Source: Caryophanon sp.
GTDB taxonomy: Bacteria > Bacillota > Bacilli > Bacillales_A > Planococcaceae
Assembly (NCBI GenBank): GCA_036309765.1
Contig: JAXJTE010000106.1
Span: 27,703 to 91,702 of the forward strand
Direction: 5' to 3'
Length of the DNA: 64,000 nucleotides
Within the stretch, counting starts at the first letter, position 1. Each line of letters begins with the position of its first letter. The translations under genes were made by a program, and so were the position numbers. The notes beneath the pieces are model-generated. The model was not told where the DNA came from, ran no database searches, and saw only the letters and a list, made by a program, of their open reading frames with translations. Below are positions 1 to 64,000 of this stretch, piece by piece.

Positions 1-408
1 TCGCGCAAAGCTCATCACAAGAAACATCGTAACAATCGCACCAAACATGCTGAAAATCGGCAATGTAAATATGCCGAGCATCGGAACAGAAATGCCGAAG
101 AAAATCGTTGCGACTGCCCCAACTGATGCACCTGATGAAATACCGAGTGTGTACGGATCGGCTAGCGGATTTTTCAGCAGCCCTTGAAACGCTGCCCCAG
201 CAATCGCTAAACTTGCGCCAACAAGAGCGGCTAGCAGTACCCGTGGCATGCGAATTTGCCATAAAATATTGGCGGCCGTTTCGCTGACGCTCGGATTCCA
301 TAACACTTCAAGCGGAATGCGTACCGAGCCGATTGCAACGCCGAGCCACATCGTAATAATTAACGTAGCGAACGCAATCGTGTAGGCGAACACATATTTT
401 TTACTCAC
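1..408 (-). CDS. ABC transporter permease, FecCD/BtuC family (N-terminal part only; the gene runs off the window start)
   Basis: Reverse translation reads [94 protein letters not shown], typical of the N-terminal half of FecCD permeases. A GTG at 408-406 overlaps the TAA of the upstream binding-protein gene (GTGAGTAA). An ATG at 395-393 is an alternative start. Confidence 0.8.
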
Positions 409-1354
409 TGAAAACCTCTGGGTGGATTGCTGTTGCCATTTCGAGTAAACCTTCTGCTAAACGTGGTGCTTGTCGACTTGTCGTATCTTCATTAATTTGG
501 ATGACAGCGTTATTTTTCACCGCGGCAATTGTATCAAAGCCTGGGCGCAGTGGCAGCGTCGTTAAAATGTCTGGCACGTAGCTGTATGACACTAAAATAA
601 CGTCTGGGTTTTGCGTAATGATTTCCTCTGAGCTAATTAAATACCAGCCTTCTTGTGTTGCTGCAACGTTTTCTGCTTTAATCATGTTAAGCATTTCGTC
701 CGTAAACGTATTTGAGCCTGGTGTGTAAATTTCTGGTGCATCTGAGTTTTCAACAAATACACGCTTTGGCTCCACATCCGCAAGCTTTTCTTGAATTTCC
801 GTCACTTGTGCTTTCATATCCGTTACGATTTCATCTGCTTTATCTGTCGTGTTCGTAATTTCTGCGATGTCATAAATCGTTTCATACGTATGCTCGAAGT
901 TTTTCGCATCTTCTACAACGTACACATCAATACCTGCTGCGCGCAGTTGCTCGATACCTGCTTCTGATACGCCCATTGCCGACTCATGTGAAAATACAAC
1001 GTCTGGCGTTAATGAAATAATTTTTTCAAAGTCAAATTCCATCGAGCCGATTTTTTCCTTCTCCACCGCTTCTGCTGGATAATCGTCAATGTCCGTTACC
1101 GCGATAATTTCCTCATTTAAACCAAGCTCAAACAAAATTTCGGTATTGCTCGGAATCATCGAAATGATACGTTCTGGCTCTTTGTCGATTGTAACTTCCA
1201 TGCCGCTTGCGTCCGTTACCGTTAATGGGTATGCGCCGTCTGTTTCCGTTCCGTTCGTTGCCTCGTTCGTCGTTTCCTCTTTGTCGCCACATGCCACTAA
1301 TGCTGCCGTTGCAAGTGCTGCTGTTACTGCTAGTTTCCATGATTTCATGTTCAT
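401..1354 (-). CDS. ABC transporter substrate-binding lipoprotein, periplasmic-binding-protein family 8 (BtuF-like; cobalamin or corrinoid, or Fe-siderophore type)
   Basis: 317 aa. Lipoprotein signal peptide with an LVAC lipobox, and an [19 protein letters not shown] motif typical of PF01497-type binding proteins. It sits directly downstream of a cobalamin riboswitch and upstream of a FecCD permease. Confidence 0.85.
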
Positions 1355-1439
1355 CCGCTCCTTTTGTGTAAATAAAAAGCCCGCCTTAGCAAAACGCTAA
1401 AACGAGCAAATGTATATGGTTGGTCGCCATACACACTCA

Positions 1440-1625
1440 TCCTCGTAAGTGGTTGCTAAAAAAATCAGCTAGGCAGGTCTCCTGACTTCTACGCCAATCA
1501 AACGCACCTTCCCGATTGCTCAGTGGTATGTCGCATTTGTGCTCGTAGTTACAGTGGCGGGACCGTGTCGGATTTTCACCGAGCTTCCCTTTTCATCCTT
1601 TTACGAAGGAACCTAGCTAATGTAT
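1440..1625 (-). promoter_or_regulatory. Cobalamin (B12) riboswitch controlling the btuF-like/permease operon
   Basis: The minus strand reads ...GGTTCCTTCGTAAAAGGATGAAAAGGGAAGCTCGGTGAAAATCCGACACGGTCCCGCCACTGTAA...GGGAAGGTGCG...GAAGTCAGGAGACCTGCCTAGC. This holds the conserved GGGAAG..GGTGAAAATCC..GTCCCGCCACTG core and the AGTCAGGAGACCTGCC B12-box region. A TATAAT sits on the minus strand at 1644-1639. Confidence 0.85.
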
Positions 1626-1751
1626 GCAATTGTGTTATATTATAGCGCATTTTTTTCGCTGCGCACGAACTTTTCGTGATTTTAGGAAATATTCGAAATA
1701 ATATATGATAGCGTTTACGTTCCAAATATGGCGATGCAGCGTATATCGCAA

Positions 1752-1790
1752 CAAAAAAAAGCTGCTCGAAAATTTCTTTCCGAGCAGCTC
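1752..1790 (-). terminator. Rho-independent terminator downstream of argS
   Basis: The minus strand has a GAGCTGCTCGG/CGAGCAGC stem followed by a T run (plus strand: A run at 1752-1760, stems at 1761-1768 and 1781-1788). Confidence 0.8.
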
Positions 1791-1800
1791 TGATCTATGA

Positions 1801-3468
1801 TTACATCTTCTCTGGCGCTGATACACCGATTAAGCGTAATGCGTTTGCGATTGTCGTTTGCACTGCTGTAATTAAGGCAAGACGAGCTTCTGTTAGCTCC
1901 TTGTTGTCTGCGTTAATTACTTTTTCTGCACCGTAGAAGCTGTGGAATGTTGCCGCAGTTTCTTGAATGTAGTTCGCAATGCGGTGTGGTGTGCGGTGTT
2001 TCGCCGCTTCTGCGATCATTTTCGGGAAGTCGCCCACTTTTTTCAGTACGTCGATTTCTTTTTCTGCTGTTAATAAGTCAAGGTTGTCAATTGATGCTGC
2101 GAACCCTTGCTCGTTTGCAGAACGTAAAATCGATGCGATACGTGCATGTGCATATTGCGCATAGTACACTGGGTTTTCGTTTGATTGTGATACCGCTAAA
2201 TCTAAGTCAAAGTCCATGTGTGAATCGCCCGCTGTTTTCACGAAGAAGTAGCGCACTGCGTCTAAGCCAACCATTTCCACTAATTCACGCATCGTTACAG
2301 CGTTACCTGTACGTTTTGACATTTTGAATTTCTCGCCGTTTTTGTACAGCTGTACCATTTGGATAATGTCGACTTCAAGCGTGCCGCGATTGTAGCCAAG
2401 TGCTTCGATTGCCGCTTTCATACGTGGAATGTAGCCGTGGTGATCAGCACCCCAAATGTTCACTAACTTATCAAAGCCACGTTGTAATTTGTCTTCGTGG
2501 TACGCGATGTCTGGCGTTAAGTACGTGAATGAACCGTCACCTTTAATTAATACGCGGTCTTTGTCGTCACCGAACGTTGTAGAGCGGAACCATGTCGCGC
2601 CCTCTTCTTCAAAAATGTGACCGTTCGCTTTTAATTTATCTAATGCCGCTTCGATTTTGCCGTTGCCGTATAAAGACGTTTCTGAATACCATACGTCAAA
2701 CTCTACGCGGAAGTTTTTTAAGTCGTTTTGTAGTTTCGCTAATTCTAAACGTAAGCCGTGCGCGCGGAAGAATGTGAAGCGATCTTCATCTGATTTGTCT
2801 AAAATAGCTGCGCCGAACTCTTCTTTTAGCTTGCCAGCGATTTCAACAATGTCTGCACCGTGGTAGCCGTCTTCTGGCATTTCTGCATCCATGCCTAACG
2901 CTTGCTTGTAACGCGCTTCTAATGAGTACGCTAAGTTGTTAATTTGGTTACCCGCATCGTTAATGTAATATTCGCGTGATACTGCATAGCCTGCTGCGTC
3001 TAATACGTTACATAAAGAATCGCCGACAGATGCGCCGCGTGCGTGACCTAAGTGTAAGTCACCAGTTGGGTTCGCTGATACGAACTCGACTTGTACTTTC
3101 TCACCTTGACCTGCTTCAGAGCGACCGTAATCTGCGCCTTGTGCAAGAACTGCTTTCACAACTTGTGTTAAGAAGTCTTTTTTCACTGTAATGTTCATGA
3201 AGCCAGGACCTGCGATGTCGATTTTCTCGATGTCTGTGCCTGCTGTGTCTAAGTTTTCAAGAATGGCTTCTGCGATTGCGCGTGGTGGCTTTTTCGCAAG
3301 TTTCGTTAACTGCATCGCAATGTTCGTTGCATAGTCGCCGTTTGCTTTATCCTTTGGTGATTCTAAATGAATGTTTAACTCTGTGCCAGCTTCTACTAGC
3401 TGTGCTTTTTCGACTGCGGCTGCAATTGCGGCTTTGATCGACTGTTGTACTTGCTCTACTGCGTTCAT
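1801..3468 (-). CDS. argS: Arginine--tRNA ligase
   Basis: 555 aa. Class I aaRS signatures are present ([19 protein letters not shown]-type motif and a KMSKR KMSKS-type motif). GGAGGA RBS. Preceded by a ywiB-like gene as in B. subtilis. Confidence 0.97.
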
Positions 3469-3470
3469 GT

Positions 3471-3902
3471 TTATTCCTCCGTAAAAGTTAGTTTTAACGT
3501 ATATGTGCCAGCTAATTGTCCACCAACATGCAGTGCATATTCAGTTTCAAATTGGCTTTGCTGTTCAGTTTCAGTTGTATAGTGAAGATGTGCTGTATCA
3601 ATCCATAAAGGTAGTGAACCGACCTCGCTTCTATAATGCCCTGTTTCACGCTGCGTTACGTTTAACGGCAAGCGCATATCGACAGCGCCTTTACGCATAA
3701 TGAATGATTGGTCTTGTGCTAGCTTAATCGTCGTCTTAATCGATTGTGATTCGTGTTCTTCTGTGTAGCGTAAATATTTCGTACCATTTTTTTCGACGAT
3801 GTGCCCATCTAACCACATTTCGACACTTTCCGTCTCACCTTCAGCATAAGAAATCGCCGATGTTAGCCGAATATTGACACGCTTTCCGATGTCGCTTTTC
3901 AA
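3471..3902 (-). CDS. DUF1934 family protein (YwiB-like)
   Basis: 143 aa with a TTG start 5 nt after GGAGGGG. Its stop lies 2 nt before the argS start. Size and position match B. subtilis ywiB-argS. Confidence 0.75.
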
Positions 3903-3962
3903 TGGAACCCCTCCAACGCTTTTTCTATAACCTTCTTATTATAGGACGAAATTTTCATCGAT

Positions 3963-4622
3963 TCAAGCAAAGTTGTGTTTTGCTCTCTTTTTATATGCTA
4001 CGAGCCAATCGTCACCGCTTCGTTCCATCGACACGCCGAAATAGCCGTCGCGCAGAAGCTGCTGCTGTGCTTCCGTGTCACCCATGTCGACAACAACCGC
4101 TTCGTCGCCCCACGCCGCTTCTTCCACGAGCGATTTCGCAAATACATACCGGAGCTTGCCACCGTATTTTAATTTTAGTGCCGCGACATGCATATGTTGT
4201 GCGAATTTATCCTTTAAGCTTGCGATGTTAAACGGCATCACTGTCGCACACACAACTTTGTGCTTGTTTGTATCGACGTACTGCATAATATGCTGTGCCA
4301 TTTGCTGCTGCAATCCCTGTCCGCGGTGGTCTGGATGCACGTTTGAAATTTCTTGGTACAGCACTTCCTCTAAATGGTCGTGCCCAATGTCGCGCCCTAA
4401 ATGCTCGTCATCAATCGGTGGCTCTAGCAGCGCACGAAACGCGATAAGCTGCTCGCCTGTAAACAAGCCAATCATGACGCCGTTACCTTCTAAAATAAAG
4501 CGCAGCTCCGACTCATCAAGCGGCTGTAAAATGGCTTTATCAGGCAGTGCGTCAATGACTTGCTGCTGAAGCGTTTGAAGCTGTGGAATGTGCGCGAGCG
4601 TTAATTGTTGAACGGTATACAT
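3963..4622 (-). CDS. GNAT family N-acetyltransferase
   Basis: 219 aa with an acetyl-CoA-binding-type motif, VHPDHRGQGLQQQMAQH (Q/RxxGxG/A). Its ATG immediately follows the TAA of the upstream epimerase gene. Confidence 0.7.
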   Translation of the reverse strand: MYTVQQLTLAHIPQLQTLQQQVIDALPDKAILQPLDESELRFILEGNGVMIGLFTGEQLIAFRALLEPPIDDEHLGRDIGHDHLEEVLYQEISNVHPDHRGQGLQQQMAQHIMQYVDTNKHKVVCATVMPFNIASLKDKFAQHMHVAALKLKYGGKLRYVFAKSLVEEAAWGDEAVVVDMGDTEAQQQLLRDGYFGVSMERSGDDWLVAYKKRAKHNFA

Positions 4623-5732
4623 TTAGCTCACCACAACGCTTTCTTCTGTCAGTTCCGCTAAAATAGCCTCGTCAACGTCAACGCCTAGCCCCGCGCGTTC
4701 CGTTAATTGAATAAACGGCACGTCGTAATGAAGATTACCGATGTCTTTTGAAAACTTCAGTGGTCCTGTTAGCTCAACGCTCGTAAATGCTTTGTTCGAA
4801 AACGCTACATGGAAGCCTGCTGCTGAACCGACTGACGACTCCACCATCGAGCCAATTTGACATTCGATGCCTGCCATTTGTGCCATATGTGCAAGCTTCA
4901 TTGCAGGGTACATACCACCGCATTTCATCAGCTTAATGTTCACTTTGTCTGCCGCGTTTTTCGCAATAATTTCGCGCATGTCACGTACGCCGCGCAGTCC
5001 TTCATCAATCATCAGTGGAATCGTCGTCTTCGCCTTAATTGCTACCATCGCGTCAATGTCGTCTGCTTTTACCGGTTGCTCTAGCCAGTCGATGTTTAGC
5101 TGCTCTAGCTGGCGCACTGCCTGTAACGTGTTTGCCGCGTTTACCCAGCCTTGGTTCACGTCAACGCGAATTGCAATCGCTTCACCAACACGCTCACGCA
5201 CTGCTCGAATGCGCGCGACGTCACTTGCTACGTCACGACCGACTTTCATTTTAAATGACGTGTAGCCCAGATCGACGCGACGAGCTGCTTCGTCCGCCAT
5301 CGCTTCAGGTGTTGCAATGCTTAGTACGTGCGTAATCGGGAATTTTTCGTGATAGCGTCCGCCTGTAAGCTGATACGCAGGAACGCCAAGCTTTTTGCCG
5401 ACTGCATCGAAACACGCAATGTCGATCGCTGCCTTCGCTGCTGGCACGCCGTAAACTGCTGCGTCCATTTTTTCGTGCAGTGCCTCAAAGTTCATCGCGT
5501 TCTCGCCAATGACAGCTGGTGCTAAATGATGCTTCAATACAGCGAACGTGCCTTCTAACGTTTCGCCTGTTACATGCTCGTCTGGAACTGCCTCGCCCCA
5601 GCCGACGATGCCGCACGTCGTTGTCAGCTTCGTAATGATTGATGGCATGTTCGGGTACGTCGCGTAGCTCACGACGAACGGTTCGATGAGTGGTAGTTCG
5701 ATTTTGAAAATTTCAATGGATTGGATGATCAT
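4623..5732 (-). CDS. Enolase-superfamily enzyme, dipeptide epimerase (L-Ala-D/L-Glu epimerase-like) / MLE subgroup
   Basis: KxK motif FKMKVG. Metal-ligand-type positions RVDVNQGW, DWLEQP and MIDEGL. Second general-base region NIKLMKCGG. Start chosen at the ATG at 5732, 8 nt after AAGGAG (the ORF track starts 15 codons earlier). Confidence 0.75.
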   Translation of the reverse strand: MIIQSIEIFKIELPLIEPFVVSYATYPNMPSIITKLTTTCGIVGWGEAVPDEHVTGETLEGTFAVLKHHLAPAVIGENAMNFEALHEKMDAAVYGVPAAKAAIDIACFDAVGKKLGVPAYQLTGGRYHEKFPITHVLSIATPEAMADEAARRVDLGYTSFKMKVGRDVASDVARIRAVRERVGEAIAIRVDVNQGWVNAANTLQAVRQLEQLNIDWLEQPVKADDIDAMVAIKAKTTIPLMIDEGLRGVRDMREIIAKNAADKVNIKLMKCGGMYPAMKLAHMAQMAGIECQIGSMVESSVGSAAGFHVAFSNKAFTSVELTGPLKFSKDIGNLHYDVPFIQLTERAGLGVDVDEAILAELTEESVVVS

Positions 5733-5787
5733 ATATAAAACTCCTTGTATGTTAGTCTCGTTGTCATATTTGTTCATTATACAACGA

Positions 5788-5832
5788 AAAAGCTGTGCTG
5801 AATGTCGATTTTGACTTTCAGCACAGCTTCAT
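5788..5832 (-). terminator. Rho-independent terminator (speB transcript end)
   Basis: AAGCTGTGCTGAA...TTCAGCACAGCTT perfect 13-bp stem followed by TTTTTCG on the minus strand. Confidence 0.8.
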
Positions 5833-5858
5833 TAAATTTTTATTTTATACGTAATAAT

Positions 5859-5990
5859 GCGTGAGCGTGTAGCGGCGAGACTCCTTGGGGAATAGCCCGA
5901 GCCTCGAGACCCCGCAGTCGTGAGGCACGAACGACGAGGAGGCTTGAGCCGGGCCCCAGGAACGCGAGCCGCAAAACACGCTCATAACAC
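5859..5990. repeat. Palindromic intergenic repeat, copy A (GGCGAGACTCC..GAGACCCCGCAG..GAGGAGGCTTGAGCC family)
   Basis: Terminal inverted repeat GTGAGCGTGT (5861-5870) / ACACGCTCAT (5977-5986). The internal core is shared with the copies at 18361, 36730 and 37228. It lies between the speB stop and its terminator. Confidence 0.8.
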
Positions 5991-5996
5991 AAATAA

Positions 5997-6869
5997 TTAC
6001 TTAATCCAACCGAGCATCATTTCACGTAGGAACTTCGCTGCGGCGTTTGCCGTCATTTCTGAATGGTCGTATACTGGACATACTTCCACTAAGTCAAAGC
6101 CGACAACGTTTACATCTGAGCCTGCGATCGCATGAATCGATGCAAGTAGCTCTTTTGACGTAATACCGCCTGCGTCTACTGTGCCTGTACCTGGTGCGTG
6201 TGCTGGGTCTAATACGTCAATATCAATCGTTACATAAACAGGACGACCTGCTAATGTTGGTAGTACTTTTTTCAGTGGCTCTAGCACTTCAAATAATGAA
6301 ATGTGCATGCCGTTTTCCTTCGCCCATTCCAGCTCTTCTTTTAAGCCAGAGCGAATGCCGAATGAATACACGTTATGCGGTCCGATACGGTCAGCAATTT
6401 TACGAATTGGTGTTGCGTGTGAATATTGCTCACCTTCGTAATCTGTACGTAAATCCGTGTGCGCGTCAAAGTGGATGACCGCCATTTCTGGATGCTTTTC
6501 GTACACCGCTTCCATGACTGGTAATGACACTAAATGCTCGCCACCCATGCCGATTGGTACTTTACCATCTGCGACAACTTGGCGCACGAACGTCTTAATT
6601 TCTTCAAGCGATTTGCCGGGGTTACCAAATGGTAGTGGAATGTCGCCTGCATCAAATACTTTTACGTCTTCTAAATGACGGTCTAAGTAGAAGCTGTATT
6701 CCTCTAAACCGATTGATACTTCGCGAATACGTGCTGGTGCGAAGCGTGAGCCTGGACGATAGCTTACTGTCCAGTCCATTGGCATGCCGTATAATACAGC
6801 CTTTGCATCCTCATACGTTGGATGGCTTTTAATAAATACATTGCCTGCATATGTTTCATCAAAACGCAT
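5997..6869 (-). CDS. speB: Agmatinase (arginase/ureohydrolase family)
   Basis: 290 aa with ureohydrolase Mn-binding motifs (HFDAHTDL, DIDVLDP, GGEH). AGGTGA RBS. Confidence 0.9.
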   Translation of the reverse strand: MRFDETYAGNVFIKSHPTYEDAKAVLYGMPMDWTVSYRPGSRFAPARIREVSIGLEEYSFYLDRHLEDVKVFDAGDIPLPFGNPGKSLEEIKTFVRQVVADGKVPIGMGGEHLVSLPVMEAVYEKHPEMAVIHFDAHTDLRTDYEGEQYSHATPIRKIADRIGPHNVYSFGIRSGLKEELEWAKENGMHISLFEVLEPLKKVLPTLAGRPVYVTIDIDVLDPAHAPGTGTVDAGGITSKELLASIHAIAGSDVNVVGFDLVEVCPVYDHSEMTANAAAKFLREMMLGWIK

Positions 6870-7113
6870 AATCTATTCACCTACTATTTATATTTCGTAT
6901 TCGCCAAGCAAAATGCTTTATCGAAACGATGCTTTCCTTTATACTACCTTACTTAATCGTAATGTTGGTGCGCGAAACTTTTTTTCAAAACAACGCGTAT
7001 AACTTAAGCAGTACAAAAAAAGTATAGTGGTTTTATGTGAAAGTTCAATAGCTGTATGTGAACTTTTCGAAATTTACAAATATATTCGCAACAACAATAA
7101 TGAGGTGATGAAC

Positions 7114-9204
7114 ATGGACGAGCGCAAAGTCGACAATAGCGCAACGCCCGAACAACGCGACGAAGCAGCACAACAGCCCGCCTCACGTGTGAAAAAACGA
7201 AAATCGAAACGTCGATACCGCATTGCGATGGTGTTCGGTGTATTGGCGATCATCATAATTAGCGCACTCATTTCGCTGCGCATTTACGCACAAATTGCAG
7301 GTGCACCACCGCTTACGGTACAAAAAGCGACGGTGTTTTTAAATGCGGAAGGCGAACAAATCGGTGACCATTACGTTAGCGAACGCCGCTACTGGGTCAC
7401 GCTTGACGACATTTCACCGCACGTCGTCAACGCAACCATTTCCGTTGAGGATCAAGACTTTTACTCGCATAGCGGCTTTAACGTCAAACGTATTGGCGCA
7501 GCCGTCATCGCGAACGTGCAAGCAGGTGGTAAAGCACAAGGCGCCAGTACATTGACGCAGCAATATGCGCGAAACTTATATTTAACGCACGAAAAAACGT
7601 GGACGCGCAAATTGAACGAAGCGCTCTATGCGTATCGCTTAGAAGTATTTTATTCAAAAGATGAAATTTTAGAAGGCTATTTAAATACGGTGTACTACGG
7701 TCACGGCATGTACGGCATTGAAGCGGCGAGCCGTTTTTATTACGGTAAATCCGCAAGCGAACTGACACTAGCAGAAAGCGCGCTGCTTGCCGGTATTCCG
7801 AAAGGGCCGACGTATTACTCACCTGTCGTCAACTTACAAAAGGCGACAACTCGTCAACACGTCATTTTAACGCTTATGCATGACGAAGGTTACATTACAG
7901 CTGACGAACAAGCAGCCGCCGTTGCAACAAAGCTGACATTCACAAACAATGAATGGAAAACGGCGAACTCACAAGCACCGTACTTTTTAGATACAGCATG
8001 GTTGGAAGCGAGCGCCATTTTAGAAGATGTCGGACGCAACATTGACACAGGCGGCTGGGAAATTCAAACGACGCTCAAAAAACAGCACCAGCAAGCAGCT
8101 GAAAACGCCATTCGCGATCAAATGCCAAAAACGAGCTTGCAAGCGGCACTCGTTAGCATCGAGCAGCAAACAGGCTACATTACAGCACTCGTTGGCGGAC
8201 GGAACTACGTAGACAGCAATTTCAACCGCGTAACGCAGGCGAAACGTCAGCCTGGCTCGACGATGAAGCCGCTTCTGTACGCCGCCGCATTACAAAAAGG
8301 CTACAGCCCGCTAACATTTGTCGACGTATCGCAAACGACGCTGAAATACGACGGTAAGGAATATACGCCAAAAAATATTAATGGTCAGTACGGCGACGAC
8401 ATTACGATGGCTCAAGCAGTTGCGATTTCTGATAACGTGTACGCCGTTAACACGCTCGAAGATATTGGCTACAAAACATTTCAGCGCCTGCTCGACGATG
8501 TGAAGCTCGGCGTCGAAATTAAACATGTGCCATCGTCCGCGCTCGGTGCGACGAACGTGACGCTACACAACATGACGAGGGCGTACGCTATTTTCGCTAA
8601 TGAAGGAAACGAAGTACAACCGACAACAATTTTAAAAATTACAGATGAGCGTGGCAACATTTTATACGATGCGACAGCGAAAAAAGTCGAGCGCAAACGT
8701 CTCGTACCAAAGGAAGATGCGTTTTTATTAACACAGATGATGCGCGGCATGTTCGACCAATCGTTCAACACGTATTTATACGCAACCGGTACATCCCTTC
8801 GCAACAAGCTGACACATCCATATGCCGCAAAATCAGGTACAACCGACACCGACCAATGGATGATTGGCTACTCACCGGTCGTGACAGCAGGTGTGTGGAA
8901 CGGTTTTGATGAAGGCGTACTCGACGTCGATGCAGATAACGCCGCCGCAAAAGAAGTGTGGGCACAGTTTATGGAAAGTGTGCACGCCGGACAAAACGTT
9001 ACGTTCAAAGAGCCTTCTGGTGTCACGGCGGTCGAAGTCGAGCTAAAAAGCGGCAATCTCGCAACGGAATATTGCACAGGCACAACCGCAACGATTTACG
9101 TAGCAGACGACGATATGCCAAGTGATTCATGTGGCCCGATTGATAAATATACCGAGCCTGATACGTATAAAAACTGGTGGGATTGGTTGAATATTTTTAA
9201 CTAG
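7114..9204 (+). CDS. Class A penicillin-binding protein (glycosyltransferase GT51 + transpeptidase), PbpG/PBP2D-like
   Basis: GT51 motif SVEDQDFYSHSG. Transpeptidase motifs STMKP (SxxK), SDN (SxN) and KSGTT (KTG-type). N-terminal basic region plus one TM segment. Start chosen at the ATG at 7114, 7 nt after GAGGTG (the ORF track begins at 7027). Confidence 0.9.
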   Translation: MDERKVDNSATPEQRDEAAQQPASRVKKRKSKRRYRIAMVFGVLAIIIISALISLRIYAQIAGAPPLTVQKATVFLNAEGEQIGDHYVSERRYWVTLDDISPHVVNATISVEDQDFYSHSGFNVKRIGAAVIANVQAGGKAQGASTLTQQYARNLYLTHEKTWTRKLNEALYAYRLEVFYSKDEILEGYLNTVYYGHGMYGIEAASRFYYGKSASELTLAESALLAGIPKGPTYYSPVVNLQKATTRQHVILTLMHDEGYITADEQAAAVATKLTFTNNEWKTANSQAPYFLDTAWLEASAILEDVGRNIDTGGWEIQTTLKKQHQQAAENAIRDQMPKTSLQAALVSIEQQTGYITALVGGRNYVDSNFNRVTQAKRQPGSTMKPLLYAAALQKGYSPLTFVDVSQTTLKYDGKEYTPKNINGQYGDDITMAQAVAISDNVYAVNTLEDIGYKTFQRLLDDVKLGVEIKHVPSSALGATNVTLHNMTRAYAIFANEGNEVQPTTILKITDERGNILYDATAKKVERKRLVPKEDAFLLTQMMRGMFDQSFNTYLYATGTSLRNKLTHPYAAKSGTTDTDQWMIGYSPVVTAGVWNGFDEGVLDVDADNAAAKEVWAQFMESVHAGQNVTFKEPSGVTAVEVELKSGNLATEYCTGTTATIYVADDDMPSDSCGPIDKYTEPDTYKNWWDWLNIFN

Positions 9205-9237
9205 CATTTTTTCGTCATTTTTTATTTCGACCTACGC

Positions 9238-9275
9238 AAAAAAGCCGCCCGAATAACACATTCGGACGGCCTTTT
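9238..9275. terminator. Bidirectional hairpin terminator between the PBP gene and the ywhD-like gene
   Basis: AAAAAGCCGCCCGAATAACACATTCGGACGGCCTTTTT: GC-rich stem flanked by an A run and a T run. Confidence 0.8.
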
Positions 9276-9277
9276 TG

Positions 9278-9796
9278 CTATTGTACTGCTAACCCTTTAT
9301 GCAGCTCTTCACTGCTACGATCCCACACTGTTTTATCATGCGATTGTAAAAATTCCGCTAACACGCGCTTCGATACGTCGTCCATGTTATCGACCATAAT
9401 TTTGCGCTTCATCGACTTGTCCATGCGGTTGACGTGGTCCGCTAAAATTTTGTAGCCGCGGCGTTTTTCGCGGTTCACGACCATTTCACACGCCGTCACT
9501 CCAGCAAAGTACGCGCCCTCTGGCATTTGCTCAATCGTTACCCATACGAGCCAGTACGGTTTGCCGCCTTCTGAATCTTCGCGGTTCATCGTAAACTTAA
9601 TGCCGCGCTCAACGTCGCTACGTGCATGCATCGCGCCGATATCAACGAACGCGCGCTCTTCCTCTACATCAATGATGACTGGGCTAATGTTTTCAAGCGA
9701 CAACGAGCCGATGCCAAACCCTTTATGCCCGTCTGTTGGGTCGTTTTTAATAATCGTAAAGCCTAATTTTTGTTTTGGTTTTTCTTCGTTCGTCAT
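9278..9796 (-). CDS. YwhD family protein (unknown function)
   Basis: 172 aa, the same size and neighbourhood (next to the pbpG-like gene and the ywhB-like tautomerase) as B. subtilis ywhD. GGAGG RBS. Confidence 0.75.
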   Translation of the reverse strand: MTNEEKPKQKLGFTIIKNDPTDGHKGFGIGSLSLENISPVIIDVEEERAFVDIGAMHARSDVERGIKFTMNREDSEGGKPYWLVWVTIEQMPEGAYFAGVTACEMVVNREKRRGYKILADHVNRMDKSMKRKIMVDNMDDVSKRVLAEFLQSHDKTVWDRSSEELHKGLAVQ

Positions 9797-9864
9797 ATGA
9801 AAATACCTCCGTATACGCTATTATAAATACTATACACTATAATTCTACTTTGGAGGTATCATCA

Positions 9865-10050
9865 ATGCCAATCGTAACAGTAAAAATGCTAGAAGGTCGT
9901 ACAGATGATCAAAAACGCGCGTTAGTTGAAGAAGTAACAGCAGCGATTTCAAACTCACTTAGCACACCAAAAGAAAGTGTAACTATCATCTTAGAAGAAA
10001 TGCAAAAAAACCACTTCGCAAAAGCAGGTGTACGTGAAAGCGATAAGTAA
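9865..10050 (+). CDS. 4-oxalocrotonate tautomerase family enzyme (YwhB-like)
   Basis: 61 aa beginning MPIVTVKMLEGRTDDQKRALV (catalytic Pro-1 signature). GGAGG RBS 5 nt upstream. The ORF-track start at 9775 is rejected. Confidence 0.85.
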   Translation: MPIVTVKMLEGRTDDQKRALVEEVTAAISNSLSTPKESVTIILEEMQKNHFAKAGVRESDK

Positions 10051-10071
10051 TCGTCGCCTAACGTAAATACG

Positions 10072-10776
10072 ATGAAACGACTTACAAACATTGTCGTCAA
10101 TCTCATCTTAATCGCCATCATTTTCTCAGGTGTGTTATTAATTTTTAACCAACCGATTCAAGAGCATTTTATTAGTGAAGCGTCCGGCGATTTACTCGAC
10201 ATGGACGCTGATACAATCGCTGAAAATCATAACGCTGACGCATCATACAACTTCGACGACATCGAGGAGCTAACGTTAACCGATATTTTATCGCTACAAT
10301 CGACAAAAAGCTACGTGCCGGTCATCGCGCAAATTGCCATTCCGTCTGTGAACATTCGTTTACCAATCGCAAAAGGCTTGAGCGAAACCGCACTCGCAAC
10401 TGGCGCGGGTACGATGAAGGAATCACAGCAGCTCGGTGAAGGCAACTACACGCTTGCTAGTCACAACCTCGAAGGAACGGACGTATTATTTAGTCCGCTT
10501 CACCGTCTCGAAATTGGCGAGCTCATTTATATTACCGATTTACAAGACATCTATACGTATGAAGTAACGATTTCAGAAGTCGTTGAACCAACTGCGGTGT
10601 ACGTGCTAGACGATGTGCCAAATAAGCGACTATTAACGCTTATTACGTGCGCATTTGACGGTGCCGACCGCTTGCACATTCAAGCGACGTTTAAAGACAA
10701 AACGCCGCTAGATAAAGCGACACAAGAAATGCTAAACGCGTTTGATCGTTTACAAACACATACGCAATGGAAATAA
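10072..10776 (+). CDS. Sortase (class A/D-type transpeptidase)
   Basis: 234 aa with an N-terminal TM anchor, conserved His (LASHN), the TLITC active-site motif and a downstream Arg (RLHIQ). Confidence 0.85.
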   Translation: MKRLTNIVVNLILIAIIFSGVLLIFNQPIQEHFISEASGDLLDMDADTIAENHNADASYNFDDIEELTLTDILSLQSTKSYVPVIAQIAIPSVNIRLPIAKGLSETALATGAGTMKESQQLGEGNYTLASHNLEGTDVLFSPLHRLEIGELIYITDLQDIYTYEVTISEVVEPTAVYVLDDVPNKRLLTLITCAFDGADRLHIQATFKDKTPLDKATQEMLNAFDRLQTHTQWK

Positions 10777-10861
10777 TAAAAACTAAACTAAGCGGCTTGA
10801 GCTCTAAATTCTAGATGGCTCAGACCGTTTAGTCTTTTCCGATAAGGTTGATGATTATAAA
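10765..10861 (+). repeat. Direct repeat R1 (sortase 3' end + hairpin), paired with 11261..11357
   Basis: CAATGGAAATAATAAAAACTAAACTAAGCGGCTTGAGCTCTAAATTCTAGATGGCTCAGACCGTTTAGTC...GTTGATGATTATAAA. About 85% identical by eye to R2. Contains a terminator-like hairpin. Confidence 0.8.
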
Positions 10862-10873
10862 GGAGTTGCTTTA

Positions 10874-11230
10874 ATGCTGAAAAAAATATTATTATTGTTA
10901 ATATGTGCGAGTCTTATAACAGTCAGTGGCATTTACTTGATGCGCTACTTACTCATGAATGAGGTAGAAAATCACCTCGTTGAAGAAGAGTTTAAGAAAG
11001 ATACCTTCGAAATGAGCTATTATCGAAACATTTCTTTACAAGGGAACGACTCTAAACAAGTGAAAGTAATATTTAACGCTCAACCTGACTATCATTTTTA
11101 CTTTTACAAAAATGATGATGCAACAATTGAATTAAGAACAATAAAGGACCTTACAACAAATACAAGGCTTGGTACTGTTGATGAAATGGCGCCATATATA
11201 AGTGAAATTAATGAACTTAAAGAAAAATAA
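10874..11230 (+). CDS. Hypothetical small membrane-anchored protein
   Basis: 118 aa with an N-terminal hydrophobic helix (KILLLLICASLITVSGIYLM). AAGGAG RBS. Visibly AT-rich relative to its neighbours and flanked by the R1/R2 direct repeats. Confidence 0.5.
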   Translation: MLKKILLLLICASLITVSGIYLMRYLLMNEVENHLVEEEFKKDTFEMSYYRNISLQGNDSKQVKVIFNAQPDYHFYFYKNDDATIELRTIKDLTTNTRLGTVDEMAPYISEINELKEK

Positions 11231-11260
11231 ATCCTTCTAAACTGCTCTTTCCCAAATAGA

Positions 11261-11357
11261 CAATGAAAATAATAAAAATTAAGCTAAACGGTTTGAGCTC
11301 TGAATTCTAGAGAGCTTAAGCCGTTTAGTCGTTTTTGATAACGTTGATGATTATAAA
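11261..11357 (+). repeat. Direct repeat R2, paired with 10765..10861
   Basis: CAATGAAAATAATAAAAATTAAGCTAAACGGTTTGAGCTCTGAATTCTAGAGAGCTTAAGCCGTTTAGTC...GTTGATGATTATAAA. Confidence 0.8.
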
Positions 11358-11541
11358 CATCTATAGCCTTTCGTAACTCCTCAAATGACTGAAACTCATG
11401 CAAATTGAAGAACTGCTATTTTTTGTTCCACTGTATGCTTACTTCATGCCATAAAAAATATCCCCCAACAGGTAACAGATTTTGTTTTTTATCTGTCTAC
11501 CTATTGAGGAACATATCACAAATTTGGCGGCACTAGCTTTT

Positions 11542-12822
11542 TCATTTTCGACGCAGCAACGTTAAAATTTCGTTGCGCAGCGCATCATCTTCAATTGCTT
11601 CGACGACATCGAGTGGATAATAAATTTTGCGGTCTGGCTTTAACTTGCCAATGACCGCCTCGACAATCGGTGACACCGTCGATAGCTCCTGCAAGCTTCC
11701 ATCTGGCATCAGCATCATAATCGGATTTTGCGCACTCGCCTTATAAAAATCGTCCGACGTCGTATCAGACACCAAATAATAGAGCGGATCAATGCCCGCC
11801 TTCGCAAATAAAATTTGAAGCTTCACGTAGCGCTCCATATCCTCGTCGCTATTTAAATTGCTATATTTGAACAAGCGACGATTCACAAAGCGCGTGCATA
11901 AATCACGCAGCACCTCGTCTTTTTCGTTCATCCATAGCTGGAAATATGTAAGTAAAATGCTTTCGTCTAGCGCCACATAATCGGCTAGCGTAATGCGGTT
12001 CGTAAAAAACGGCACGAACGGTCGCGGTTCAATGTCAAACGTGTACTCATTCATATACAAATGCTTCGCGCGCTGCAAAATATGATTCAAAATCGCCTCC
12101 GCACTGCGCGACACCGGATGGAAATACACTTGCAAATACATTTGATAGCGCGACATAATGTAATCCTCAACCGCATGCATGCCGCTGTATTTCATCACCG
12201 CCTGCTCCTTCGCCGGTCGAATCACACGCAAAATGCGCTCCAAATCAAAATGCCCGTACGTTACCCCTGTATAAAACGCGTCTCGCTGCAAATAATCCAT
12301 GCGGTCCACGTCCATTTGGCTCGAAATTAAACTAACGACAAGCTTGTTCTCATACGTCTTCTCAATGACTTGCGATACTTTAAGCGGAAAATCATCGCTC
12401 ACTTTTCGCAGCACCGCATTGACCTCTGTATCGCCAAGCAAAATTTCACGCGTGTAAAACTCATGGTCAAGCTGAAACACATTTTCAAACGCATGCGAAA
12501 ATGGTCCATGCCCTAAATCATGTAGTAACGCCGCACATAATACGACTAACCGCTCGCTATCATCCCACTCCGCACGCCCTTTAAAATGGTCATCTACAAG
12601 TCGACGCATGAGCTCATAAACCCCAAGCGAATGGTTAAAGCGCGTATGCTCCGCTCCGTGGAACACTAAAAATGTCGTCCCAAGTTGGCGAATACGACGC
12701 AGCCGCTGAAATTCCCTCGTACTAATTAAATCCCAAATGACTTGATCGCGCACATGCACATAGCTATGCACAGGGTCTTTAAACACCTTTTCCTCATGAA
12801 GCTTTCGATCTTTATATCGCAT
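11542..12822 (-). CDS. HD-domain metal-dependent phosphohydrolase (YwfO-like, dNTP triphosphohydrolase-related)
   Basis: HD motif region RFNHSLGV...LLHDLGHGPFSH...DVDRMDYLQRD. Start chosen at the ATG at 12822 after AAGGAGGG. Confidence 0.85.
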   Translation of the reverse strand: MRYKDRKLHEEKVFKDPVHSYVHVRDQVIWDLISTREFQRLRRIRQLGTTFLVFHGAEHTRFNHSLGVYELMRRLVDDHFKGRAEWDDSERLVVLCAALLHDLGHGPFSHAFENVFQLDHEFYTREILLGDTEVNAVLRKVSDDFPLKVSQVIEKTYENKLVVSLISSQMDVDRMDYLQRDAFYTGVTYGHFDLERILRVIRPAKEQAVMKYSGMHAVEDYIMSRYQMYLQVYFHPVSRSAEAILNHILQRAKHLYMNEYTFDIEPRPFVPFFTNRITLADYVALDESILLTYFQLWMNEKDEVLRDLCTRFVNRRLFKYSNLNSDEDMERYVKLQILFAKAGIDPLYYLVSDTTSDDFYKASAQNPIMMLMPDGSLQELSTVSPIVEAVIGKLKPDRKIYYPLDVVEAIEDDALRNEILTLLRRK

Positions 12823-12907
12823 CACTATACAGCCCTCCTTCACTCTTTCCTTCATTATAATCGACGCGGCGCATTTCGTAAAAAAAGCCTTATAGCGAAT
12901 GCATCGA

Positions 12908-12940
12908 AAAAAAAATGTATCCGAAAAGAATTCGAATACA
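12908..12940 (-). terminator. Rho-independent terminator after the DUF1450 gene
   Basis: The minus strand reads GTGTATTCGAATTCTTTTCGGATACA followed by TTTTTTTTT. Confidence 0.7.
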
Positions 12941-12946
12941 CTTTTG

Positions 12947-13174
12947 TTACACCATTTTCAGTTTTGCTTTTACTTTTTCCATTAGCTCTTCCTCTGTTAA
13001 GGCCGCTACTGGGCGACTGTTGACGAAGGTAAATGTTTTTTTACGTCCTGGGCCACAATAAGAATGGCAACCAATTTCAATCGTCGCGTCTGAATCGATA
13101 TCCTTTAACTTCGGAATTAATGTTTTCAAGTTGACAGCTTGGCACTCATCACAAACTTTAAATTCGTTTGCCAT
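12947..13174 (-). CDS. DUF1450 family protein (YuzB/YwzC-like)
   Basis: About 75 aa with CDEC...CHSYCGPG cysteine motifs. It lies between the ywfO-like and lipL-like genes. Start chosen at MANEF (the ORF track starts 10 codons earlier). Confidence 0.65.
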
Positions 13175-13283
13175 TGCGTTTTCAACCCTTTCTATTCTAA
13201 TCATTCAATATGCTATTTTACCGCAAAAAACGAATGACTTTCAACTGAAAAAGAATGTGTTTATACTTTTACAGCGGCTACGT

Positions 13284-14111
13284 TCATTGTTTGTCCATAT
13301 TGTCGAGCATTTTGTCGTTGCGCTCTAAAATGCGCGTTAAATAATAGAAGTAACGCGTATTTTCGTCGTCGTTAAACGGCATGTAACGCACGTCGCGAGT
13401 CAATTGCGTAACGATGTGCTGCAATCGTGCCACAACATCGCTTACGGTCATTGGTGTAATGAGTTCACTAATCGATGCCATAACATGCGGCGTAATTTGT
13501 GGATATTGAAACTTCGTTGTCTCGCCCTTTAAGCTCTCCCTGTAAAAATCACGAATGAGTGCTGCTCGCTCTGCCCCGCTTCCTTCCACACAAATATAAA
13601 TTTGTACAGCGATTCCTTGACGCATGCGGCGCTGAGAAATACCTGCGAACTTTTTGCCGTCGATGCTTAAATCAAAGCTACCAGGACAGTACGAGCCAAC
13701 AATTTCATACGCCTCGATGCTCGCTTCAGGAAACAGCAAACGAATGAGCGACACCATCGCCTCGTACGCTTCGTCAATCGATAGGCGCGTATCCTGCTCT
13801 GACATAATAAGCGACACGTTTAAAATGCCGCTATCAAGCACGACCGCTAAGCCGCCTGAGTTGCGTACAATTGGCGTGTAACCGTGCTGCTGTAAATACG
13901 TTTTGCCGTCGTGTAAATGCGGCAGGCGATGGTCTTGAATGCCGAGTACGACCGATGCATCGTGTACCCATGTGCGAATCGTCCACGGTGAGTTGCCGGC
14001 GCCGATTGCCTCACAAAGTGTGTCGTCCGTTGCGAATGATTCAAGTGGTGATTTCGTTTTATTCGTAATCGATTGGTCAATGAAGCGCCAAATTGGTCGT
14101 TGTAAGTTCAT
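13284..14111 (-). CDS. lipL: Lipoate-protein ligase family protein, octanoyl-[GcvH]:protein N-octanoyltransferase LipL-like
   Basis: BPL/LPL catalytic-domain features (RNSGGLAVVLD, KKFAGISQRR). Size and synteny match B. subtilis ywfL/lipL. Confidence 0.75.
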   Translation of the reverse strand: MNLQRPIWRFIDQSITNKTKSPLESFATDDTLCEAIGAGNSPWTIRTWVHDASVVLGIQDHRLPHLHDGKTYLQQHGYTPIVRNSGGLAVVLDSGILNVSLIMSEQDTRLSIDEAYEAMVSLIRLLFPEASIEAYEIVGSYCPGSFDLSIDGKKFAGISQRRMRQGIAVQIYICVEGSGAERAALIRDFYRESLKGETTKFQYPQITPHVMASISELITPMTVSDVVARLQHIVTQLTRDVRYMPFNDDENTRYFYYLTRILERNDKMLDNMDKQ

Positions 14112-14232
14112 AAACATTCTCCCCTTTTCCTGTAAGCATACACAAATTCTTGACGCTTTTCATCCTCGCGTTTTTCGATTTTATGCTACACTGTGAGAGA
14201 AAAGATTTTTTATAAAAGGAGCGTTTCTAACA

Positions 14233-14982
14233 ATGAATGAAGCAGCAATTACATTAGATGGTTGGTACGTATTACATGATTTCCGCTCGATGGACTGGGC
14301 GTCTTGGAAATTAGTTGACGAAGCAGAGCGTCAAGAAGCAATTGAGGAGTTCCAAGCATATTTAGCAAACTTAAACGAAGCAGATGTCGCAAAAACAGGC
14401 GCACATGCTTTTTATACAATCGTTGGGCAAAAGGCAGACTTCATGCTTATGACGTTACGCGAAACGATGGACGAGCTACAAGAAATCGAAGCCGCGTTTA
14501 ACAAATTAAAAATCGCAGACTTCACAATGCCAGCGTATTCGTACGTTTCAGTAGTCGAGCTATCAAACTACTTAGCAGGTGAATCAGATGAAGATCCATA
14601 CCAAAACGCACACGTGCGTTCGCGTTTATATCCTGAGCTACCACGCGCTCAATACGTATGCTTCTACCCGATGGACAAGCGTCGTCAAGGTAACGACAAC
14701 TGGTACATGTTAGGTATGGACGAGCGTAAAGGATTAATGCGCTCACACGGCATGATTGGTCGCGGCTATGCAGGGAAAGTAAAGCAAATCATCTCAGGCT
14801 CAATCGGCTTTGATGACCACGAGTGGGGCGTAACATTATTCTCTGACGACGTGCTACAATTCAAAAAATTAGTGTACGAAATGCGTTTTGATGAAGTATC
14901 AGCACGCTACGGTGAATTCGGCTCATTCTTCGTCGGTAACATTGCGACAGACGAAAAATTAGTGAAGTTTTTAACAGTTTAA
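14233..14982 (+). CDS. hemQ: Coproheme decarboxylase HemQ/ChdC (chlorite dismutase family)
   Basis: 249 aa. The N-terminus [15 protein letters not shown] and the overall pattern are typical of Firmicutes HemQ (B. subtilis ywfI). AAGGAG RBS. Confidence 0.9.
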
Positions 14983-15022
14983 AAAAAAGAGGCGTGTGCG
15001 AAATTTGCACACGCCTCTTTTG
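14983..15022. terminator. Bidirectional terminator
   Basis: AAAAAAAGAGGCGTGTGCGAAATTTGCACACGCCTCTTTTG. Confidence 0.85.
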
Positions 15023-15024
15023 AA

Positions 15025-15228
15025 TTAACGCTTAACTTCCTTCGTCTTGCTCTCAAGCTCTTCAATATCCTTGAACTGCAAAATGAAAATGACCGTTTGA
15101 ACGAATAACCCGAACGCCACTAAAATAATAAAGAAATATGGATGCGGTGCAATACCGTAATAGCCACTAATGACAAACGCTAAAATTGCGCTTAAAAAAA
15201 TACTAATTAAGATGGATAGTTTATGCAT
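15025..15228 (-). CDS. Hypothetical small membrane protein (two TM helices)
   Basis: 67 aa, two hydrophobic helices and a charged C-terminus. No recognisable family. Confidence 0.45.
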   Translation of the reverse strand: MHKLSILISIFLSAILAFVISGYYGIAPHPYFFIILVAFGLFVQTVIFILQFKDIEELESKTKEVKR

Positions 15229-15398
15229 TATACAAGCTCCTTTTGAAAGTTCTTGTACTACAATAAACTATTTCACAGTATCATTTCTATCTTTTCATTT
15301 TGTGCTGAACTGGCGAAATGGCACATTTGCACTTAAGCGCGATAAATGATTGTACGTTACATCATTTTGCCGCAAAACTAAGCATCGCTGTTTGAGCT

Positions 15399-15512
15399 CT
15401 ATACAATGAACTTAATGCTGTAACTTTTCTTTTGTTTCGGCGGATGCTTTTCACGGGCACGTCAGAACGATGAATTCCTCGTGTTCTATTCAAAAGTTCG
15501 ACCTATATATTC
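15399..15512. repeat. Palindromic repeat, TIR subfamily, copy F
   Basis: TATACAATGAACTT...TTCTTTTGTTTCGGCGGATGCTTTTC...CACGTCAGAACGATG...AAGTTCGACCTATATA. Homologous to 27421..27550. The right end overlaps the last codons and the stop of the M20 gene. Confidence 0.75.
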
Positions 15513-16652
15513 CATGGTCGCATGAAGCAACACGTTTGCCGCGACCATCATCGCACGTTCGTCAAACTCAAATCGTGCGTGGTGATGCGGGTAGACCACA
15601 TCCGCTTCTGGCTTGCGGGCGCCTGTGAAGAAAAACGTGCCTGGTACGTGCTGCATATAATAGCCAAAGTCCTCGCCAATCATCATCGGCGGCGTGACAC
15701 TGACATTGCCGTACTGCTTCGCGCAGTTTGCGATAAATTCCGTTTCTGCCTCGTGATTCACAACCGGTGGATAGCCGCGGTTGTAAGTGTATGTATACGT
15801 CGCTCCTGATGCGTCACACACTGCCTTTAACATCGTTTCAATTTCACGCTCCATTAAATCGCGCACATCGTCATCAAACGTGCGCACCGTTCCTTTTAAA
15901 TGGACGCGGTCGGCGATGACGTTAAACGAATTGATTGCTTCAAAATGCCCGATTGAATAGACGGCTGATTTTAGCGGATCGACTTTGCGTGACACGATGG
16001 ACTGTGCCGCTGTAACGAACTGTGAACCTGTTAGCACCGCATCGACCGTTTCGTGCGGCTCTGCACCGTGACCGCCGCGCCCTTGAATGTCGATATAAAC
16101 CGCGTCCGCTGCTGCCATAATTGCACCGCTTCGCACTTGAATATCACCAAGCTGCATCGGCGCCCATAAATGCGTGCCGAAAATAACATCAACCCCGTCT
16201 AGGCAGCCGTCCTCAATCATCGCGATTGCCCCACCTGGTGCGAGCTCCTCAGCGAATTGATGAATGAATACGACGTTTCCTGCGAGCGTATCTTGCATGT
16301 CGACAAGTGCGCGTGCGATACCGAGCGCAATCGCCGTATGTCCGTCGTGACCACATGCATGCATAACGCCGTCGTTTTTTGATTTGTACGGTACGTCGTT
16401 TTCCTCTTGAATCGGTAATGCGTCAAAATCAGCACGAATCGCTACTGTTTTACCAGGCTTACTGCCGCGAAGTATTGCAACAACGCCACGCCCACCGACT
16501 TGCTCGCGTACATCTAAGCCGAGCTTTCTATGATACGCTGCGATGTATTTCGGCGTTTCGACCTCCTGAAACGATAGCTCTGGATACATATGTAAGTGAC
16601 GACGAATGGCAACCATTTCGTCAAATTGCTGCTCGATCATTTGCTGAATCAT
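15486..16652 (-). CDS. M20 family metallopeptidase / N-acyl-L-amino acid amidohydrolase
   Basis: 388 aa with an MHACGHDGH metal-binding motif and the M20D dimerisation-domain pattern. GGAGG RBS. Confidence 0.85.
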   Translation of the reverse strand: MIQQMIEQQFDEMVAIRRHLHMYPELSFQEVETPKYIAAYHRKLGLDVREQVGGRGVVAILRGSKPGKTVAIRADFDALPIQEENDVPYKSKNDGVMHACGHDGHTAIALGIARALVDMQDTLAGNVVFIHQFAEELAPGGAIAMIEDGCLDGVDVIFGTHLWAPMQLGDIQVRSGAIMAAADAVYIDIQGRGGHGAEPHETVDAVLTGSQFVTAAQSIVSRKVDPLKSAVYSIGHFEAINSFNVIADRVHLKGTVRTFDDDVRDLMEREIETMLKAVCDASGATYTYTYNRGYPPVVNHEAETEFIANCAKQYGNVSVTPPMMIGEDFGYYMQHVPGTFFFTGARKPEADVVYPHHHARFEFDERAMMVAANVLLHATMEYIGRTFE

Positions 16653-16717
16653 CGTATGTCCTCCTATACGAAAAAGAGCGCCACATCAAAGTGTACGCGC
16701 TTTTTCTGATCATTTTA

Positions 16718-17089
16718 TTATTTCGCTTTCACAACAGCTGTAATCACAAGTGCCCAAGCGATTAAAAATAGCACACCACCAATTGGCGTAATCGCACCGA
16801 GTACACCGATGCCTGTTAATGCAAGCACTATTAAACTACCTGCGAAGAAGTAAATCCCTGCGTGCATTAAGCGGCTTGCCCACGTTAATTGCTTTGACTC
16901 TCCTAATTCTTTCATTAAAATACCGATAACGATTAATCCTGTTGCGTGGAACATTTGATATTGAATCGCTGTTTCCCAAATGTCCGTTGAATATGCGTCA
17001 AGTACGTCTTCTAACGCATGTGCACCGAACGCGCCAAGTGCTACTGCTAAAAAGGCATGTACCGCACCGGCAATAATTGCTTTTTTCAT
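16718..17089 (-). CDS. DUF423 membrane protein (YwdK-like)
   Basis: 123 aa with four hydrophobic helices. Same length as B. subtilis ywdK. Confidence 0.75.
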   Translation of the reverse strand: MKKAIIAGAVHAFLAVALGAFGAHALEDVLDAYSTDIWETAIQYQMFHATGLIVIGILMKELGESKQLTWASRLMHAGIYFFAGSLIVLALTGIGVLGAITPIGGVLFLIAWALVITAVVKAK

Positions 17090-17104
17090 TTGTTTACTTC
17101 CTTT

Positions 17105-17347
17105 CTAAAAATCAAAAATCGAATCGCCATTTGCACCGTTTTCTTCAACGCGTGTCGGCTGAATCGTTGGTGCAATGCTCATCGGCTGTATGCTCGTCAT
17201 AGGCATAACAATCGGTTTCGCACTTAATGCGACGTCACAAAGCGCACGTATTGCACTAAGCGCCTCGCGAGTTGCTTGCTCGTCGCCTGCTTGTGCTGCT
17301 TGTAGCTCCTTCGCAAGTGCCTGTAATAATGCATCCTTTGAAATCAT
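17105..17347 (-). CDS. Small conserved protein, YwdI-like (DUF5327)
   Basis: About 80 aa. Start chosen at MISKDALLQ after GAGGGA. Assigned on position next to the ywdK-like gene and ung. Confidence 0.5.
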   Translation of the reverse strand: MISKDALLQALAKELQAAQAGDEQATREALSAIRALCDVALSAKPIVMPMTSIQPMSIAPTIQPTRVEENGANGDSIFDF

Positions 17348-17577
17348 TTCGCCGTCCCTCGTTTCGGTGTGAAATATAAACATTCCATTCCTGACGTTTG
17401 CTTTACGACGGCAGATGGGATTTGCTTCGTTTTAAAGCCATGTGCCTCGCACGCACGTGGATGCGCCGGCTCCCATGTAATTCGTAAATATGCGCATTTA
17501 AAACAATCGACTTTCATCAACTACGCCTACTTTCTATTTAAAATGTACCATGTTTTATGCTAGCTGAGAAGCGCCCT

Positions 17578-18255
17578 TTATAGATCGCGCAAGCACCAAT
17601 CAATCGGCGGCTGTCCGTATTGCGCAAGCTGCTCATTAATGCGCGAGTACGGTTTGCTGCCGAAAAAGCCGCGATGTGCACTTAGTGGGCTTGGATGTGG
17701 CGCAGTGAGTACCGCATGCTTCGTCGTATCAATGAGCTTTTGCTTTTGCTGTGCAGGTCGCCCCCATAGCACGAAAATAATTGGCTCGTCGCGTTCATTT
17801 AGCTTTTGAATAACCGTATCGGTAAACTGCTCCCAGCCACGGTCTTTATGCGAATGTGCCTCGCCTTGACGCACCGTTAGCACCGTGTTTAATAGCAATA
17901 CACCTTGCTTCGCCCAGTCCGTTAAGTAGCCGTGATTTGGCGATGGGCAGCCAATATCTGTTTGCAACTCTTGCAACATATTGCGTAAACTCGGCGGCTG
18001 CTTCACACCTGGTAATACCGAAAAACTCATACCGTGTGCTTGGTTCGGTCCGTGATACGGGTCCTGCCCTAAAATGACAACCTTCACATCTTTGTAGCTT
18101 GTCGTCTGAAACGCGCTCCATATGTCGCCCACCGCTGGATAAACAGTCGCCGTCTTATACTGCTCCTTCAAAAATTCACGCAGCTGTAAATAATACGGCT
18201 TTTGAAATTCTGCACCTAGCACGTCCTGCCAATCGTTTTGGAAAATTTTTTTCAT
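17578..18255 (-). CDS. ung: Uracil-DNA glycosylase
   Basis: Family 1 UDG motifs [11 protein letters not shown] and HPSPLS. The second ATG aligns best with the B. subtilis Ung N-terminus. Confidence 0.93.
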
Positions 18256-18360
18256 CATCGATCTCCTTTTATGTAACTGACCTTGTTAAAATGATGTTTT
18301 CTGAATATTTTTTTATAGTCAATTGACCTTTATACTAAGCGTACTTAATTAAAGTTGATG

Positions 18361-18556
18361 AACAGCGTGTTGCTCAAAAGCGACAGAGGCGGACTCCTGC
18401 GGGAAAAGCTCGTGCCTCAAGACCCCGCAGCGTAGCGAGGAGGCTTGAAGAAGGCGGTGAACGCTACGTCCATGTAGCACCGCCTTCATGACCAACATCG
18501 TGTTCGCCGCCGAGCCCGCGAAAAGCCTGCCTCGAAAGCGACGAGCAACACGTCTC
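18361..18556. repeat. Palindromic intergenic repeat, copy B (longest)
   Basis: Terminal inverted repeat GCGTGTTGCTC / GAGCAACACG. Core GAGGCGGACTCCTGCGGGAAAAGC...GACCCCGCAG...GAGGAGGCTTGAAG...CCCGCGAAAAGCCTGCCTC. It also carries a nested hairpin, AAGGCGGTG...CACCGCCTT. Confidence 0.85.
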
Positions 18557-18607
18557 GCCCATCAATAGCTTATTTACTATTGTACTTGAAGGAAAGAAGG
18601 GTTTTCA

Positions 18608-19453
18608 ATGACATTGCACAAGACATTAACAATTGCTGGTTCGGACACATCAGGCGGCGCGGGTATGCAAGCCGATTTAAAAACATTTCAGGAGCACGGC
18701 ACATACGGCATGGTCGCATTAACAGTTGTTGTCACGATGAATCCAACAACATGGGCACATAAAGTCACACCGCTACCGACAGAGCTGCTGCACGCACAAA
18801 TTGACACAGCGATTTCAACAGGCATCGATGCCATTAAAACAGGGATGCTCGCTTCAGAGGAAATTATTAAAATCGCAAGCGACGCGATTCAACGTGCGGA
18901 CACGAAGCACGTCGTTATTGATCCTGTTATGGTATGTAAAGGTGATGACGAAGTGTTAAACCCAGGCAACACGAAGGCGATGATTGAGCATTTATTGCCG
19001 TACGCTACCGTAACGACGCCAAACTTATTTGAAGCAGGTCAGCTCGCTGAAATGCCAACACCAAAAACGGTGGACGACGTAAAAGCAGTCGCAAAGGAAA
19101 TCGTCGCGCGTGGTGCAAAAGCGGTTGTCGTAAAAGGCGGCAAAAAGCTTCAGCACGACAAAGCCGTCGACGTATTTTACAACGGACAAGACTTTTACTT
19201 ACTTGAGACAGAAAAGTTCGATACGGTTTGGAATCACGGCGCGGGCTGTACGTTCGCTGCGGCGATTACCGCAAACTTAGCAAACGGCTTATCGATTAAC
19301 GAAGCGGTATTTGCGGCAAAGGAATTCGTCGCAGCGGCAATTCAGCACGGCTGGGCGTTAAATGATTTCGTCGGCCCGGTGATGCACGGTGCGAAAAACC
19401 GCTTCGATGCACCGGCTGTAACGATTACGAAGCTCGATGCAATGACAGTTTAA
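18608..19453 (+). CDS. pdxK: Pyridoxal/pyridoxine/HMP kinase (PdxK/ThiD family)
   Basis: GSDTSGGAG N-terminal motif and GAGCTFAAAI anion hole. 281 aa. Confidence 0.85.
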   Translation: MTLHKTLTIAGSDTSGGAGMQADLKTFQEHGTYGMVALTVVVTMNPTTWAHKVTPLPTELLHAQIDTAISTGIDAIKTGMLASEEIIKIASDAIQRADTKHVVIDPVMVCKGDDEVLNPGNTKAMIEHLLPYATVTTPNLFEAGQLAEMPTPKTVDDVKAVAKEIVARGAKAVVVKGGKKLQHDKAVDVFYNGQDFYLLETEKFDTVWNHGAGCTFAAAITANLANGLSINEAVFAAKEFVAAAIQHGWALNDFVGPVMHGAKNRFDAPAVTITKLDAMTV

Positions 19454-19460
19454 TGAAGCA

Positions 19461-19501
19461 AGGTGTACGAAAAGTGGAAACAAGCTTTTCGTGCACCTTT
19501 T
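19461..19501 (+). terminator. Rho-independent terminator after pdxK
   Basis: AAGGTGTACGAAAAG...CTTTTCGTGCACCTTTTTG. Confidence 0.8.
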
Positions 19502-19589
19502 TGTTCTGTATTTTCCTTCGCCGCGCTAGTATGCACGAAACGGACTTTGCTATAATGAAGGCAGTGTTATTCGAAAGGAGATTTTTTCG

Positions 19590-19940
19590 GTGGAATTAGT
19601 AAACAAAGAACATTTACAACAACTCATCGATACGTTCGCTAACAAGGACGTATTCATTCATTTAGAAACGACAAACGGCTCGTACGCAGCACATTTTAAC
19701 GAGGCGGTATTTAATGCAGGCGCGTTCATTCGCAACGTCAAACTGCGCTATGAGCTAGGCAAAGTAGTGAGCGACAACCCACACCGCGTCGGCTTAAAGC
19801 TAGAGCACGGCTGGGTGTACGCGCAAGGCATTACGCATTATGAGGTAGACGAGCACGGCCGCTTACTGATGGCGGGCTTAGATTATGAAGGGAAGCTAGC
19901 GGTTGCACTACAAATTAGTGACACACCGTTTGCTTATTAA
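19590..19940 (+). CDS. YojF family protein (DUF1806)
   Basis: 116 aa with a GTG start after AAAGGAG. It sits immediately upstream of a bshB2-like gene, as yojF-yojG does in B. subtilis. Confidence 0.7.
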   Translation: MELVNKEHLQQLIDTFANKDVFIHLETTNGSYAAHFNEAVFNAGAFIRNVKLRYELGKVVSDNPHRVGLKLEHGWVYAQGITHYEVDEHGRLLMAGLDYEGKLAVALQISDTPFAY

Positions 19941-19952
19941 GGGGGTAACGAG

Positions 19953-20627
19953 ATGTTTACAAATCAACGCCAAGTACTTGTTGTATTCCCTCACCCAGAC
20001 GATGAAGCATTTTCTTGCGCCGGTGTCCTTCGCCAAATGACAAAGCGCGACATCCCGGTAACGTATGCGTGCTTAACGCTCGGTGAAATGGGTCGTAATT
20101 TAGGTAACCCACCGTTTGCAACGCGCGAATCACTTCCTGAAATTCGACGCGAGGAATTAAAAAAAGCAGCGGATGCGATGGGTATTCAGGATTTACGTAT
20201 GATGGGCTTACGCGATAAAACGATTGAATTTGAGGACGACGAAAAAATGGTAAAGCTCGTTGCCGATTTAATCGATGAGCTCAATCCGTCCTTAATCATT
20301 ACGTTTTTACCGGGCTTCTCGGTGCACCCTGATCATGAAGCAACAGCACGTGCGGTCGTTGAAGCGGTTCGCCGCATGCCACAAGAAGCCCGCCCGACGA
20401 TTTTAGCGGTCGGCTTCGCAAATGATACGGTCGATAAAATGGGCGCACCACACATTAAAGTCGACATTACAGATGTGAAAATGGATAAGCTTGCGGCATT
20501 ACAAGCGCACGCATCCCAAACAGCGTGGATGATTGCCGAAACAGAAAAGCGCGAAGAAACAGCAGACGAACTATCGGACAACTGGCTCACGTCAGAAGCC
20601 TTTTACATCATTCAGCATGATGAATAA
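19953..20627 (+). CDS. bshB2: Bacillithiol biosynthesis deacetylase BshB2 (LmbE/PIG-L family)
   Basis: VFPHPDDEAF and HPDH zinc-binding motifs. 224 aa. Confidence 0.85.
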   Translation: MFTNQRQVLVVFPHPDDEAFSCAGVLRQMTKRDIPVTYACLTLGEMGRNLGNPPFATRESLPEIRREELKKAADAMGIQDLRMMGLRDKTIEFEDDEKMVKLVADLIDELNPSLIITFLPGFSVHPDHEATARAVVEAVRRMPQEARPTILAVGFANDTVDKMGAPHIKVDITDVKMDKLAALQAHASQTAWMIAETEKREETADELSDNWLTSEAFYIIQHDE

Positions 20628-20648
20628 ATAATGTTTATATTGCATACG

Positions 20649-20690
20649 AAAAGCATTAGAGGAGACGATTTCTTCTAATGCTTTTCGTTT
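20649..20690 (+). terminator. Rho-independent terminator after bshB2
   Basis: AAAGCATTAGAGGAGACGATTTCTTCTAATGCTTTTCGTTTT. Confidence 0.8.
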
Positions 20691-20862
20691 TGTATATTCG
20701 GGTATGGACGTATATAGATAGTGGTGGACGAAACAATCGGCGGACTCCCAACAATAAAAATAAACTGAAAAAACTATCTATTTCCGCATAAATAGACACG
20801 TACACAAAAAATCGCTATGATGAATAAATATCCAAAAACTATAATAAACGAGGTCGATATAT

Positions 20863-22215
20863 ATGAACAAAAGCTATAGCATAAGCAGCTGGCTATACTT
20901 CATCATCCCGTCGCTCATCGGTGCATTTTTATTTATGACGCCGATCAAGCTCGACGGCGAATGGAAAGTACCCATTGCCATGCTGTCAAACTGGCTCGAT
21001 GGCATTGTCGTCAACGTCATCGAACCGTTTGCGCTATTTATTTTCATCGTAGCCGCAGTTGGCTCAATCATTAAATTATTTTCACCTGAACCGACAACGC
21101 GCTCATTTAGTGATCAATTATTCCGTGTTCATTGGTTTTGGACAATTACGCGCGTACTTGCGGCTGTTTTTGCAGCGATGGTGTACTTCGATTTCGGACC
21201 AGAAATGATCACGAGTGACGACACAGGCGGTTTATTATTTGCAGGTGGTGGCGGTTTAGCGACGTATTTATTCGTCATCTTCCTATTTGCCGGCATCATT
21301 TTACCGTTTTTAACGGACTTCGGCTTGCTTGAATTTTTCGGCTCGCTCATGGTGAAAATTGTACGGCCATTATTTAAAATTCCAGGGCGTGCCTCAATTG
21401 ATGCGCTTGCTTCATGGGTTGGTGACGGCACGATTGGCGTGTTCCTGACAAACAAGCAGTACGAGGACGGCAATTATACGAAGCGTGAAGCCGCAATTAT
21501 TGCGACGACGTTTTCGGTCGTGTCGATTACGTTTAGTATCGTCATTTTAGAGGAAGTCGGCTTGCCGCAATACTTCCCGCAATATTACGGAACGATTGTG
21601 CTTTGTGGTGTCGTGCTTGCACTCATTATGCCGCGCATTTATCCGCTTCGTGGCAAAAGCAATACGTATATAAACGATGCGCCTGCTGATGCAACACGCG
21701 AAGATTTACCCGCGGGGCATACAGTGCTGTCGTACGGAATTGAAAATGCGATGAACAAAGCAAATGCAAATCGCAACTTAAGCAAGCTCGTGCTAAACGG
21801 CTTTAAAAACGTACTCGATATGTGGTTCGCCGTTGCACCAGTTGTGATGACGTTCGGTACGGTTGCACTTATTTTAGCGACTTATACCGATTTATTTAAA
21901 ATTTTAGGTACGCCGTTTGAGTATTACTTAGCGTTTTTAAACGTGCCAGAAGCAGCTGAAGCAGCACAAACGATGGTCGTTGGCTTTGCCGACATGCTGC
22001 TCCCTGCGATTTTAGCGTCGGGCATCGAATCGGAAATGACACGCTTCATTATCGCGACTGTTTCTGTCACGCAATTAATTTACATGTCGGAAATTGGCGG
22101 GCTCATTTTAGGCACGAAGCTACCGATTAATTTTAAAGATTTAGTTGTCATCTTTTTACTACGTACAGTCATTTCATTGCCGATTGTAGCAGGCATTGCG
22201 CATTTGATTTTCTAA
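20863..22215 (+). CDS. Polytopic membrane protein, YjiH / nucleoside-recognition (Gate) domain-like
   Basis: 450 aa with about 10-12 hydrophobic segments. The family call is from memory of the N-terminal pattern (WLYFIIPSLIGAFLFMTPI) and the size. No diagnostic motif was verified. Confidence 0.45.
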   Translation: MNKSYSISSWLYFIIPSLIGAFLFMTPIKLDGEWKVPIAMLSNWLDGIVVNVIEPFALFIFIVAAVGSIIKLFSPEPTTRSFSDQLFRVHWFWTITRVLAAVFAAMVYFDFGPEMITSDDTGGLLFAGGGGLATYLFVIFLFAGIILPFLTDFGLLEFFGSLMVKIVRPLFKIPGRASIDALASWVGDGTIGVFLTNKQYEDGNYTKREAAIIATTFSVVSITFSIVILEEVGLPQYFPQYYGTIVLCGVVLALIMPRIYPLRGKSNTYINDAPADATREDLPAGHTVLSYGIENAMNKANANRNLSKLVLNGFKNVLDMWFAVAPVVMTFGTVALILATYTDLFKILGTPFEYYLAFLNVPEAAEAAQTMVVGFADMLLPAILASGIESEMTRFIIATVSVTQLIYMSEIGGLILGTKLPINFKDLVVIFLLRTVISLPIVAGIAHLIF

Positions 22216-22221
22216 AACAAA

Positions 22222-22266
22222 AAACGCCGTGAACGGAAAAATTACGTTTCCATTCACGGCGTTTCT
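22222..22266. terminator. Bidirectional terminator
   Basis: AAAAAACGCCGTGAACGGAAAAATTACGTTTCCATTCACGGCGTTTCTTTTT. Confidence 0.85.
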
Positions 22267-22268
22267 TT

Positions 22269-22892
22269 TTATTTCGAGCCTGCTGTCCAGTTCATACCCC
22301 ATTTATATGCTTGGTCCATTTGCTTATGCCCATCAAAATATTCAACGAGGCGCTCGACGCGGAACGTTTCATTGTTGACGTTTTCAATCATCGCGATTGC
22401 GCACATAATTTTACCGTTACGGTGCTCATCTAAACGCACTTCAATGTCGGCGCCGCCTGGGTATTTGAGCGTTACTAATCCGTCCGCTTCTGACCAGTTC
22501 GCAACGCCCTCATAAATAAATGCATACACAAGTACGCGACGAATGTCCGCGATTTTTGCGCCATTAATTCGCAAGTTTTCCCCTGATGTAACGGCACCTG
22601 TACGGTCATCGCCATCTAGTGCGATGTACGGTGGTGCATTAAAGTCCCCGAATGCATTTCCGAGCGCCTGCACACAACCTTTTGAACCATCCGTAAACTC
22701 GAATAAACAACCTAAATCTAAATCAACGTTCGATGAGCCACCACCAAATAACGATGCCATAAAGCCTTTTTTCTGTGGTGCTTGCTGGTTCCAGTTTAAG
22801 TTAATATGAATTTCACCAAGTGACTGTGCGCCCTTCGTTAAGTTAATCGACTGCCCTTTTTTCGTTAATTCAATTTTATTTAAATTTACCAA
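22269..22892 (-). CDS. Divergent TerD-domain protein (TerZ/TerX/TerA-like), last gene of the Ter biosynthetic operon
   Basis: The N-terminus VNLNKIELTKKGQSINLTK matches the TerD pattern MxxLxKGQxIxLTK. Also DLDLGCLF. The Ca-site motif is degenerate (GDDRTGAVTSGENL). Start chosen at the TTG at 22892, 8 nt after AAGGGGG. Confidence 0.75.
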   Translation of the reverse strand: MVNLNKIELTKKGQSINLTKGAQSLGEIHINLNWNQQAPQKKGFMASLFGGGSSNVDLDLGCLFEFTDGSKGCVQALGNAFGDFNAPPYIALDGDDRTGAVTSGENLRINGAKIADIRRVLVYAFIYEGVANWSEADGLVTLKYPGGADIEVRLDEHRNGKIMCAIAMIENVNNETFRVERLVEYFDGHKQMDQAYKWGMNWTAGSK

Positions 22893-22905
22893 GTGCAATT
22901 CCCCC

Positions 22906-23697
22906 TTATACGGTCGTTTTTGTCGCTAAAATTTGTGCCAGCATTGCCTCAGCAAATTCTGCACCTTCCTTTAAAATAACATTCACCGGACATGTATCAC
23001 CGTATTTCTCGTACACTTCACCGTGCTTTGGCGTGTAGCCCACGTCTGCAAACTGCATCATGCCTAGATCCATCATCGAATCCCCTGCTGCGATATGCTC
23101 CGTATGTGCTAGCTGACTCGCAACGTACTTCACCGCCGCTTCTTTCGTCAACGTAGACGGCAGTGCATAAAACTTACGCCCGTGTAAATACGACGTCCAG
23201 CCTTCTGTTGCTAAGTCGTCTTGGAACGCACGTAGCTCCTCGTGTCGCAGTGTCGCTAAATCAACTGCCAGCATGTAAAACAGCCCTTCTACCTCATATT
23301 CACGAAGAAAAAAGTCGTGCGCACGATGCATTTCAAAGCGCGTCGGGAAGTCACAAATCGGCAGTGCTTCTTTCATATTTTGCTGCACAATTTCGTCCCA
23401 CTGTGTATCACGCTTACCATCTTTAAAAATAATGCCGCCATTTGCCATCACCGCATACGACGGAATAAGCTCCTGCTGGAAAAATGATACGCGCTCGTAC
23501 TGCATTTGCGAGCGTGTCGTCACCGGTATAATATGTGTGCTTTCTTTTAACTCATGTAGCATGTCGATTTGCTTATTCGACATGAACGACTGCTCTTTTC
23601 CTTCGAACAACTCAACACAACGCACATCGGTACAATTCCCGATCGTACGGTTTGAGAAAATAAGCGTGCGGTCTAAATCGGTTGTAAATAGCTTCAT
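22906..23697 (-). CDS. HAD-superfamily phosphatase (Ter-cluster-associated)
   Basis: Motif I TDLDRTLIF (DxDxT) and motif IV GDSMMD. Its ATG overlaps the upstream stop (ATGA). Confidence 0.8.
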   Translation of the reverse strand: MKLFTTDLDRTLIFSNRTIGNCTDVRCVELFEGKEQSFMSNKQIDMLHELKESTHIIPVTTRSQMQYERVSFFQQELIPSYAVMANGGIIFKDGKRDTQWDEIVQQNMKEALPICDFPTRFEMHRAHDFFLREYEVEGLFYMLAVDLATLRHEELRAFQDDLATEGWTSYLHGRKFYALPSTLTKEAAVKYVASQLAHTEHIAAGDSMMDLGMMQFADVGYTPKHGEVYEKYGDTCPVNVILKEGAEFAEAMLAQILATKTTV

Positions 23698-24806
23698 TTC
23701 ATCACGTCCTTAATTAATCCACAGCATGAGTACTCCATATCCTCATACACTTCAATTGGCACGTTTCGCTCCGCTGCAAGCATGCGAATGTGCGTTAAAT
23801 CGTTGTCGTACTTCGGGTTCACAAGAATTTTCCACGGCACGCGGCGCAGTAGCACGCGTGTCGTTTCCCCCACACCTGGCTTAATATAATTTATTTTGGC
23901 AATATCGTATTTCTCTTTAATGACTTCTACCGACTGCATACCGCGCCATGTCGGTGTACGGTCTGACTGTAACACATCTTGTAGCGTCGCATGAATAGCG
24001 TCTTTTACATCCTCGAACTGATTGCTCACTTCATCGACATAATAGTTTGACACATCCTGCTCTGCAAATTCCTTATAATATTTCGCACCGTGGAAGTCGC
24101 CCTCCTCGATAAACGCGGGATTTAATACAGTACGACTCACTAAGCCTGACACTGTCGAATTTAAACAAGCAGACGGAATTAAAAAATCATCGCGCGTGCC
24201 GTACACTTCAACACAATGCCCCGGATCTGCAAGCACCGCTAAATCAGGATCGATAAGGTTCGGTCGCTTCGCACTGTACTCATCACACGCCGTCACGAGT
24301 TCACGCGTAATCGCCCCTTTACCCGTCCAGCCGTCAACAAACTGAATGTTCGCCTCCGCATGATGCTCAAAAATATAATCAATCGCTGTCTCATCAATGC
24401 CACGGTCACGCACAATCGAAATCGAATAATGTGGCACCGTGACGTGATAGACGTGCTGTATGTATCGTTTAATTAAAATGCCAATCGGTGTCCCTGCACG
24501 CGCTAAACTGACAAGCACAAGTTGGTCGAGCCCTCGATTTTTGACGATTTGCTCGGCGACAACACCCGTCGCAATCGCAATGCGCTGTGCATATTCCTTT
24601 AACGTTGCGTGGAATAGCTCCATGTACTGCTCACCTGGCTGAAACTCCACTGGTAACATTTCCGCATAGTGCGTGCCACTTTGAATTAAATGCTCACGCT
24701 CTGTCGTATCACGCTCAATATTAATCTCGCTAATATCGCGCAGTAAAAATACCACGTCCTGTTCATTGTAACTCCCTAATACATCTGGTTCATATTTCGT
24801 CTTCAT
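23694..24806 (-). CDS. Ter-associated phosphoribosyltransferase-like protein (PRTase_1 / 'StiP' family, with a C-terminal PELOTA-like region)
   Basis: 370 aa. LVLVSLARAGTPIGILIKRY resembles the PRTase nucleotide-binding loop. Family assignment is from memory of Ter-cluster gene content. AAGGGAG RBS. Confidence 0.6.
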   Translation of the reverse strand: MKTKYEPDVLGSYNEQDVVFLLRDISEINIERDTTEREHLIQSGTHYAEMLPVEFQPGEQYMELFHATLKEYAQRIAIATGVVAEQIVKNRGLDQLVLVSLARAGTPIGILIKRYIQHVYHVTVPHYSISIVRDRGIDETAIDYIFEHHAEANIQFVDGWTGKGAITRELVTACDEYSAKRPNLIDPDLAVLADPGHCVEVYGTRDDFLIPSACLNSTVSGLVSRTVLNPAFIEEGDFHGAKYYKEFAEQDVSNYYVDEVSNQFEDVKDAIHATLQDVLQSDRTPTWRGMQSVEVIKEKYDIAKINYIKPGVGETTRVLLRRVPWKILVNPKYDNDLTHIRMLAAERNVPIEVYEDMEYSCCGLIKDVMK

Positions 24807-24820
24807 GCGAATTACTCCCT

Positions 24821-26155
24821 TCAGTCTGCTAGTTTAATAATGGTAATCTGTGGAATGTTTGCGTATGATAATGCGTCGATTAACTGTTGTAGTGCATGCT
24901 CACTCGTCACCCGTTCGAGTATGATGAACGCGTCGTCGTAATGATTTACTGGAATGTTGTAAGCGTAGTTTTGAACACCGGCATGCTCTGGGCTTTCAAA
25001 TGTGTACTGGTTATAAATATAGCTGTCTGGGTGTGCATAAATCGGGCTTCTCGTTGTAGAGTGATACATCACACCATCACCAAGCAAGGCGGCAATGCGC
25101 ATCGGAATGTACATAAACTCTCCTGTACCAAGCACGAGCGTTTTGTTGCCTCGTCGCATTTGCTGGAATGTCTGTTGCTTCGCCGCAAGCTTTGTGCGAA
25201 TTGTGACGTCATCGTCCTTTGATAAGCCAAATCGTCCGCTGCCGATAAAGTACGGCGTGTAACAAATCGTCTCGTCGTCTTGCTTCGATGGCTCGGTCAT
25301 GTAATACGCATCGTCCATATGAATCGTCTCTATCGTAATATTCGGTGTAAGTGCTTGTTGTGCCCGCTGTGTGATGCGCTCTTCTGGTGCTTCACCGTGA
25401 ACAGTAATACGCCCTTCAAGCACGTTCACCTCTTGAATCGTAATTCCATGCGCCGCTTCGAAATCACGGTACGCTTGACGATGCTCGTCGCTGCGCCAAT
25501 CTAAAATTGACACGATGACGAAGCGCTTTTTGTGTGGGAAGCGTGCTAAAATTTGCGCGATAATGTTTAAGTTCGTTTGACCCGTTGTTAGCTCATCATC
25601 AACGAGTGCAATTTCAGCATCGCCGTCGAAAAATGCGCTGTTTTGCATGTACACGTTATGCGTCGTCGCGTGCGAATGCTCCTCCTCAAACGTCGTCAGC
25701 GGTGTTAAGTTGATTAGATGTTCACGCGTCGTATGTACGTATTCAATGTCGCCAGCAAAAGCATTGAAAAACGCATGCCCGAGTGCCGTCGCGGTTTCCG
25801 CAAAGCCAATTACTTTCATCGGCTGCGGAGCAATAACGGGCTGCTGCTCTAATGCAAGCAAGCTATCATGTAAGTTGTCGCGCGTTTTAATCGTTTCTGC
25901 AACTGCCTGCGCACGCACATCTGCTTTCTGATGCACAATGTCCATATAGCGCATCGCTAGCAACTGTCCGAGCAGCAACGGAATTTGCGGTGGCAACGCG
26001 ATATGCTTCCCTAGTACGTTGCTAATGAATAGGAAGCTGCGTTTTTTATTGATGCGCATCGCCATTTCAAATAGCTGTGATTCGTTAAATTGATATGGGT
26101 TATTTGTGACGTGTACATCGACATGCACTTGATTAAGAATCGAGTACTTTGTCAT
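24821..26155 (-). CDS. Phosphoribosyltransferase (PRTase_2) with a C-terminal TRSP-type domain
   Basis: Canonical PRPP-binding motif ALVDDELTTGQT. 444 aa. GAGGAGG RBS embedded in the 3' end of the upstream lyase gene (23-nt overlap). Confidence 0.75.
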   Translation of the reverse strand: MTKYSILNQVHVDVHVTNNPYQFNESQLFEMAMRINKKRSFLFISNVLGKHIALPPQIPLLLGQLLAMRYMDIVHQKADVRAQAVAETIKTRDNLHDSLLALEQQPVIAPQPMKVIGFAETATALGHAFFNAFAGDIEYVHTTREHLINLTPLTTFEEEHSHATTHNVYMQNSAFFDGDAEIALVDDELTTGQTNLNIIAQILARFPHKKRFVIVSILDWRSDEHRQAYRDFEAAHGITIQEVNVLEGRITVHGEAPEERITQRAQQALTPNITIETIHMDDAYYMTEPSKQDDETICYTPYFIGSGRFGLSKDDDVTIRTKLAAKQQTFQQMRRGNKTLVLGTGEFMYIPMRIAALLGDGVMYHSTTRSPIYAHPDSYIYNQYTFESPEHAGVQNYAYNIPVNHYDDAFIILERVTSEHALQQLIDALSYANIPQITIIKLAD

Positions 26156-27338
26156 GACGAATCGCCTCCTCTAATAATAACGAGCGGAAGTCCTCATTCG
26201 GGTTGTACACACCGTACGTACGCGCTCGGTGCATAACGCGCTCTGCCCAGTGGAAATGTGGCTTCATTTCGTTCATTTTGTTATTGTACATACTTTTTTG
26301 CACACCAATTTGTCCATCACTGTTTTGCAAAATATTTTCAGCATCCATATATTCCTCATGCGTCACGACATACATCGCGTTCACCGGCAAAATATGCGTC
26401 GGATGAATAATCGTCTTGCCGACAAGCCCGTTAATTTGATCTAAAAATACTTCGCGCATTAAGCCATCAACGTATTCATTAATCAACTGTTCGCGTGCTT
26501 CTAAGCCGACTTGACCGTAACGCATCATAAATGGTGTTTCGCGCAGCGCGGTACGGAATATACGCGTTTTATTCGTAAAGTATTCCCACACCGGCCCTGA
26601 AATAACGAATCGATGCTCAGTGCGATTTAAAATATTAATAATATCCGCGATGCAATCACGCACAATCGTCACATCATAAATCGTCGAGTCAACGCGGCGA
26701 CGAATACCAAATAAGCCACAAAAATCTGTCGTGCCAATACGTACGTTTAACACATAGTCGTAATATGTAATTAAAATCTCACGAATGGCCAGTAAGCTTT
26801 CAAAGCGACGTTCCTTAAAGATCACATCGTCTGATTCTAAAATCGGCATGCCATATAACGTATAACCTAACTCGTTTTGCTGCACAATTTGTTCAAAAAA
26901 TGCCTTGCCATTTGCTTGACCAAACTTCGGAAAAACATAGCCTGTCAACGCGTTTTGCGCCTCGCCCAACGTTTTGATTACCTCTGCTAGTTGCTCAGGG
27001 TTGCGAACGCGCACGAAAATAAGTGGTAAATCCTCAATTGTTAATACACCATCGTCCATGAACGCTTGAAACGCTCTCATATTTTCCACTAAAATGTGAA
27101 ACGCTTCCTCTAACTCCTCATCACCAACTGCATCCTCCAAATCGATAATCATCGACGTTAAGTACGGATGCTTTTTCATCAATACTTCCTGCGCTAAGCC
27201 TCGTCTTGTTGCTGGCATATACAATGCGCCACCTAAGCAATACGCCAAATCCTCGCGCGGTGTCAGCTTACTAAACTGCATCGGCTGCTTAAAAAAAATG
27301 GTGTCATTTCGCTCTTCGTTGTATGAAAAAAAACGCAT
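26133..27338 (-). CDS. HpcH/HpaI aldolase / citrate-lyase-beta-like TIM-barrel C-C bond lyase (Ter-associated)
   Basis: IIDLEDAVG and GKTIIHPTHI motifs, as in the CitE/HpcH family. 401 aa. Confidence 0.75.
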   Translation of the reverse strand: MRFFSYNEERNDTIFFKQPMQFSKLTPREDLAYCLGGALYMPATRRGLAQEVLMKKHPYLTSMIIDLEDAVGDEELEEAFHILVENMRAFQAFMDDGVLTIEDLPLIFVRVRNPEQLAEVIKTLGEAQNALTGYVFPKFGQANGKAFFEQIVQQNELGYTLYGMPILESDDVIFKERRFESLLAIREILITYYDYVLNVRIGTTDFCGLFGIRRRVDSTIYDVTIVRDCIADIINILNRTEHRFVISGPVWEYFTNKTRIFRTALRETPFMMRYGQVGLEAREQLINEYVDGLMREVFLDQINGLVGKTIIHPTHILPVNAMYVVTHEEYMDAENILQNSDGQIGVQKSMYNNKMNEMKPHFHWAERVMHRARTYGVYNPNEDFRSLLLEEAIRHDKVLDS

Positions 27339-27420
27339 AGATCAATCTCCTTTCTTTCACCTATTACACTTTCATTATCTATTCTTTTACCCTATTTTTC
27401 CCATTAAAAAACGTACGATA

Positions 27421-27550
27421 TATATTGAACTTAAGACTGTAACCGCTCGTTCTTTTGTTTCGGCGGACGCTTTTCCTGCTGGAGTCGCCGCCTACACGTC
27501 AAAACAATGCGTTTGTCATGTTAGATACAAAAGTTCAATCTATATAGTCT
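27421..27550. repeat. Palindromic repeat, TIR subfamily, copy E
   Basis: TATATATTGAACTT...TTCTTTTGTTTCGGCGGACGCTTTTCC...CACGTCAAAACAATG...AAGTTCAATCTATATA. It lies between the terD terminator and the lyase gene. Confidence 0.8.
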
Positions 27551-27561
27551 GTATTGAAACA

Positions 27562-27596
27562 AAAAAGGTGATCCGCTTACACGTATCACCTCTTTC
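27562..27596 (-). terminator. Rho-independent terminator after the third terD gene
   Basis: The minus strand reads AGGTGATACGTGTAAGCGGATCACCTTTTTTGTTTC. Confidence 0.75.
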
Positions 27597-27607
27597 ACAT
27601 TCTTCAC

Positions 27608-28186
27608 TTAAACGGATAAGCCGTATGCACGCACGAGCGCCGCTAAGCCACCTTGATAGCCTGAGCCGATTGCGTTAAACTTCCATTCCGCACCGTGGCG
27701 GTATAGTTCACAAAATACGACCGCTGTTTCAATAGAGAAGTCCTCGCCTAAATCAAAGCGTAGCACCTCATAGTCGTTATCTTGGTTTACTAAGCGCGCA
27801 AATGCGTTCGTCACTTGTCCGAAGTTTTGATTGCGCTGCTCCGCGTCATGAATCGTTACGGTAATCGCAATGCGGTGTACGTTCGCCGGCACTTGCGATA
27901 GCTTGATTGTCACTTGCTCATCATCGCCATCGCCCTCACCTGTACGATTGTCACCTAAATGCGTTACCGAACCGTCTGAGCTTTGTAAGTTGTTATAAAA
28001 AATGAAATCGTTGTCGCTACGACATTTCCCTGATTCATCTAATAAAAAGATTGATGCATCTAAGTCAAAATCTTGCCCGCCGTCGAATGTTTTTACGTCC
28101 CAGCCTAAGCCGATTACAATATTTTGAAGCGATGGATCATTTTTCGTTAAATCAATACGTTGACCTTTGCTTAACTGAATTGCCAT
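27608..28186 (-). CDS. TerD family stress protein
   Basis: 192 aa: [26 protein letters not shown], Ca-site motif [15 protein letters not shown]. Confidence 0.9.
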
Positions 28187-28357
28187 TGGAATGCCCCCTT
28201 GGATTTAGAAGAATATGTGCGACTTCGCTCATCACGTCAAGGTAGACTTTTCATTAAAGTCCACCTGTCGTTACGAGCTAGCCGCTTCAACTGCATTTCA
28301 CTTGTTATATCGAAAAGAAAAATGTCGAGCAAATGCTGGACATTTTTCGTTCTGCTA

Positions 28358-28939
28358 TTAACCTACTTGTAAACCGAAATCGCTACATAGTGCTGCTAAG
28401 CCGCCTTGGTAGCCCGAGCCGATTGCTGAGAATTTCCACTCGCCGCTATGACGGTATAATTCACCAACAACTAATGCTGTTTCGATTGAGAAGTCTTCAC
28501 CTAAGTCGTAACGAATTACTTCTTCGCTTGATGCTTCGTTTACAACGCGGATAAATGCGTTTGATACCATACCGAAATTTTGACCGCGTGCTTCTGCATC
28601 ATGGATTGTTACAGTGAACGTAATACGTTGAACAGATGCTGGTACGTCGTTTAATGCGATGACTACTGCTTCGTCATCTCCTGCACCGTCACCTGTTAAG
28701 TTATCGCCTGAGTGTACAACTGAACCGTTACCACCTGTTGTGTTGTTGTAGAAGATGAAATCTGCTGGGCCTGTTACTTTGCCGTCTTCACCTAATAAAA
28801 ATACTGAAGAATCTAAATCGAAATCTTGCCCACCATCATACTTGTTTGTGTCCCAGCCTAGACCGATATGTACCTTCGTTAAGCCCGGATTTGTTTTTGT
28901 TAAATCAACCTTTTGACCTTTTGATAATGAAACTACCAT
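28358..28939 (-). CDS. TerD family stress protein
   Basis: 193 aa: [41 protein letters not shown]. Confidence 0.9.
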
Positions 28940-28971
28940 GTAATGTTTCCTCCTTTAAATGTGTTCATGTA

Positions 28972-29580
28972 TTAACGGTAACGATTGACAACGCCGCTTA
29001 AGCCTTCATCTGTCGTACCTGTTCCAATTGCGCCAAACTTCCACTCATTGCCGTTGCGATAAATTTCGCCTGTAATAAGCGCTGTTTGCCCACCGTAATT
29101 ATCTGTTAAGTTGTAACGTAAAAGCTCTTCATTGCTCGCTGGATTTAGCACGCGAATGTACGCATTTTGAATCATACCGAAATCTTGATTGCGCTTTTTC
29201 GCTTCGTAAATGTTTACGACAAATACTAATTTGTTATATTGAGTTGGTACAGCGTTTAAGTCGATGAAAATTGTTTCATCATCGCCTGAACCTTCACCCG
29301 TCAAGTTATCGCCTGAATGCTTCACAGAGCCATCTGTACTTGCTTTGCGTCCGAAATAAACAACATCATCCTGGTTGACTAAACGATCGTTTTGCAGCAT
29401 GATTACCGATGCATCACAGTCGACGCTTGCGCCACCGCCACCACCGAATAAACCACCTAGCAAACCACCGCTTTTCTTTTGCTCAACAGGATCCCAGCCT
29501 AAGCCGACCTGTAAGCGTGAAAGACCCGCATTCCCTTTTGTTAAATCAATGCGTTGTCCTTTTTGTAAATTCACTACCAC
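28972..29580 (-). CDS. TerD family stress protein (YceC-like, with a Gly-rich insert)
   Basis: 202 aa: [52 protein letters not shown]. Confidence 0.9.
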   Translation of the reverse strand: MVVNLQKGQRIDLTKGNAGLSRLQVGLGWDPVEQKKSGGLLGGLFGGGGGASVDCDASVIMLQNDRLVNQDDVVYFGRKASTDGSVKHSGDNLTGEGSGDDETIFIDLNAVPTQYNKLVFVVNIYEAKKRNQDFGMIQNAYIRVLNPASNEELLRYNLTDNYGGQTALITGEIYRNGNEWKFGAIGTGTTDEGLSGVVNRYR

Positions 29581-29879
29581 GAATATACAACTCCCTTACA
29601 TGTGTAATTTGTTGCTATACTATTGCTTACGCTTTCACGCAAAAAAGGTCATTTCTCAAAAAATTAAGCCTTTTTTCCATTATAAAAGCTCCCCCAAAAT
29701 AATGCCAATTTGCGCCCCACAAAATTACAGCGATTTTTTCAGCCTGAGATTTCTTCCTACAACCGCACCGCTTCTTCATCACACAATTTTTAGAATTAAC
29801 AAAATATTTTCATCATGGCAGTGGAAAATATGATAGAATAGTTCAACACGATTTTTAAGTTATGCGGAGGAATTGACTA

Positions 29880-31142
29880 ATGGAAGTTGCAGAACCAAAA
29901 ATGTTACAAGTGGAAAACGTGCTAATTGCACATCATTTTTTAAAAGATGTCGTAGCGCACACACCACTGCAATATAACGATTATTTATCACAGTTGTACG
30001 GTGCCAACATTTACTTTAAGCGAGAAGATTTACAGCACGTGCGCTCATTCAAGCTGCGCGGTGCATATTACAAAATTAAAAAGATCGAAAAAGATGCACG
30101 TCCAGTAGGTGTCGTTTGTGCGAGTGCCGGCAACCACGCACAAGGTGTTGCGTACGCTTGTGCTCACCTACAAATTCAAGCGACCATCTTCATGCCAAAG
30201 ACGACGCCGAAGCAAAAAGTAACACAAGTGCGCATGTTCGGACGTGAATTTGTCGAGATCATTTTAGCAGGCGATACGTTTGACGAATCATCAACAGCGG
30301 CACAAAGCTACTGCGAAGAACACGGCAAAATTTTCATTCACCCGTTCGATGATGTTGACGTAATGGCAGGTCAAGGTACAGTCGCAGTTGAATTTATGAA
30401 CGATATCGAAGCACCGATGGATTACGTATTCGGCAGCATTGGCGGTGGCGGTTTAATGTCAGGCGTCGGCGCATACGTAAAAAGCTTATCGCCACAAACG
30501 AAAGTAATCGGCGTCGAGCCAGCTGGTGCGGCAAGTATGAAAGCAGCATTCGAGCATAAAGAGCCAGTGACGCTACCACATATCGAAAAATTCGTCGATG
30601 GTGCAGCAGTACAACGCGTCGGCAATTACACGTACAATGTGTGCCAGCACTATTTAGATGATGTCATTACTGTTCCAGAAGGCAAAGTATGTACGACGAT
30701 TTTAGAGCTGTACAACAAGCACGCAATCGTTGCAGAGCCAGCTGGTGCATTACCAGTAGCCGCGCTTGATTTTTATAAAAACGACATTAAAGGTAAAACG
30801 GTTGTCATCATTATTAGCGGTGGTAACAACGACATCGGACGCATGCAAGAAATTAAAGAAAAGTCGCTTATTTATGAAGGCTTACTTTACTACTTCATCG
30901 TCAACTTCCCACAACGCTCAGGCGCACTTCGTCAGTTTTTAACATCTGTACTCGGACCAAACGATGACATTACGACGTTTGAGTACACGAAGAAAAACAA
31001 CAAAGAAAGCGGACCAGCCCTTGTCGGCATCGAGGTATCTCACCCAGACGATTACCCAGGCTTACTAAAACGCATGGTTGAAAACGGCTTTGAATATAAA
31101 GAAGTAAATAACGATAGCACATTATTTGCGCTGCTCGTGTAA
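29880..31142 (+). CDS. ilvA: Threonine ammonia-lyase (biosynthetic threonine dehydratase)
   Basis: 420 aa. PLP-lysine motif SFKLRGA, GGGGL glycine loop and a single C-terminal ACT-like regulatory domain, as in B. subtilis IlvA. Confidence 0.9.
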   Translation: MEVAEPKMLQVENVLIAHHFLKDVVAHTPLQYNDYLSQLYGANIYFKREDLQHVRSFKLRGAYYKIKKIEKDARPVGVVCASAGNHAQGVAYACAHLQIQATIFMPKTTPKQKVTQVRMFGREFVEIILAGDTFDESSTAAQSYCEEHGKIFIHPFDDVDVMAGQGTVAVEFMNDIEAPMDYVFGSIGGGGLMSGVGAYVKSLSPQTKVIGVEPAGAASMKAAFEHKEPVTLPHIEKFVDGAAVQRVGNYTYNVCQHYLDDVITVPEGKVCTTILELYNKHAIVAEPAGALPVAALDFYKNDIKGKTVVIIISGGNNDIGRMQEIKEKSLIYEGLLYYFIVNFPQRSGALRQFLTSVLGPNDDITTFEYTKKNNKESGPALVGIEVSHPDDYPGLLKRMVENGFEYKEVNNDSTLFALLV

Positions 31143-31145
31143 CAA

Positions 31146-31188
31146 AAAAAGGTGTGTGAAAAGTTTCGACTTTTCACACACCCTTTTT
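31146..31188. terminator. Bidirectional terminator
   Basis: AAAAAAAGGTGTGTGAAAAGTTTCGACTTTTCACACACCCTTTTTC. Confidence 0.85.
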
Positions 31189-31196
31189 CATTTTAT

Positions 31197-31991
31197 TTAG
31201 CCAAGTAACGCGCGGTCGCTGTTCATCTTTTCGCCGCGAATTTTCTCAAACGCCGCCATTAAATCTGGAATCGTTAAGTTTGCCTTTTCCGCTTCGTTCA
31301 CTTCTAAAATAATTTGCCCTTTATCCATCATAATGAGACGGTTGCCGAGGTCGAGCGCTTGCTGCATGTTGTGCGTCACCATGAGCGTCGTAAGCGAGTC
31401 CTTTTCTACAAGCTGCTTCGTAATGTTCGTAATTAGCTCTGCACGCGACGGATCGAGCGCGGCTGTATGCTCATCTAACAGTAAAATCGACGGCTGCGTA
31501 AACGTCGCCATCAGTAGCGACAACGCCTGACGCTCACCACCAGACAGCATGCCAACTTTCGCATTTAAACGATTTTCCAAATTCAGCGACAGCATTTCAA
31601 GCGCTGTACGGTAAATATCTTTTTTCTTTTTGTTTACACCGAAGCCGAGCGTGCGCGTTTTCGTACGGTTATACGCAATCGCTAAGTTTTCCTCAATCGT
31701 CATGGACGGTGCTGTACCTGCCATCGGATCTTGGAATACGCGACCGATATGGCGTGCGCGTTTGTATTCCGCGTCACCCGTCACGTTTTTGCCGTTAATT
31801 TGAATTGTGCCGAAGTCCGGCGTAAGCGCTCCCGAAATCATGTTCATCATCGTCGACTTCCCTGCGCCGTTACTACCGATTATTGTTACGAAGTCTCCCG
31901 GTGCTAAATGTAAATTAATATCACCGAGCGCCACCTTTTCGTCTGGTGTGCCTTCATTGAATACTTTATTAATGTTTGTTAATTTAAGCAC
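31197..31991 (-). CDS. ABC transporter ATP-binding protein
   Basis: Walker A GSNGAGKST, signature LSGGERQ, Walker B LLLDEHTA. Confidence 0.9.
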   Translation of the reverse strand: MLKLTNINKVFNEGTPDEKVALGDINLHLAPGDFVTIIGSNGAGKSTMMNMISGALTPDFGTIQINGKNVTGDAEYKRARHIGRVFQDPMAGTAPSMTIEENLAIAYNRTKTRTLGFGVNKKKKDIYRTALEMLSLNLENRLNAKVGMLSGGERQALSLLMATFTQPSILLLDEHTAALDPSRAELITNITKQLVEKDSLTTLMVTHNMQQALDLGNRLIMMDKGQIILEVNEAEKANLTIPDLMAAFEKIRGEKMNSDRALLG

Positions 31992-32997
31992 CTGGATTCC
32001 CCCTTACGTTGTTGCGAAATTGCTCTTTTCGTTTTGCCTTGCGTTTACGCTCTTTCATTTTCGCAAGCACTTGCGGTAAAATAAGCGCTAAAATAACGAT
32101 GATTGCTGTAATTAATTTTAAGTCCGCTGCATCTAACCATTCGATGCGCAGTGCAACAGCTAGTACAATTCGGTAAATAATTGCCCCTAAAATAACAGCC
32201 AGCGTCGTGCGCACAATCGTTTTCGTACCAAAAATGGCTTCACCAATAATAACAGAAGCTAAACCGATGACGATCATGCCGACACCCATGCTCACGTCTG
32301 CTGATTTTGCATACTGAGCAACGAGCGCACCAGAAAACGCAACAAGCGCATTCGATAAACCTAAGCCTAAAATAATGTAGTTATCTGTATTTGCGGAGAA
32401 GCTGCGAATCATGCGCTTATTGTCGCCTGTCGCACGAATCGCTAAGCCCATCTCCGTTTTTAAGAACCAGTCAACAATCACTTTAATACCTAGCGTAATG
32501 ACGATCATTAACACAATCGTACCTACCGTTGACGGAATCGCACCTGTTACAAAGCTGCTTAACATAGTTTTAACGCTTTCATCGATTGGAAGCGTCGTCC
32601 ACCATGAGCCAAATAACGAGAACACCGACTCCGTATTTAATAGTGGAATGTTTGGACGTGTCGCCGCTTCTGTCGTCGTCCCCATAATGCGTAAGTTAAT
32701 CGAGTACAACGCAATCATCATTAAAATCCCTGATAATAGCGCGTTAATTTTTCCTTTCGTGTGCAGTAAGCCTGTACAGCACCCTGCGATAAAGCCGGCA
32801 ACGATCGCTACTGATGTCGCAAGCAATGGATTGTAGCCGAGCGTAATCATCGCCGCTGCAACTGCCGCCCCTGTTACGAAGCTACCGTCTACCGTTAAAT
32901 CTGGAAAGTCTAAAATACGAAATGTAATGAATACGCCGAGCGCCATGATCGCATAAATAATGCCGAGCTCGACCGAACCGAAAATTGCGGTAAACAT
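31984..32997 (-). CDS. ABC transporter permease (partner of the PF04392-type binding protein)
   Basis: 337 aa, polytopic. An 8-nt overlap with the ATPase gene. Confidence 0.85.
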   Translation of the reverse strand: MFTAIFGSVELGIIYAIMALGVFITFRILDFPDLTVDGSFVTGAAVAAAMITLGYNPLLATSVAIVAGFIAGCCTGLLHTKGKINALLSGILMMIALYSINLRIMGTTTEAATRPNIPLLNTESVFSLFGSWWTTLPIDESVKTMLSSFVTGAIPSTVGTIVLMIVITLGIKVIVDWFLKTEMGLAIRATGDNKRMIRSFSANTDNYIILGLGLSNALVAFSGALVAQYAKSADVSMGVGMIVIGLASVIIGEAIFGTKTIVRTTLAVILGAIIYRIVLAVALRIEWLDAADLKLITAIIVILALILPQVLAKMKERKRKAKRKEQFRNNVRGNPGA

Positions 32998-33105
32998 GTT
33001 GTTCCTCCTCTATTTTGAATGAATGTATTGAACTGACGATGCGACACTTTTTACATCACATAAAGAAAGGCAGCTCTGCCATACTCCACAGAACTGCCTT
33101 TTTGT

Positions 33106-34095
33106 TTATTGTAAAAGCTCCGCGCCCCAAGAGTCTTGAATGTCTAAACCTAACGTATCTGCTGTTTCTTGATTGATTAATAGTTTTAAGTTTTGCGGAT
33201 ATTGTACTGGTAAATCGGCTGGTGCTGCTTCACCTGTTAAAATTTTCACAGCCATTTGCCCTGCTTCAAAGCCGATGTCGTAATATTCAAAGCCGTACGC
33301 TGCTAAACCGCCGCGTGCTACTGAATCAAGTTCGCCTACAAGCAGTGGTAATTTGTTCGTGTTCGCTACTTCGATTACTGATTCTAATGCTAATACAACC
33401 GTGTTATCTGTAATGATGTAGAAGCCGTCTACTTTACCAACTAATGATTCGGCTGCTTGCTTTACTTCCGCAGACGTTGATACCGATGCTTCTTGAATAA
33501 CTAAGCCAAGTGCCGCTGCTTTTTCTTTTACTTGCTTCACTTGCTCTACAGAGTTCGGCTCACCAGCGTTGTACACCATACCGATTGTGTTTAATTTTAA
33601 TTCTTGTGCGAACGCTAACGTTTTGTCGATCGTTTCTGGATGTAAATCAATCGTACCTGTTACGTTGCCACCTGGTTGTTCTATCGATTGAACAAGCTGT
33701 GCTGCCACTGCATCTGTTACCGATGTGAAAACGATTGGCTTTTCTGTCGTTTGTGCTAACGCCGCTTGTGCAGACGGTGTTGAGTTTGCAAAAATTAAAT
33801 CAACGTCGCTGTTTACTAAATTTTGTGCGATTGTTGTATTTAAGCTGTTGTCGCCTTGTGCAAGCTGTGCATCGTACTCTACGTTTAAGCCTGCTTCTTC
33901 TAATGCCGCTTTGAAGCCTTCGCTCGCCGCATCAAGTGATGGGTGCTCCATTAATTGTGTAATGCCGACTTTATACGTTTTTTCTCCTGTATCTGAAGAC
34001 GAATCATCCACTGCTTCGTCCTCTCCGCCACATGCTGCAAGTACTGTTATAACTGCCAGTAACATTAACATGAGCGTCCATTTTGTTTTCTTCAT
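33106..34095 (-). CDS. ABC transporter substrate-binding lipoprotein (ABC_sub_bind / PF04392-like family)
   Basis: LAAC lipobox and the KVGITQLMEHPSLDAASEGFKAALEEAGL pattern typical of this family. The substrate cannot be read from the sequence. Confidence 0.8.
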   Translation of the reverse strand: MKKTKWTLMLMLLAVITVLAACGGEDEAVDDSSSDTGEKTYKVGITQLMEHPSLDAASEGFKAALEEAGLNVEYDAQLAQGDNSLNTTIAQNLVNSDVDLIFANSTPSAQAALAQTTEKPIVFTSVTDAVAAQLVQSIEQPGGNVTGTIDLHPETIDKTLAFAQELKLNTIGMVYNAGEPNSVEQVKQVKEKAAALGLVIQEASVSTSAEVKQAAESLVGKVDGFYIITDNTVVLALESVIEVANTNKLPLLVGELDSVARGGLAAYGFEYYDIGFEAGQMAVKILTGEAAPADLPVQYPQNLKLLINQETADTLGLDIQDSWGAELLQ

Positions 34096-34284
34096 CTGTT
34101 ATCCCCCTTCTGTTACGTTGAAGTGCTAAATTGTTTCAAGATAACGTTTATATTAATACTGAATTTTCTATCAGTCAACAACATTCTGAAATTTCCAATA
34201 TTTAAAACGTCATTACACTTCTGTTTTTATTCATTTGACGTCAGATGTGTGAAGCTTTACAATAATAACTTGTGTGTCACACAC

Positions 34285-34322
34285 CGTGGTTCGTAACCAT
34301 CCCACGCAAAAAAACTAAGGAG
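34285..34322 (+). promoter_or_regulatory. preQ1-I riboswitch (aptamer 34285-34318, overlapping the AAGGAG Shine-Dalgarno at 34317-34322)
   Basis: CGTGGTTCGTAACCATCCCACGCAAAAAAACTAAGG aligns position by position with the B. subtilis queC aptamer AGAGGUUCUAGCUACACCCUCUAUAAAAAACUAAGG (P1 CGTGG/CCACG, A-rich tail, CTAAGG). Confidence 0.85.
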
Positions 34323-34330
34323 AAATGAAT

Positions 34331-34819
34331 ATGAACACAAAATTTTTAGCAGTGAGCGGCATTATTGCAGCGGTGTATATCGCGGTGACGATGATGTTTG
34401 CGCCACTATCGTTCGGAGCTGTGCAACTGCGCTTTTCCGAAATGTTTAACCACTTAATCGTCTTTAGCCCAAAATACGGAATCGGCGTTGTCATCGGCGT
34501 CTTTATTTCGAACTGGCTATTTTCAAGCTTAGGTGTTGCCGATTTAATTTTCGGTGTCGGTCATACAATCATTACGTTCGTGATCGCGCTCATCATTTTT
34601 AAATTCGTTAAAAACGTTTGGGCTCGACTTGTCATTAACTCGTTATTATTTACGACGACGATGTTTATTATTGCATATGAGTTAAACCTCGTGCTTGAGC
34701 TGCCGTTTTTTGAAACATGGCTATATTTAGCGATTGGTGAGTTTATCGTGCTTGCGATTGGTATGCCGATTATGTATACGTTAAATAAACGTTTATCATT
34801 TGAAAACATGATGAAATAG
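34331..34819 (+). CDS. queT: Queuosine-precursor transporter QueT (ECF-type S component)
   Basis: About 162 aa with five or six TM segments and the FGAVQLRFSEMFNHL motif typical of QueT. Preceded by the preQ1 riboswitch. The ATG at 34331 has better SD spacing than the one at 34325. Confidence 0.85.
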   Translation: MNTKFLAVSGIIAAVYIAVTMMFAPLSFGAVQLRFSEMFNHLIVFSPKYGIGVVIGVFISNWLFSSLGVADLIFGVGHTIITFVIALIIFKFVKNVWARLVINSLLFTTTMFIIAYELNLVLELPFFETWLYLAIGEFIVLAIGMPIMYTLNKRLSFENMMK

Positions 34820-34891
34820 ACTGCATTATGCGGTCTTTACATAGGAAAGGAGCTGTACGAAATGGTTTTTTCGAACAGCTCCTTTGTCATT

Positions 34892-36505
34892 TTATAACTG
34901 CATCGGGTACAGCGTGTTTAATTCCTCGCGCAGCTTCGCCTTTAAGAATTTCCCTACTGATGTTTTTGGAATTTCTTTTAAGAACACAACATCGTCTGGG
35001 ATCCACCATTTCGCAAATTGCGTCGATAAGTATTCTAAAATTTCTTCCTTCGTCACCTCAGCACCTTCGTGTAACACGACGCATGCGAGTGGTCGCTCTT
35101 GCCAGCGAACGTGTGGAATCGCAATAACTGCCGCTTCAAAAATTGCATCGTGTGACATGAGTGCATTTTCAATATCTACTGAAGAAATCCATTCGCCGCC
35201 TGATTTAATTAAATCTTTCGTGCGGTCCGTAATTTTAATGAGTCCGTCTTTCGTACGCACCGCGATGTCACCTGTGTATAACCAGCCGTCGCGGTATACA
35301 TCGATTGTGCGTTCGTCGTTGTAGTACTCATGTGAAATCCATGGTCCTCGAAGACGTAGCTCTCCCATTGTTTCGCCGTCCCACGGTACTTCGCCGTCCT
35401 CGTTCACGATGCTTGACTCAACGCCCATTACCGTCATCCCTTGCGTCGATAATGCATCCGCTAATTCTTCCTCTGAATAATCATCCATCCATGATTGCTT
35501 CGTGCCGAGTGATACGATTGGCGTCGTTTCTGTCATGCCGTAAGCGATTGTGTACGGAATGTTGAACTTCTTCTCAAACGTGCGAATAAGCCCTTTTGGT
35601 GATGCCGAGCCGCCCGCAAAAATTGTACGTAACGACGACATGTCGCGCGTTTCTTTTTCTAAAATTTGCTGCACGCCAAGCCAAATTGTCGGCACGCCTG
35701 CTGTTACCGTTACGCGGTGCTGTTCGATTAAATCGACAATTAAGCCGGTCGTAAACTGCGGTCCTGGTAATACAAGTGTTGCGCCAACATTAACGCTCGT
35801 AAATGGCAGACCCCATGCATTTACATGGAACATCGGCACGATTGGTAACACGGTATCGCGCTCGCAAATACCCATCGAATCGGTTGCTGCTTGCATTAAG
35901 CTATGTAAGTATAAGCCACGGTGCGTGTACACAACGCCTTTAGGATTCCCTGTCGTTGCCGATGTGTAGCACATGCCCGCTGGTAAATTTTCATCTAAGT
36001 CGGTCGGGAACTCGAAGCTTTCGTCCGCCTCGGCTAACAATTGCTCGTACGACATAGCGTTTGGTAACGTCGTCTCAAGCGTTGCATCATCTGTCATCAC
36101 GATGTAGTGCTTCACCGTCGTTAACTGGTCTTGAATGTTTTCAATGATTGGCAGTAAATCCACATCAATTAATAGCACCTCATCTTGCGCGTGATTAATG
36201 ATGTAAATTAAATGCTCCTCTGATAAACGAATATTAACCATATGTAAAATTGCGCCTGTACATGGCACAGCGAAATAAGCCTCTAAATGGCGATGCTGAT
36301 TCCATGCGAACGATCCGATTTTTGTTCCCTTTGTCATGCCAAGCTTCGTTAACGCGCTTGCTAATCGACGTGTACGCTTTGCCCATTCCCCATATGTCAG
36401 CTCATGCGTTACGGTGTCGCTTGTGCGTGAAATAATTTTTTTATGTGCGAAATACGTTTCTGCACGCGTTAAAAATGATGTTAATACTAATTGCGTGTCC
36501 ATCAT
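34892..36505 (-). CDS. AMP-dependent acyl-CoA synthetase / long-chain-fatty-acid--CoA ligase
   Basis: AMP-binding motifs YTSATTGNPKGV, YGMTET and YTGDIAV...GEWISS. 537 aa. Confidence 0.88.
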   Translation of the reverse strand: MMDTQLVLTSFLTRAETYFAHKKIISRTSDTVTHELTYGEWAKRTRRLASALTKLGMTKGTKIGSFAWNQHRHLEAYFAVPCTGAILHMVNIRLSEEHLIYIINHAQDEVLLIDVDLLPIIENIQDQLTTVKHYIVMTDDATLETTLPNAMSYEQLLAEADESFEFPTDLDENLPAGMCYTSATTGNPKGVVYTHRGLYLHSLMQAATDSMGICERDTVLPIVPMFHVNAWGLPFTSVNVGATLVLPGPQFTTGLIVDLIEQHRVTVTAGVPTIWLGVQQILEKETRDMSSLRTIFAGGSASPKGLIRTFEKKFNIPYTIAYGMTETTPIVSLGTKQSWMDDYSEEELADALSTQGMTVMGVESSIVNEDGEVPWDGETMGELRLRGPWISHEYYNDERTIDVYRDGWLYTGDIAVRTKDGLIKITDRTKDLIKSGGEWISSVDIENALMSHDAIFEAAVIAIPHVRWQERPLACVVLHEGAEVTKEEILEYLSTQFAKWWIPDDVVFLKEIPKTSVGKFLKAKLREELNTLYPMQL

Positions 36506-36729
36506 GAAGCATTCCTCCCCAATTCATAGTTCCCCTTTTTGTGAATATTTTTCCAATATCCTTTCTCGATTATACAAAATATAGCTACATCAAGCAATTT
36601 TCTTTTTCAAAAATATATATTTTTATCGTTCGTGCGTAACTTAGATGTCTATATAAGCTGTGCTATGACCGTTATTAGTAAACGTTTCTTGAGTCAAGCA
36701 GCGGCTAATCGTAATGCATTTTAAAATGG

Positions 36730-36830
36730 ACGCAAAAGCCCGAGACTCAATACCACGCAGTCATGAGAATCGGATCAGCAAGAACGCTTGAGCCGAGACC
36801 GCGGAAAGTGAGCCAACTAGAGCGTTCCTC
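36730..36830. repeat. Palindromic intergenic repeat, copy C (degenerate)
   Basis: AAAGCCCGAGACTCAATACCACGCAGTCATGAGAATCGG...CGCTTGAGCCGAGACCGCGGAAAGTGAGCC parallels copy A, AGCCCGAGCCTCGAGACCCCGCAGTCGTGAGG...GGCTTGAGCCGGGCCCCAGGAACGCGAGCC. Confidence 0.6.
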
Positions 36831-36853
36831 AATCATATAGTTATCTGAAAATA

Positions 36854-36882
36854 TTGACATTTACGACTTTTTCCTCTACAAT
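36854..36882 (+). promoter_or_regulatory. SigA-type promoter of the trp leader
   Basis: TTGACA (36854-36859), a 17-nt spacer, then TACAAT (36877-36882). Confidence 0.7.
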
Positions 36883-36894
36883 CAAAAATAACTT

Positions 36895-37172
36895 TTCGAA
36901 CGGATTTGAGTAGAGAAAAGTAGAGCAGAGCATAGTTGAGAAATTGATGACATAAGAAGAGTACTGTGAACGACGTATTATAGAGAGCTAGTGGTCGGTG
37001 CAAACTAGTATACCGTTTATACGAATGGACTTATGAGAGCTGTTAATACCAGACGTCTTCCCTACGTTATAAGGGAGCTTGAGATGGAAGTAGCGATACT
37101 TCTAATTTGAGGTGGCAACGCGGTAACAATCGTCCTCTACATGTGTAAAAGCATGTAGGGGCTTTTTTTGTT
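36895..37172 (+). promoter_or_regulatory. T-box riboswitch, tryptophan-specific (UGG specifier)
   Basis: Stem I elements (TAGAGAG GA motif, AGTA, distal GGTCGGTGCAAAC). Specifier context GAA-TGG-A with UGG at 37026-37028. T-box sequence AATTTGAGGTGGCAACGCGG at 37104-37123. Terminator CCTCTACATG...CATGTAGGGGCTTTTTTT at 37134-37169. Confidence 0.85.
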
Positions 37173-37227
37173 TCTATTGGATTTTCTAGTTTCAATAACA
37201 GATGCTTAGAAATTGCAGTGAACGTAG

Positions 37228-37312
37228 GCTCGAAACGAGAGGCGGACTCCTGCGGGAAAAGTGTGAGCGCGACACGAAAGGTTCGAGCCACGCCCGCGGA
37301 AAGCCTGCCTTG
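37228..37312. repeat. Palindromic intergenic repeat, copy D (inside the trp leader, after the T-box terminator)
   Basis: CGAAACGAGAGGCGGACTCCTGCGGGAAAAGTG...CGCCCGCGGAAAGCCTGCCTTG. The ends are nearly identical to copy B. Confidence 0.8.
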
Positions 37313-37391
37313 ATGTAAAGAGCTTTACGATAAAACACACATAGCCATCACGTATACTAGAAAACCTTCATTATTAAAGGGAGTGAAATTC

Positions 37392-38417
37392 ATGGAAAAA
37401 CGTAGTTCACGCACGACGATGCATACATTTAATGGCGACTCGTTAACACCGATTTTATTATTCCGTCGCCTACAAGGAAGCGAAAAATTTTTATTAGAAA
37501 GCTCAGTAAAGCACGAAAACAGCGGACGCTACTCGTTCATCGGCAGCAACCCGCGCAAAACATATACAGGACGCGGCGAACGTTTAACGGAATATGTACG
37601 CGCAACGGACAAAACATATACACACGAAGGCAACTTACACGTCTTACTCAAGCGCTTAATGCCGCGTATTTCAAATGTGACGCATTTCCCATTTTCAGGA
37701 GGCGCAATTGGCTTCATTCAACACGACGAGCAACCGAGCGTTCATTTCCATATTTATGAGACGATTATTATTTTCGACCATATGACGGACGAGGTGACGA
37801 TCATTCATACAAACATCGACGCAGAAACGATTACGCCAAACATTGAAGAAATCGTCAATGATTTAACGAATGGCGACATCGTACCGCATCGTGATGAGTT
37901 CGAAACGTACCGTCAGCTGCGCAAGGAAAAGCCATCTGCGTACTTATATTACATCGAGTTCGCCGACGAAACCGTTTTTGGCACAGCGCCTGAGAGCTTT
38001 ATTAATGTGCAACAGCAGCACGTCCAAACGCACATCATTACAGGTGGCATCGCAAAAGGAAATAGCTACCGTGAAAATGCGGTGCTCATTCAAGATTTAC
38101 GCCAAGACGAAGCAATCATGAAGCTGCACGCAATCGAAATTGAAGCGCGTACAGAGCAGCTAAAAAAAGTAAGCACGGCCGCTTCAGTTCAGCTACTCAA
38201 GCATACTGCTGCACTGCATAGCTTTGATGCGATTCACTTGCACAGCGTATTGCAATCGGAGCTTTCACCAGTATTACACCCAATTGATGCGCTAACGACG
38301 TGCACGATGCAGCAACACGTTCATAACGCGCTCGGCTACATCGGCTTTAACGGACAGCTCGATTTTACAAATGCATTTGACGCAACGTTTTCAAAGCGAA
38401 CGGAGGAAACGACATGA
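37392..38417 (+). CDS. Anthranilate synthase component I-like protein, short and with degenerate motifs (possible pseudoenzyme or decaying trpE)
   Basis: 341 aa. The N-terminal TrpE pattern is kept (GDSLTPILLFRRLQG, FLLES, GRYSFIG, FSGGAIGF, KPSAYLYYIEF, GTAPE). The catalytic-domain hallmarks are substituted or missing (see findings). ATGA overlap with trpD. AAAGGGAG RBS. Confidence 0.7.
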   Translation: MEKRSSRTTMHTFNGDSLTPILLFRRLQGSEKFLLESSVKHENSGRYSFIGSNPRKTYTGRGERLTEYVRATDKTYTHEGNLHVLLKRLMPRISNVTHFPFSGGAIGFIQHDEQPSVHFHIYETIIIFDHMTDEVTIIHTNIDAETITPNIEEIVNDLTNGDIVPHRDEFETYRQLRKEKPSAYLYYIEFADETVFGTAPESFINVQQQHVQTHIITGGIAKGNSYRENAVLIQDLRQDEAIMKLHAIEIEARTEQLKKVSTAASVQLLKHTAALHSFDAIHLHSVLQSELSPVLHPIDALTTCTMQQHVHNALGYIGFNGQLDFTNAFDATFSKRTEETT

Positions 38418-39451
38418 CATTACAGCACTTCACACAAAACGTGTTAGCAGGCGAGCATTTACTATTTAACGATATGCTCATTGCGGCGGAGCTTTTATTT
38501 AATGAAGAAACACCAGCAGACGACATCGCCGCATTTTTAGTGGCGCTATCACAAAAAGGTGAAACGGCACACGAAGTTGCAGCACTGGCGACGGTCATGA
38601 AATCGTACGCGCTACAAGTGGACGCACCGGCTGGCATTTACATCGATAACTGCGGTACAGGTGGCGACGGGCTTGATACGTTCAACATTAGTACGACGAG
38701 CGCATTCGTGTTAGCTGGTGGTGGCATTTCGATCGCCAAGCACGGCAACCGTAAAATTTCGTCAAAATCAGGCAGTTCCGACGTATTAGAAGCACTAGGC
38801 ATTCATACGTTCGCTACAGTCGAAGAAACACTCACATTACTTGAGCAAGAAGGCATCACATTTTTATATGCACCGAGCGTTCACCCGAAACTAAAGCGTC
38901 TTGGCGAAATTCGCCGCGCAATCGGCAAGCCAACGATTTTCAACTTAGTTGGACCACTGACAAATCCAGTGCCACTAAAGACGCAATTTGTCGGCATTAA
39001 CCGCCCGAACTTCGTCATGGAATACGCGTCAGTGCTACAAATGCTCGGACGTGATCGCGCTGTCGTTGTGTCAGGTACACGCGGCATGGACGAAGCATCA
39101 CTCGAGGGGCAAAACACGTTCGTACTCGTCGATAACGGCGACCTTATTCCGTTTGCGTTACGCGCAGAAGATGCAGGCTTACCGGAAACGCCGCTTGAAG
39201 CGATTCGCGGTGGCGACGCACAAGAAAACGCACAAATTTTACGCGACTTATTAAACGGCAAGCAGTCGCCTTACTTCGATACCGTATTACTCAATAGCGG
39301 CATCGGCTTCTTTGCTTACGGACATGCCGCAAGCGTAAAAGAAGGTGTCGAAATGGCGCGCGACAGCATTTTATCCGGACGCGCAAACGATAAATTACAA
39401 GCAGTCATCGCATTTAGTGAAAAAATTAAAAAAGAAGGTGCTCGTTCATGA
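38414..39451 (+). CDS. trpD: Anthranilate phosphoribosyltransferase
   Basis: CGTGGDG, KHGNRKISSKSGSSDVLEALG motifs. 345 aa. Confidence 0.93.
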   Translation: MTLQHFTQNVLAGEHLLFNDMLIAAELLFNEETPADDIAAFLVALSQKGETAHEVAALATVMKSYALQVDAPAGIYIDNCGTGGDGLDTFNISTTSAFVLAGGGISIAKHGNRKISSKSGSSDVLEALGIHTFATVEETLTLLEQEGITFLYAPSVHPKLKRLGEIRRAIGKPTIFNLVGPLTNPVPLKTQFVGINRPNFVMEYASVLQMLGRDRAVVVSGTRGMDEASLEGQNTFVLVDNGDLIPFALRAEDAGLPETPLEAIRGGDAQENAQILRDLLNGKQSPYFDTVLLNSGIGFFAYGHAASVKEGVEMARDSILSGRANDKLQAVIAFSEKIKKEGARS

Positions 39452-40233
39452 CGATTTTAACGGAAATTTTAGCACAAAAAGCAGTGGAGCTTGTCGCATT
39501 AAAAGCGCAAGCGCCAACAGAAGTAGCAGTCGAAAAAAAGCGTCCATCATTGTTTGAAGCGCTTCGCAGCAGCACACACGTACAAGTAATCGCCGAAATG
39601 AAGCGTGCATCACCGTCAAAAGGCTTAATCGCTGAAGGGGCAAACCCTGTCGCACAAGCAAGCGCATACGAACAAGCTGGCGCTGCATGCGTATCCGTAT
39701 TAACGGACGAAAAATATTTCAAAGGCTCATTTGCGGACTTAAAAAATGTCGCAAACGCGATCGACATTCCACTGCTTTGTAAAGATTTCGTCATTGATGA
39801 AGTGCAAATCGATTACGCCAAGGCGGCCGGTGCATCAGTCGTATTACTGATCGTCGCAGCATTAAACGACGAGCAGCTAGACCGTCTACACCGCTACGCA
39901 ACGAGCTTATCACTTGATGTATTAGTCGAAACACATAACGTCGAGGAACTACAGCGTGCACTTGCAATCGGTGCGAAAATTATCGGCGTGAACAACCGTA
40001 ACTTACACGACTTCTCAATTGACTTAGCGCATACAGAAGAAATCGCGAATGCGTTCCCGTTTAGCGACGAGCGCGTATTCATTAGCGAAAGCGGTATTTG
40101 GACGAGCGAGGATGCGGCACGTGTTGCAAAAGCGGGCGCACGTGCTGTACTTGTCGGTGAATCGTTAATGAAGAGCGATTCGGTGCAAGGAGCGATTCAT
40201 TCATTACGCGTACCACTAGGAGTAACGCAATGA
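39448..40233 (+). CDS. trpC: Indole-3-glycerol phosphate synthase
   Basis: IAEMKRASPSKG, LTDEKYFKGS, CKDFVIDEVQI motifs. ATGA coupling. Confidence 0.93.
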   Translation: MTILTEILAQKAVELVALKAQAPTEVAVEKKRPSLFEALRSSTHVQVIAEMKRASPSKGLIAEGANPVAQASAYEQAGAACVSVLTDEKYFKGSFADLKNVANAIDIPLLCKDFVIDEVQIDYAKAAGASVVLLIVAALNDEQLDRLHRYATSLSLDVLVETHNVEELQRALAIGAKIIGVNNRNLHDFSIDLAHTEEIANAFPFSDERVFISESGIWTSEDAARVAKAGARAVLVGESLMKSDSVQGAIHSLRVPLGVTQ

Positions 40234-40844
40234 CACACGTAAAAATTTGCGGGCTACGCACAAAGGAACACGTCGACGTGGCGGTACAAAACGGTGCTGA
40301 TTTCATCGGCTTCGTCTTTGCAAAAAGCAGCCGTGAAGTGACGATGGAGCAAGCTGCTTCCCTTGCCGCACACATTCCACCGCACGTAAAAAAAGTCGGC
40401 GTATTCGTCAACGAAACAGCAGCACGCATTCACGAAATCGCCAAAGCTGTGCCGCTTGATTACATTCAATATCACGGCGACGAGCCACAATCATTTATCG
40501 ATAAAGTCGGCTTGCCTGCCATTAAAGCATTTTCAATCAAAACAGCAGACGACGTAAAAGCAGCCGCTGCCTATAACGTCGGTTACTATTTATTCGACGC
40601 ACCGGGAACAGACTTCCGCGGTGGTAGTGGGCATACGTTTGATTGGTCGCTATTACAGCACGCAGGCATCTCATGCGATAACGTGATCGTTGCAGGTGGA
40701 CTGCATGCGGATAACGTAGCGGACGCCATCACACAAGTGCAACCGTTTGGCGTAGACGTATCAAGCGGTGTCGAAACAGATAAACAAAAGGATTCCGGGA
40801 AAATTCGTGCCTTTTTACAGGCCGCAAAAGGAGTAACACAATGA
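40230..40844 (+). CDS. trpF: Phosphoribosylanthranilate isomerase
   Basis: VKICGL N-terminus, GFVFA, LFDAPG...[12 protein letters not shown]...NV pattern. 204 aa. Confidence 0.9.
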
Positions 40845-42034
40845 CAGCAACAGATAAAAAAGGCTACTATGGTCGCTTCGGTGGACAGTTCGTGCCTGAA
40901 ACATTAATGACAGCATTACAGGAACTTGAGGACGCATACGAAGTCGCAAAAAACGACGACGCATTCCAAGAGGAGTTAGCCTATTACTTACGTGAATATG
41001 TTGGACGTTCAACGCCACTTTATTATGCAGAAGGGTTAACGAAGGAGCTTGGCGGTGCGAAAATTTATTTAAAGCGCGAAGATTTAAACCATACAGGCGC
41101 ACACAAAATTAATAACGCAATCGGTCAGGCGTTACTGGCAAAGCGCATGGGCAAAAAGAAAATCGTTGCCGAAACAGGCGCAGGTCAGCACGGTGTTGCA
41201 ACAGCGACTGCGTGTGCCCTACTTAACTTAGAGTGCGTCGTGTTCATGGGCGCTGAGGACGTTCGCCGCCAGCAGCTAAACGTATTCCGCATGGAGCTGC
41301 TCGGTACGAAAGTCATTCCAGTCGAAAAAGGCTCAGCAACATTAAAAGACGCGGTAAATGAAGCGCTGCGCTACTGGGTAACGAACATTGACGATACGCA
41401 CTACATTTTAGGTTCGGCGCTTGGTCCACACCCGTTCCCATTAATCGTGCGTGATTTCCAGCGCATTATCGGCGACGAAACGAAGGCGCAAATGCTTGAA
41501 AAAGAAAACCGCCTACCGAACGCAGTCGTTGCATGTATCGGTGGCGGCAGTAACGCAATCGGCATGTTCTACCCGTTCGTTGACGATGCAGACGTTGCGA
41601 TGTACGGCGTTGAAGCAGCAGGTCATGGCGTTGATACGAACAAGCACGCAGCTGCAATTCACGATGGCAAAGTCGGCGTATTACACGGGGCGCTTATGTA
41701 TTTAATGCAAGACGACAACGGCTTCATTCAAGAAGCACACTCAATCTCCGCAGGGCTTGATTACCCTGGTGTCGGGCCGGAGCATTGCTACTTAGCCGAT
41801 ATTGGTCGCGTGCAATACCCTCATATTACCGACGCAGAAGCACTTGAAGGCGTGAAGCTGCTTTGTAAAACGGAAGGTATTTTACCAGCGTTAGAAAGTG
41901 CGCATGCGATTGCGTACGTATCAAAGCTTGCGAAGGAATATAAAGAAGATGACATCATCGTCGTTTGCTTATCAGGTCGCGGTGACAAAGACGTGCACAC
42001 ATTAATCGACGCATTAGGAGGAAGCCAATCATGA
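40841..42034 (+). CDS. trpB: Tryptophan synthase beta chain
   Basis: [22 protein letters not shown] (PLP lysine), GGGSNAIG. 397 aa. Confidence 0.96.
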
Positions 42035-42810
42035 GCACATTAACAGCAGCAATCGAAAGCGTACAAGCAGCCGGCAACAAGGCGTTCGTACCGTACATTA
42101 TGGCTGGTGATGGCGGCTTACAAACGCTTCGCCCGACAATTTTACGTCTGCAACAAATTGGCGTAACGGCAATCGAAGTCGGCATTCCGTTTACAGACCC
42201 AGTAGCGGACGGCCCGACAATTGAGGAAGCTGGCTACCGCGCATTAAAGCACGGTGCAACTCTTCGCACAGTATTACAAGAACTTGCCTCATTCCGCGAC
42301 GATATTACCGTACCACTTGTCGCAATGACATATTTAAACCCAATTTTAGCGTACGGTGCAGAGGCATTCGCAAAAGACGCAAAAGCAGCGGGCATTGAAG
42401 GGATTATCGTGCCAGACATGCCGCTAGAAGAAAGCGACATTATTCACAGCGCACTTCGCAGCGAGCAAGTCGATTTAATTCAACTCGTATCACTTACAAG
42501 CTCCCCTGAACGCATCGCAAAACTAACAGCGGCGAGCGAAGGCTTCGTTTATGCGGTAACGGTCAACGGCATTACAGGTGCGCGCCAAGCATTCCAAGAA
42601 GAATTACAGCACCATTTCGCACAGCTAGCAACGTATACGAAAACACCAATTTTAGCAGGCTTCGGTATTTCTACGCCAGAGCACGTGCAAGCATTAGGTG
42701 CAATTAGTAGCGGTGTGATCGTCGGCAGTAAAATCGTTGACGCATTAACGCGCGATGATTGGTCATCAATTGAGGCACTCGTAGCCGCAACGAAAGCTGG
42801 TAAACAATAA
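42031..42810 (+). CDS. trpA: Tryptophan synthase alpha chain
   Basis: [18 protein letters not shown] and GFGIS motifs. 259 aa. Confidence 0.93.
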
Positions 42811-42853
42811 AAAAAGCCTATTCAAAGCATTCTCGCTTTGAATAGGCTTTTTT
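42811..42853. terminator. Bidirectional terminator after trpA and the SLH gene
   Basis: AAAAAGCCTATTCAAAGCATTCTCGCTTTGAATAGGCTTTTTT. Confidence 0.85.
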
Positions 42854-42855
42854 GG

Positions 42856-44007
42856 TTAATGCACTAATTTAATACGAATTAACTCGCGCTGTACTTGACC
42901 GTCAGCAGTTAATTTTAAAATTTCACCGAACTCGTTCGCATAATATGTCTGCATCTTTTTATTGTTTTCAATTGATTCTACTACGTAAACATTTTTAAAC
43001 GTCGATGCTTTTGTTGTATGTGTCGCTTTAATCGCTATTAGCTTGTATGAAGTGCCTTTATGCTCCCATGTGCTACCGATTTCTGCGTTATACGGTAGCT
43101 GGTATACGTGCCCACCGACAGAAGTTGCTGCTTGCGGTAATGTATATTCGAAGTTATTCGTCGTGTTGCGCGTTTGGAATTTGTATGTCGCCTTTCTCGC
43201 TACATTCATTTCCCAAAGCATCCAACCATCGCCGTTTTTGCCCATTGCTTTCATTTCTTCATTATGCCACTGATCGCCACCTGCAATTGTACGTGTTGAG
43301 TATGTGTAAATGTAGTTTTCATTAAAGTTAAAGCTTACTGTTCCAAGAGGTTTTTTCGACGCTGACGTTGTTGAATCATTGAAAACTCCCGATGCATCGT
43401 TTTTCTTTACGAACGTTGGGTCTAATGCGCGTGCTAAAAAACTTGAGAATTGTGCGCGTGTTAATGATGCAGCTGGGCGGAATGTTCCGTCCTCGTAACC
43501 GATCGTAATGCCGTTCGTCGCTAATGCATCAATATATTTATATGCCCAGTATTGGCTGTTTACATCGTTGAATGATACGCTGCCATCGCCTTTTAAACCG
43601 AATGCATTCGTAATCGCGCGTGCCATTTCACCGCGTGTAATTGCTGCGTACGGTTTGAACTCGCCACCTGGCATGAAGCCTGCGTTCACTACCGCAGCGA
43701 TTTCTTTATATGAAGTGTGTGTTGTTGGTACATCTGGTAAGTTTGGGTTTTTTACATTTGTTAAATCTAATTTTAATGCACGTGCTAACATCGTTGCGAC
43801 ATTGGCTTTCGTTACTTCTTTCTGTGGCTTAAACGTCCCATCTTGGAAGCCTTTAATAACACCTTTATCTACTAAATATTCGATTTCTTGTTTTGCTCCG
43901 TGCTTTGTTGATACATCTGTAAATGAGGCTGCTGATGTTACGTTTGGAAATACAGCGAGCATCATTGTAAATGCAGCAATTCGCCCAATCGTTTTCATTC
44001 GTTTCAC
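42856..44007 (-). CDS. Secreted S-layer-homology (SLH) domain protein with an uncharacterised C-terminal domain
   Basis: Signal peptide (MKTIGRIAAFTMMLAVFPNVTSA). Three SLH repeats (FTDV...GVIKGFQDGTFKP...ATMLARAL; FMPGGEFKP...ITRGEMARAI; FNDV...GITIGYEDGTFRP...LTRAQFSSFLARAL). Start chosen at the GTG at 44007 after GGAGAGGTG. The ATG at 43998 is an alternative, and the ORF-track start at 44091 is rejected. Confidence 0.8.
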   Translation of the reverse strand: MKRMKTIGRIAAFTMMLAVFPNVTSAASFTDVSTKHGAKQEIEYLVDKGVIKGFQDGTFKPQKEVTKANVATMLARALKLDLTNVKNPNLPDVPTTHTSYKEIAAVVNAGFMPGGEFKPYAAITRGEMARAITNAFGLKGDGSVSFNDVNSQYWAYKYIDALATNGITIGYEDGTFRPAASLTRAQFSSFLARALDPTFVKKNDASGVFNDSTTSASKKPLGTVSFNFNENYIYTYSTRTIAGGDQWHNEEMKAMGKNGDGWMLWEMNVARKATYKFQTRNTTNNFEYTLPQAATSVGGHVYQLPYNAEIGSTWEHKGTSYKLIAIKATHTTKASTFKNVYVVESIENNKKMQTYYANEFGEILKLTADGQVQRELIRIKLVH

Positions 44008-44091
44008 TTTGCATTCACCTCTCCCGTCATCCTTTTTATTTATTATAGCAAATAAAATAGATATTTTTACCCACTTTTTAAAAAAGAGCAA

Positions 44092-45030
44092 ATAGTCTCG
44101 TAACTAACAGCAATTATACGCAAAAGTAATAAAAGACTTTAGAACTAACGGTGATAAAAAACGGATATTTTAACATCATTTTAACATTTTTAAGTTTAAC
44201 ATATGAATGTGCAGCTTTTATTTATTACTTTCTTATTTATTTCTATTGTATTCAATATTTCATATTTATAAGGTAAATTCCCATAATAAAATACCATTAT
44301 TTTACTAAAAATATTTTACTTACATTATTCACATATGATTTCTGCATAAATTGAAACATCTGACCTACTCCAATAGGCATTGTTTTCAACATCATCCTTT
44401 GTTTCGTTTGTAAAATAATAAACAGACTTTCATTCAATTCACATGCTGACTAGCTAAATGATGGTGCTACTTGCTGTGCAATGTGATACGTTCTAGCTTT
44501 TACACGATGCTTCACTGAAAATATTAGTTGTACGCTCAGCTCATTACATTTGAACTAAAAAATACCAACTCTTCCCTTTATGTTTATTTTTATATATCAA
44601 AATAATAATATCCCGGATTTTCAAGGCATACCTATCGACAGAAGCATCTGCTTTACACTAATAAATCATCGACAAATCGAGCAATTGTTAGCACTGAACA
44701 TTACATAGTGCTAACAATGTTGCGATTTAATTACATATATTATCGCGCCAACACTGGATGAATGAAAATCAAAAATACAATAACGATTTTATATTTGTGT
44801 ATTTTTTCACACATACTTCACACATTCATTTGACGAACATAATCGTCGTAAGTGAGTGATATTTTTTTGTGATATGTGATTATATTTTGTTTTTCTATGA
44901 CTGGCATTGTTACCGGTTTCATATCCATTAAAACAGAATTTTCTGTCTTTATTAACACATATCTTGTATGACACTTAAACTAAAAAAAACTACTAGAAGA
45001 AACAGAGCTGCTTCCTCTACTAGCTTGGCG
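44092..45030. other. About 0.94 kb AT-rich tract with no ORF of 60 codons or more in any frame
   Basis: The ORF track is empty here. It contains a perfect 12-bp inverted repeat, ATTGTTAGCACT (44684-44695) / AGTGCTAACAAT (44707-44718). Confidence 0.7.
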
Positions 45031-46086
45031 TTACTGTATAAGTGCGGTTTCAGTCATGTAACGTAACAGCTTGTCCTCGTGCTGCTCCAACACATGAAAA
45101 ATCGCTCCGTGCAGCGGTGTCGTTTGATGATGCGCATTTTTCATTATTTTAGAGACGCGCTCTGTTTGTTCCTTGTTGTACGTGTGCCCCTCGAATAAAA
45201 AATATGGCAGCAACGTACATTTTTGAAGCGTCATGCCATAGTCGAAAAAAACATTCATTAAGCCACAACGCTCAGTTGGCGAAAACAACGCCCCACGTGT
45301 AATCCGCTCATTGATTTGCTTGAACGCCGCTTCACTTTCTGCACTGTGACCGTATAGCAGCTGTTTCTCAATGACCGTCGTGCGCATTGAACTCAGCAGC
45401 CCACTATGTGATAGCTCGACCTCCACTTCGACCTCTTGCTGCGGTACTGTAAACTGCCACACATGCGTTTGATGCTCCTTCGTCAGCAGCTCGTACTCGT
45501 ATAGCGTGACAGAAATCGTTTCTTGACGGTCTTTAATCGAACGACGCACAAACGGCGCAAATAGCTTTGTCGTTTGCTGAGCTTCAATAATGGCATCACC
45601 GTTTGACGCGATGTAAAGCTTGCGCAGTGCCTCAGCATCGCTTAACGCACGGTGCTGCACTTCATGCTGTACGTCATATTGTGCGAGCAATGCGACGAGT
45701 GAAGGCTTGCGCAGCTCATTTAAATGCACCATGAGCTTTTCTTGGTAATCAATGAGTCGGCTGCTTGCGACCAACTCGCTCCAAAAACGATTCGCATAAA
45801 AAATTTCACGATCTTGTGAGCTGAAAAAAATAAATGTTGGCGCTTCACCTGCAAATTCGATAAACTGCTCAGATACGTCTTTATATAGCGGGGCTTGCTG
45901 TAAATGTTCACGCTGAATACGCGTAAAGTCGAGCACCTCTGCTTGAATTCCTTTTTGGCGTACGAGCGAGCTAAATGTAGCGACCTCACCGTTATGTATA
46001 CGCACTGCTCCAATTTCAATAAGCTTGAGTGGTATGCCGCGCTCCGCTTGAAATTCGAAATCAACAAAAATCGTTGCTCCGTTCAT
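45031..46086 (-). CDS. DEDDh 3'-5' exonuclease (DnaQ/KapD-like) fused to a C-terminal CbiX-like region
   Basis: Exo motifs FVDFEF (DxE), SSQD and HRALSDAEAL (Hx4D) in the N-terminal ~170 aa. The C-terminal ~170 aa carries LLYGHSAES and LLPYFLFEGHTY, reminiscent of CbiX/SirB GHGS and PxFLxxGxH. Confidence 0.7.
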   Translation of the reverse strand: MNGATIFVDFEFQAERGIPLKLIEIGAVRIHNGEVATFSSLVRQKGIQAEVLDFTRIQREHLQQAPLYKDVSEQFIEFAGEAPTFIFFSSQDREIFYANRFWSELVASSRLIDYQEKLMVHLNELRKPSLVALLAQYDVQHEVQHRALSDAEALRKLYIASNGDAIIEAQQTTKLFAPFVRRSIKDRQETISVTLYEYELLTKEHQTHVWQFTVPQQEVEVEVELSHSGLLSSMRTTVIEKQLLYGHSAESEAAFKQINERITRGALFSPTERCGLMNVFFDYGMTLQKCTLLPYFLFEGHTYNKEQTERVSKIMKNAHHQTTPLHGAIFHVLEQHEDKLLRYMTETALIQ

Positions 46087-46197
46087 ATCATCACCTCTCC
46101 TCTATTATAATTTATTTGGAAAATGATAGAAAACAAAATGTCGCAAAAAAATCACTCGAAACAATGCCGCTTCGAATGATTTTGTTCCATTATTTCA

Positions 46198-46992
46198 TTA
46201 CTTCACCGCTACAACACCTTCATATAAGCTTGGTCGGCGGTCGTCGTACACAGGAATGCGTGTGCGAACTTCATCCACTACTGAGAAATCAATGTCAACA
46301 ATCGCAAGCTCCTCGTCCTCTCCACCAACCCAAAGCACATCACCCCACGGCTCAATAATCATTGACTGCCCGTTGAAGTTTTCCTTTTTGTTGGCGATGC
46401 GGTTAATCGCAATAACGAAGCATTGGTTTTCAATCGCGCGTGCTTGTAGTAACGTCTTCCAATGATCAATACGCGGCGTCGGCCATTGTGCAGAAACGAA
46501 CAACACTTTCGCACCAGCTAATGCGTGCGCACGAAGCCATTCTGGGAATCGAATGTCGTAGCAAATAACACCAGCTGCTTCAATGTCGCCAAGTGCAAAG
46601 CGGTTCATGTCGCCGCCTGCTTGTAAATGCAAATGCTCGTCCATTAAGCGGAATAAATGTGCTTTGTTGTACTTACCAACTTGCTCGCCTTCTTTATTGT
46701 ATGTATACATCGTGTTGTAAAAGCCATCCTGCTCCTTCGTCGATACCGAGCCGCCGACGATGTGTACGCCAAGCTCCTTCGATAACGCTGCTAAAAAGCT
46801 TTGTGTACGTGTACCATGCTCGTCCGCTAGCTCCTCTAACTTTTCAAGCGCATAGCCTGAGTTCCACATCTCCGGCAGCACGATAATTTCTGCGCCTTGC
46901 TCTGCTGCTTGACGAATAAGCGCCTCTGCACGCTCATAATTTTGCTCTACTTTGCCAAACCCCATATTCATTTGAATACATCCAATTTTCAT
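46198..46992 (-). CDS. Carbon-nitrogen hydrolase (nitrilase superfamily; omega-amidase MtnU-like)
   Basis: E-K-C triad context LPEMW, YNKAHLF, GVICYDIRFPE. Divergent from an MtnE-like aminotransferase, as ykrU/ykrV is in B. subtilis. Start at the ATG at 46992 after AGGTGG. Confidence 0.8.
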   Translation of the reverse strand: MKIGCIQMNMGFGKVEQNYERAEALIRQAAEQGAEIIVLPEMWNSGYALEKLEELADEHGTRTQSFLAALSKELGVHIVGGSVSTKEQDGFYNTMYTYNKEGEQVGKYNKAHLFRLMDEHLHLQAGGDMNRFALGDIEAAGVICYDIRFPEWLRAHALAGAKVLFVSAQWPTPRIDHWKTLLQARAIENQCFVIAINRIANKKENFNGQSMIIEPWGDVLWVGGEDEELAIVDIDFSVVDEVRTRIPVYDDRRPSLYEGVVAVK

Positions 46993-47077
46993 ATTGTGCA
47001 CCACCTAGACTTTTTGTATGAAAAATACTATCATTAACTTTATTATTTTCATTATATTCGGAAAAAGAGGAAAACGC

Positions 47078-48256
47078 ATGGAATTTTCACGAAAACTTCA
47101 ACAACTACCTGATCAATTTTTCGCTGCGCTCGTGCAAAAGGTGAATGCAGCACTGTCTGAAGGGCGCGATATTATTAATTTAGGGCAAGGCAATCCTGAT
47201 CAGCCGACACCTCAGCACATTATTGCCGCACTGCAACAAGCTGCCGAAAATCCACAAACGCATAAATATTCACCGTTTCGTGGCATCGAGGAGCTTCGCA
47301 TCGCCGCAGCAGACTTCTACAAAAACACATACAATGTCGATATCGACCCACAAACAGAAGTGGCGATTTTAGGCGGCACGAAAATCGGCTTAGTCGAGCT
47401 TCCAATGGCGCTACTAAACGAAGGTGACGTTATGCTGCTACCAGACCCAGGCTACCCTGATTATTTATCGGGCGTCGTGCTTGCTGGTGCCGAAATGAAA
47501 ACGATGCCGCTCACTGCGGACAATGACTTTTTACCAGACTATACGCAGCTTGATGCTGACACGCTTGAGCAAGTAAAACTGATGTACTTAAACTACCCGA
47601 ACAATCCGACTGGTGCAACGGCGACGCTTAAATTTTTTGAAGAAACCGTAGCACTTGCGAAAAAGCATAACATCGCCATTTCACACGACTTTGCGTACGG
47701 TGCAATCGGCTTTGACGGCAAGCGACCAGTAAGCTTCCTGCAAGCAGAGGGCGCAAAGGACGTCGGTGTTGAAATGTACACGCTATCGAAGTCGTTTAAC
47801 ATGGCAGGCTGGCGCATCGGCTTTGCGGTTGGCAACAAAGACATCATCGCAGCGATTAACTTAATTCAAGACCACCTGTTTTGCAGTATTTTCCCTGCCA
47901 TTCAGCACGCAGGAGTTGCCGCATTAACGCAAGAACTACACGAGCTTGATGAACTGAGTGACATGTATGAGCGCCGTCGCAACGTGCTCGTTGAAGAAGC
48001 ACATCGCATCGGCTGGAACATTACGGCACCGACTGGCTCATTTTTCGCGTGGCTGCGCGTTCCCAAAGGCTATACGAGTGCCCAATTTGCGGATGCCTTG
48101 CTTGATGAATGTGACGTAGCAGTCGCTTCAGGTAACGGCTTTGGTGAATACGGCGAAGGCTACGTGCGCGTCGGCTTACTCGTTTCAGAAGAGCGCTTAC
48201 GTGAATTTATCGCACGCGTCGAAGCAAAAAACTTATTGCACGCTGCGGTGAAATAA
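47078..48256 (+). CDS. Class I/II pyridoxal-phosphate aminotransferase (MtnE/YkrV-like)
   Basis: NYPNNPTG and LSKSFNMAGWRIGF (PLP lysine) motifs. Start at MEFSRKLQQLPDQFF after AGAGGAAAA (the ORF track starts 20 codons earlier). Confidence 0.85.
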   Translation: MEFSRKLQQLPDQFFAALVQKVNAALSEGRDIINLGQGNPDQPTPQHIIAALQQAAENPQTHKYSPFRGIEELRIAAADFYKNTYNVDIDPQTEVAILGGTKIGLVELPMALLNEGDVMLLPDPGYPDYLSGVVLAGAEMKTMPLTADNDFLPDYTQLDADTLEQVKLMYLNYPNNPTGATATLKFFEETVALAKKHNIAISHDFAYGAIGFDGKRPVSFLQAEGAKDVGVEMYTLSKSFNMAGWRIGFAVGNKDIIAAINLIQDHLFCSIFPAIQHAGVAALTQELHELDELSDMYERRRNVLVEEAHRIGWNITAPTGSFFAWLRVPKGYTSAQFADALLDECDVAVASGNGFGEYGEGYVRVGLLVSEERLREFIARVEAKNLLHAAVK

Positions 48257-48270
48257 ACAATAACGAATAC

Positions 48271-48316
48271 GAAAAGCTGTGCCAACGTTACATTCCCCGT
48301 TTAGCACAGCTTTTCA
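48271..48316. terminator. Bidirectional terminator
   Basis: AAAAGCTGTGCCAACGTTACATTCCCCGTTTAGCACAGCTTTT. Confidence 0.8.
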
Positions 48317-48320
48317 CTTT

Positions 48321-49262
48321 TTATGCACGCTCTTGCCGCTTCATTAGCACACGATGAAACTGCGAGGCGAGTATTTGTTGAAACAGCATGCCAAACACGA
48401 CCGGCATGACAACCTTCCCCGGAAAATACGTCGTTGCAAGCACGACACCAGCGGAAATATTTCGCATCCCACCAGTAAACACGAACGTCACGACGAGCTC
48501 CTCATCTTTCCATACGAGCTTCCCTACTACGTAACAAATGACGTAGCCAGACAGCGCAAGGAAAAACACAACAGCAATAATTTTCGCTAGCTCCCACGTA
48601 ATATTTTCGACATACGGCGCAATCGCACTACTATTAATCATAACAATTAAAAATAAACTCATTTTCGAAAACGGCGCAAACGTCGCAGCCATCGTTTTAC
48701 TAACGCGCGCGTCTGTCCATTCGTTGACAAGCACACCAGCAATCGAAGGAATCACGATCATCCAAAGTAAATCGACCATCATCGGCCAAATATCGACGTG
48801 AATCGTATCGCCTGCCACAATATGCACAAGCCCTGGCATGACGAGCGGCGACAGCACCGTATCAATTAAAATAATCGACAAGCAAAGCGCTAAATTACCG
48901 CGTGTTACGGCCGCCCAAATGAAACTTGTCACGCCTGTCGGTACAGCGACCGCAAGCACGAAGCCAATCGTATACAGCGGATCGTTAAATAATAGCTCGG
49001 CGATGAAGTACGCCCAAAGCGGCATCGCAATATGTAAAAACGCAATCGTTACGATAATGATAACGCTGTAGCGACGAAAGCTTTTGAACGCAGACAAGTT
49101 CATCGTTAAACTGCCCGCAAACGTCATAAACGCAAATAGCCACGGCACTAAAAATAGCAGCGGAATCATCCATTCATCAAGTAGCACACCGATTACTAAA
49201 CTAAGCGGTGTAAAAATCGGCATCATTTTTTGAAGCCATTGATTGATGCGAGAAATCATCAA
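48321..49262 (-). CDS. Bile acid:sodium symporter (BASS/SBF) family transporter
   Basis: 313 aa with about 9-10 TM segments. Family call from the overall pattern (PLVMPGL, VPSIAGVLVNEW). Confidence 0.65.
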   Translation of the reverse strand: MMISRINQWLQKMMPIFTPLSLVIGVLLDEWMIPLLFLVPWLFAFMTFAGSLTMNLSAFKSFRRYSVIIIVTIAFLHIAMPLWAYFIAELLFNDPLYTIGFVLAVAVPTGVTSFIWAAVTRGNLALCLSIILIDTVLSPLVMPGLVHIVAGDTIHVDIWPMMVDLLWMIVIPSIAGVLVNEWTDARVSKTMAATFAPFSKMSLFLIVMINSSAIAPYVENITWELAKIIAVVFFLALSGYVICYVVGKLVWKDEELVVTFVFTGGMRNISAGVVLATTYFPGKVVMPVVFGMLFQQILASQFHRVLMKRQERA

Positions 49263-49367
49263 AACACCTCATTTTCTGCCCTTTATTATACACCTTTTTG
49301 GATAGTTCTTTGCATGCACTTGTAGGAAGTCATTGTATTTTTTACAATAGTTGAAGGAGGTGTTCCG

Positions 49368-50060
49368 ATGTTCAATTTGTACTTGTTTACACTTTACTGC
49401 GCCATTGCTATCGCGGTGACGTTTTTAGAATATATTTTATACCACTTCGGCTATCGCAACCGCCTCATTATCGCAGTGAAGCAAGTTGTAGAAGTGCCGT
49501 ATACGCTCGTGCATGAATTTTCGCATGCGATCGTCGCGCTCATTACATCGGGGCGCATTAAAAAAATTACATTACACCACAATTTAAGCGGGAGTGTCGT
49601 CAGCACATCGTCAAAAAAGTTTTCACGCATTTTAACGACGCTCGCTGGCTATACGCTACCGTGCTACATTTCATTTTTATTCATTTGGCTACTCCATTTT
49701 AATGCGGCGTTCGCACTATATGGCTACCTCATCATCGCCGTGTTTTCATTCGTCTTTATTCGCAATATGTACGGCTTTTTTTGGCTGCTCGGCTTCATTA
49801 CCTTGCTTGCGGTCACATTGTTGTACACACCTGCGTGGTTCATTTTGCACATGAGCTACTTTTTCATCTCGCTCTTGTTCGTCGCATCACTTTACGGCGG
49901 CTATCGTATTTTGCTGCTGGCGTGGCATGAACCGCGACTTTATCATGATGCGCACGTCCTAGCAAATGAAACGAAAATACCAGCACAAGTGTGGGGCATC
50001 GTCTTTTTCGTACACAATATCGTTATTAGTGGGAGTATTTTATATTATTTTATTTTGTAA
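49368..50060 (+). CDS. M50B-type membrane metallopeptidase family protein
   Basis: HEFSH (HExxH) within LVHEFSHAIVALITSGRIKKITL, followed by LAGYTLP and multiple TM helices. GAAGGAGG RBS. Confidence 0.7.
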   Translation: MFNLYLFTLYCAIAIAVTFLEYILYHFGYRNRLIIAVKQVVEVPYTLVHEFSHAIVALITSGRIKKITLHHNLSGSVVSTSSKKFSRILTTLAGYTLPCYISFLFIWLLHFNAAFALYGYLIIAVFSFVFIRNMYGFFWLLGFITLLAVTLLYTPAWFILHMSYFFISLLFVASLYGGYRILLLAWHEPRLYHDAHVLANETKIPAQVWGIVFFVHNIVISGSILYYFIL

Positions 50061-50282
50061 AAAAGCTGAAAATGAACTACTTTAATTTGCTTTTTCTATG
50101 AAATTCACATTTTTCATAGAAGGAGCATTTTTTTCGTGCAATAAAATGTCCTGCTACCCAATTTTATTTTTTTACGTTACAATCCGAAAGAACGAATTAG
50201 TCTTTTAGGCTTAAATTAACGTTTTATATTATCATCAAAAAGGTATTTTATGCGTAACAAACAATCAAGAGGAGAGATTTTT

Positions 50283-51299
50283 ATGATTAAACAAACATCA
50301 AGCCTGCAAAAACGCTTTTTCTATATATTAGTCGCAGTCATCCTATTATTAACGATTTCAATTGGCTTCGTCGTGTATATGACGATCAACAACGTCGTGC
50401 AAAACACCATTTCTGAAAATAATAAAATGACCGCCGAGCATATCGTAGCACAGCTCGACGCCAAAAAGTATGAAACGCTCGCTACTACGTCAGACGAGCA
50501 GCTTTATACAGAACTTCAACAAGAACTAACAGCATTGCTTGATGCAAACAAAACGACGTATTTATACGTTGTCGCTCCCTCAACGGACGGCGCATTAAAC
50601 CGCGTGCTTGTCGATGCAGGTGATGTGACGAGCGAGGACACTTACGCATTCGGTGATGAGGCAGAAGGAGTAGACTTTGCCGCAATTAACACGCAATTAA
50701 ATGAAACAGGTCCTTATTCAGAGCTTGTCGAGGCTGAAGGGTGGGGGAATTTCTTATCAAATTACGTACCACTAAAAGATAGCTCAGGTAACACATTTGC
50801 GATTGTCGGTGTTGACGAGGAAGTATCATTCATCCAAACGATTCAAAGCGCATCTGTGGCGACGACATTACCACTCATTATCGGCATCATCATCGTCATG
50901 AGCTTATTAAGCATTAGCGCCATTTATTTATACGTAGCAAAATCGTTAAAGCCCGTCGAAAAAATGCACATTGCCGCAAACGAGCTAGAAGCAGGCACAA
51001 TCGAGCAAGCACTTCAAACTGCACATAGCATCGACACGTCAAACAACGACGACATTTCGACGTTCGCCAAAGATTTCACGTCTGCGATTGAGCATGTGCA
51101 TACGATGATTACCGATTTAACGACGATGGCACAAGGAATGAACGATGCGACGAACTCGTTAAATGGCACGTCCACTCAAGTAGACGAAGCACAGCGCCAG
51201 CTAAAAACGAGCGTACAAGGAATTAACGGTAGTATGGAACAACAACAACGTTTAGCAGAGGAATCATTCCAAGCGATGGAAGCGTTAGACGAAGTATGA
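50283..51299 (+). CDS. Methyl-accepting chemotaxis protein, N-terminal half (TM1 - extracytoplasmic sensor domain - TM2 - HAMP and the start of the coiled coil)
   Basis: TM helices at [22 protein letters not shown] and [23 protein letters not shown]. It ends in TGA overlapping the ATG of the next ORF (ATGA at 51296-51299). AGGAGAG RBS before 50283. Confidence 0.75.
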
Positions 51300-52051
51300 C
51301 GAGCATTACACAATCGGTCGAGGAAGTAGTCGAAAGCTTACAGCAAGCCTCTTCATTAATCGAAAAAAATGCAGACGATGCCACGGCCGTATCAACGAAA
51401 GTAACGAAAGTCGCTTCATCGGTTGTTGAAACAGCGAATAACGTCAACGTTTTATCAGCACGCTACACATCAATTGAAGACATGATTACCGTCATTCAAA
51501 GCATTGCCGAACAAACGAACTTACTTGCATTAAACGCCGCAATCGAAGCAGCGCGTGCCGGTGAAGCTGGTAAAGGCTTCTCCATCGTTGCGGGCGAGGT
51601 GAAAAAGCTTGCAGAAATGACAAAATCATCAGCAGAGGACATTCGCACACATATTTTAGACTTTAAAGACGTCACGCAACAAGTATTAACGAGCATGGAG
51701 CATAGCACGAGCGAAGTAACAGAAAGTGCCGAACTCGTAACAGCTATTAGCGACAATTTACGCGACGTGCTACAAGCCGCGAAACATGTGCAATCACGCG
51801 TAAGTGAAGTAACAATCACGACCGAGGAAATGCAGCAAACGATGCAAGGTGTACACGGCGCATTACACGAATCAACAGTCGCGTCAACGCAAGTACTCGT
51901 AGAAACACAGCACGTCGTAAAAGCAGTCGATGTACAAGAAACGACCGTAACATCGCTTCAGCACACAGTGGATGATTTATCGTCATTCGTGCAAAACTTA
52001 GACGACATGACATCGAAATACGACTTAACGACAGTGAAGCCCGCTTCGTAA
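51296..52051 (+). CDS. Methyl-accepting chemotaxis protein, C-terminal signalling half
   Basis: Highly conserved MCP hairpin tip [32 protein letters not shown]. There is no TM or sensor domain of its own. Confidence 0.75.
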
Positions 52052-52523
52052 TCGGTGCAATCGTCGCCTTCGTTAAGCGCGCTAAGTCGTCCACCGCCAG
52101 CTGCATTTGCATACCGAGCTTCCCTGCACTGACGATCATGTGCGGCAATGATTGTGCCGATACATCAATAACAGTCGGGAAAAGCTTTTTCATGCCGATC
52201 GGTGAGCAGCCGCCACGCACGTAACCTGTCAGCCCGAGTAGCTCCTTCACCGGCAACATCTCAACTTTTTTCTCGCCAACGACTTTTGCCGCTAGCTTTA
52301 AATTTAACTCTGCTTGTACTGGAATGACGAACACGAAATATTTCGATGCGCCTGCTGTAGCAACGAGCGTTTTAAACACTTCGTCAGTACGATGCCCAAT
52401 TTTTTGTGCAACTGTTATGCCGTCCACATTGTCTGGGTCTACATCGTATTGAAATATGTCATGCGCGACTTTTTGTTGTTCTACAAGACGAATCGCGTTC
52501 GTTTTTTGTATCTTCTTTGCCAA
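51816..52523 (-). CDS. ybaK: Cys-tRNA(Pro)/Cys-tRNA(Cys) deacylase YbaK/EbsC family, with an about 75-codon unterminated tail
   Basis: The N-terminal ~158 aa are typical YbaK ([28 protein letters not shown]). The conserved domain ends near 52050. The frame then stays open to 51816, antisense to the MCP 3' end. Confidence 0.8.
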
Positions 52524-52535
52524 TGTGACATCCCC

Positions 52536-53354
52536 TTACGCAATGAGTGATAGTTTCGATTCTAATGGATCACGGTAACCGTTTTTCACCATTGTCATAT
52601 GAGATTGATAGTTGTTCAGTGCTAATACTTTTTTACGCTCTGCTAGTACTTGCGAATAGTCTTTATCAAATGCTGTTTCCTTCGAGCCGTCTAGCTGCTG
52701 CTCGCGTGTGAAACGCTCTGGAACATTCACATTTGTAGAAGCGGTTACATAGTCAGGAATTTCTTCCGTTTCTTCCACTGCATCTTCTCGCATTACTTCC
52801 CCACGAAGCTGCTGAATTTGCGCTGAAGCATTTGCTGCTACACGTAAATCTTGTGCAGAAGGCTGTGCCGGTGCAAGTGCTGCTTGACGAACTTTCTCCA
52901 AAATCGTCAGCATCTCGTCTTTATCGTCCACTTGTGGCGCGTTAATTGGCACCTTGCCTGCTACTGCATATTGCTTATCGTCTGGTCCAGTCGTATATTC
53001 GTAGCTAACTGGTCCTGCTAATGAGCCACCTACTGCTTTATGTGCTTGCTCATGCGTGCGAATCTCCTTATCCGTCTGCATGAGCTGCTTAATTTCTTGC
53101 TGTACTTCTGGCTGCTTGAGCTGTTCTTCCTTCGATCTCGGTTTGTCCGTTACATCGCTATTCGTCTCTTTGTCGAGCTTTCCTGATAATAAGTCCTCTA
53201 ATGCTTTTAACGCATCGTTTCGCTTCTCTCCAAAATACTCCGCGCTTTTACGGTACGCTTGTCCTGCGTCTTTACGCCCTATTGCTTTGCGACGCTCCTC
53301 TAACGCTTGGGACTGTGATTGACGGTCTTGTATCATTAACGATGAAATTTTCAT
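52536..53354 (-). CDS. SprA-related / putative metalloprotease CJM1_0395-like family protein
   Basis: The IRTHEQAHKAVGGSLAGPVSYEYTTGPDDKQYAVAGKVPI block resembles the family signature (HEQAH...GG...Y.Y..GPDG..YA..G.V.I), recalled from memory. Confidence 0.5.
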   Translation of the reverse strand: MKISSLMIQDRQSQSQALEERRKAIGRKDAGQAYRKSAEYFGEKRNDALKALEDLLSGKLDKETNSDVTDKPRSKEEQLKQPEVQQEIKQLMQTDKEIRTHEQAHKAVGGSLAGPVSYEYTTGPDDKQYAVAGKVPINAPQVDDKDEMLTILEKVRQAALAPAQPSAQDLRVAANASAQIQQLRGEVMREDAVEETEEIPDYVTASTNVNVPERFTREQQLDGSKETAFDKDYSQVLAERKKVLALNNYQSHMTMVKNGYRDPLESKLSLIA

Positions 53355-53908
53355 ACAAATGTCCTCCTTTCCATTTTGGTCGCTATGTGTCCATTATTCT
53401 TCAAACTATTCTACCAAAAAGTATCTTCAGACTAAATGTGAAAAAATGATGAAATCGACAAAATTGTAAAAATAATTACAAAATACTAGGTAAAATTTAT
53501 AATTTCAAAATATGCCTTTACATAAGAATTTATGACTAAAATAATCATAAAAAATAAAAAATAGGATGAAACGGTGATTTATTACTCACTAATGAATATA
53601 CAAAAATAGTATTTTAGCACTTTATAAAGTAATATACATATTTGCTTCATCTTCATTTCAAATGAGTTCACGCAGTTCTCAATTTCCAATTCCATTTTTA
53701 TTGGCGCATACCTCTCGCAATGGATGGTGGTCACAATTAGGGTATTTATATCCTATTCCCTTTTATTTGGGGGTGAAACGAAAAGACGACGAATAAGCAT
53801 GTTCGCCTATGTCGCCGAACAAAATCATACATTATTTAAAGCGCAGAAATCTTTCTCATCAGCGACTGTGCTATATTAACAATAAGGATTGATGAAAGGA
53901 TGTATGTT

Positions 53909-56098
53909 ATGGCTAAAAGTGTAGTATTAGCAGAAAAACCTTCAGTTGCGCGCGACATTGCGAACGTGCTGAAGTGTACGAAAAAAGGAAATGGATTTTT
54001 AGAGGGCGATAAATATATCGTCACGTGGGCGCTTGGACATTTAGTGACACTTGCTGATCCAGAAAGCTACGATGAGAAGTATAAAAAGTGGAGCTTAGAA
54101 GATTTACCGATGCTGCCAGACCGCTTGAAGCTCACAACGATTAAGCAGACGAGCAAGCAGTACAACGCCGTAAAATCTCAGCTAACACGTAGCGACGTAA
54201 ACGAAATCATTATCGCAACGGATGCAGGTCGTGAAGGGGAGCTTGTTGCTCGCTGGATCATTGACCGTGCGAAAGTGAACAAACCAATTAAACGTTTATG
54301 GATTTCTTCTGTTACCGACAAAGCGATTAAAGAAGGATTCGCGAACTTAAAGCCTGGGCAAGCGTATGAAAATTTATACCACGCCGCAGTTGCCCGCAGT
54401 GAAGCAGACTGGTACATCGGCTTAAATGCGACACGTGCGTTATCGACGAAATTTAACGCGCAATTAAATACAGGTCGCGTTCAAACTCCTGTTGTCGCAA
54501 TGGTCGCAGCACGCGAGGACGAAATTAAAAACTTCAAAGCACAAACGTATTACGGCATTGAAGCAAAAACGGCTGACTTAAAATTAACGTGGCAAGATGC
54601 AAATGGCAATTCACGTAACTTCCAAAAAGAAAAAATCGATGCCATCGTCGCAACGCTTGGCAAACAAGACGCAACGATTATCGACGTCGAGCGCAAACCG
54701 AAGAAAACATTCTCACCAGGTCTTTACGACTTAACAGAATTACAGCGTGACGCAAACAAAATTTTCGGCTACTCAGCGAAAGAAACGCTCAACATTATGC
54801 AAAAGCTATATGAGTCGCACAAAGTATTAACATACCCGCGTACAGACTCACGCTTTTTATCTTCTGACATCGTTTCGACGATTCCAGAGCGCCTAAAAGC
54901 ATGTGCTGTTGGCGAGTACCGCTCACTAGCGAACAAAGTATTAACAAAGCCGATTAAAGCGAACAAGTCATTCGTTGACGATGCACGCGTATCAGATCAC
55001 CACGCGATTATCCCAACCGAAGAGTACGTGAACTTTGCGAACTTTAACGACAAAGAGCGCAAAATTTACGATTTAGTTGTGAAGCGTTTCTTAGCGGTGC
55101 TGTACCCTGCCCACGAGTTTGAGCAGCTAACGGTACAAGCAAAAATCGGCGACGAAAAATTCATCGCACGCGGCAAAACGGTCATTGCAGCAGGCTGGAA
55201 AGAAGTGTACGCGAACCGCTTCGACGACGAGGAATCAACGGATGATGTGAAGGAACAGCTATTGCCACGCCTTGAAAAAGGACAAACGTTGCGCGTCAGC
55301 TTAATCGCCCAAACATCAGGGCAAACGAAGCCACCTGCACGCTTTAACGAGGCAACGCTTTTATCAGCAATGGAAAACCCAACGAAATATATGGATACGC
55401 AAAACAAACAACTTGCCGAAACATTAAAATCAACAGGCGGCTTAGGAACGGTGGCAACACGTGCTGACATTATCGAAAAGCTATTCAACTCATTCTTAAT
55501 CGAAAAGCGTGGCAAAGACATTCACATTACGTCAAAAGGTCGTCAGCTGCTCGATTTAGTACCACAGGAGCTGAAATCACCAGAAACGACAGCACAATGG
55601 GAGCAAAAGCTAGAGCTTATCGCAAAAGGTAAGCTGAAAAAAGATGCATTCATCGGAGAAATGAAAGCGCACACGAAAAACATCGTGAACGACATTAAAA
55701 ACAACGACAAAAAATTCAAGCACGACAACATTTCAACGAAGTCATGCCCAGATTGCGGTAAGCCGATGCTTGAAGTGAACGGCAAAAAAGGCAAAATGCT
55801 CGTATGCCAAGACCGCGAATGTGGTCACCGTAAAAACGTAGCCCGCGTCACAAACGCACGCTGCCCACAATGTAAAAAGAAATTAGAATTACGTGGTGAA
55901 GGTGAAGGTCAAATTTTCGTTTGCTCATGTGGACACCGCGAAAAACTATCAGCATTCGAAGCGCGTCGCAAAAAAGAAGGCGGCGGTAAGGTTGATAAAC
56001 GCAGTGTGCAGAAGTTTATGAAGGAACAGCAGAAGGAAGCAGAGCCGATCAATAACCCGTTTGCGGATTTATTGAAAGGGTTTAATACGGAGAAATAA
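53909..56098 (+). CDS. topB: DNA topoisomerase III
   Basis: Toprim AEKPSVA and TDAGREGE. Active-site TYPRTDS. Two C-terminal zinc ribbons (CPDCG...CQDRECGH; CPQCKK...CSCGH). Start at MAKSVVLAEKP. Confidence 0.92.
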   Translation: MAKSVVLAEKPSVARDIANVLKCTKKGNGFLEGDKYIVTWALGHLVTLADPESYDEKYKKWSLEDLPMLPDRLKLTTIKQTSKQYNAVKSQLTRSDVNEIIIATDAGREGELVARWIIDRAKVNKPIKRLWISSVTDKAIKEGFANLKPGQAYENLYHAAVARSEADWYIGLNATRALSTKFNAQLNTGRVQTPVVAMVAAREDEIKNFKAQTYYGIEAKTADLKLTWQDANGNSRNFQKEKIDAIVATLGKQDATIIDVERKPKKTFSPGLYDLTELQRDANKIFGYSAKETLNIMQKLYESHKVLTYPRTDSRFLSSDIVSTIPERLKACAVGEYRSLANKVLTKPIKANKSFVDDARVSDHHAIIPTEEYVNFANFNDKERKIYDLVVKRFLAVLYPAHEFEQLTVQAKIGDEKFIARGKTVIAAGWKEVYANRFDDEESTDDVKEQLLPRLEKGQTLRVSLIAQTSGQTKPPARFNEATLLSAMENPTKYMDTQNKQLAETLKSTGGLGTVATRADIIEKLFNSFLIEKRGKDIHITSKGRQLLDLVPQELKSPETTAQWEQKLELIAKGKLKKDAFIGEMKAHTKNIVNDIKNNDKKFKHDNISTKSCPDCGKPMLEVNGKKGKMLVCQDRECGHRKNVARVTNARCPQCKKKLELRGEGEGQIFVCSCGHREKLSAFEARRKKEGGGKVDKRSVQKFMKEQQKEAEPINNPFADLLKGFNTEK

Positions 56099-56117
56099 AA
56101 ACAGCTTGAGACAAAAC

Positions 56118-56158
56118 AAAGCGTTATGGGAAAAATGAATTTTTCCCATAACGCTTTT
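56118..56158 (+). terminator. Rho-independent terminator after topB
   Basis: AAAGCGTTATGGGAAAAATGAATTTTTCCCATAACGCTTTT. Confidence 0.85.
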
Positions 56159-56284
56159 CTGCTTTTCGACTATAATTTGTTACCTGAACACTACGTCATC
56201 AAAATTCCAACATAATATTCATTCATTGAAAGCTTGAAATTCACTTCTGTTCCAAATCCCTCTTAATTGATATTAAAAACTTTC

Positions 56285-58708
56285 TTATAATTCTAGAGAA
56301 GTTATATAAAACTCACCATAAATTAATTCAACTGAATAGTTGCTAGTTTGTGATGTAGATTTAAAACCTGAACTTGGATTATCTATTGTATAAAACTCTT
56401 CAACTGTAACTGAAAAAGCTTCATCTGAAACTTGATTTATATTTAAAACTGAGTAGTCAATTAAATCCAACATAATATTACGATTCCGCAATGATTCCAT
56501 ATACTGTAATTGTTCACTATAAAAATCAGATTCTGAATATATATAGTATTCTAAAGAAGATATATCTCCTTGCACATAAGCTTGTAAATAATAATATACT
56601 AAGTTCTCAATTTGTTGGCGTGCTGATTCAACTGTGTTATTTGAACCGATAAAAGGCACTGAATCTAAACTATTTACAGAAATTGGCGTCGTCATAACTG
56701 GTTGTACGCTTTCTTCAGTTGTAACGATTTCTTCTACTGCTGACACTACAGAAGATTCCTCTACTAATACTGATTGTTGACTAATAGCAGATTGTTCAAT
56801 CACATTTTCTTGTTCCTGTTCAGAATCTGCATTTGCGCCTATCAAGGCAAGTCCAATAATTGCAATAAACAATGTTGCTACAGATGCTAAAATAAATTTA
56901 ACTATTGATTTACCTTTTGATTTTTTGCCAGATTGCTTTTTTACATCTTCTTTGGATACTGCTTTCGTATTCAAATACTCTTTTTTCACCGTATTCAGTT
57001 CTTCTAATGCCTCGTGAGTTTCAAATTGGCTAGGTGAAAGTGCTTCTAACTGTTTTTTTAATTGCTTTTTAGAAATGTCACCTGTAATAATTGTGTGAAT
57101 CGACTCTTTTTCAGCTTGCACTTTCGCCAAATATACTTCTTCAGCTGTTTTTGCTAATTCTATAGTATCGTACTGAACACCTTTAAATGTACGAAGTGCT
57201 TGATCTAACGTCACCTTCAATTGTTGTAAATAACTAATATATGTTGCACGTACTGTTTCATTAGGTAACACAATTGTTTCAGCAGATTGAAGTGCTTGTT
57301 CAATCCCTTCGATTGTTGTCAAATCTGAAAGCTTTTTCAACTTTTCAATTTCTCTTTGTGAACTTCGGATTGACTTTGCTTCCTCACGTGTTTCATACTC
57401 GATGCCATCAACTGTCCGATATTCCAAATCATGCTTTGTAATGATTTTTTGGAGTTCAGCAACATATTTATCTGATATTGCTGTTTGCCAATTTTGAGTT
57501 TGCAATGTTTCTAAAGTTTGTATAGCTTCTGCTTCTTTCAATGGTTTGCTTGAACTGTATATATCTTTAACTCGCGCTAACTCTTCTTTCGCGATTTCAA
57601 CATCTTTGTGTTGCTCAAATATAATCCCATCAACTGTACGTTCTAAAACGTCTAGTTTCTCACGGTGTACATAGTATATATTTGTGATTTCATCGATATT
57701 CGCAAGTCCTAAAGATTTCGCTTTTAATTGAATTTTCGTTAAAAATTTGTCGATGTCTTTCACTGACTTTAGTGCTTCAATATCAATTAACTGTTTTTTA
57801 AGTTGACCTTTTTTATACGCGTCCAAGTCAATTCCAAAATATTTTGCCATTCTGCTTAATTCACCATTTTGGTCTCCATATTTCTCCATTGTATAAATAT
57901 AGTACTTTAATTGATAAGGATTTCTTGTAAAAATATCAAATATCAGTTTAGCAATATCTTCTTCAGGCACGCGTCCTTTACTTAAGTTTGTATAAATTAA
58001 TTCGGCTTCTTTTGCTTCATCTACTGTTATGTAATCAAAAATCTCTTCATCTATTAATTCCTCAACAGCATCAATAATAGCTAAAGATAGATTACTAATA
58101 TTTGAATATACGCCAGACTCTAGTGTTTTAAGTGTTTCAGGATTTTTGAAAATAGCACTCTTTTTTGAACTGTTCCCTATTGCTGTAAATGTTTTTGCAA
58201 CACCATTAAACATCATATGAGCCGCACCGCTCGCAATATTCATTGCGCCAGCTGTAGCCATACCTTGTAAAGCACCACTTACACCAAAGCCACCACCAAC
58301 TACTCGACCACGCGATTCACGACGAGACTGACGATATTTATCTAATTGCTCCGAATCCATTACGATTTCTAAATATTGATCATTAATTTTATTGAAATCT
58401 TCTTCCCATGTGAAATAATCTATAACGTACTCTCGAAAAAATGTATCTTCATCTAAAGTATAAATTTTATATTTAGTGACAAGTTCTTCTAAAGCAATTT
58501 CAATCGCTTCATAAATAAATTGGAAACCTTGTTGAAACGCTTTTTTGGAAACATCATCTAAACTACTATTTTCATTTTTATACACTTGTACGAAGGAATC
58601 TGAGTACTGATGTGCTAGTTTTTCAAATTTTAATTTTAATGAATTATACCTGTCCATTTGACTAGAAATTTGAATTTTCTGATTCAGAATGGTGAACGCT
58701 TTTCCCAT
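56285..58708 (-). CDS. Hypothetical 807-aa single-pass membrane protein (large cytoplasmic region, one TM, NTF2-like TcaA/YvbJ-type ectodomain) in an AT-rich island
   Basis: Long uninterrupted ORF with an AAGGGG RBS before the ATG at 58708. Gly-zipper segment GRVVGGGFGVSGALQGMATAGAMNIASGAAH. Three RT(V/F)xG(I/V)x(F/Y)(E/D)(Q/T) repeats. TM segment IVKFILASVATLFIAIIGLALIGA. C-terminal ARQQIENLVYYYLQAYVQGD... NTF2-like pattern. Confidence 0.8.
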   Translation of the reverse strand: MGKAFTILNQKIQISSQMDRYNSLKLKFEKLAHQYSDSFVQVYKNENSSLDDVSKKAFQQGFQFIYEAIEIALEELVTKYKIYTLDEDTFFREYVIDYFTWEEDFNKINDQYLEIVMDSEQLDKYRQSRRESRGRVVGGGFGVSGALQGMATAGAMNIASGAAHMMFNGVAKTFTAIGNSSKKSAIFKNPETLKTLESGVYSNISNLSLAIIDAVEELIDEEIFDYITVDEAKEAELIYTNLSKGRVPEEDIAKLIFDIFTRNPYQLKYYIYTMEKYGDQNGELSRMAKYFGIDLDAYKKGQLKKQLIDIEALKSVKDIDKFLTKIQLKAKSLGLANIDEITNIYYVHREKLDVLERTVDGIIFEQHKDVEIAKEELARVKDIYSSSKPLKEAEAIQTLETLQTQNWQTAISDKYVAELQKIITKHDLEYRTVDGIEYETREEAKSIRSSQREIEKLKKLSDLTTIEGIEQALQSAETIVLPNETVRATYISYLQQLKVTLDQALRTFKGVQYDTIELAKTAEEVYLAKVQAEKESIHTIITGDISKKQLKKQLEALSPSQFETHEALEELNTVKKEYLNTKAVSKEDVKKQSGKKSKGKSIVKFILASVATLFIAIIGLALIGANADSEQEQENVIEQSAISQQSVLVEESSVVSAVEEIVTTEESVQPVMTTPISVNSLDSVPFIGSNNTVESARQQIENLVYYYLQAYVQGDISSLEYYIYSESDFYSEQLQYMESLRNRNIMLDLIDYSVLNINQVSDEAFSVTVEEFYTIDNPSSGFKSTSQTSNYSVELIYGEFYITSLEL

Positions 58709-59262
58709 CTTAAAACCCCTTAGACATAATATTTTAAATATAAATACCATTATAAATGCTGTTCATATTTTTGTAACTAAAAAATACCATTTACATGTAA
58801 ATAGAATATGCACTTAGACTTATATTTATCTCTATTATGCTTATATATATTAGGTTTCACTGCTACCAAAAACGTTCCTGGTGTTTATTGCAAAATACAT
58901 ATGAGGCTGTACCAAATGACAAAATAGACGTTTGTACAACCCTCTCATTTTGTACAAATATTAGCATACTGATTTAAATCGTTATAAAAACGCAAAATAT
59001 CACTTCGAAAAACAGACAGGAGCTGCCCGGAAATTACTTATCGGAGAGCCATATCTTATCCAACGCCATCAATTTTTTCAACGTCTGGTTAGAGCCAAAT
59101 ACAACATATTTGCTTAATAACTAATCAGTACATCTGAAGAATCTTATAACTATTCTTCTTCAAAACCTATTCAAGTTTATAAATGTAGCTCACTTCTCAC
59201 TTACTAGCTCATTTCCTATTCATCCTCTACAATAGAAACAAACGACAAAAGGAGTGATTCAC

Positions 59263-59787
59263 ATGAACCGCGTATATTTACGCCCGCTACAAATGCAAGA
59301 TGCGACACAAATTCACGCCGCAACCGAGGACGAGGAAATTCGCTATTACACAAGCACGACCGAGCGCTTTACAGTCGAGGCGATCGAACAATTCATTATA
59401 CGTTCCTCTAGTGATCGCTCGCGCATGGACTTTGCGATTTGCGATACGACAACCGACGCGATGCTTGGTGAGGTGTCACTGCTAGACGTAGATGAACGAA
59501 ACAAGCGCGGGGCGATGCGCATTATGCTCCACTCGCTGCACGACGCTAACAAAGGCTACGGCACAGAGGCGATGCTCCACTTCATTCGCTACGTGTTTGA
59601 GGATGTGCAGTTAAACCGACTGGAGCTTGAAGTGCTCGCATACAACCCACGCGCTAAGCATGTGTACGAGAAGGTCGGCTTTGTGATGGAAGGCATTGCA
59701 CGCGAGGCGACGTATTATAACGGACGCTTTGTTGATGAAATACATATGAGCATGTTACAACGTGATTACGAGCGCTTGTACGGTTGA
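59263..59787 (+). CDS. GNAT family N-acetyltransferase (RimJ/RimL-like)
   Basis: LRPLQMQDA N-terminus and the NKGYGTEAM...LEVLAYNPRAKHVYEKVGF motif. Start at the ATG at 59263 after AAAGGAG. Confidence 0.8.
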   Translation: MNRVYLRPLQMQDATQIHAATEDEEIRYYTSTTERFTVEAIEQFIIRSSSDRSRMDFAICDTTTDAMLGEVSLLDVDERNKRGAMRIMLHSLHDANKGYGTEAMLHFIRYVFEDVQLNRLELEVLAYNPRAKHVYEKVGFVMEGIAREATYYNGRFVDEIHMSMLQRDYERLYG

Positions 59788-59833
59788 TGAAGTAGTAGAG
59801 GGACGTGATGTTCTTCTACTGCTTTTTAAATGC

Positions 59834-59875
59834 AAAAAAAGCCGCAGAAAACGATACAGTTCTCTGCGGCTCTTC
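59834..59875 (-). terminator. Rho-independent terminator after the RND transporter gene
   Basis: The minus strand reads GAGCCGCAGAGAACTGTATCGTTTTCTGCGGCTTTTTTTGC. Confidence 0.8.
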
Positions 59876-59882
59876 ATATTAT

Positions 59883-62800
59883 TTAGTTATCTTGCACATC
59901 TTTACGGTTTTTCTTAAATAGCTTCGATAACACTTCGTACACAACTGGCACGACGATTAACGTTAGTAACGTAGACGAGAATAAACCGCCGATTACTGTT
60001 ACCGCTAAGTCTTTTGAAATTAAACCGCCACCGCCATCTAATACGGCCATTGGCATCATAGCACCAATTGTTGCGATTGCCGTCATTAAAATTGGACGTA
60101 AACGAGTTGCGCCCGCTTCTAAAATGGCATCGCGCATATCCATACCTTCTTGCTCCATTTGGATAATGCGGTCAACAAGTACGATAGCATTCGTTACAAC
60201 GATACCGATTAACATGAGTAGACCCATCATTACTGAAACTGAAATCGTTTGACCTGTAATAAGTAAGCCGACGAATGAACCGATTACCGCGAATGGTAAC
60301 GATGTTAAAATCGCAAATGGTGCTAATCCTTCACCGAATGTTACTACTAAGATGAAGTAGACGATTGCGATTGCCGCAACCATAGCAATACCAAGCTTCG
60401 TGAATGTATCCGCGATGTCTGCTGATACACCCGCTTCGTTAATCGTTACACCTTCTGGAAGTTCGATTTTGTCGATTTCCTCTTGTGCTGCGCTCGTTGG
60501 TCCTGAAATATCATCTTCTGTAATGTCTGCTGATACAGAAGCATAATATTCACCCGCTGAACGTGCTAGCGATGTTAATGTTGAACTCTTCTCTACATCA
60601 ACAAGCTCACCGATTGTCATCATTTCGCCTGTCGCTGTTGGAATTTCTGTTGCTAATACGTCATCGATATTGCTTGCTGCTGTTTTTGCCTCGCGCTGTA
60701 CGATGACTTCAATGTCTTGACCGTCATGCTCGACTGTCGTTAACACTTCTTTCGCTGAGCTTTGTGATAATGCCATTACAATTTGACCAGTCGTTAAACC
60801 GTATTGTAATACGTTTTCTTGCTCTACTTTAAATACGTGCTCAACATATGGGTCTTCTGCATCCGATGATACCTTTTCTAAACCGTCTACATCTTGTAAC
60901 GCATCTTCTGCTTCTTTAATCACTGCTAATAAATCATCTAAATTCTCTGAGTAGAACGTGTAGCTCACTGAGTTCGACGACATACCCATTGAGAAGTCTT
61001 GTTGCTTCCATGTACCAGATTGGTCTAAGTTTTCTAAGTACGCCATAATGTCATCTTGTGCTTTCATGAACTCGTCGTTTGAAACGCTGTCCGCGAAAAT
61101 TAAGTACATTAAGCCGCCACCAGCTCCACCGCCACCCATCATCATTGCTGTTGGGTCTGCGCCAGCTTCCGTTGTGATCGATAATTGCGTAATCGAAATA
61201 TCGTTACGGAAGTTCATTTCTTCTTCTACTTCTTCAATGTTGTGCAACGTCTCACGCATCGTTTCACCTGTTCCTGGTGTATACGTTACGTACATCATTT
61301 TCTCTACTTCTGAGCCCATGAATGAGAAGCCGATAATTGGCGTTAACATTAATGAACCGACTAATAATGCAATCGATAAAATCGACGTAATCCACTTATG
61401 ATTTAAACATTTCTCTAAGAAACCTTTAAACCAAAGTGCCATTTTGCCAACTTCTTTATGATTGCTTTCTTCTTTTTCGCTATATAACTTTTTGAAGAAC
61501 ATTGTGTGTGATAATGCTGGAACGATTGTTACCGCCACAATTAATGATGCGATTAATGCAAACGACATCGTTAATGCGAATGGTAAGAATAATTCCCCAA
61601 CCATGCCACCTACGAAAATCAGTGGTGCGAATACCGCGATCGTTACGAGCGTCGACGATAAAATCGGCTTGAACATTTCAATCGTTGCCTCACGAATAAG
61701 CGCACGACCTGTTAGCTTCTCGCCTTTTAAGTGTAATCGTCGGTAAATGTTTTCGACTACGACGATTGAGTCATCAATTACACGGCCAATTGCGACTGTA
61801 ATCGCACCGAGCGTCATAATGTTTAACGTAATTTCTAACCAGTTTAAAACAAGCAGTGCCATGAAAATCGACACAGGAATCGAAATGATTGAAATGATTG
61901 TTGAACGCCAGTCGCGTAAAAATAATAAAATAATTAATACGGCAATCGCGCCACCAAATAATGCTTTTTCAATCATCGCAAATACTGACGCTTCAATCGG
62001 CTCACCTTGGTCAAGTGTTACATCGATGACTAAAGATGGGTTTTCCTCTTTTTGTTCCTCGATTAAATCCTTCACCGCATTTACGACTGTTACCGTATTC
62101 GCTGTTTGTGCTTTAATGATTTGAATCGCAATCGCGTCCTCGCCATTTGTACGAGAAATCGATTGTACTTTACCCACTACTTTAATTTTTGCAAGCTCAC
62201 CAAGTGGAACGACTGGTGACGGATTTTCAAACGTTGGCGTTACTGGAATTAAAAACTCCTTTAACGCATCCACTGTCGTAATTTTCCCATCAACCGATAC
62301 TGCTTCTTCCCCTTTGTCAAACTCATATAAGCCAAGCGATAACGCTAAGTCACTCGCTTCAATCATTTGCTTAATGCTTTCTTCTGTTACGCCAAGCTCA
62401 GCCATTTTTTCCGTATTGTACGTAAACTCTACTTCATTTAAATGCTGACCTGTCACAGATGCAGACGCCACACCATCAATTTTTTCAATCGCTGGTAATA
62501 CCGTCTTCTCTACTTTTTCTGTAAGTGAAACAATGTCTCCATCTTTGTCACTTACCGATAACGCCACAACCGGCATCATGTTCATGCTAATGGCCATAAT
62601 TGATGGCTCGTCTACTTCCTCTGGTAATGCAATCGCATCGACCGTTGATTGTAGCTCACGTTTTTTCTCATCCATATCTACGCCAAACTCGTACTCTATT
62701 TGTACTTGCGCAATATTTGATGAAGATGTTGAAAATACCGCTTTTACGTCTTCAAGCCCCTCAAACGCTTTCTCCATCGGTATCGAGACATCTTCCATTA

Positions 62801-62978
62801 CTTGCTCTGGTGTTGCCCCAGGATATACACCCATTACAATTAAGTACGGAATCGAAATATCCGGAATCGATTCCATTTTCATTCGCGTACCTGAATAAAT
62901 ACCGCCGACTGTGATGATAATCGTTAATAACCATACAGCGAGCTTATTTTTCAGCACGAAATTTACTAAACCTTTCAC
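59883..62978 (-). CDS. RND-superfamily efflux transporter (AcrB/SwrC-like)
   Basis: About 1030 aa with a 12-TM, two-large-loop architecture. Start preferred at the GTG at 62978 after AAAGGTAGGTG, giving MKGLVNFVLKNKLAVWLL (the ORF-track ATG at 63020 is an alternative). Confidence 0.88.
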   Translation of the reverse strand: MKGLVNFVLKNKLAVWLLTIIITVGGIYSGTRMKMESIPDISIPYLIVMGVYPGATPEQVMEDVSIPMEKAFEGLEDVKAVFSTSSSNIAQVQIEYEFGVDMDEKKRELQSTVDAIALPEEVDEPSIMAISMNMMPVVALSVSDKDGDIVSLTEKVEKTVLPAIEKIDGVASASVTGQHLNEVEFTYNTEKMAELGVTEESIKQMIEASDLALSLGLYEFDKGEEAVSVDGKITTVDALKEFLIPVTPTFENPSPVVPLGELAKIKVVGKVQSISRTNGEDAIAIQIIKAQTANTVTVVNAVKDLIEEQKEENPSLVIDVTLDQGEPIEASVFAMIEKALFGGAIAVLIILLFLRDWRSTIISIISIPVSIFMALLVLNWLEITLNIMTLGAITVAIGRVIDDSIVVVENIYRRLHLKGEKLTGRALIREATIEMFKPILSSTLVTIAVFAPLIFVGGMVGELFLPFALTMSFALIASLIVAVTIVPALSHTMFFKKLYSEKEESNHKEVGKMALWFKGFLEKCLNHKWITSILSIALLVGSLMLTPIIGFSFMGSEVEKMMYVTYTPGTGETMRETLHNIEEVEEEMNFRNDISITQLSITTEAGADPTAMMMGGGGAGGGLMYLIFADSVSNDEFMKAQDDIMAYLENLDQSGTWKQQDFSMGMSSNSVSYTFYSENLDDLLAVIKEAEDALQDVDGLEKVSSDAEDPYVEHVFKVEQENVLQYGLTTGQIVMALSQSSAKEVLTTVEHDGQDIEVIVQREAKTAASNIDDVLATEIPTATGEMMTIGELVDVEKSSTLTSLARSAGEYYASVSADITEDDISGPTSAAQEEIDKIELPEGVTINEAGVSADIADTFTKLGIAMVAAIAIVYFILVVTFGEGLAPFAILTSLPFAVIGSFVGLLITGQTISVSVMMGLLMLIGIVVTNAIVLVDRIIQMEQEGMDMRDAILEAGATRLRPILMTAIATIGAMMPMAVLDGGGGLISKDLAVTVIGGLFSSTLLTLIVVPVVYEVLSKLFKKNRKDVQDN

Positions 62979-63029
62979 AACTGCACCTACCTTTATGAAA
63001 TTTGACTTCTCATTGAACATTTCTTATAC

Positions 63030-63057
63030 TAATGACTACTTGGTCAAAAGTCAATTA
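63030..63057. promoter_or_regulatory. Candidate TetR operator (imperfect inverted repeat) in the divergent RND/tetR intergenic region
   Basis: TAATGACT (63030-63037) ... AGTCAATTA (63049-63057). Confidence 0.3.
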
Positions 63058-63081
63058 ATCGCAACGGAGGGTGTTAACATT

Positions 63082-63909
63082 ATGCTTAAAAAACAACTCA
63101 TCATACAAAGTGCCCTCGAACTGTTCGCAAGCCAAGGTATTGAAGCGACATCCGTTCAGCAAATTACCGAGCGCGCAGGCATTTCAAAGGGCGCTTTTTA
63201 TTTATCATTCAAGTCAAAAGACGAACTCATTCTCGCAATGATTCACCATTTTATGACGAACTTAATTACAAGCATTGACTCAATGGTCACTAAAGCGAAT
63301 GCACATGACGATTTACTGTATCAATATTTGTTTCACGTTTATACATGCTTTACCGAACACGCAAGCTTCGCAAAGGTACTCATGACCGACGTGCCAAAAA
63401 CAATTAATCAAAGCTTGCTTGAACACGTTACTCGCTATGACAACATCATCACAGCGAAATTAAAGCTCATTGTGAGAAAGCAATTCCCTACGCTTGCAGA
63501 CGACATGGTAGATGAGACGGTATTTTTCATCCGTGGACTGGTCGGCTCATACGGTACGCTTTTCTTCCATTCGCACACACCACCAGACAATTTACACACG
63601 CTTTGCACAGCGCTCGTCGAAAAAATTACGATTCACGCAAAATATGCAACAATCGCAGTCATCCAGCCGAGCATGCTTTTTCCAACGACAACGCTTGGCA
63701 TATCAAAAGAGCAAGCAATTGATATGCTTCAGCAGCTTGCAGGTGAGCTACAAGACGATTTACTGCGCAATACGACTACTTTACTCATTGAGCAGCTACA
63801 ATCGCAGACGCTTTGTGCTACGCTGTTAGACGGGCTCATTAATACGATGAGCTTGCACGCAGAAACGAAAACATTCGTGCCGCTATTGCGCGAGCATTTC
63901 GCGCAATAA
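63082..63909 (+). CDS. TetR/AcrR family transcriptional regulator
   Basis: N-terminal HTH ALELFASQGIEATSVQQITERAGISKGAFYLSFKSKDEL. Divergent from the RND pump. Start at the ATG at 63082 after GGAGGG (the ORF-track start at 62911 is rejected). Confidence 0.88.
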   Translation: MLKKQLIIQSALELFASQGIEATSVQQITERAGISKGAFYLSFKSKDELILAMIHHFMTNLITSIDSMVTKANAHDDLLYQYLFHVYTCFTEHASFAKVLMTDVPKTINQSLLEHVTRYDNIITAKLKLIVRKQFPTLADDMVDETVFFIRGLVGSYGTLFFHSHTPPDNLHTLCTALVEKITIHAKYATIAVIQPSMLFPTTTLGISKEQAIDMLQQLAGELQDDLLRNTTTLLIEQLQSQTLCATLLDGLINTMSLHAETKTFVPLLREHFAQ

Positions 63910-63911
63910 AA

Positions 63912-63956
63912 AAGGGGTGTGCTACTGTCTATTCGACAGCCAGCACACCCCTTTTA
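63912..63956. terminator. Bidirectional terminator
   Basis: AAAAAGGGGTGTGCTACTGTCTATTCGACAGCCAGCACACCCCTTTT. Confidence 0.85.
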
Positions 63957-64000
63957 TTTAGTGAACATCTCGTTTTGAGAAGTTGCCACCTTTTACTTCA

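Follow-up and report, generated by a model that had tools for sequence, protein, structure and literature searches.

The question raised by this locus is whether three terD genes and the five genes downstream of them form a single system and, if they do, what that system makes. The window analyzed here, the whole stretch of 64,000 nucleotides, contains eight open reading frames (ORFs) between positions 22269 and 29580, all on the minus strand (Table 1), as an earlier note on this DNA had described. The Ter stress gene cluster is widespread, and the locus is an intact and ordinary copy of it on the chromosome of a Caryophanon species; we regard the assignment of the cluster and of its components as almost certain. 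The predicted families were all recovered in Pfam (three TerD proteins, C-C_Bond_Lyase, PRTase_2 plus TRSP, PF11202 plus PELOTA_1, HAD-IIB, and a weak TerD match), and the scores of the lyase, both PRTase-like proteins, and the HAD protein were far over the threshold for their Ter-associated families. The motifs quoted in the note (IIDLEDAVG, GKTIIHPTHI, VDDELTTGQT, DLDRT, GDSMMD, and GDN(L/R)TG(E/D)GxGDDE) were all found in the translations, and the gene junctions also stood, with a 23-nt overlap (26133 to 26155), a 14-nt gap (24807 to 24820), an ATGA overlap (23694 to 23697), and a short gap. The dN/dS values relative to Caryophanon latum are 0.00 to 0.08 for all eight genes, and this comparison indicates strong purifying selection on each. 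The flanking genes are housekeeping genes (ilvA-like, thiD/pdxK-like, PIG-L, and ABC transporter genes), the locus is syntenic with that of C. latum, and its GC content is ordinary.

Table 1. Features of the Caryophanon Ter locus (positions in the window)
Feature	Positions	Strand	Basis
Promoter-like site TTGGCA-18-TATAAT, 11/12 matches	29679..29708	-	Consensus scan; ~100 nt upstream of terD1
terD1, TerD family, 202 aa, GTG start	28972..29580	-	Pfam TerD PF02342, 3e-70
terD2, canonical TerD/TerE-type calcium-motif protein, 193 aa	28358..28939	-	Pfam TerD PF02342, 2e-83
Hairpin after terD2, then weak U-tract	28317..28348	-	RNA fold -17.9 kcal/mol, z-score -4.6
terD3, canonical TerD/TerE-type protein, 192 aa	27608..28186	-	Pfam TerD PF02342, 8e-86
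Intrinsic-terminator hairpin and U6 directly after terD3	27555..27597	-	RNA fold -19.4 kcal/mol, z-score -4.5
128-nt insertion in terD3-lyase spacer	27402..27529	.	Alignment; C. latum lacks the insertion
CitE/HpcH-like TIM-barrel C-C lyase, 401 aa	26133..27338	-	C-C_Bond_Lyase PF15617, 5.5e-118
PRTase_2-TRSP protein, 444 aa	24821..26155	-	PRTase_2 PF15609, 1.4e-63; TRSP PF12500, 4e-37
PF11202 plus PELOTA_1 protein (StiP), 370 aa	23694..24806	-	PF11202, 6e-108; PELOTA_1 PF15608, 2e-35
HAD-IIB (Cof/sucrose-phosphate-phosphatase-like) phosphatase, 263 aa	22906..23697	-	Pfam Hydrolase_3, S6PP; NCBIfam Cof/SPP subfamilies
Stand-alone TerA C-terminal-domain protein (TerA-C), TerD fold	22269..22898	-	Klebsiella TerA match and AF2 model
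Strong terminator, 20- to 21-bp stem, A/U-tracts on both sides	22220..22266	.	Scan; RNA fold -31 kcal/mol, z-score -8.9

The survey of gene neighborhoods covered 76 related loci, all complete, on Bacillota contigs sampled at one genome per species and spanning Bacillales and Clostridia. The lyase, PRTase_2, StiP, and HAD genes are present in all 76, counting six loci in which PRTase_2-TRSP and StiP are fused as a single ORF, and in every locus terD genes lie no more than 10 kb from the enzyme genes. Linkage among the four enzymes, and between them and terD genes, is thus obligate, which bears out the co-conservation that had been expected.

Within the window, tblastn and blastp searches detected no TerC, YceG, TelA, TerB, ATP-grasp, or vWA genes, and to that extent the locus is the reduced version that it had been taken for; TerC or TelA could be encoded elsewhere in the genome. 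Most relatives keep membrane and sub-membrane partners (TerC, YceG, TelA, and TerB) beside the module, whereas this locus is without them. A similarly bare layout (no TerC, TerB, YceG, TelA, or ATP-grasp gene within reach) was seen in only 7 of the 76 loci, 2 of the 76 having the exact Caryophanon layout. The missing ATP-grasp gene is not a special reduction, however, since its absence is the majority state (51/76). The suggestion that the locus could be a tractable minimal model is not established. Equally bare or richer versions occur in other genera, some of which are expected to be easier to manipulate. The system is not a new one: the locus carries a trimmed version of it, and this type of cluster is already in print (Anantharaman 2012; Bacillus altitudinis, 2025).

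Two of the proteins required a more precise assignment. The description of three canonical TerD proteins holds for terD2 and terD3, both of which are 61% identical to Klebsiella TerD, terD3 also showing 100% amino acid identity to its C. latum counterpart. The terD1 protein, whose GDNLTGEGSGDDE motif is intact, is not strictly canonical, because it carries a Gly-rich insertion, as do Klebsiella TerZ, TerX, and TerA in the alignment, and is nearer to TerZ (43% identity) than to TerD/TerE (40%). The product of the last gene, previously called a fourth, divergent TerD protein, does have the TerD fold but corresponds specifically, as a stand-alone orthologue, to the C-terminal half of TerA from enterobacteria. 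Its score against Pfam TerD (25.1 bits) is slightly below the gathering score of 25.3, and it shares 48% identity with residues 182 to 383 of Klebsiella TerA over 206 aa (E value, 3e-62). Its AF2 model (pLDDT 82) matches the TerD-fold structures 2kxt, 3ibz, 2qz7, and 9a6r_B at a probability of 1.0, and its homologues (230 representative clusters at an E value of ≤1e-30) are chiefly two-domain TerA proteins. The most likely start of the gene is the TTG codon at 22892, which is located 8 nt past a AAGGGGGA ribosome-binding site and gives a protein of 207 aa, as in C. latum. The proposed five-gene metabolite module therefore does comprise five genes, but only four of them encode enzymes, the fifth encoding a TerA-type protein.

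Of the RNA contigs near the promoter-like site upstream of terD1, two end at 29632 and 29658, and the transcription start of terD1 is uncertain, as a third contig reaches 29756. The hairpin following terD2 is possibly a partial terminator and at most a leaky one, since RNA contigs continue through it. The terminator after terD3 is retained in C. latum, contigs from three metatranscriptome runs end at 27597 to 27620, and it is likely to be the boundary between two transcription units. The depth was 21 to 69 over terD1 to terD3 versus 0 to 7 over the enzyme genes, in assembled metatranscriptome contigs for which depth is a poor measure and in which DNA can be included. Together, the terminator hairpins and the depth suggest two units, terD1-terD2-terD3 with high expression and the five genes of the enzyme unit with weak expression. 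In the 269-nt spacer between terD3 and the lyase gene, the 128-nt insertion belongs to a small dispersed repeat, a second copy of which is found at positions 15395 to 15485 (25 of 26 nt identical in the core; ~77% identity over ~95 nt). The strong terminator at the far end is common to the cluster and the convergent downstream gene, and an RNA contig spanning the HAD and TerA-C genes stops at 22258.

The lyase has remote matches to RipC/CitE and to the structures 3qll and 5vxc (PDB), and E68, D69, R110, E168, and D205 are among the residues invariant in 25 homologues. PRTase_2-TRSP is, by its sequence, a candidate catalytic phosphoribosyltransferase: the PRPP loop VDDELTTGQT (conserved pattern, D-D-E-x-T-T-G-x-T) and an EEHSHAxxH motif both reach 95% conservation or more across the 80 sequences compared, Klebsiella included. 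At least 95% conservation was likewise seen for each of the four HAD motifs (DxDxT, the PVTT(R) threonine, the lysine, and GDSxxD) in 81 orthologues, and in the Klebsiella cluster the orthologous gene carries the annotation "hypothetical." Predicted catalytic motifs are in this way conserved in the lyase, PRTase_2, and HAD proteins. Sequence-based structure searches retrieved no close solved structures for the four enzymes and no solved-structure relative of PRTase_2-TRSP. The earlier note held that neither product nor enzymology had been determined, and in agreement with this, the searchable literature yielded no enzymology, product, or substrate for the lyase, PRTase_2, StiP, or HAD.

The PF11202 family, formerly named PRTase_1, is now called "cysteine protease StiP," and Reichert (2013) is said to have described protease activity for the Acinetobacter homologue. 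The AF2 model of the Caryophanon StiP (pLDDT 81) predicts a PyrR/HGPRT-type PRTase fold followed by an L7Ae-like domain: the best Foldseek PDB matches of the N-terminal part are PyrR and HGPRT (probability, 1.0), and the C-terminal part matches L7Ae. Its PRPP loop, FVDGWTGKGAI, is atypical in having a single acidic residue (D-G, not D-D or E-D), a feature invariant across the family, and StiP may therefore not be catalytic.

Anantharaman, Iyer, and Aravind (2012) reportedly proposed a nucleoside-like metabolite pathway tied to TerD proteins, and following them, we infer with modest confidence that the module makes a nucleoside-like molecule received by TerD-fold proteins. The first unit would supply abundant TerD-fold proteins with calcium-binding motifs, and the second, at much lower transcription, the CitE-like and presumably Mg-dependent C-C lyase, PRTase_2-TRSP, StiP, HAD-IIB, and TerA-C. 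PRTase_2, probably complexed with StiP, would join PRPP to an acceptor made or trimmed by the lyase, and HAD would strip the 5'-phosphate to give the nucleoside-like molecule. The TerD-fold proteins, including TerA-C, would be its calcium-dependent receivers or effectors in envelope, oxidative, or phage stress, through putative binding of the metabolite by TerD or TerA-C.

Several other readings were weighed against this one. PyrR is a nucleotide-sensing, RNA-binding PRTase and L7Ae a K-turn binder, and PRTase_2 could be the only enzyme of the pair, with StiP acting as a noncatalytic nucleotide or PRPP sensor subunit like PyrR or PurR; its L7Ae/Pelota-like domain would bind RNA or a ribose-phosphate ligand, and StiP would regulate or scaffold without a second phosphoribosyl transfer. 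The structural matches and the degenerate loop, invariant from Caryophanon to Klebsiella, point this way, as do the fusions in 6 of the 76 loci, which suggest a physical complex, and a cross-genus identity (~66%) above that of the lyase (55%), PRTase_2 (45%), and HAD (40%). StiP nevertheless keeps a PPi-loop-like SLARAGxPxG motif as well as the TGKG phosphate loop, which would fit an enzyme acting on an unusual substrate, and no known RNA element was found in the locus even at an Rfam E value of ≤1; we consider a noncatalytic StiP possible but doubtful. That StiP is instead a cysteine protease, and the cluster one for proteolysis in stationary phase or under stress and for control of morphology rather than for small-molecule synthesis, seems very improbable. 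The Pfam/NCBI name traces to the work of Reichert et al. (2013) on StiP from Acinetobacter baylyi, as cited in PMC11994780, and conservation of C198, H126, and H239 extends from Caryophanon to Klebsiella. However, the remaining cysteines vary outside Bacillota, the strongest conservation lies in the PRTase-type loops, and StiP always sits between the PRTase and the HAD phosphatase, sometimes fused to the former. Among the 50 PDB fold matches listed, there was no protease, and all 21 with an E value of ≤0.001 were type I PRTases.

The module could also be chiefly a phage or plasmid conflict system, in which infection would lead the enzymes to produce an alarm signal derived from nucleotides and TerD-fold proteins would carry out the response, protective or abortive, with tellurite resistance as a side effect. 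The Ter system is reported to confer resistance to phage, to inhibit plasmid fertility, and to be present in jumbo phages (PMC7824862), and we found the module in over 2,500 plasmid records, for the most part conjugative plasmids of enterobacteria, and on four predicted viral contigs (PRTase_2, StiP, and HAD in 4/4; lyase in 3/4). Against this, none of the eight proteins matched a PADLOC defense family, the syntenic housekeeping setting is not a defense island, and transcripts of terD1 to terD3 were plentiful in three metatranscriptome runs from gut samples, which may or may not have contained phage; we judge this reading unlikely. A chance adjacency of functionally unrelated terD and downstream genes might be read from the terminator and spacer after terD3 and from the differing expression levels, but in all 76 loci, across Bacillales and Clostridia, the four enzymes adjoin terD genes, so that the adjacency is not due to chance, and the same linkage recurs on Klebsiella plasmids and viral contigs. 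The neighborhood survey refutes this explanation, which we give virtually no weight.

Synthesis of a nucleoside-like signal received by TerD-fold proteins thus remains our preferred reading, and a signal-synthesis and receiver model has been restated by Iyer et al. 2021 (PMC7824862). On the Klebsiella plasmid, the same four enzyme families are found beside terZABCDE, in a different gene order and a different phylum. In Bacillus altitudinis, a terDx3-(terC)-lyase-PRTase-StiP-HAD arrangement has been described, and only the TerD proteins stood out at the protein level under tellurite (PMC11994780), a pattern that parallels the high terD1 to terD3 and low enzyme gene signals in Caryophanon.

Eight ORFs, all on the minus strand, are present at positions 22269 to 29580, exactly as the earlier note gave them from the sequence alone; the motifs quoted there were all correct in the translations, and its reading of the gene junctions (a 23-nt overlap, a 14-nt gap, an ATGA overlap, and a short gap) was accurate as well. 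The lyase and both PRTase-like proteins matched the Ter-associated Pfam families that had been proposed for them, and the phosphatase matched HAD-IIB families. The three upstream genes (terD1 to terD3) encode full-length TerD (PF02342) domains, with scores of 236 to 287 bits against a gathering score of 25.3, and the putative calcium motif GDNxTGxGxGDDE is intact in all three. The GC content of the cluster (0.41 to 0.47, against ~0.44 typical of the window) is unremarkable. In comparison with Caryophanon latum, dN/dS was 0.00 to 0.08 for all eight genes, and dS was lower in the terD genes (0.27 to 0.48) than in the enzyme genes (0.72 to 1.05), which fits the stronger codon constraint of highly expressed genes.

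Genes of the Ter cluster and associated transcription signals
Feature	Position	Strand	Match or property
terD1	28972-29580	-	Pfam TerD, E 3e-70
terD2	28358-28939	-	Pfam TerD, E 2e-83
terD3	27608-28186	-	Pfam TerD, E 8e-86
C-C_Bond_Lyase	26133-27338	-	PF15617, E 5.5e-118
PRTase_2 + TRSP	24821-26155	-	PF15609 E 1.4e-63, PF12500 E 4.3e-37
StiP (PF11202 + PELOTA_1)	23694-24806	-	PF11202 E 6e-108, PF15608 E 1.9e-35
HAD-IIB phosphatase	22906-23697	-	Pfam Hydrolase_3 + S6PP; NCBIfam Cof/SPP subfamilies
TerA-C (stand-alone TerA C-terminal domain)	22269-22898	-	borderline Pfam TerD, 25.1 bits vs cut-off 25.3
Sigma-70-type promoter-like site, near-consensus	29708-29679	-	upstream of terD1
Terminator, very strong, 20-21 bp stem	22266-22220		after TerA-C; -31 kcal/mol, z -8.9
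Terminator hairpin + U6	about 27597-27555		after terD3; -19.4 kcal/mol, z -4.5; kept in C. latum

A 25-sequence alignment of the lyase retrieved 80 loci from a one-genome-per-species collection, all 80 of them in Bacillota. For their annotation by blastp, the query proteins came from the window, from Sporosarcina and Lysinibacillus, and from two plasmids, a ter plasmid of Klebsiella and one of Alkaliphilus, and the survey counts rest on the 76 loci in which the module is complete; the window lyase has no exact-protein record, and its C. latum orthologue was used in its place. Co-occurrence with TerD was obligate, TerD being found within 10 kb of the enzyme module in 76/76 loci and in exactly three copies in 58 of them. 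Chance adjacency, which had been named as the outcome that would undo the terD-enzyme linkage, is thereby excluded. The other partners in the 76 loci were TerC (52 loci), YceG (41), TelA (40), TerA-like proteins (34), ATP-grasp (25), TerB (22), and vWA proteins (9). Six loci seemed to lack PRTase_2, and in each the apparent loss reflects a single ORF joining PRTase_2-TRSP to StiP-PELOTA; therefore, the core of four enzymes (C-C lyase, PRTase_2-TRSP, StiP-PELOTA, and HAD-IIB phosphatase) is universal in the 76-locus sample. The fused ORFs encode ~810 to 845 amino acids and lie at about 11115 to 13660 in each of loci L016 (Paenibacillus), L017, L044, L054, L072, and L074; these apparently natural fusions occur in Paenibacillaceae, Clostridia, and a Lysinibacillus-like metagenome-assembled genome (MAG).

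The loci fall mainly into two architectures that seldom overlap: one has YceG/TelA, usually together with TerC, and the other, found in Paenibacillaceae, has ATP-grasp, TerB, and TerA-like proteins. The window locus had been described as a reduced version of the system, and this description holds, as the 64-kb window contains no ATP-grasp, TerB, TerC, TelA, or TerY/vWA genes. Searches of the 64-kb window by tblastn with Sporosarcina and Lysinibacillus queries found no TerC, YceG, or TelA (best E value, 0.6), and no ATP-grasp relative was found within it. ATP-grasp is likewise missing from 51 of the 76 related Bacillota loci, so the window cluster represents a four-enzyme form. Loci as bare as this one are uncommon, with TerC, TerB, YceG, TelA, and ATP-grasp all missing from just 7 of the 76, and the exact layout of the window (three TerD proteins, the four enzymes, a TerA-like protein, and nothing else) was otherwise seen in just two species, C. 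latum and Ureibacillus sinduriensis.

Catalytic motifs are conserved in the lyase, PRTase_2, and HAD. In PRTase_2 the PRPP loop is canonical and an EEHSHAxxH motif is conserved, its TRSP domain has conserved GTGEFM and TTRSP motifs, and all four catalytic motifs of the HAD phosphatase are conserved. In the lyase, E68, D69, E168, and D205 are invariant in the 25-sequence alignment, E168 and D205 being presumably at the positions of metal ligands. The lyase resembles the acyl-CoA C-C lyases CitE, RipC, and CLYBL (PDB 3qll and 5vxc) in its DLED motif and C-terminal GKxxIHP signature, which align; the match is remote (3qll, E value of 2e-4 with the 25-sequence profile, over ~60 to 115 residues). 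However, the lyase is ~100 residues longer than these enzymes and shows no sign of a CoA thioester substrate.

The PF11202 family, formerly PRTase_1, owes its name "cysteine protease StiP" to an Acinetobacter baylyi study, as cited in PMC11994780. In the AlphaFold2 (AF2) model of StiP (pLDDT, 81.3), the N-terminal part has a type I phosphoribosyltransferase fold of the PyrR and HGPRT kind, all 21 fold matches at E<=0.001 were type I phosphoribosyltransferases, and the C-terminal part matched L7Ae-type K-turn binders. No protease fold was present among the 50 matches listed in the fold search. Weak matches to PyrR were also obtained in NCBIfam, independently of the fold search, whereas a PDB sequence search gave no matches for StiP and noise only for PRTase_2-TRSP, and an hhalign comparison of StiP with PRTase_2, on alignments built for this analysis, gave no useful signal (probability, 0.2; Neff, 2.7). 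The closest structures were PyrR/HGPRT (PDB 2igb, 1a3c, and 3gep; Foldseek probability, 1.0), with which StiP shares the predicted core fold (target-normalized TM-score, ~0.5), a PPi-loop-like RAGxP motif, and a TGKG phosphate loop. StiP differs from them in its low identity (14% to 23%), in a PRPP-loop acidic pair that is cut to a single Asp, and in two additions, a helical region at the N terminus and an L7Ae/Pelota-like domain at the C terminus. On the modeled structure, the fold speaks for the earlier assignment to PRTase_1, and the role of StiP may be catalytic, regulatory, or, less likely, proteolytic.

The main alternative to StiP being a second transferase is that its role as a subunit is one of sensing or scaffolding. 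A single Asp stands in its atypical PRPP loop (FVDGWTGKGAI) where two acidic residues are usual, and the protein carries the K-turn-binder-like domain. This loop is invariant in Bacillota and Klebsiella; the PPi-loop-like SLARAGxPxG motif is invariant as well. For a proteolytic role, the residues kept as far as Klebsiella include one Cys (Cys198, the sole conserved Cys) and two His. Because fusion to PRTase_2-TRSP recurs, the sequences argue that StiP and PRTase_2-TRSP would act as a complex. A more specific proposal is that the Caryophanon layout forms a self-contained synthase-receptor unit in which PRTase_2-TRSP would be the sole transferase, StiP would be a misnamed, PyrR-like, nucleotide-sensing or RNA-binding protein complexed with PRTase_2, and TerA-C would be a dedicated soluble receptor of the product. 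We regard this as unlikely; if it were true, the Ter signal could act without TerC, TelA, or TerB.

The last gene of the cluster had been read as encoding a fourth, divergent TerD protein. The TerD fold was borne out by AF2 modeling and Foldseek, and the assignment can be refined, since the protein is an orthologue of the TerA C-terminal domain, with 48% identity to residues 182 to 383 of Klebsiella TerA (206 residues; E value of 3e-62) and only marginal similarity to TerD, TerE, TerZ, and TerX. With a length of 207 to 209 amino acids, for which TTG at 22892 is the likely start codon, it covers the TerA C-terminal domain alone, and the N-terminal TerD-like domain of the two-domain TerA architecture is not present in it. 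The AF2 model (pLDDT, 81.6) matched TerD-fold structures at a probability of 1.0 and 11% to 21% identity (9a6r_B, 2qng, 2qz7, 3ibz, and 2kxt), the best being 9a6r_B, a model of B. subtilis SCP2, which we take to be YceC from its UniProt name. Parts of the calcium motif (DLDLG and GDDRTG) are kept in TerA-C, and we infer from its sequence that calcium binding may be altered because the GxGDD part is missing. A glycine-rich insertion (GGLLGGLFGGG-like) immediately ahead of the DxD motif was observed in terD1, TerA-C, and the TerZ, TerX, and TerA proteins of the Klebsiella plasmid locus. Canonical TerD and TerE proteins are without this insertion, which may distinguish a functional subclass among TerD-fold proteins.

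TerA-C is translationally packed behind the HAD gene, and few proteins of the cluster are better conserved. The Sporosarcina orthologue (69% identity) occupies the same place directly after HAD, and the family is tightly conserved, with ~70% identity across Bacillales genera. A search of a library of 1.84 billion representatives yielded 230 clusters at E<=1e-30. The best 150 of these were mostly two-domain proteins of 370 to 460 amino acids with the match in the C-terminal half, and about 29 of the 150, counted from the listed lengths, were stand-alone proteins of ~200 amino acids. In Robertmurraya and Heyndrickxia the gene is found alone among unrelated genes, showing that its clustering is not obligate.

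The transcription signals suggest a division of the cluster after terD3 (see the table), and a weaker hairpin was found 3' of terD2. The locus was present in three gut metatranscriptome runs, in which contigs covered terD1 to terD3 continuously at a word depth of 21 to 69 and ended at 27597 to 27620, whereas the depth over the enzyme genes was 0 to 7; contig depth is a crude measure, and some DNA may have been carried over. A single contig covered the HAD and TerA-C genes and ended at 22258, and another extended upstream of the predicted terD1 promoter. These observations suggest that terD1 to terD3 are transcribed abundantly as one unit and that the other five genes form a second, which is weakly expressed or transcribed by read-through. 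An analogous result was obtained by proteomics of Bacillus altitudinis, in which the TerD proteins alone stood out under tellurite (PMC11994780). We also considered an internal sigmaB-type stress promoter based on the motif GTTTTT-N14-GGGTAA (27387 to 27412, minus strand), located ~50 nt 5' of the start codon of the lyase gene, and gave it little weight, as among the 80 loci the motif occurs only in the window and C. latum. No riboswitch or leader RNA was detected by Rfam in the 22.1- to 30-kb region at either the gathering threshold or E<=1. Elsewhere in the window, a cobalamin riboswitch (1455 to 1631, minus strand), a preQ1 riboswitch (34280 to 34324, plus strand), and a T-box leader (36938 to 37140, plus strand) exceeded the Rfam gathering thresholds. 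The spacer between terD3 and the lyase gene includes a 128-nt stretch (27402 to 27529) that is missing in C. latum and represents a small dispersed intergenic repeat; this copy holds a GC-rich hairpin, and a second copy lies at 15395 to 15485 (~77% identity over ~95 nt, with 25/26 identical positions in the core).

The window lyase and its C. latum orthologue share 93% identity, and synteny with a C. latum contig extends over the cluster and the flanks on either side. The flanking genes are of the housekeeping type (a threonine-dehydratase-like protein, a branched-chain-type ABC transporter, a Gate-domain membrane protein, DUF1806, a PIG-L deacetylase, and a ThiD/PdxK-like kinase). Megablast against plasmids found no near-identical plasmid counterpart of the locus, so the window cluster is not a mobile copy. 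The Gate-domain neighbor (20863 to 22215, plus strand) is a membrane protein of 450 amino acids with a PF07670 "Gate / nucleoside recognition" domain, and it is convergent with the cluster and shares its terminator. We rejected it as a transporter of a nucleoside-like product, since the adjacency was found only in C. latum and one syntenic MAG; it is probably plain chromosomal synteny, unrelated to the Ter system. Membership in a known anti-phage defense system was rejected as well: none of the eight proteins matched the PADLOC-DB v2 HMMs at E<=0.01, and the locus lies outside any island. In the window, the segment from 56001 to 58000 has a GC content of 0.32, against ~0.44 in the rest, and may be foreign or AT rich.

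The Ter system is very widespread, with >3,400 homologues of the lyase (E<=1e-10) and at least 8,000 of PF11202 in the protein collection. The module is carried by >2,500 plasmid records, mostly from Klebsiella, Escherichia, Enterobacter, and Salmonella. The module was also observed on four predicted viral contigs from IMG/VR (L090 to L093), two of which exceed 230 kb: PRTase_2, StiP, and HAD are present in 4/4, the lyase in 3/4, and TerD-family genes in three, and one contig has a full terZABCDE-like set.

In the mechanism that we place marginally on the probable side, a phosphoribosyl group from PRPP would be transferred to an acceptor shaped by the lyase, dephosphorylation by HAD would give a nucleoside-like compound, and the TerD-fold proteins would receive it. 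The scheme derives from the published comparative-genomics model, as relayed in PMC11994780 and PMC7824862. Candidate triggers are metal or oxidative stress, stress on the envelope, and phage; in published work, the Ter system is associated with resistance to tellurite, oxidative stress, and phage and with the survival of pathogens in macrophages. The searchable literature yielded neither enzymology nor a product for the four enzymes, and the question raised about them in the earlier note is therefore genuine but not specific to the window locus. What the locus offers is a stripped natural experiment in which, without membrane or submembrane partners, TerD proteins, four enzymes, and a TerA C-terminal domain persist together under strong purifying selection. 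For genetics, Caryophanon would be expected to be a poor choice next to Lysinibacillus, members of the B. pumilus group, or heterologous expression in B. subtilis. Three points are useful to those who annotate the module or plan experiments on it in any organism: the "cysteine protease StiP" label conflicts with the PRTase fold, PRTase_2 and StiP are occasionally fused, and the ATP-grasp/TerB and YceG/TelA layouts are near-exclusive alternatives.

The biosynthetic module of enterobacterial ter islands was predicted by Anantharaman, Iyer, and Aravind in 2012, as relayed in PMC11994780, PMC9240799, and PMC7824862. The same four enzyme families are found on Klebsiella pneumoniae plasmid pHA2-23-vir (locus L086) and on E. 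coli plasmids, the identities between the window and Klebsiella proteins being 29% for PRTase_2-TRSP, 36% for PF11202-PELOTA, 27% for the lyase, and 25% for HAD-IIB. The Klebsiella HAD-IIB orthologue is a "hypothetical protein" (L086, 10162 to 10935; E value of 2e-10) that has the DxDxT and GDSxxD motifs and sits between the PRTase and StiP genes. In both loci, the enzymes are linked to TerD/TerE-type (~60% identity), TerZ-like, and TerA (48%, C-terminal domain) proteins. However, the 64-kb window lacks the ATP-grasp ligase, TerB, TerC, TerY/vWA, PP2C phosphatase, and kinase of the Klebsiella locus, its TerA is reduced to the C-terminal domain, its lyase gene is first in the order and not last, and it is chromosomal with housekeeping flanks, whereas the Klebsiella locus is on a plasmid or island.

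The B. subtilis yceCDEFGH operon resembles the window in its run of TerD paralogues (YceC/SCP2, YceD, and YceE). The window is without its TerC (MeeF/YceF), YceG, and TelA (YceH). The account of the yceC operon in PMC9240799 covers terD-family genes, terC, yceG, and telA and does not mention the enzyme module; the window is the reverse of this operon, having the enzyme module without TerC, YceG, and TelA. TerC functions in the manganese metalation of exported enzymes (PMC10550928), and the window locus, lacking TerC, therefore does not supply this function. The cluster type, its components, and even its gene order are already in the literature (PMC11994780, PMC9240799, and PMC7824862); the window locus adds no new component, and its stripped-down layout is rare. 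Sporosarcina, Lysinibacillus, and Cytobacillus have the common Caryophanaceae/Bacillaceae layout, which adds TerC, YceG, and TelA, and B. altitudinis also has TerB, none of these being present in the window. The gene order in these three genera is nevertheless that of the window, and B. altitudinis 3W19 (PMC11994780) has the same succession of three terD genes, lyase, PRTase_2-TRSP, StiP-PELOTA, and HAD.
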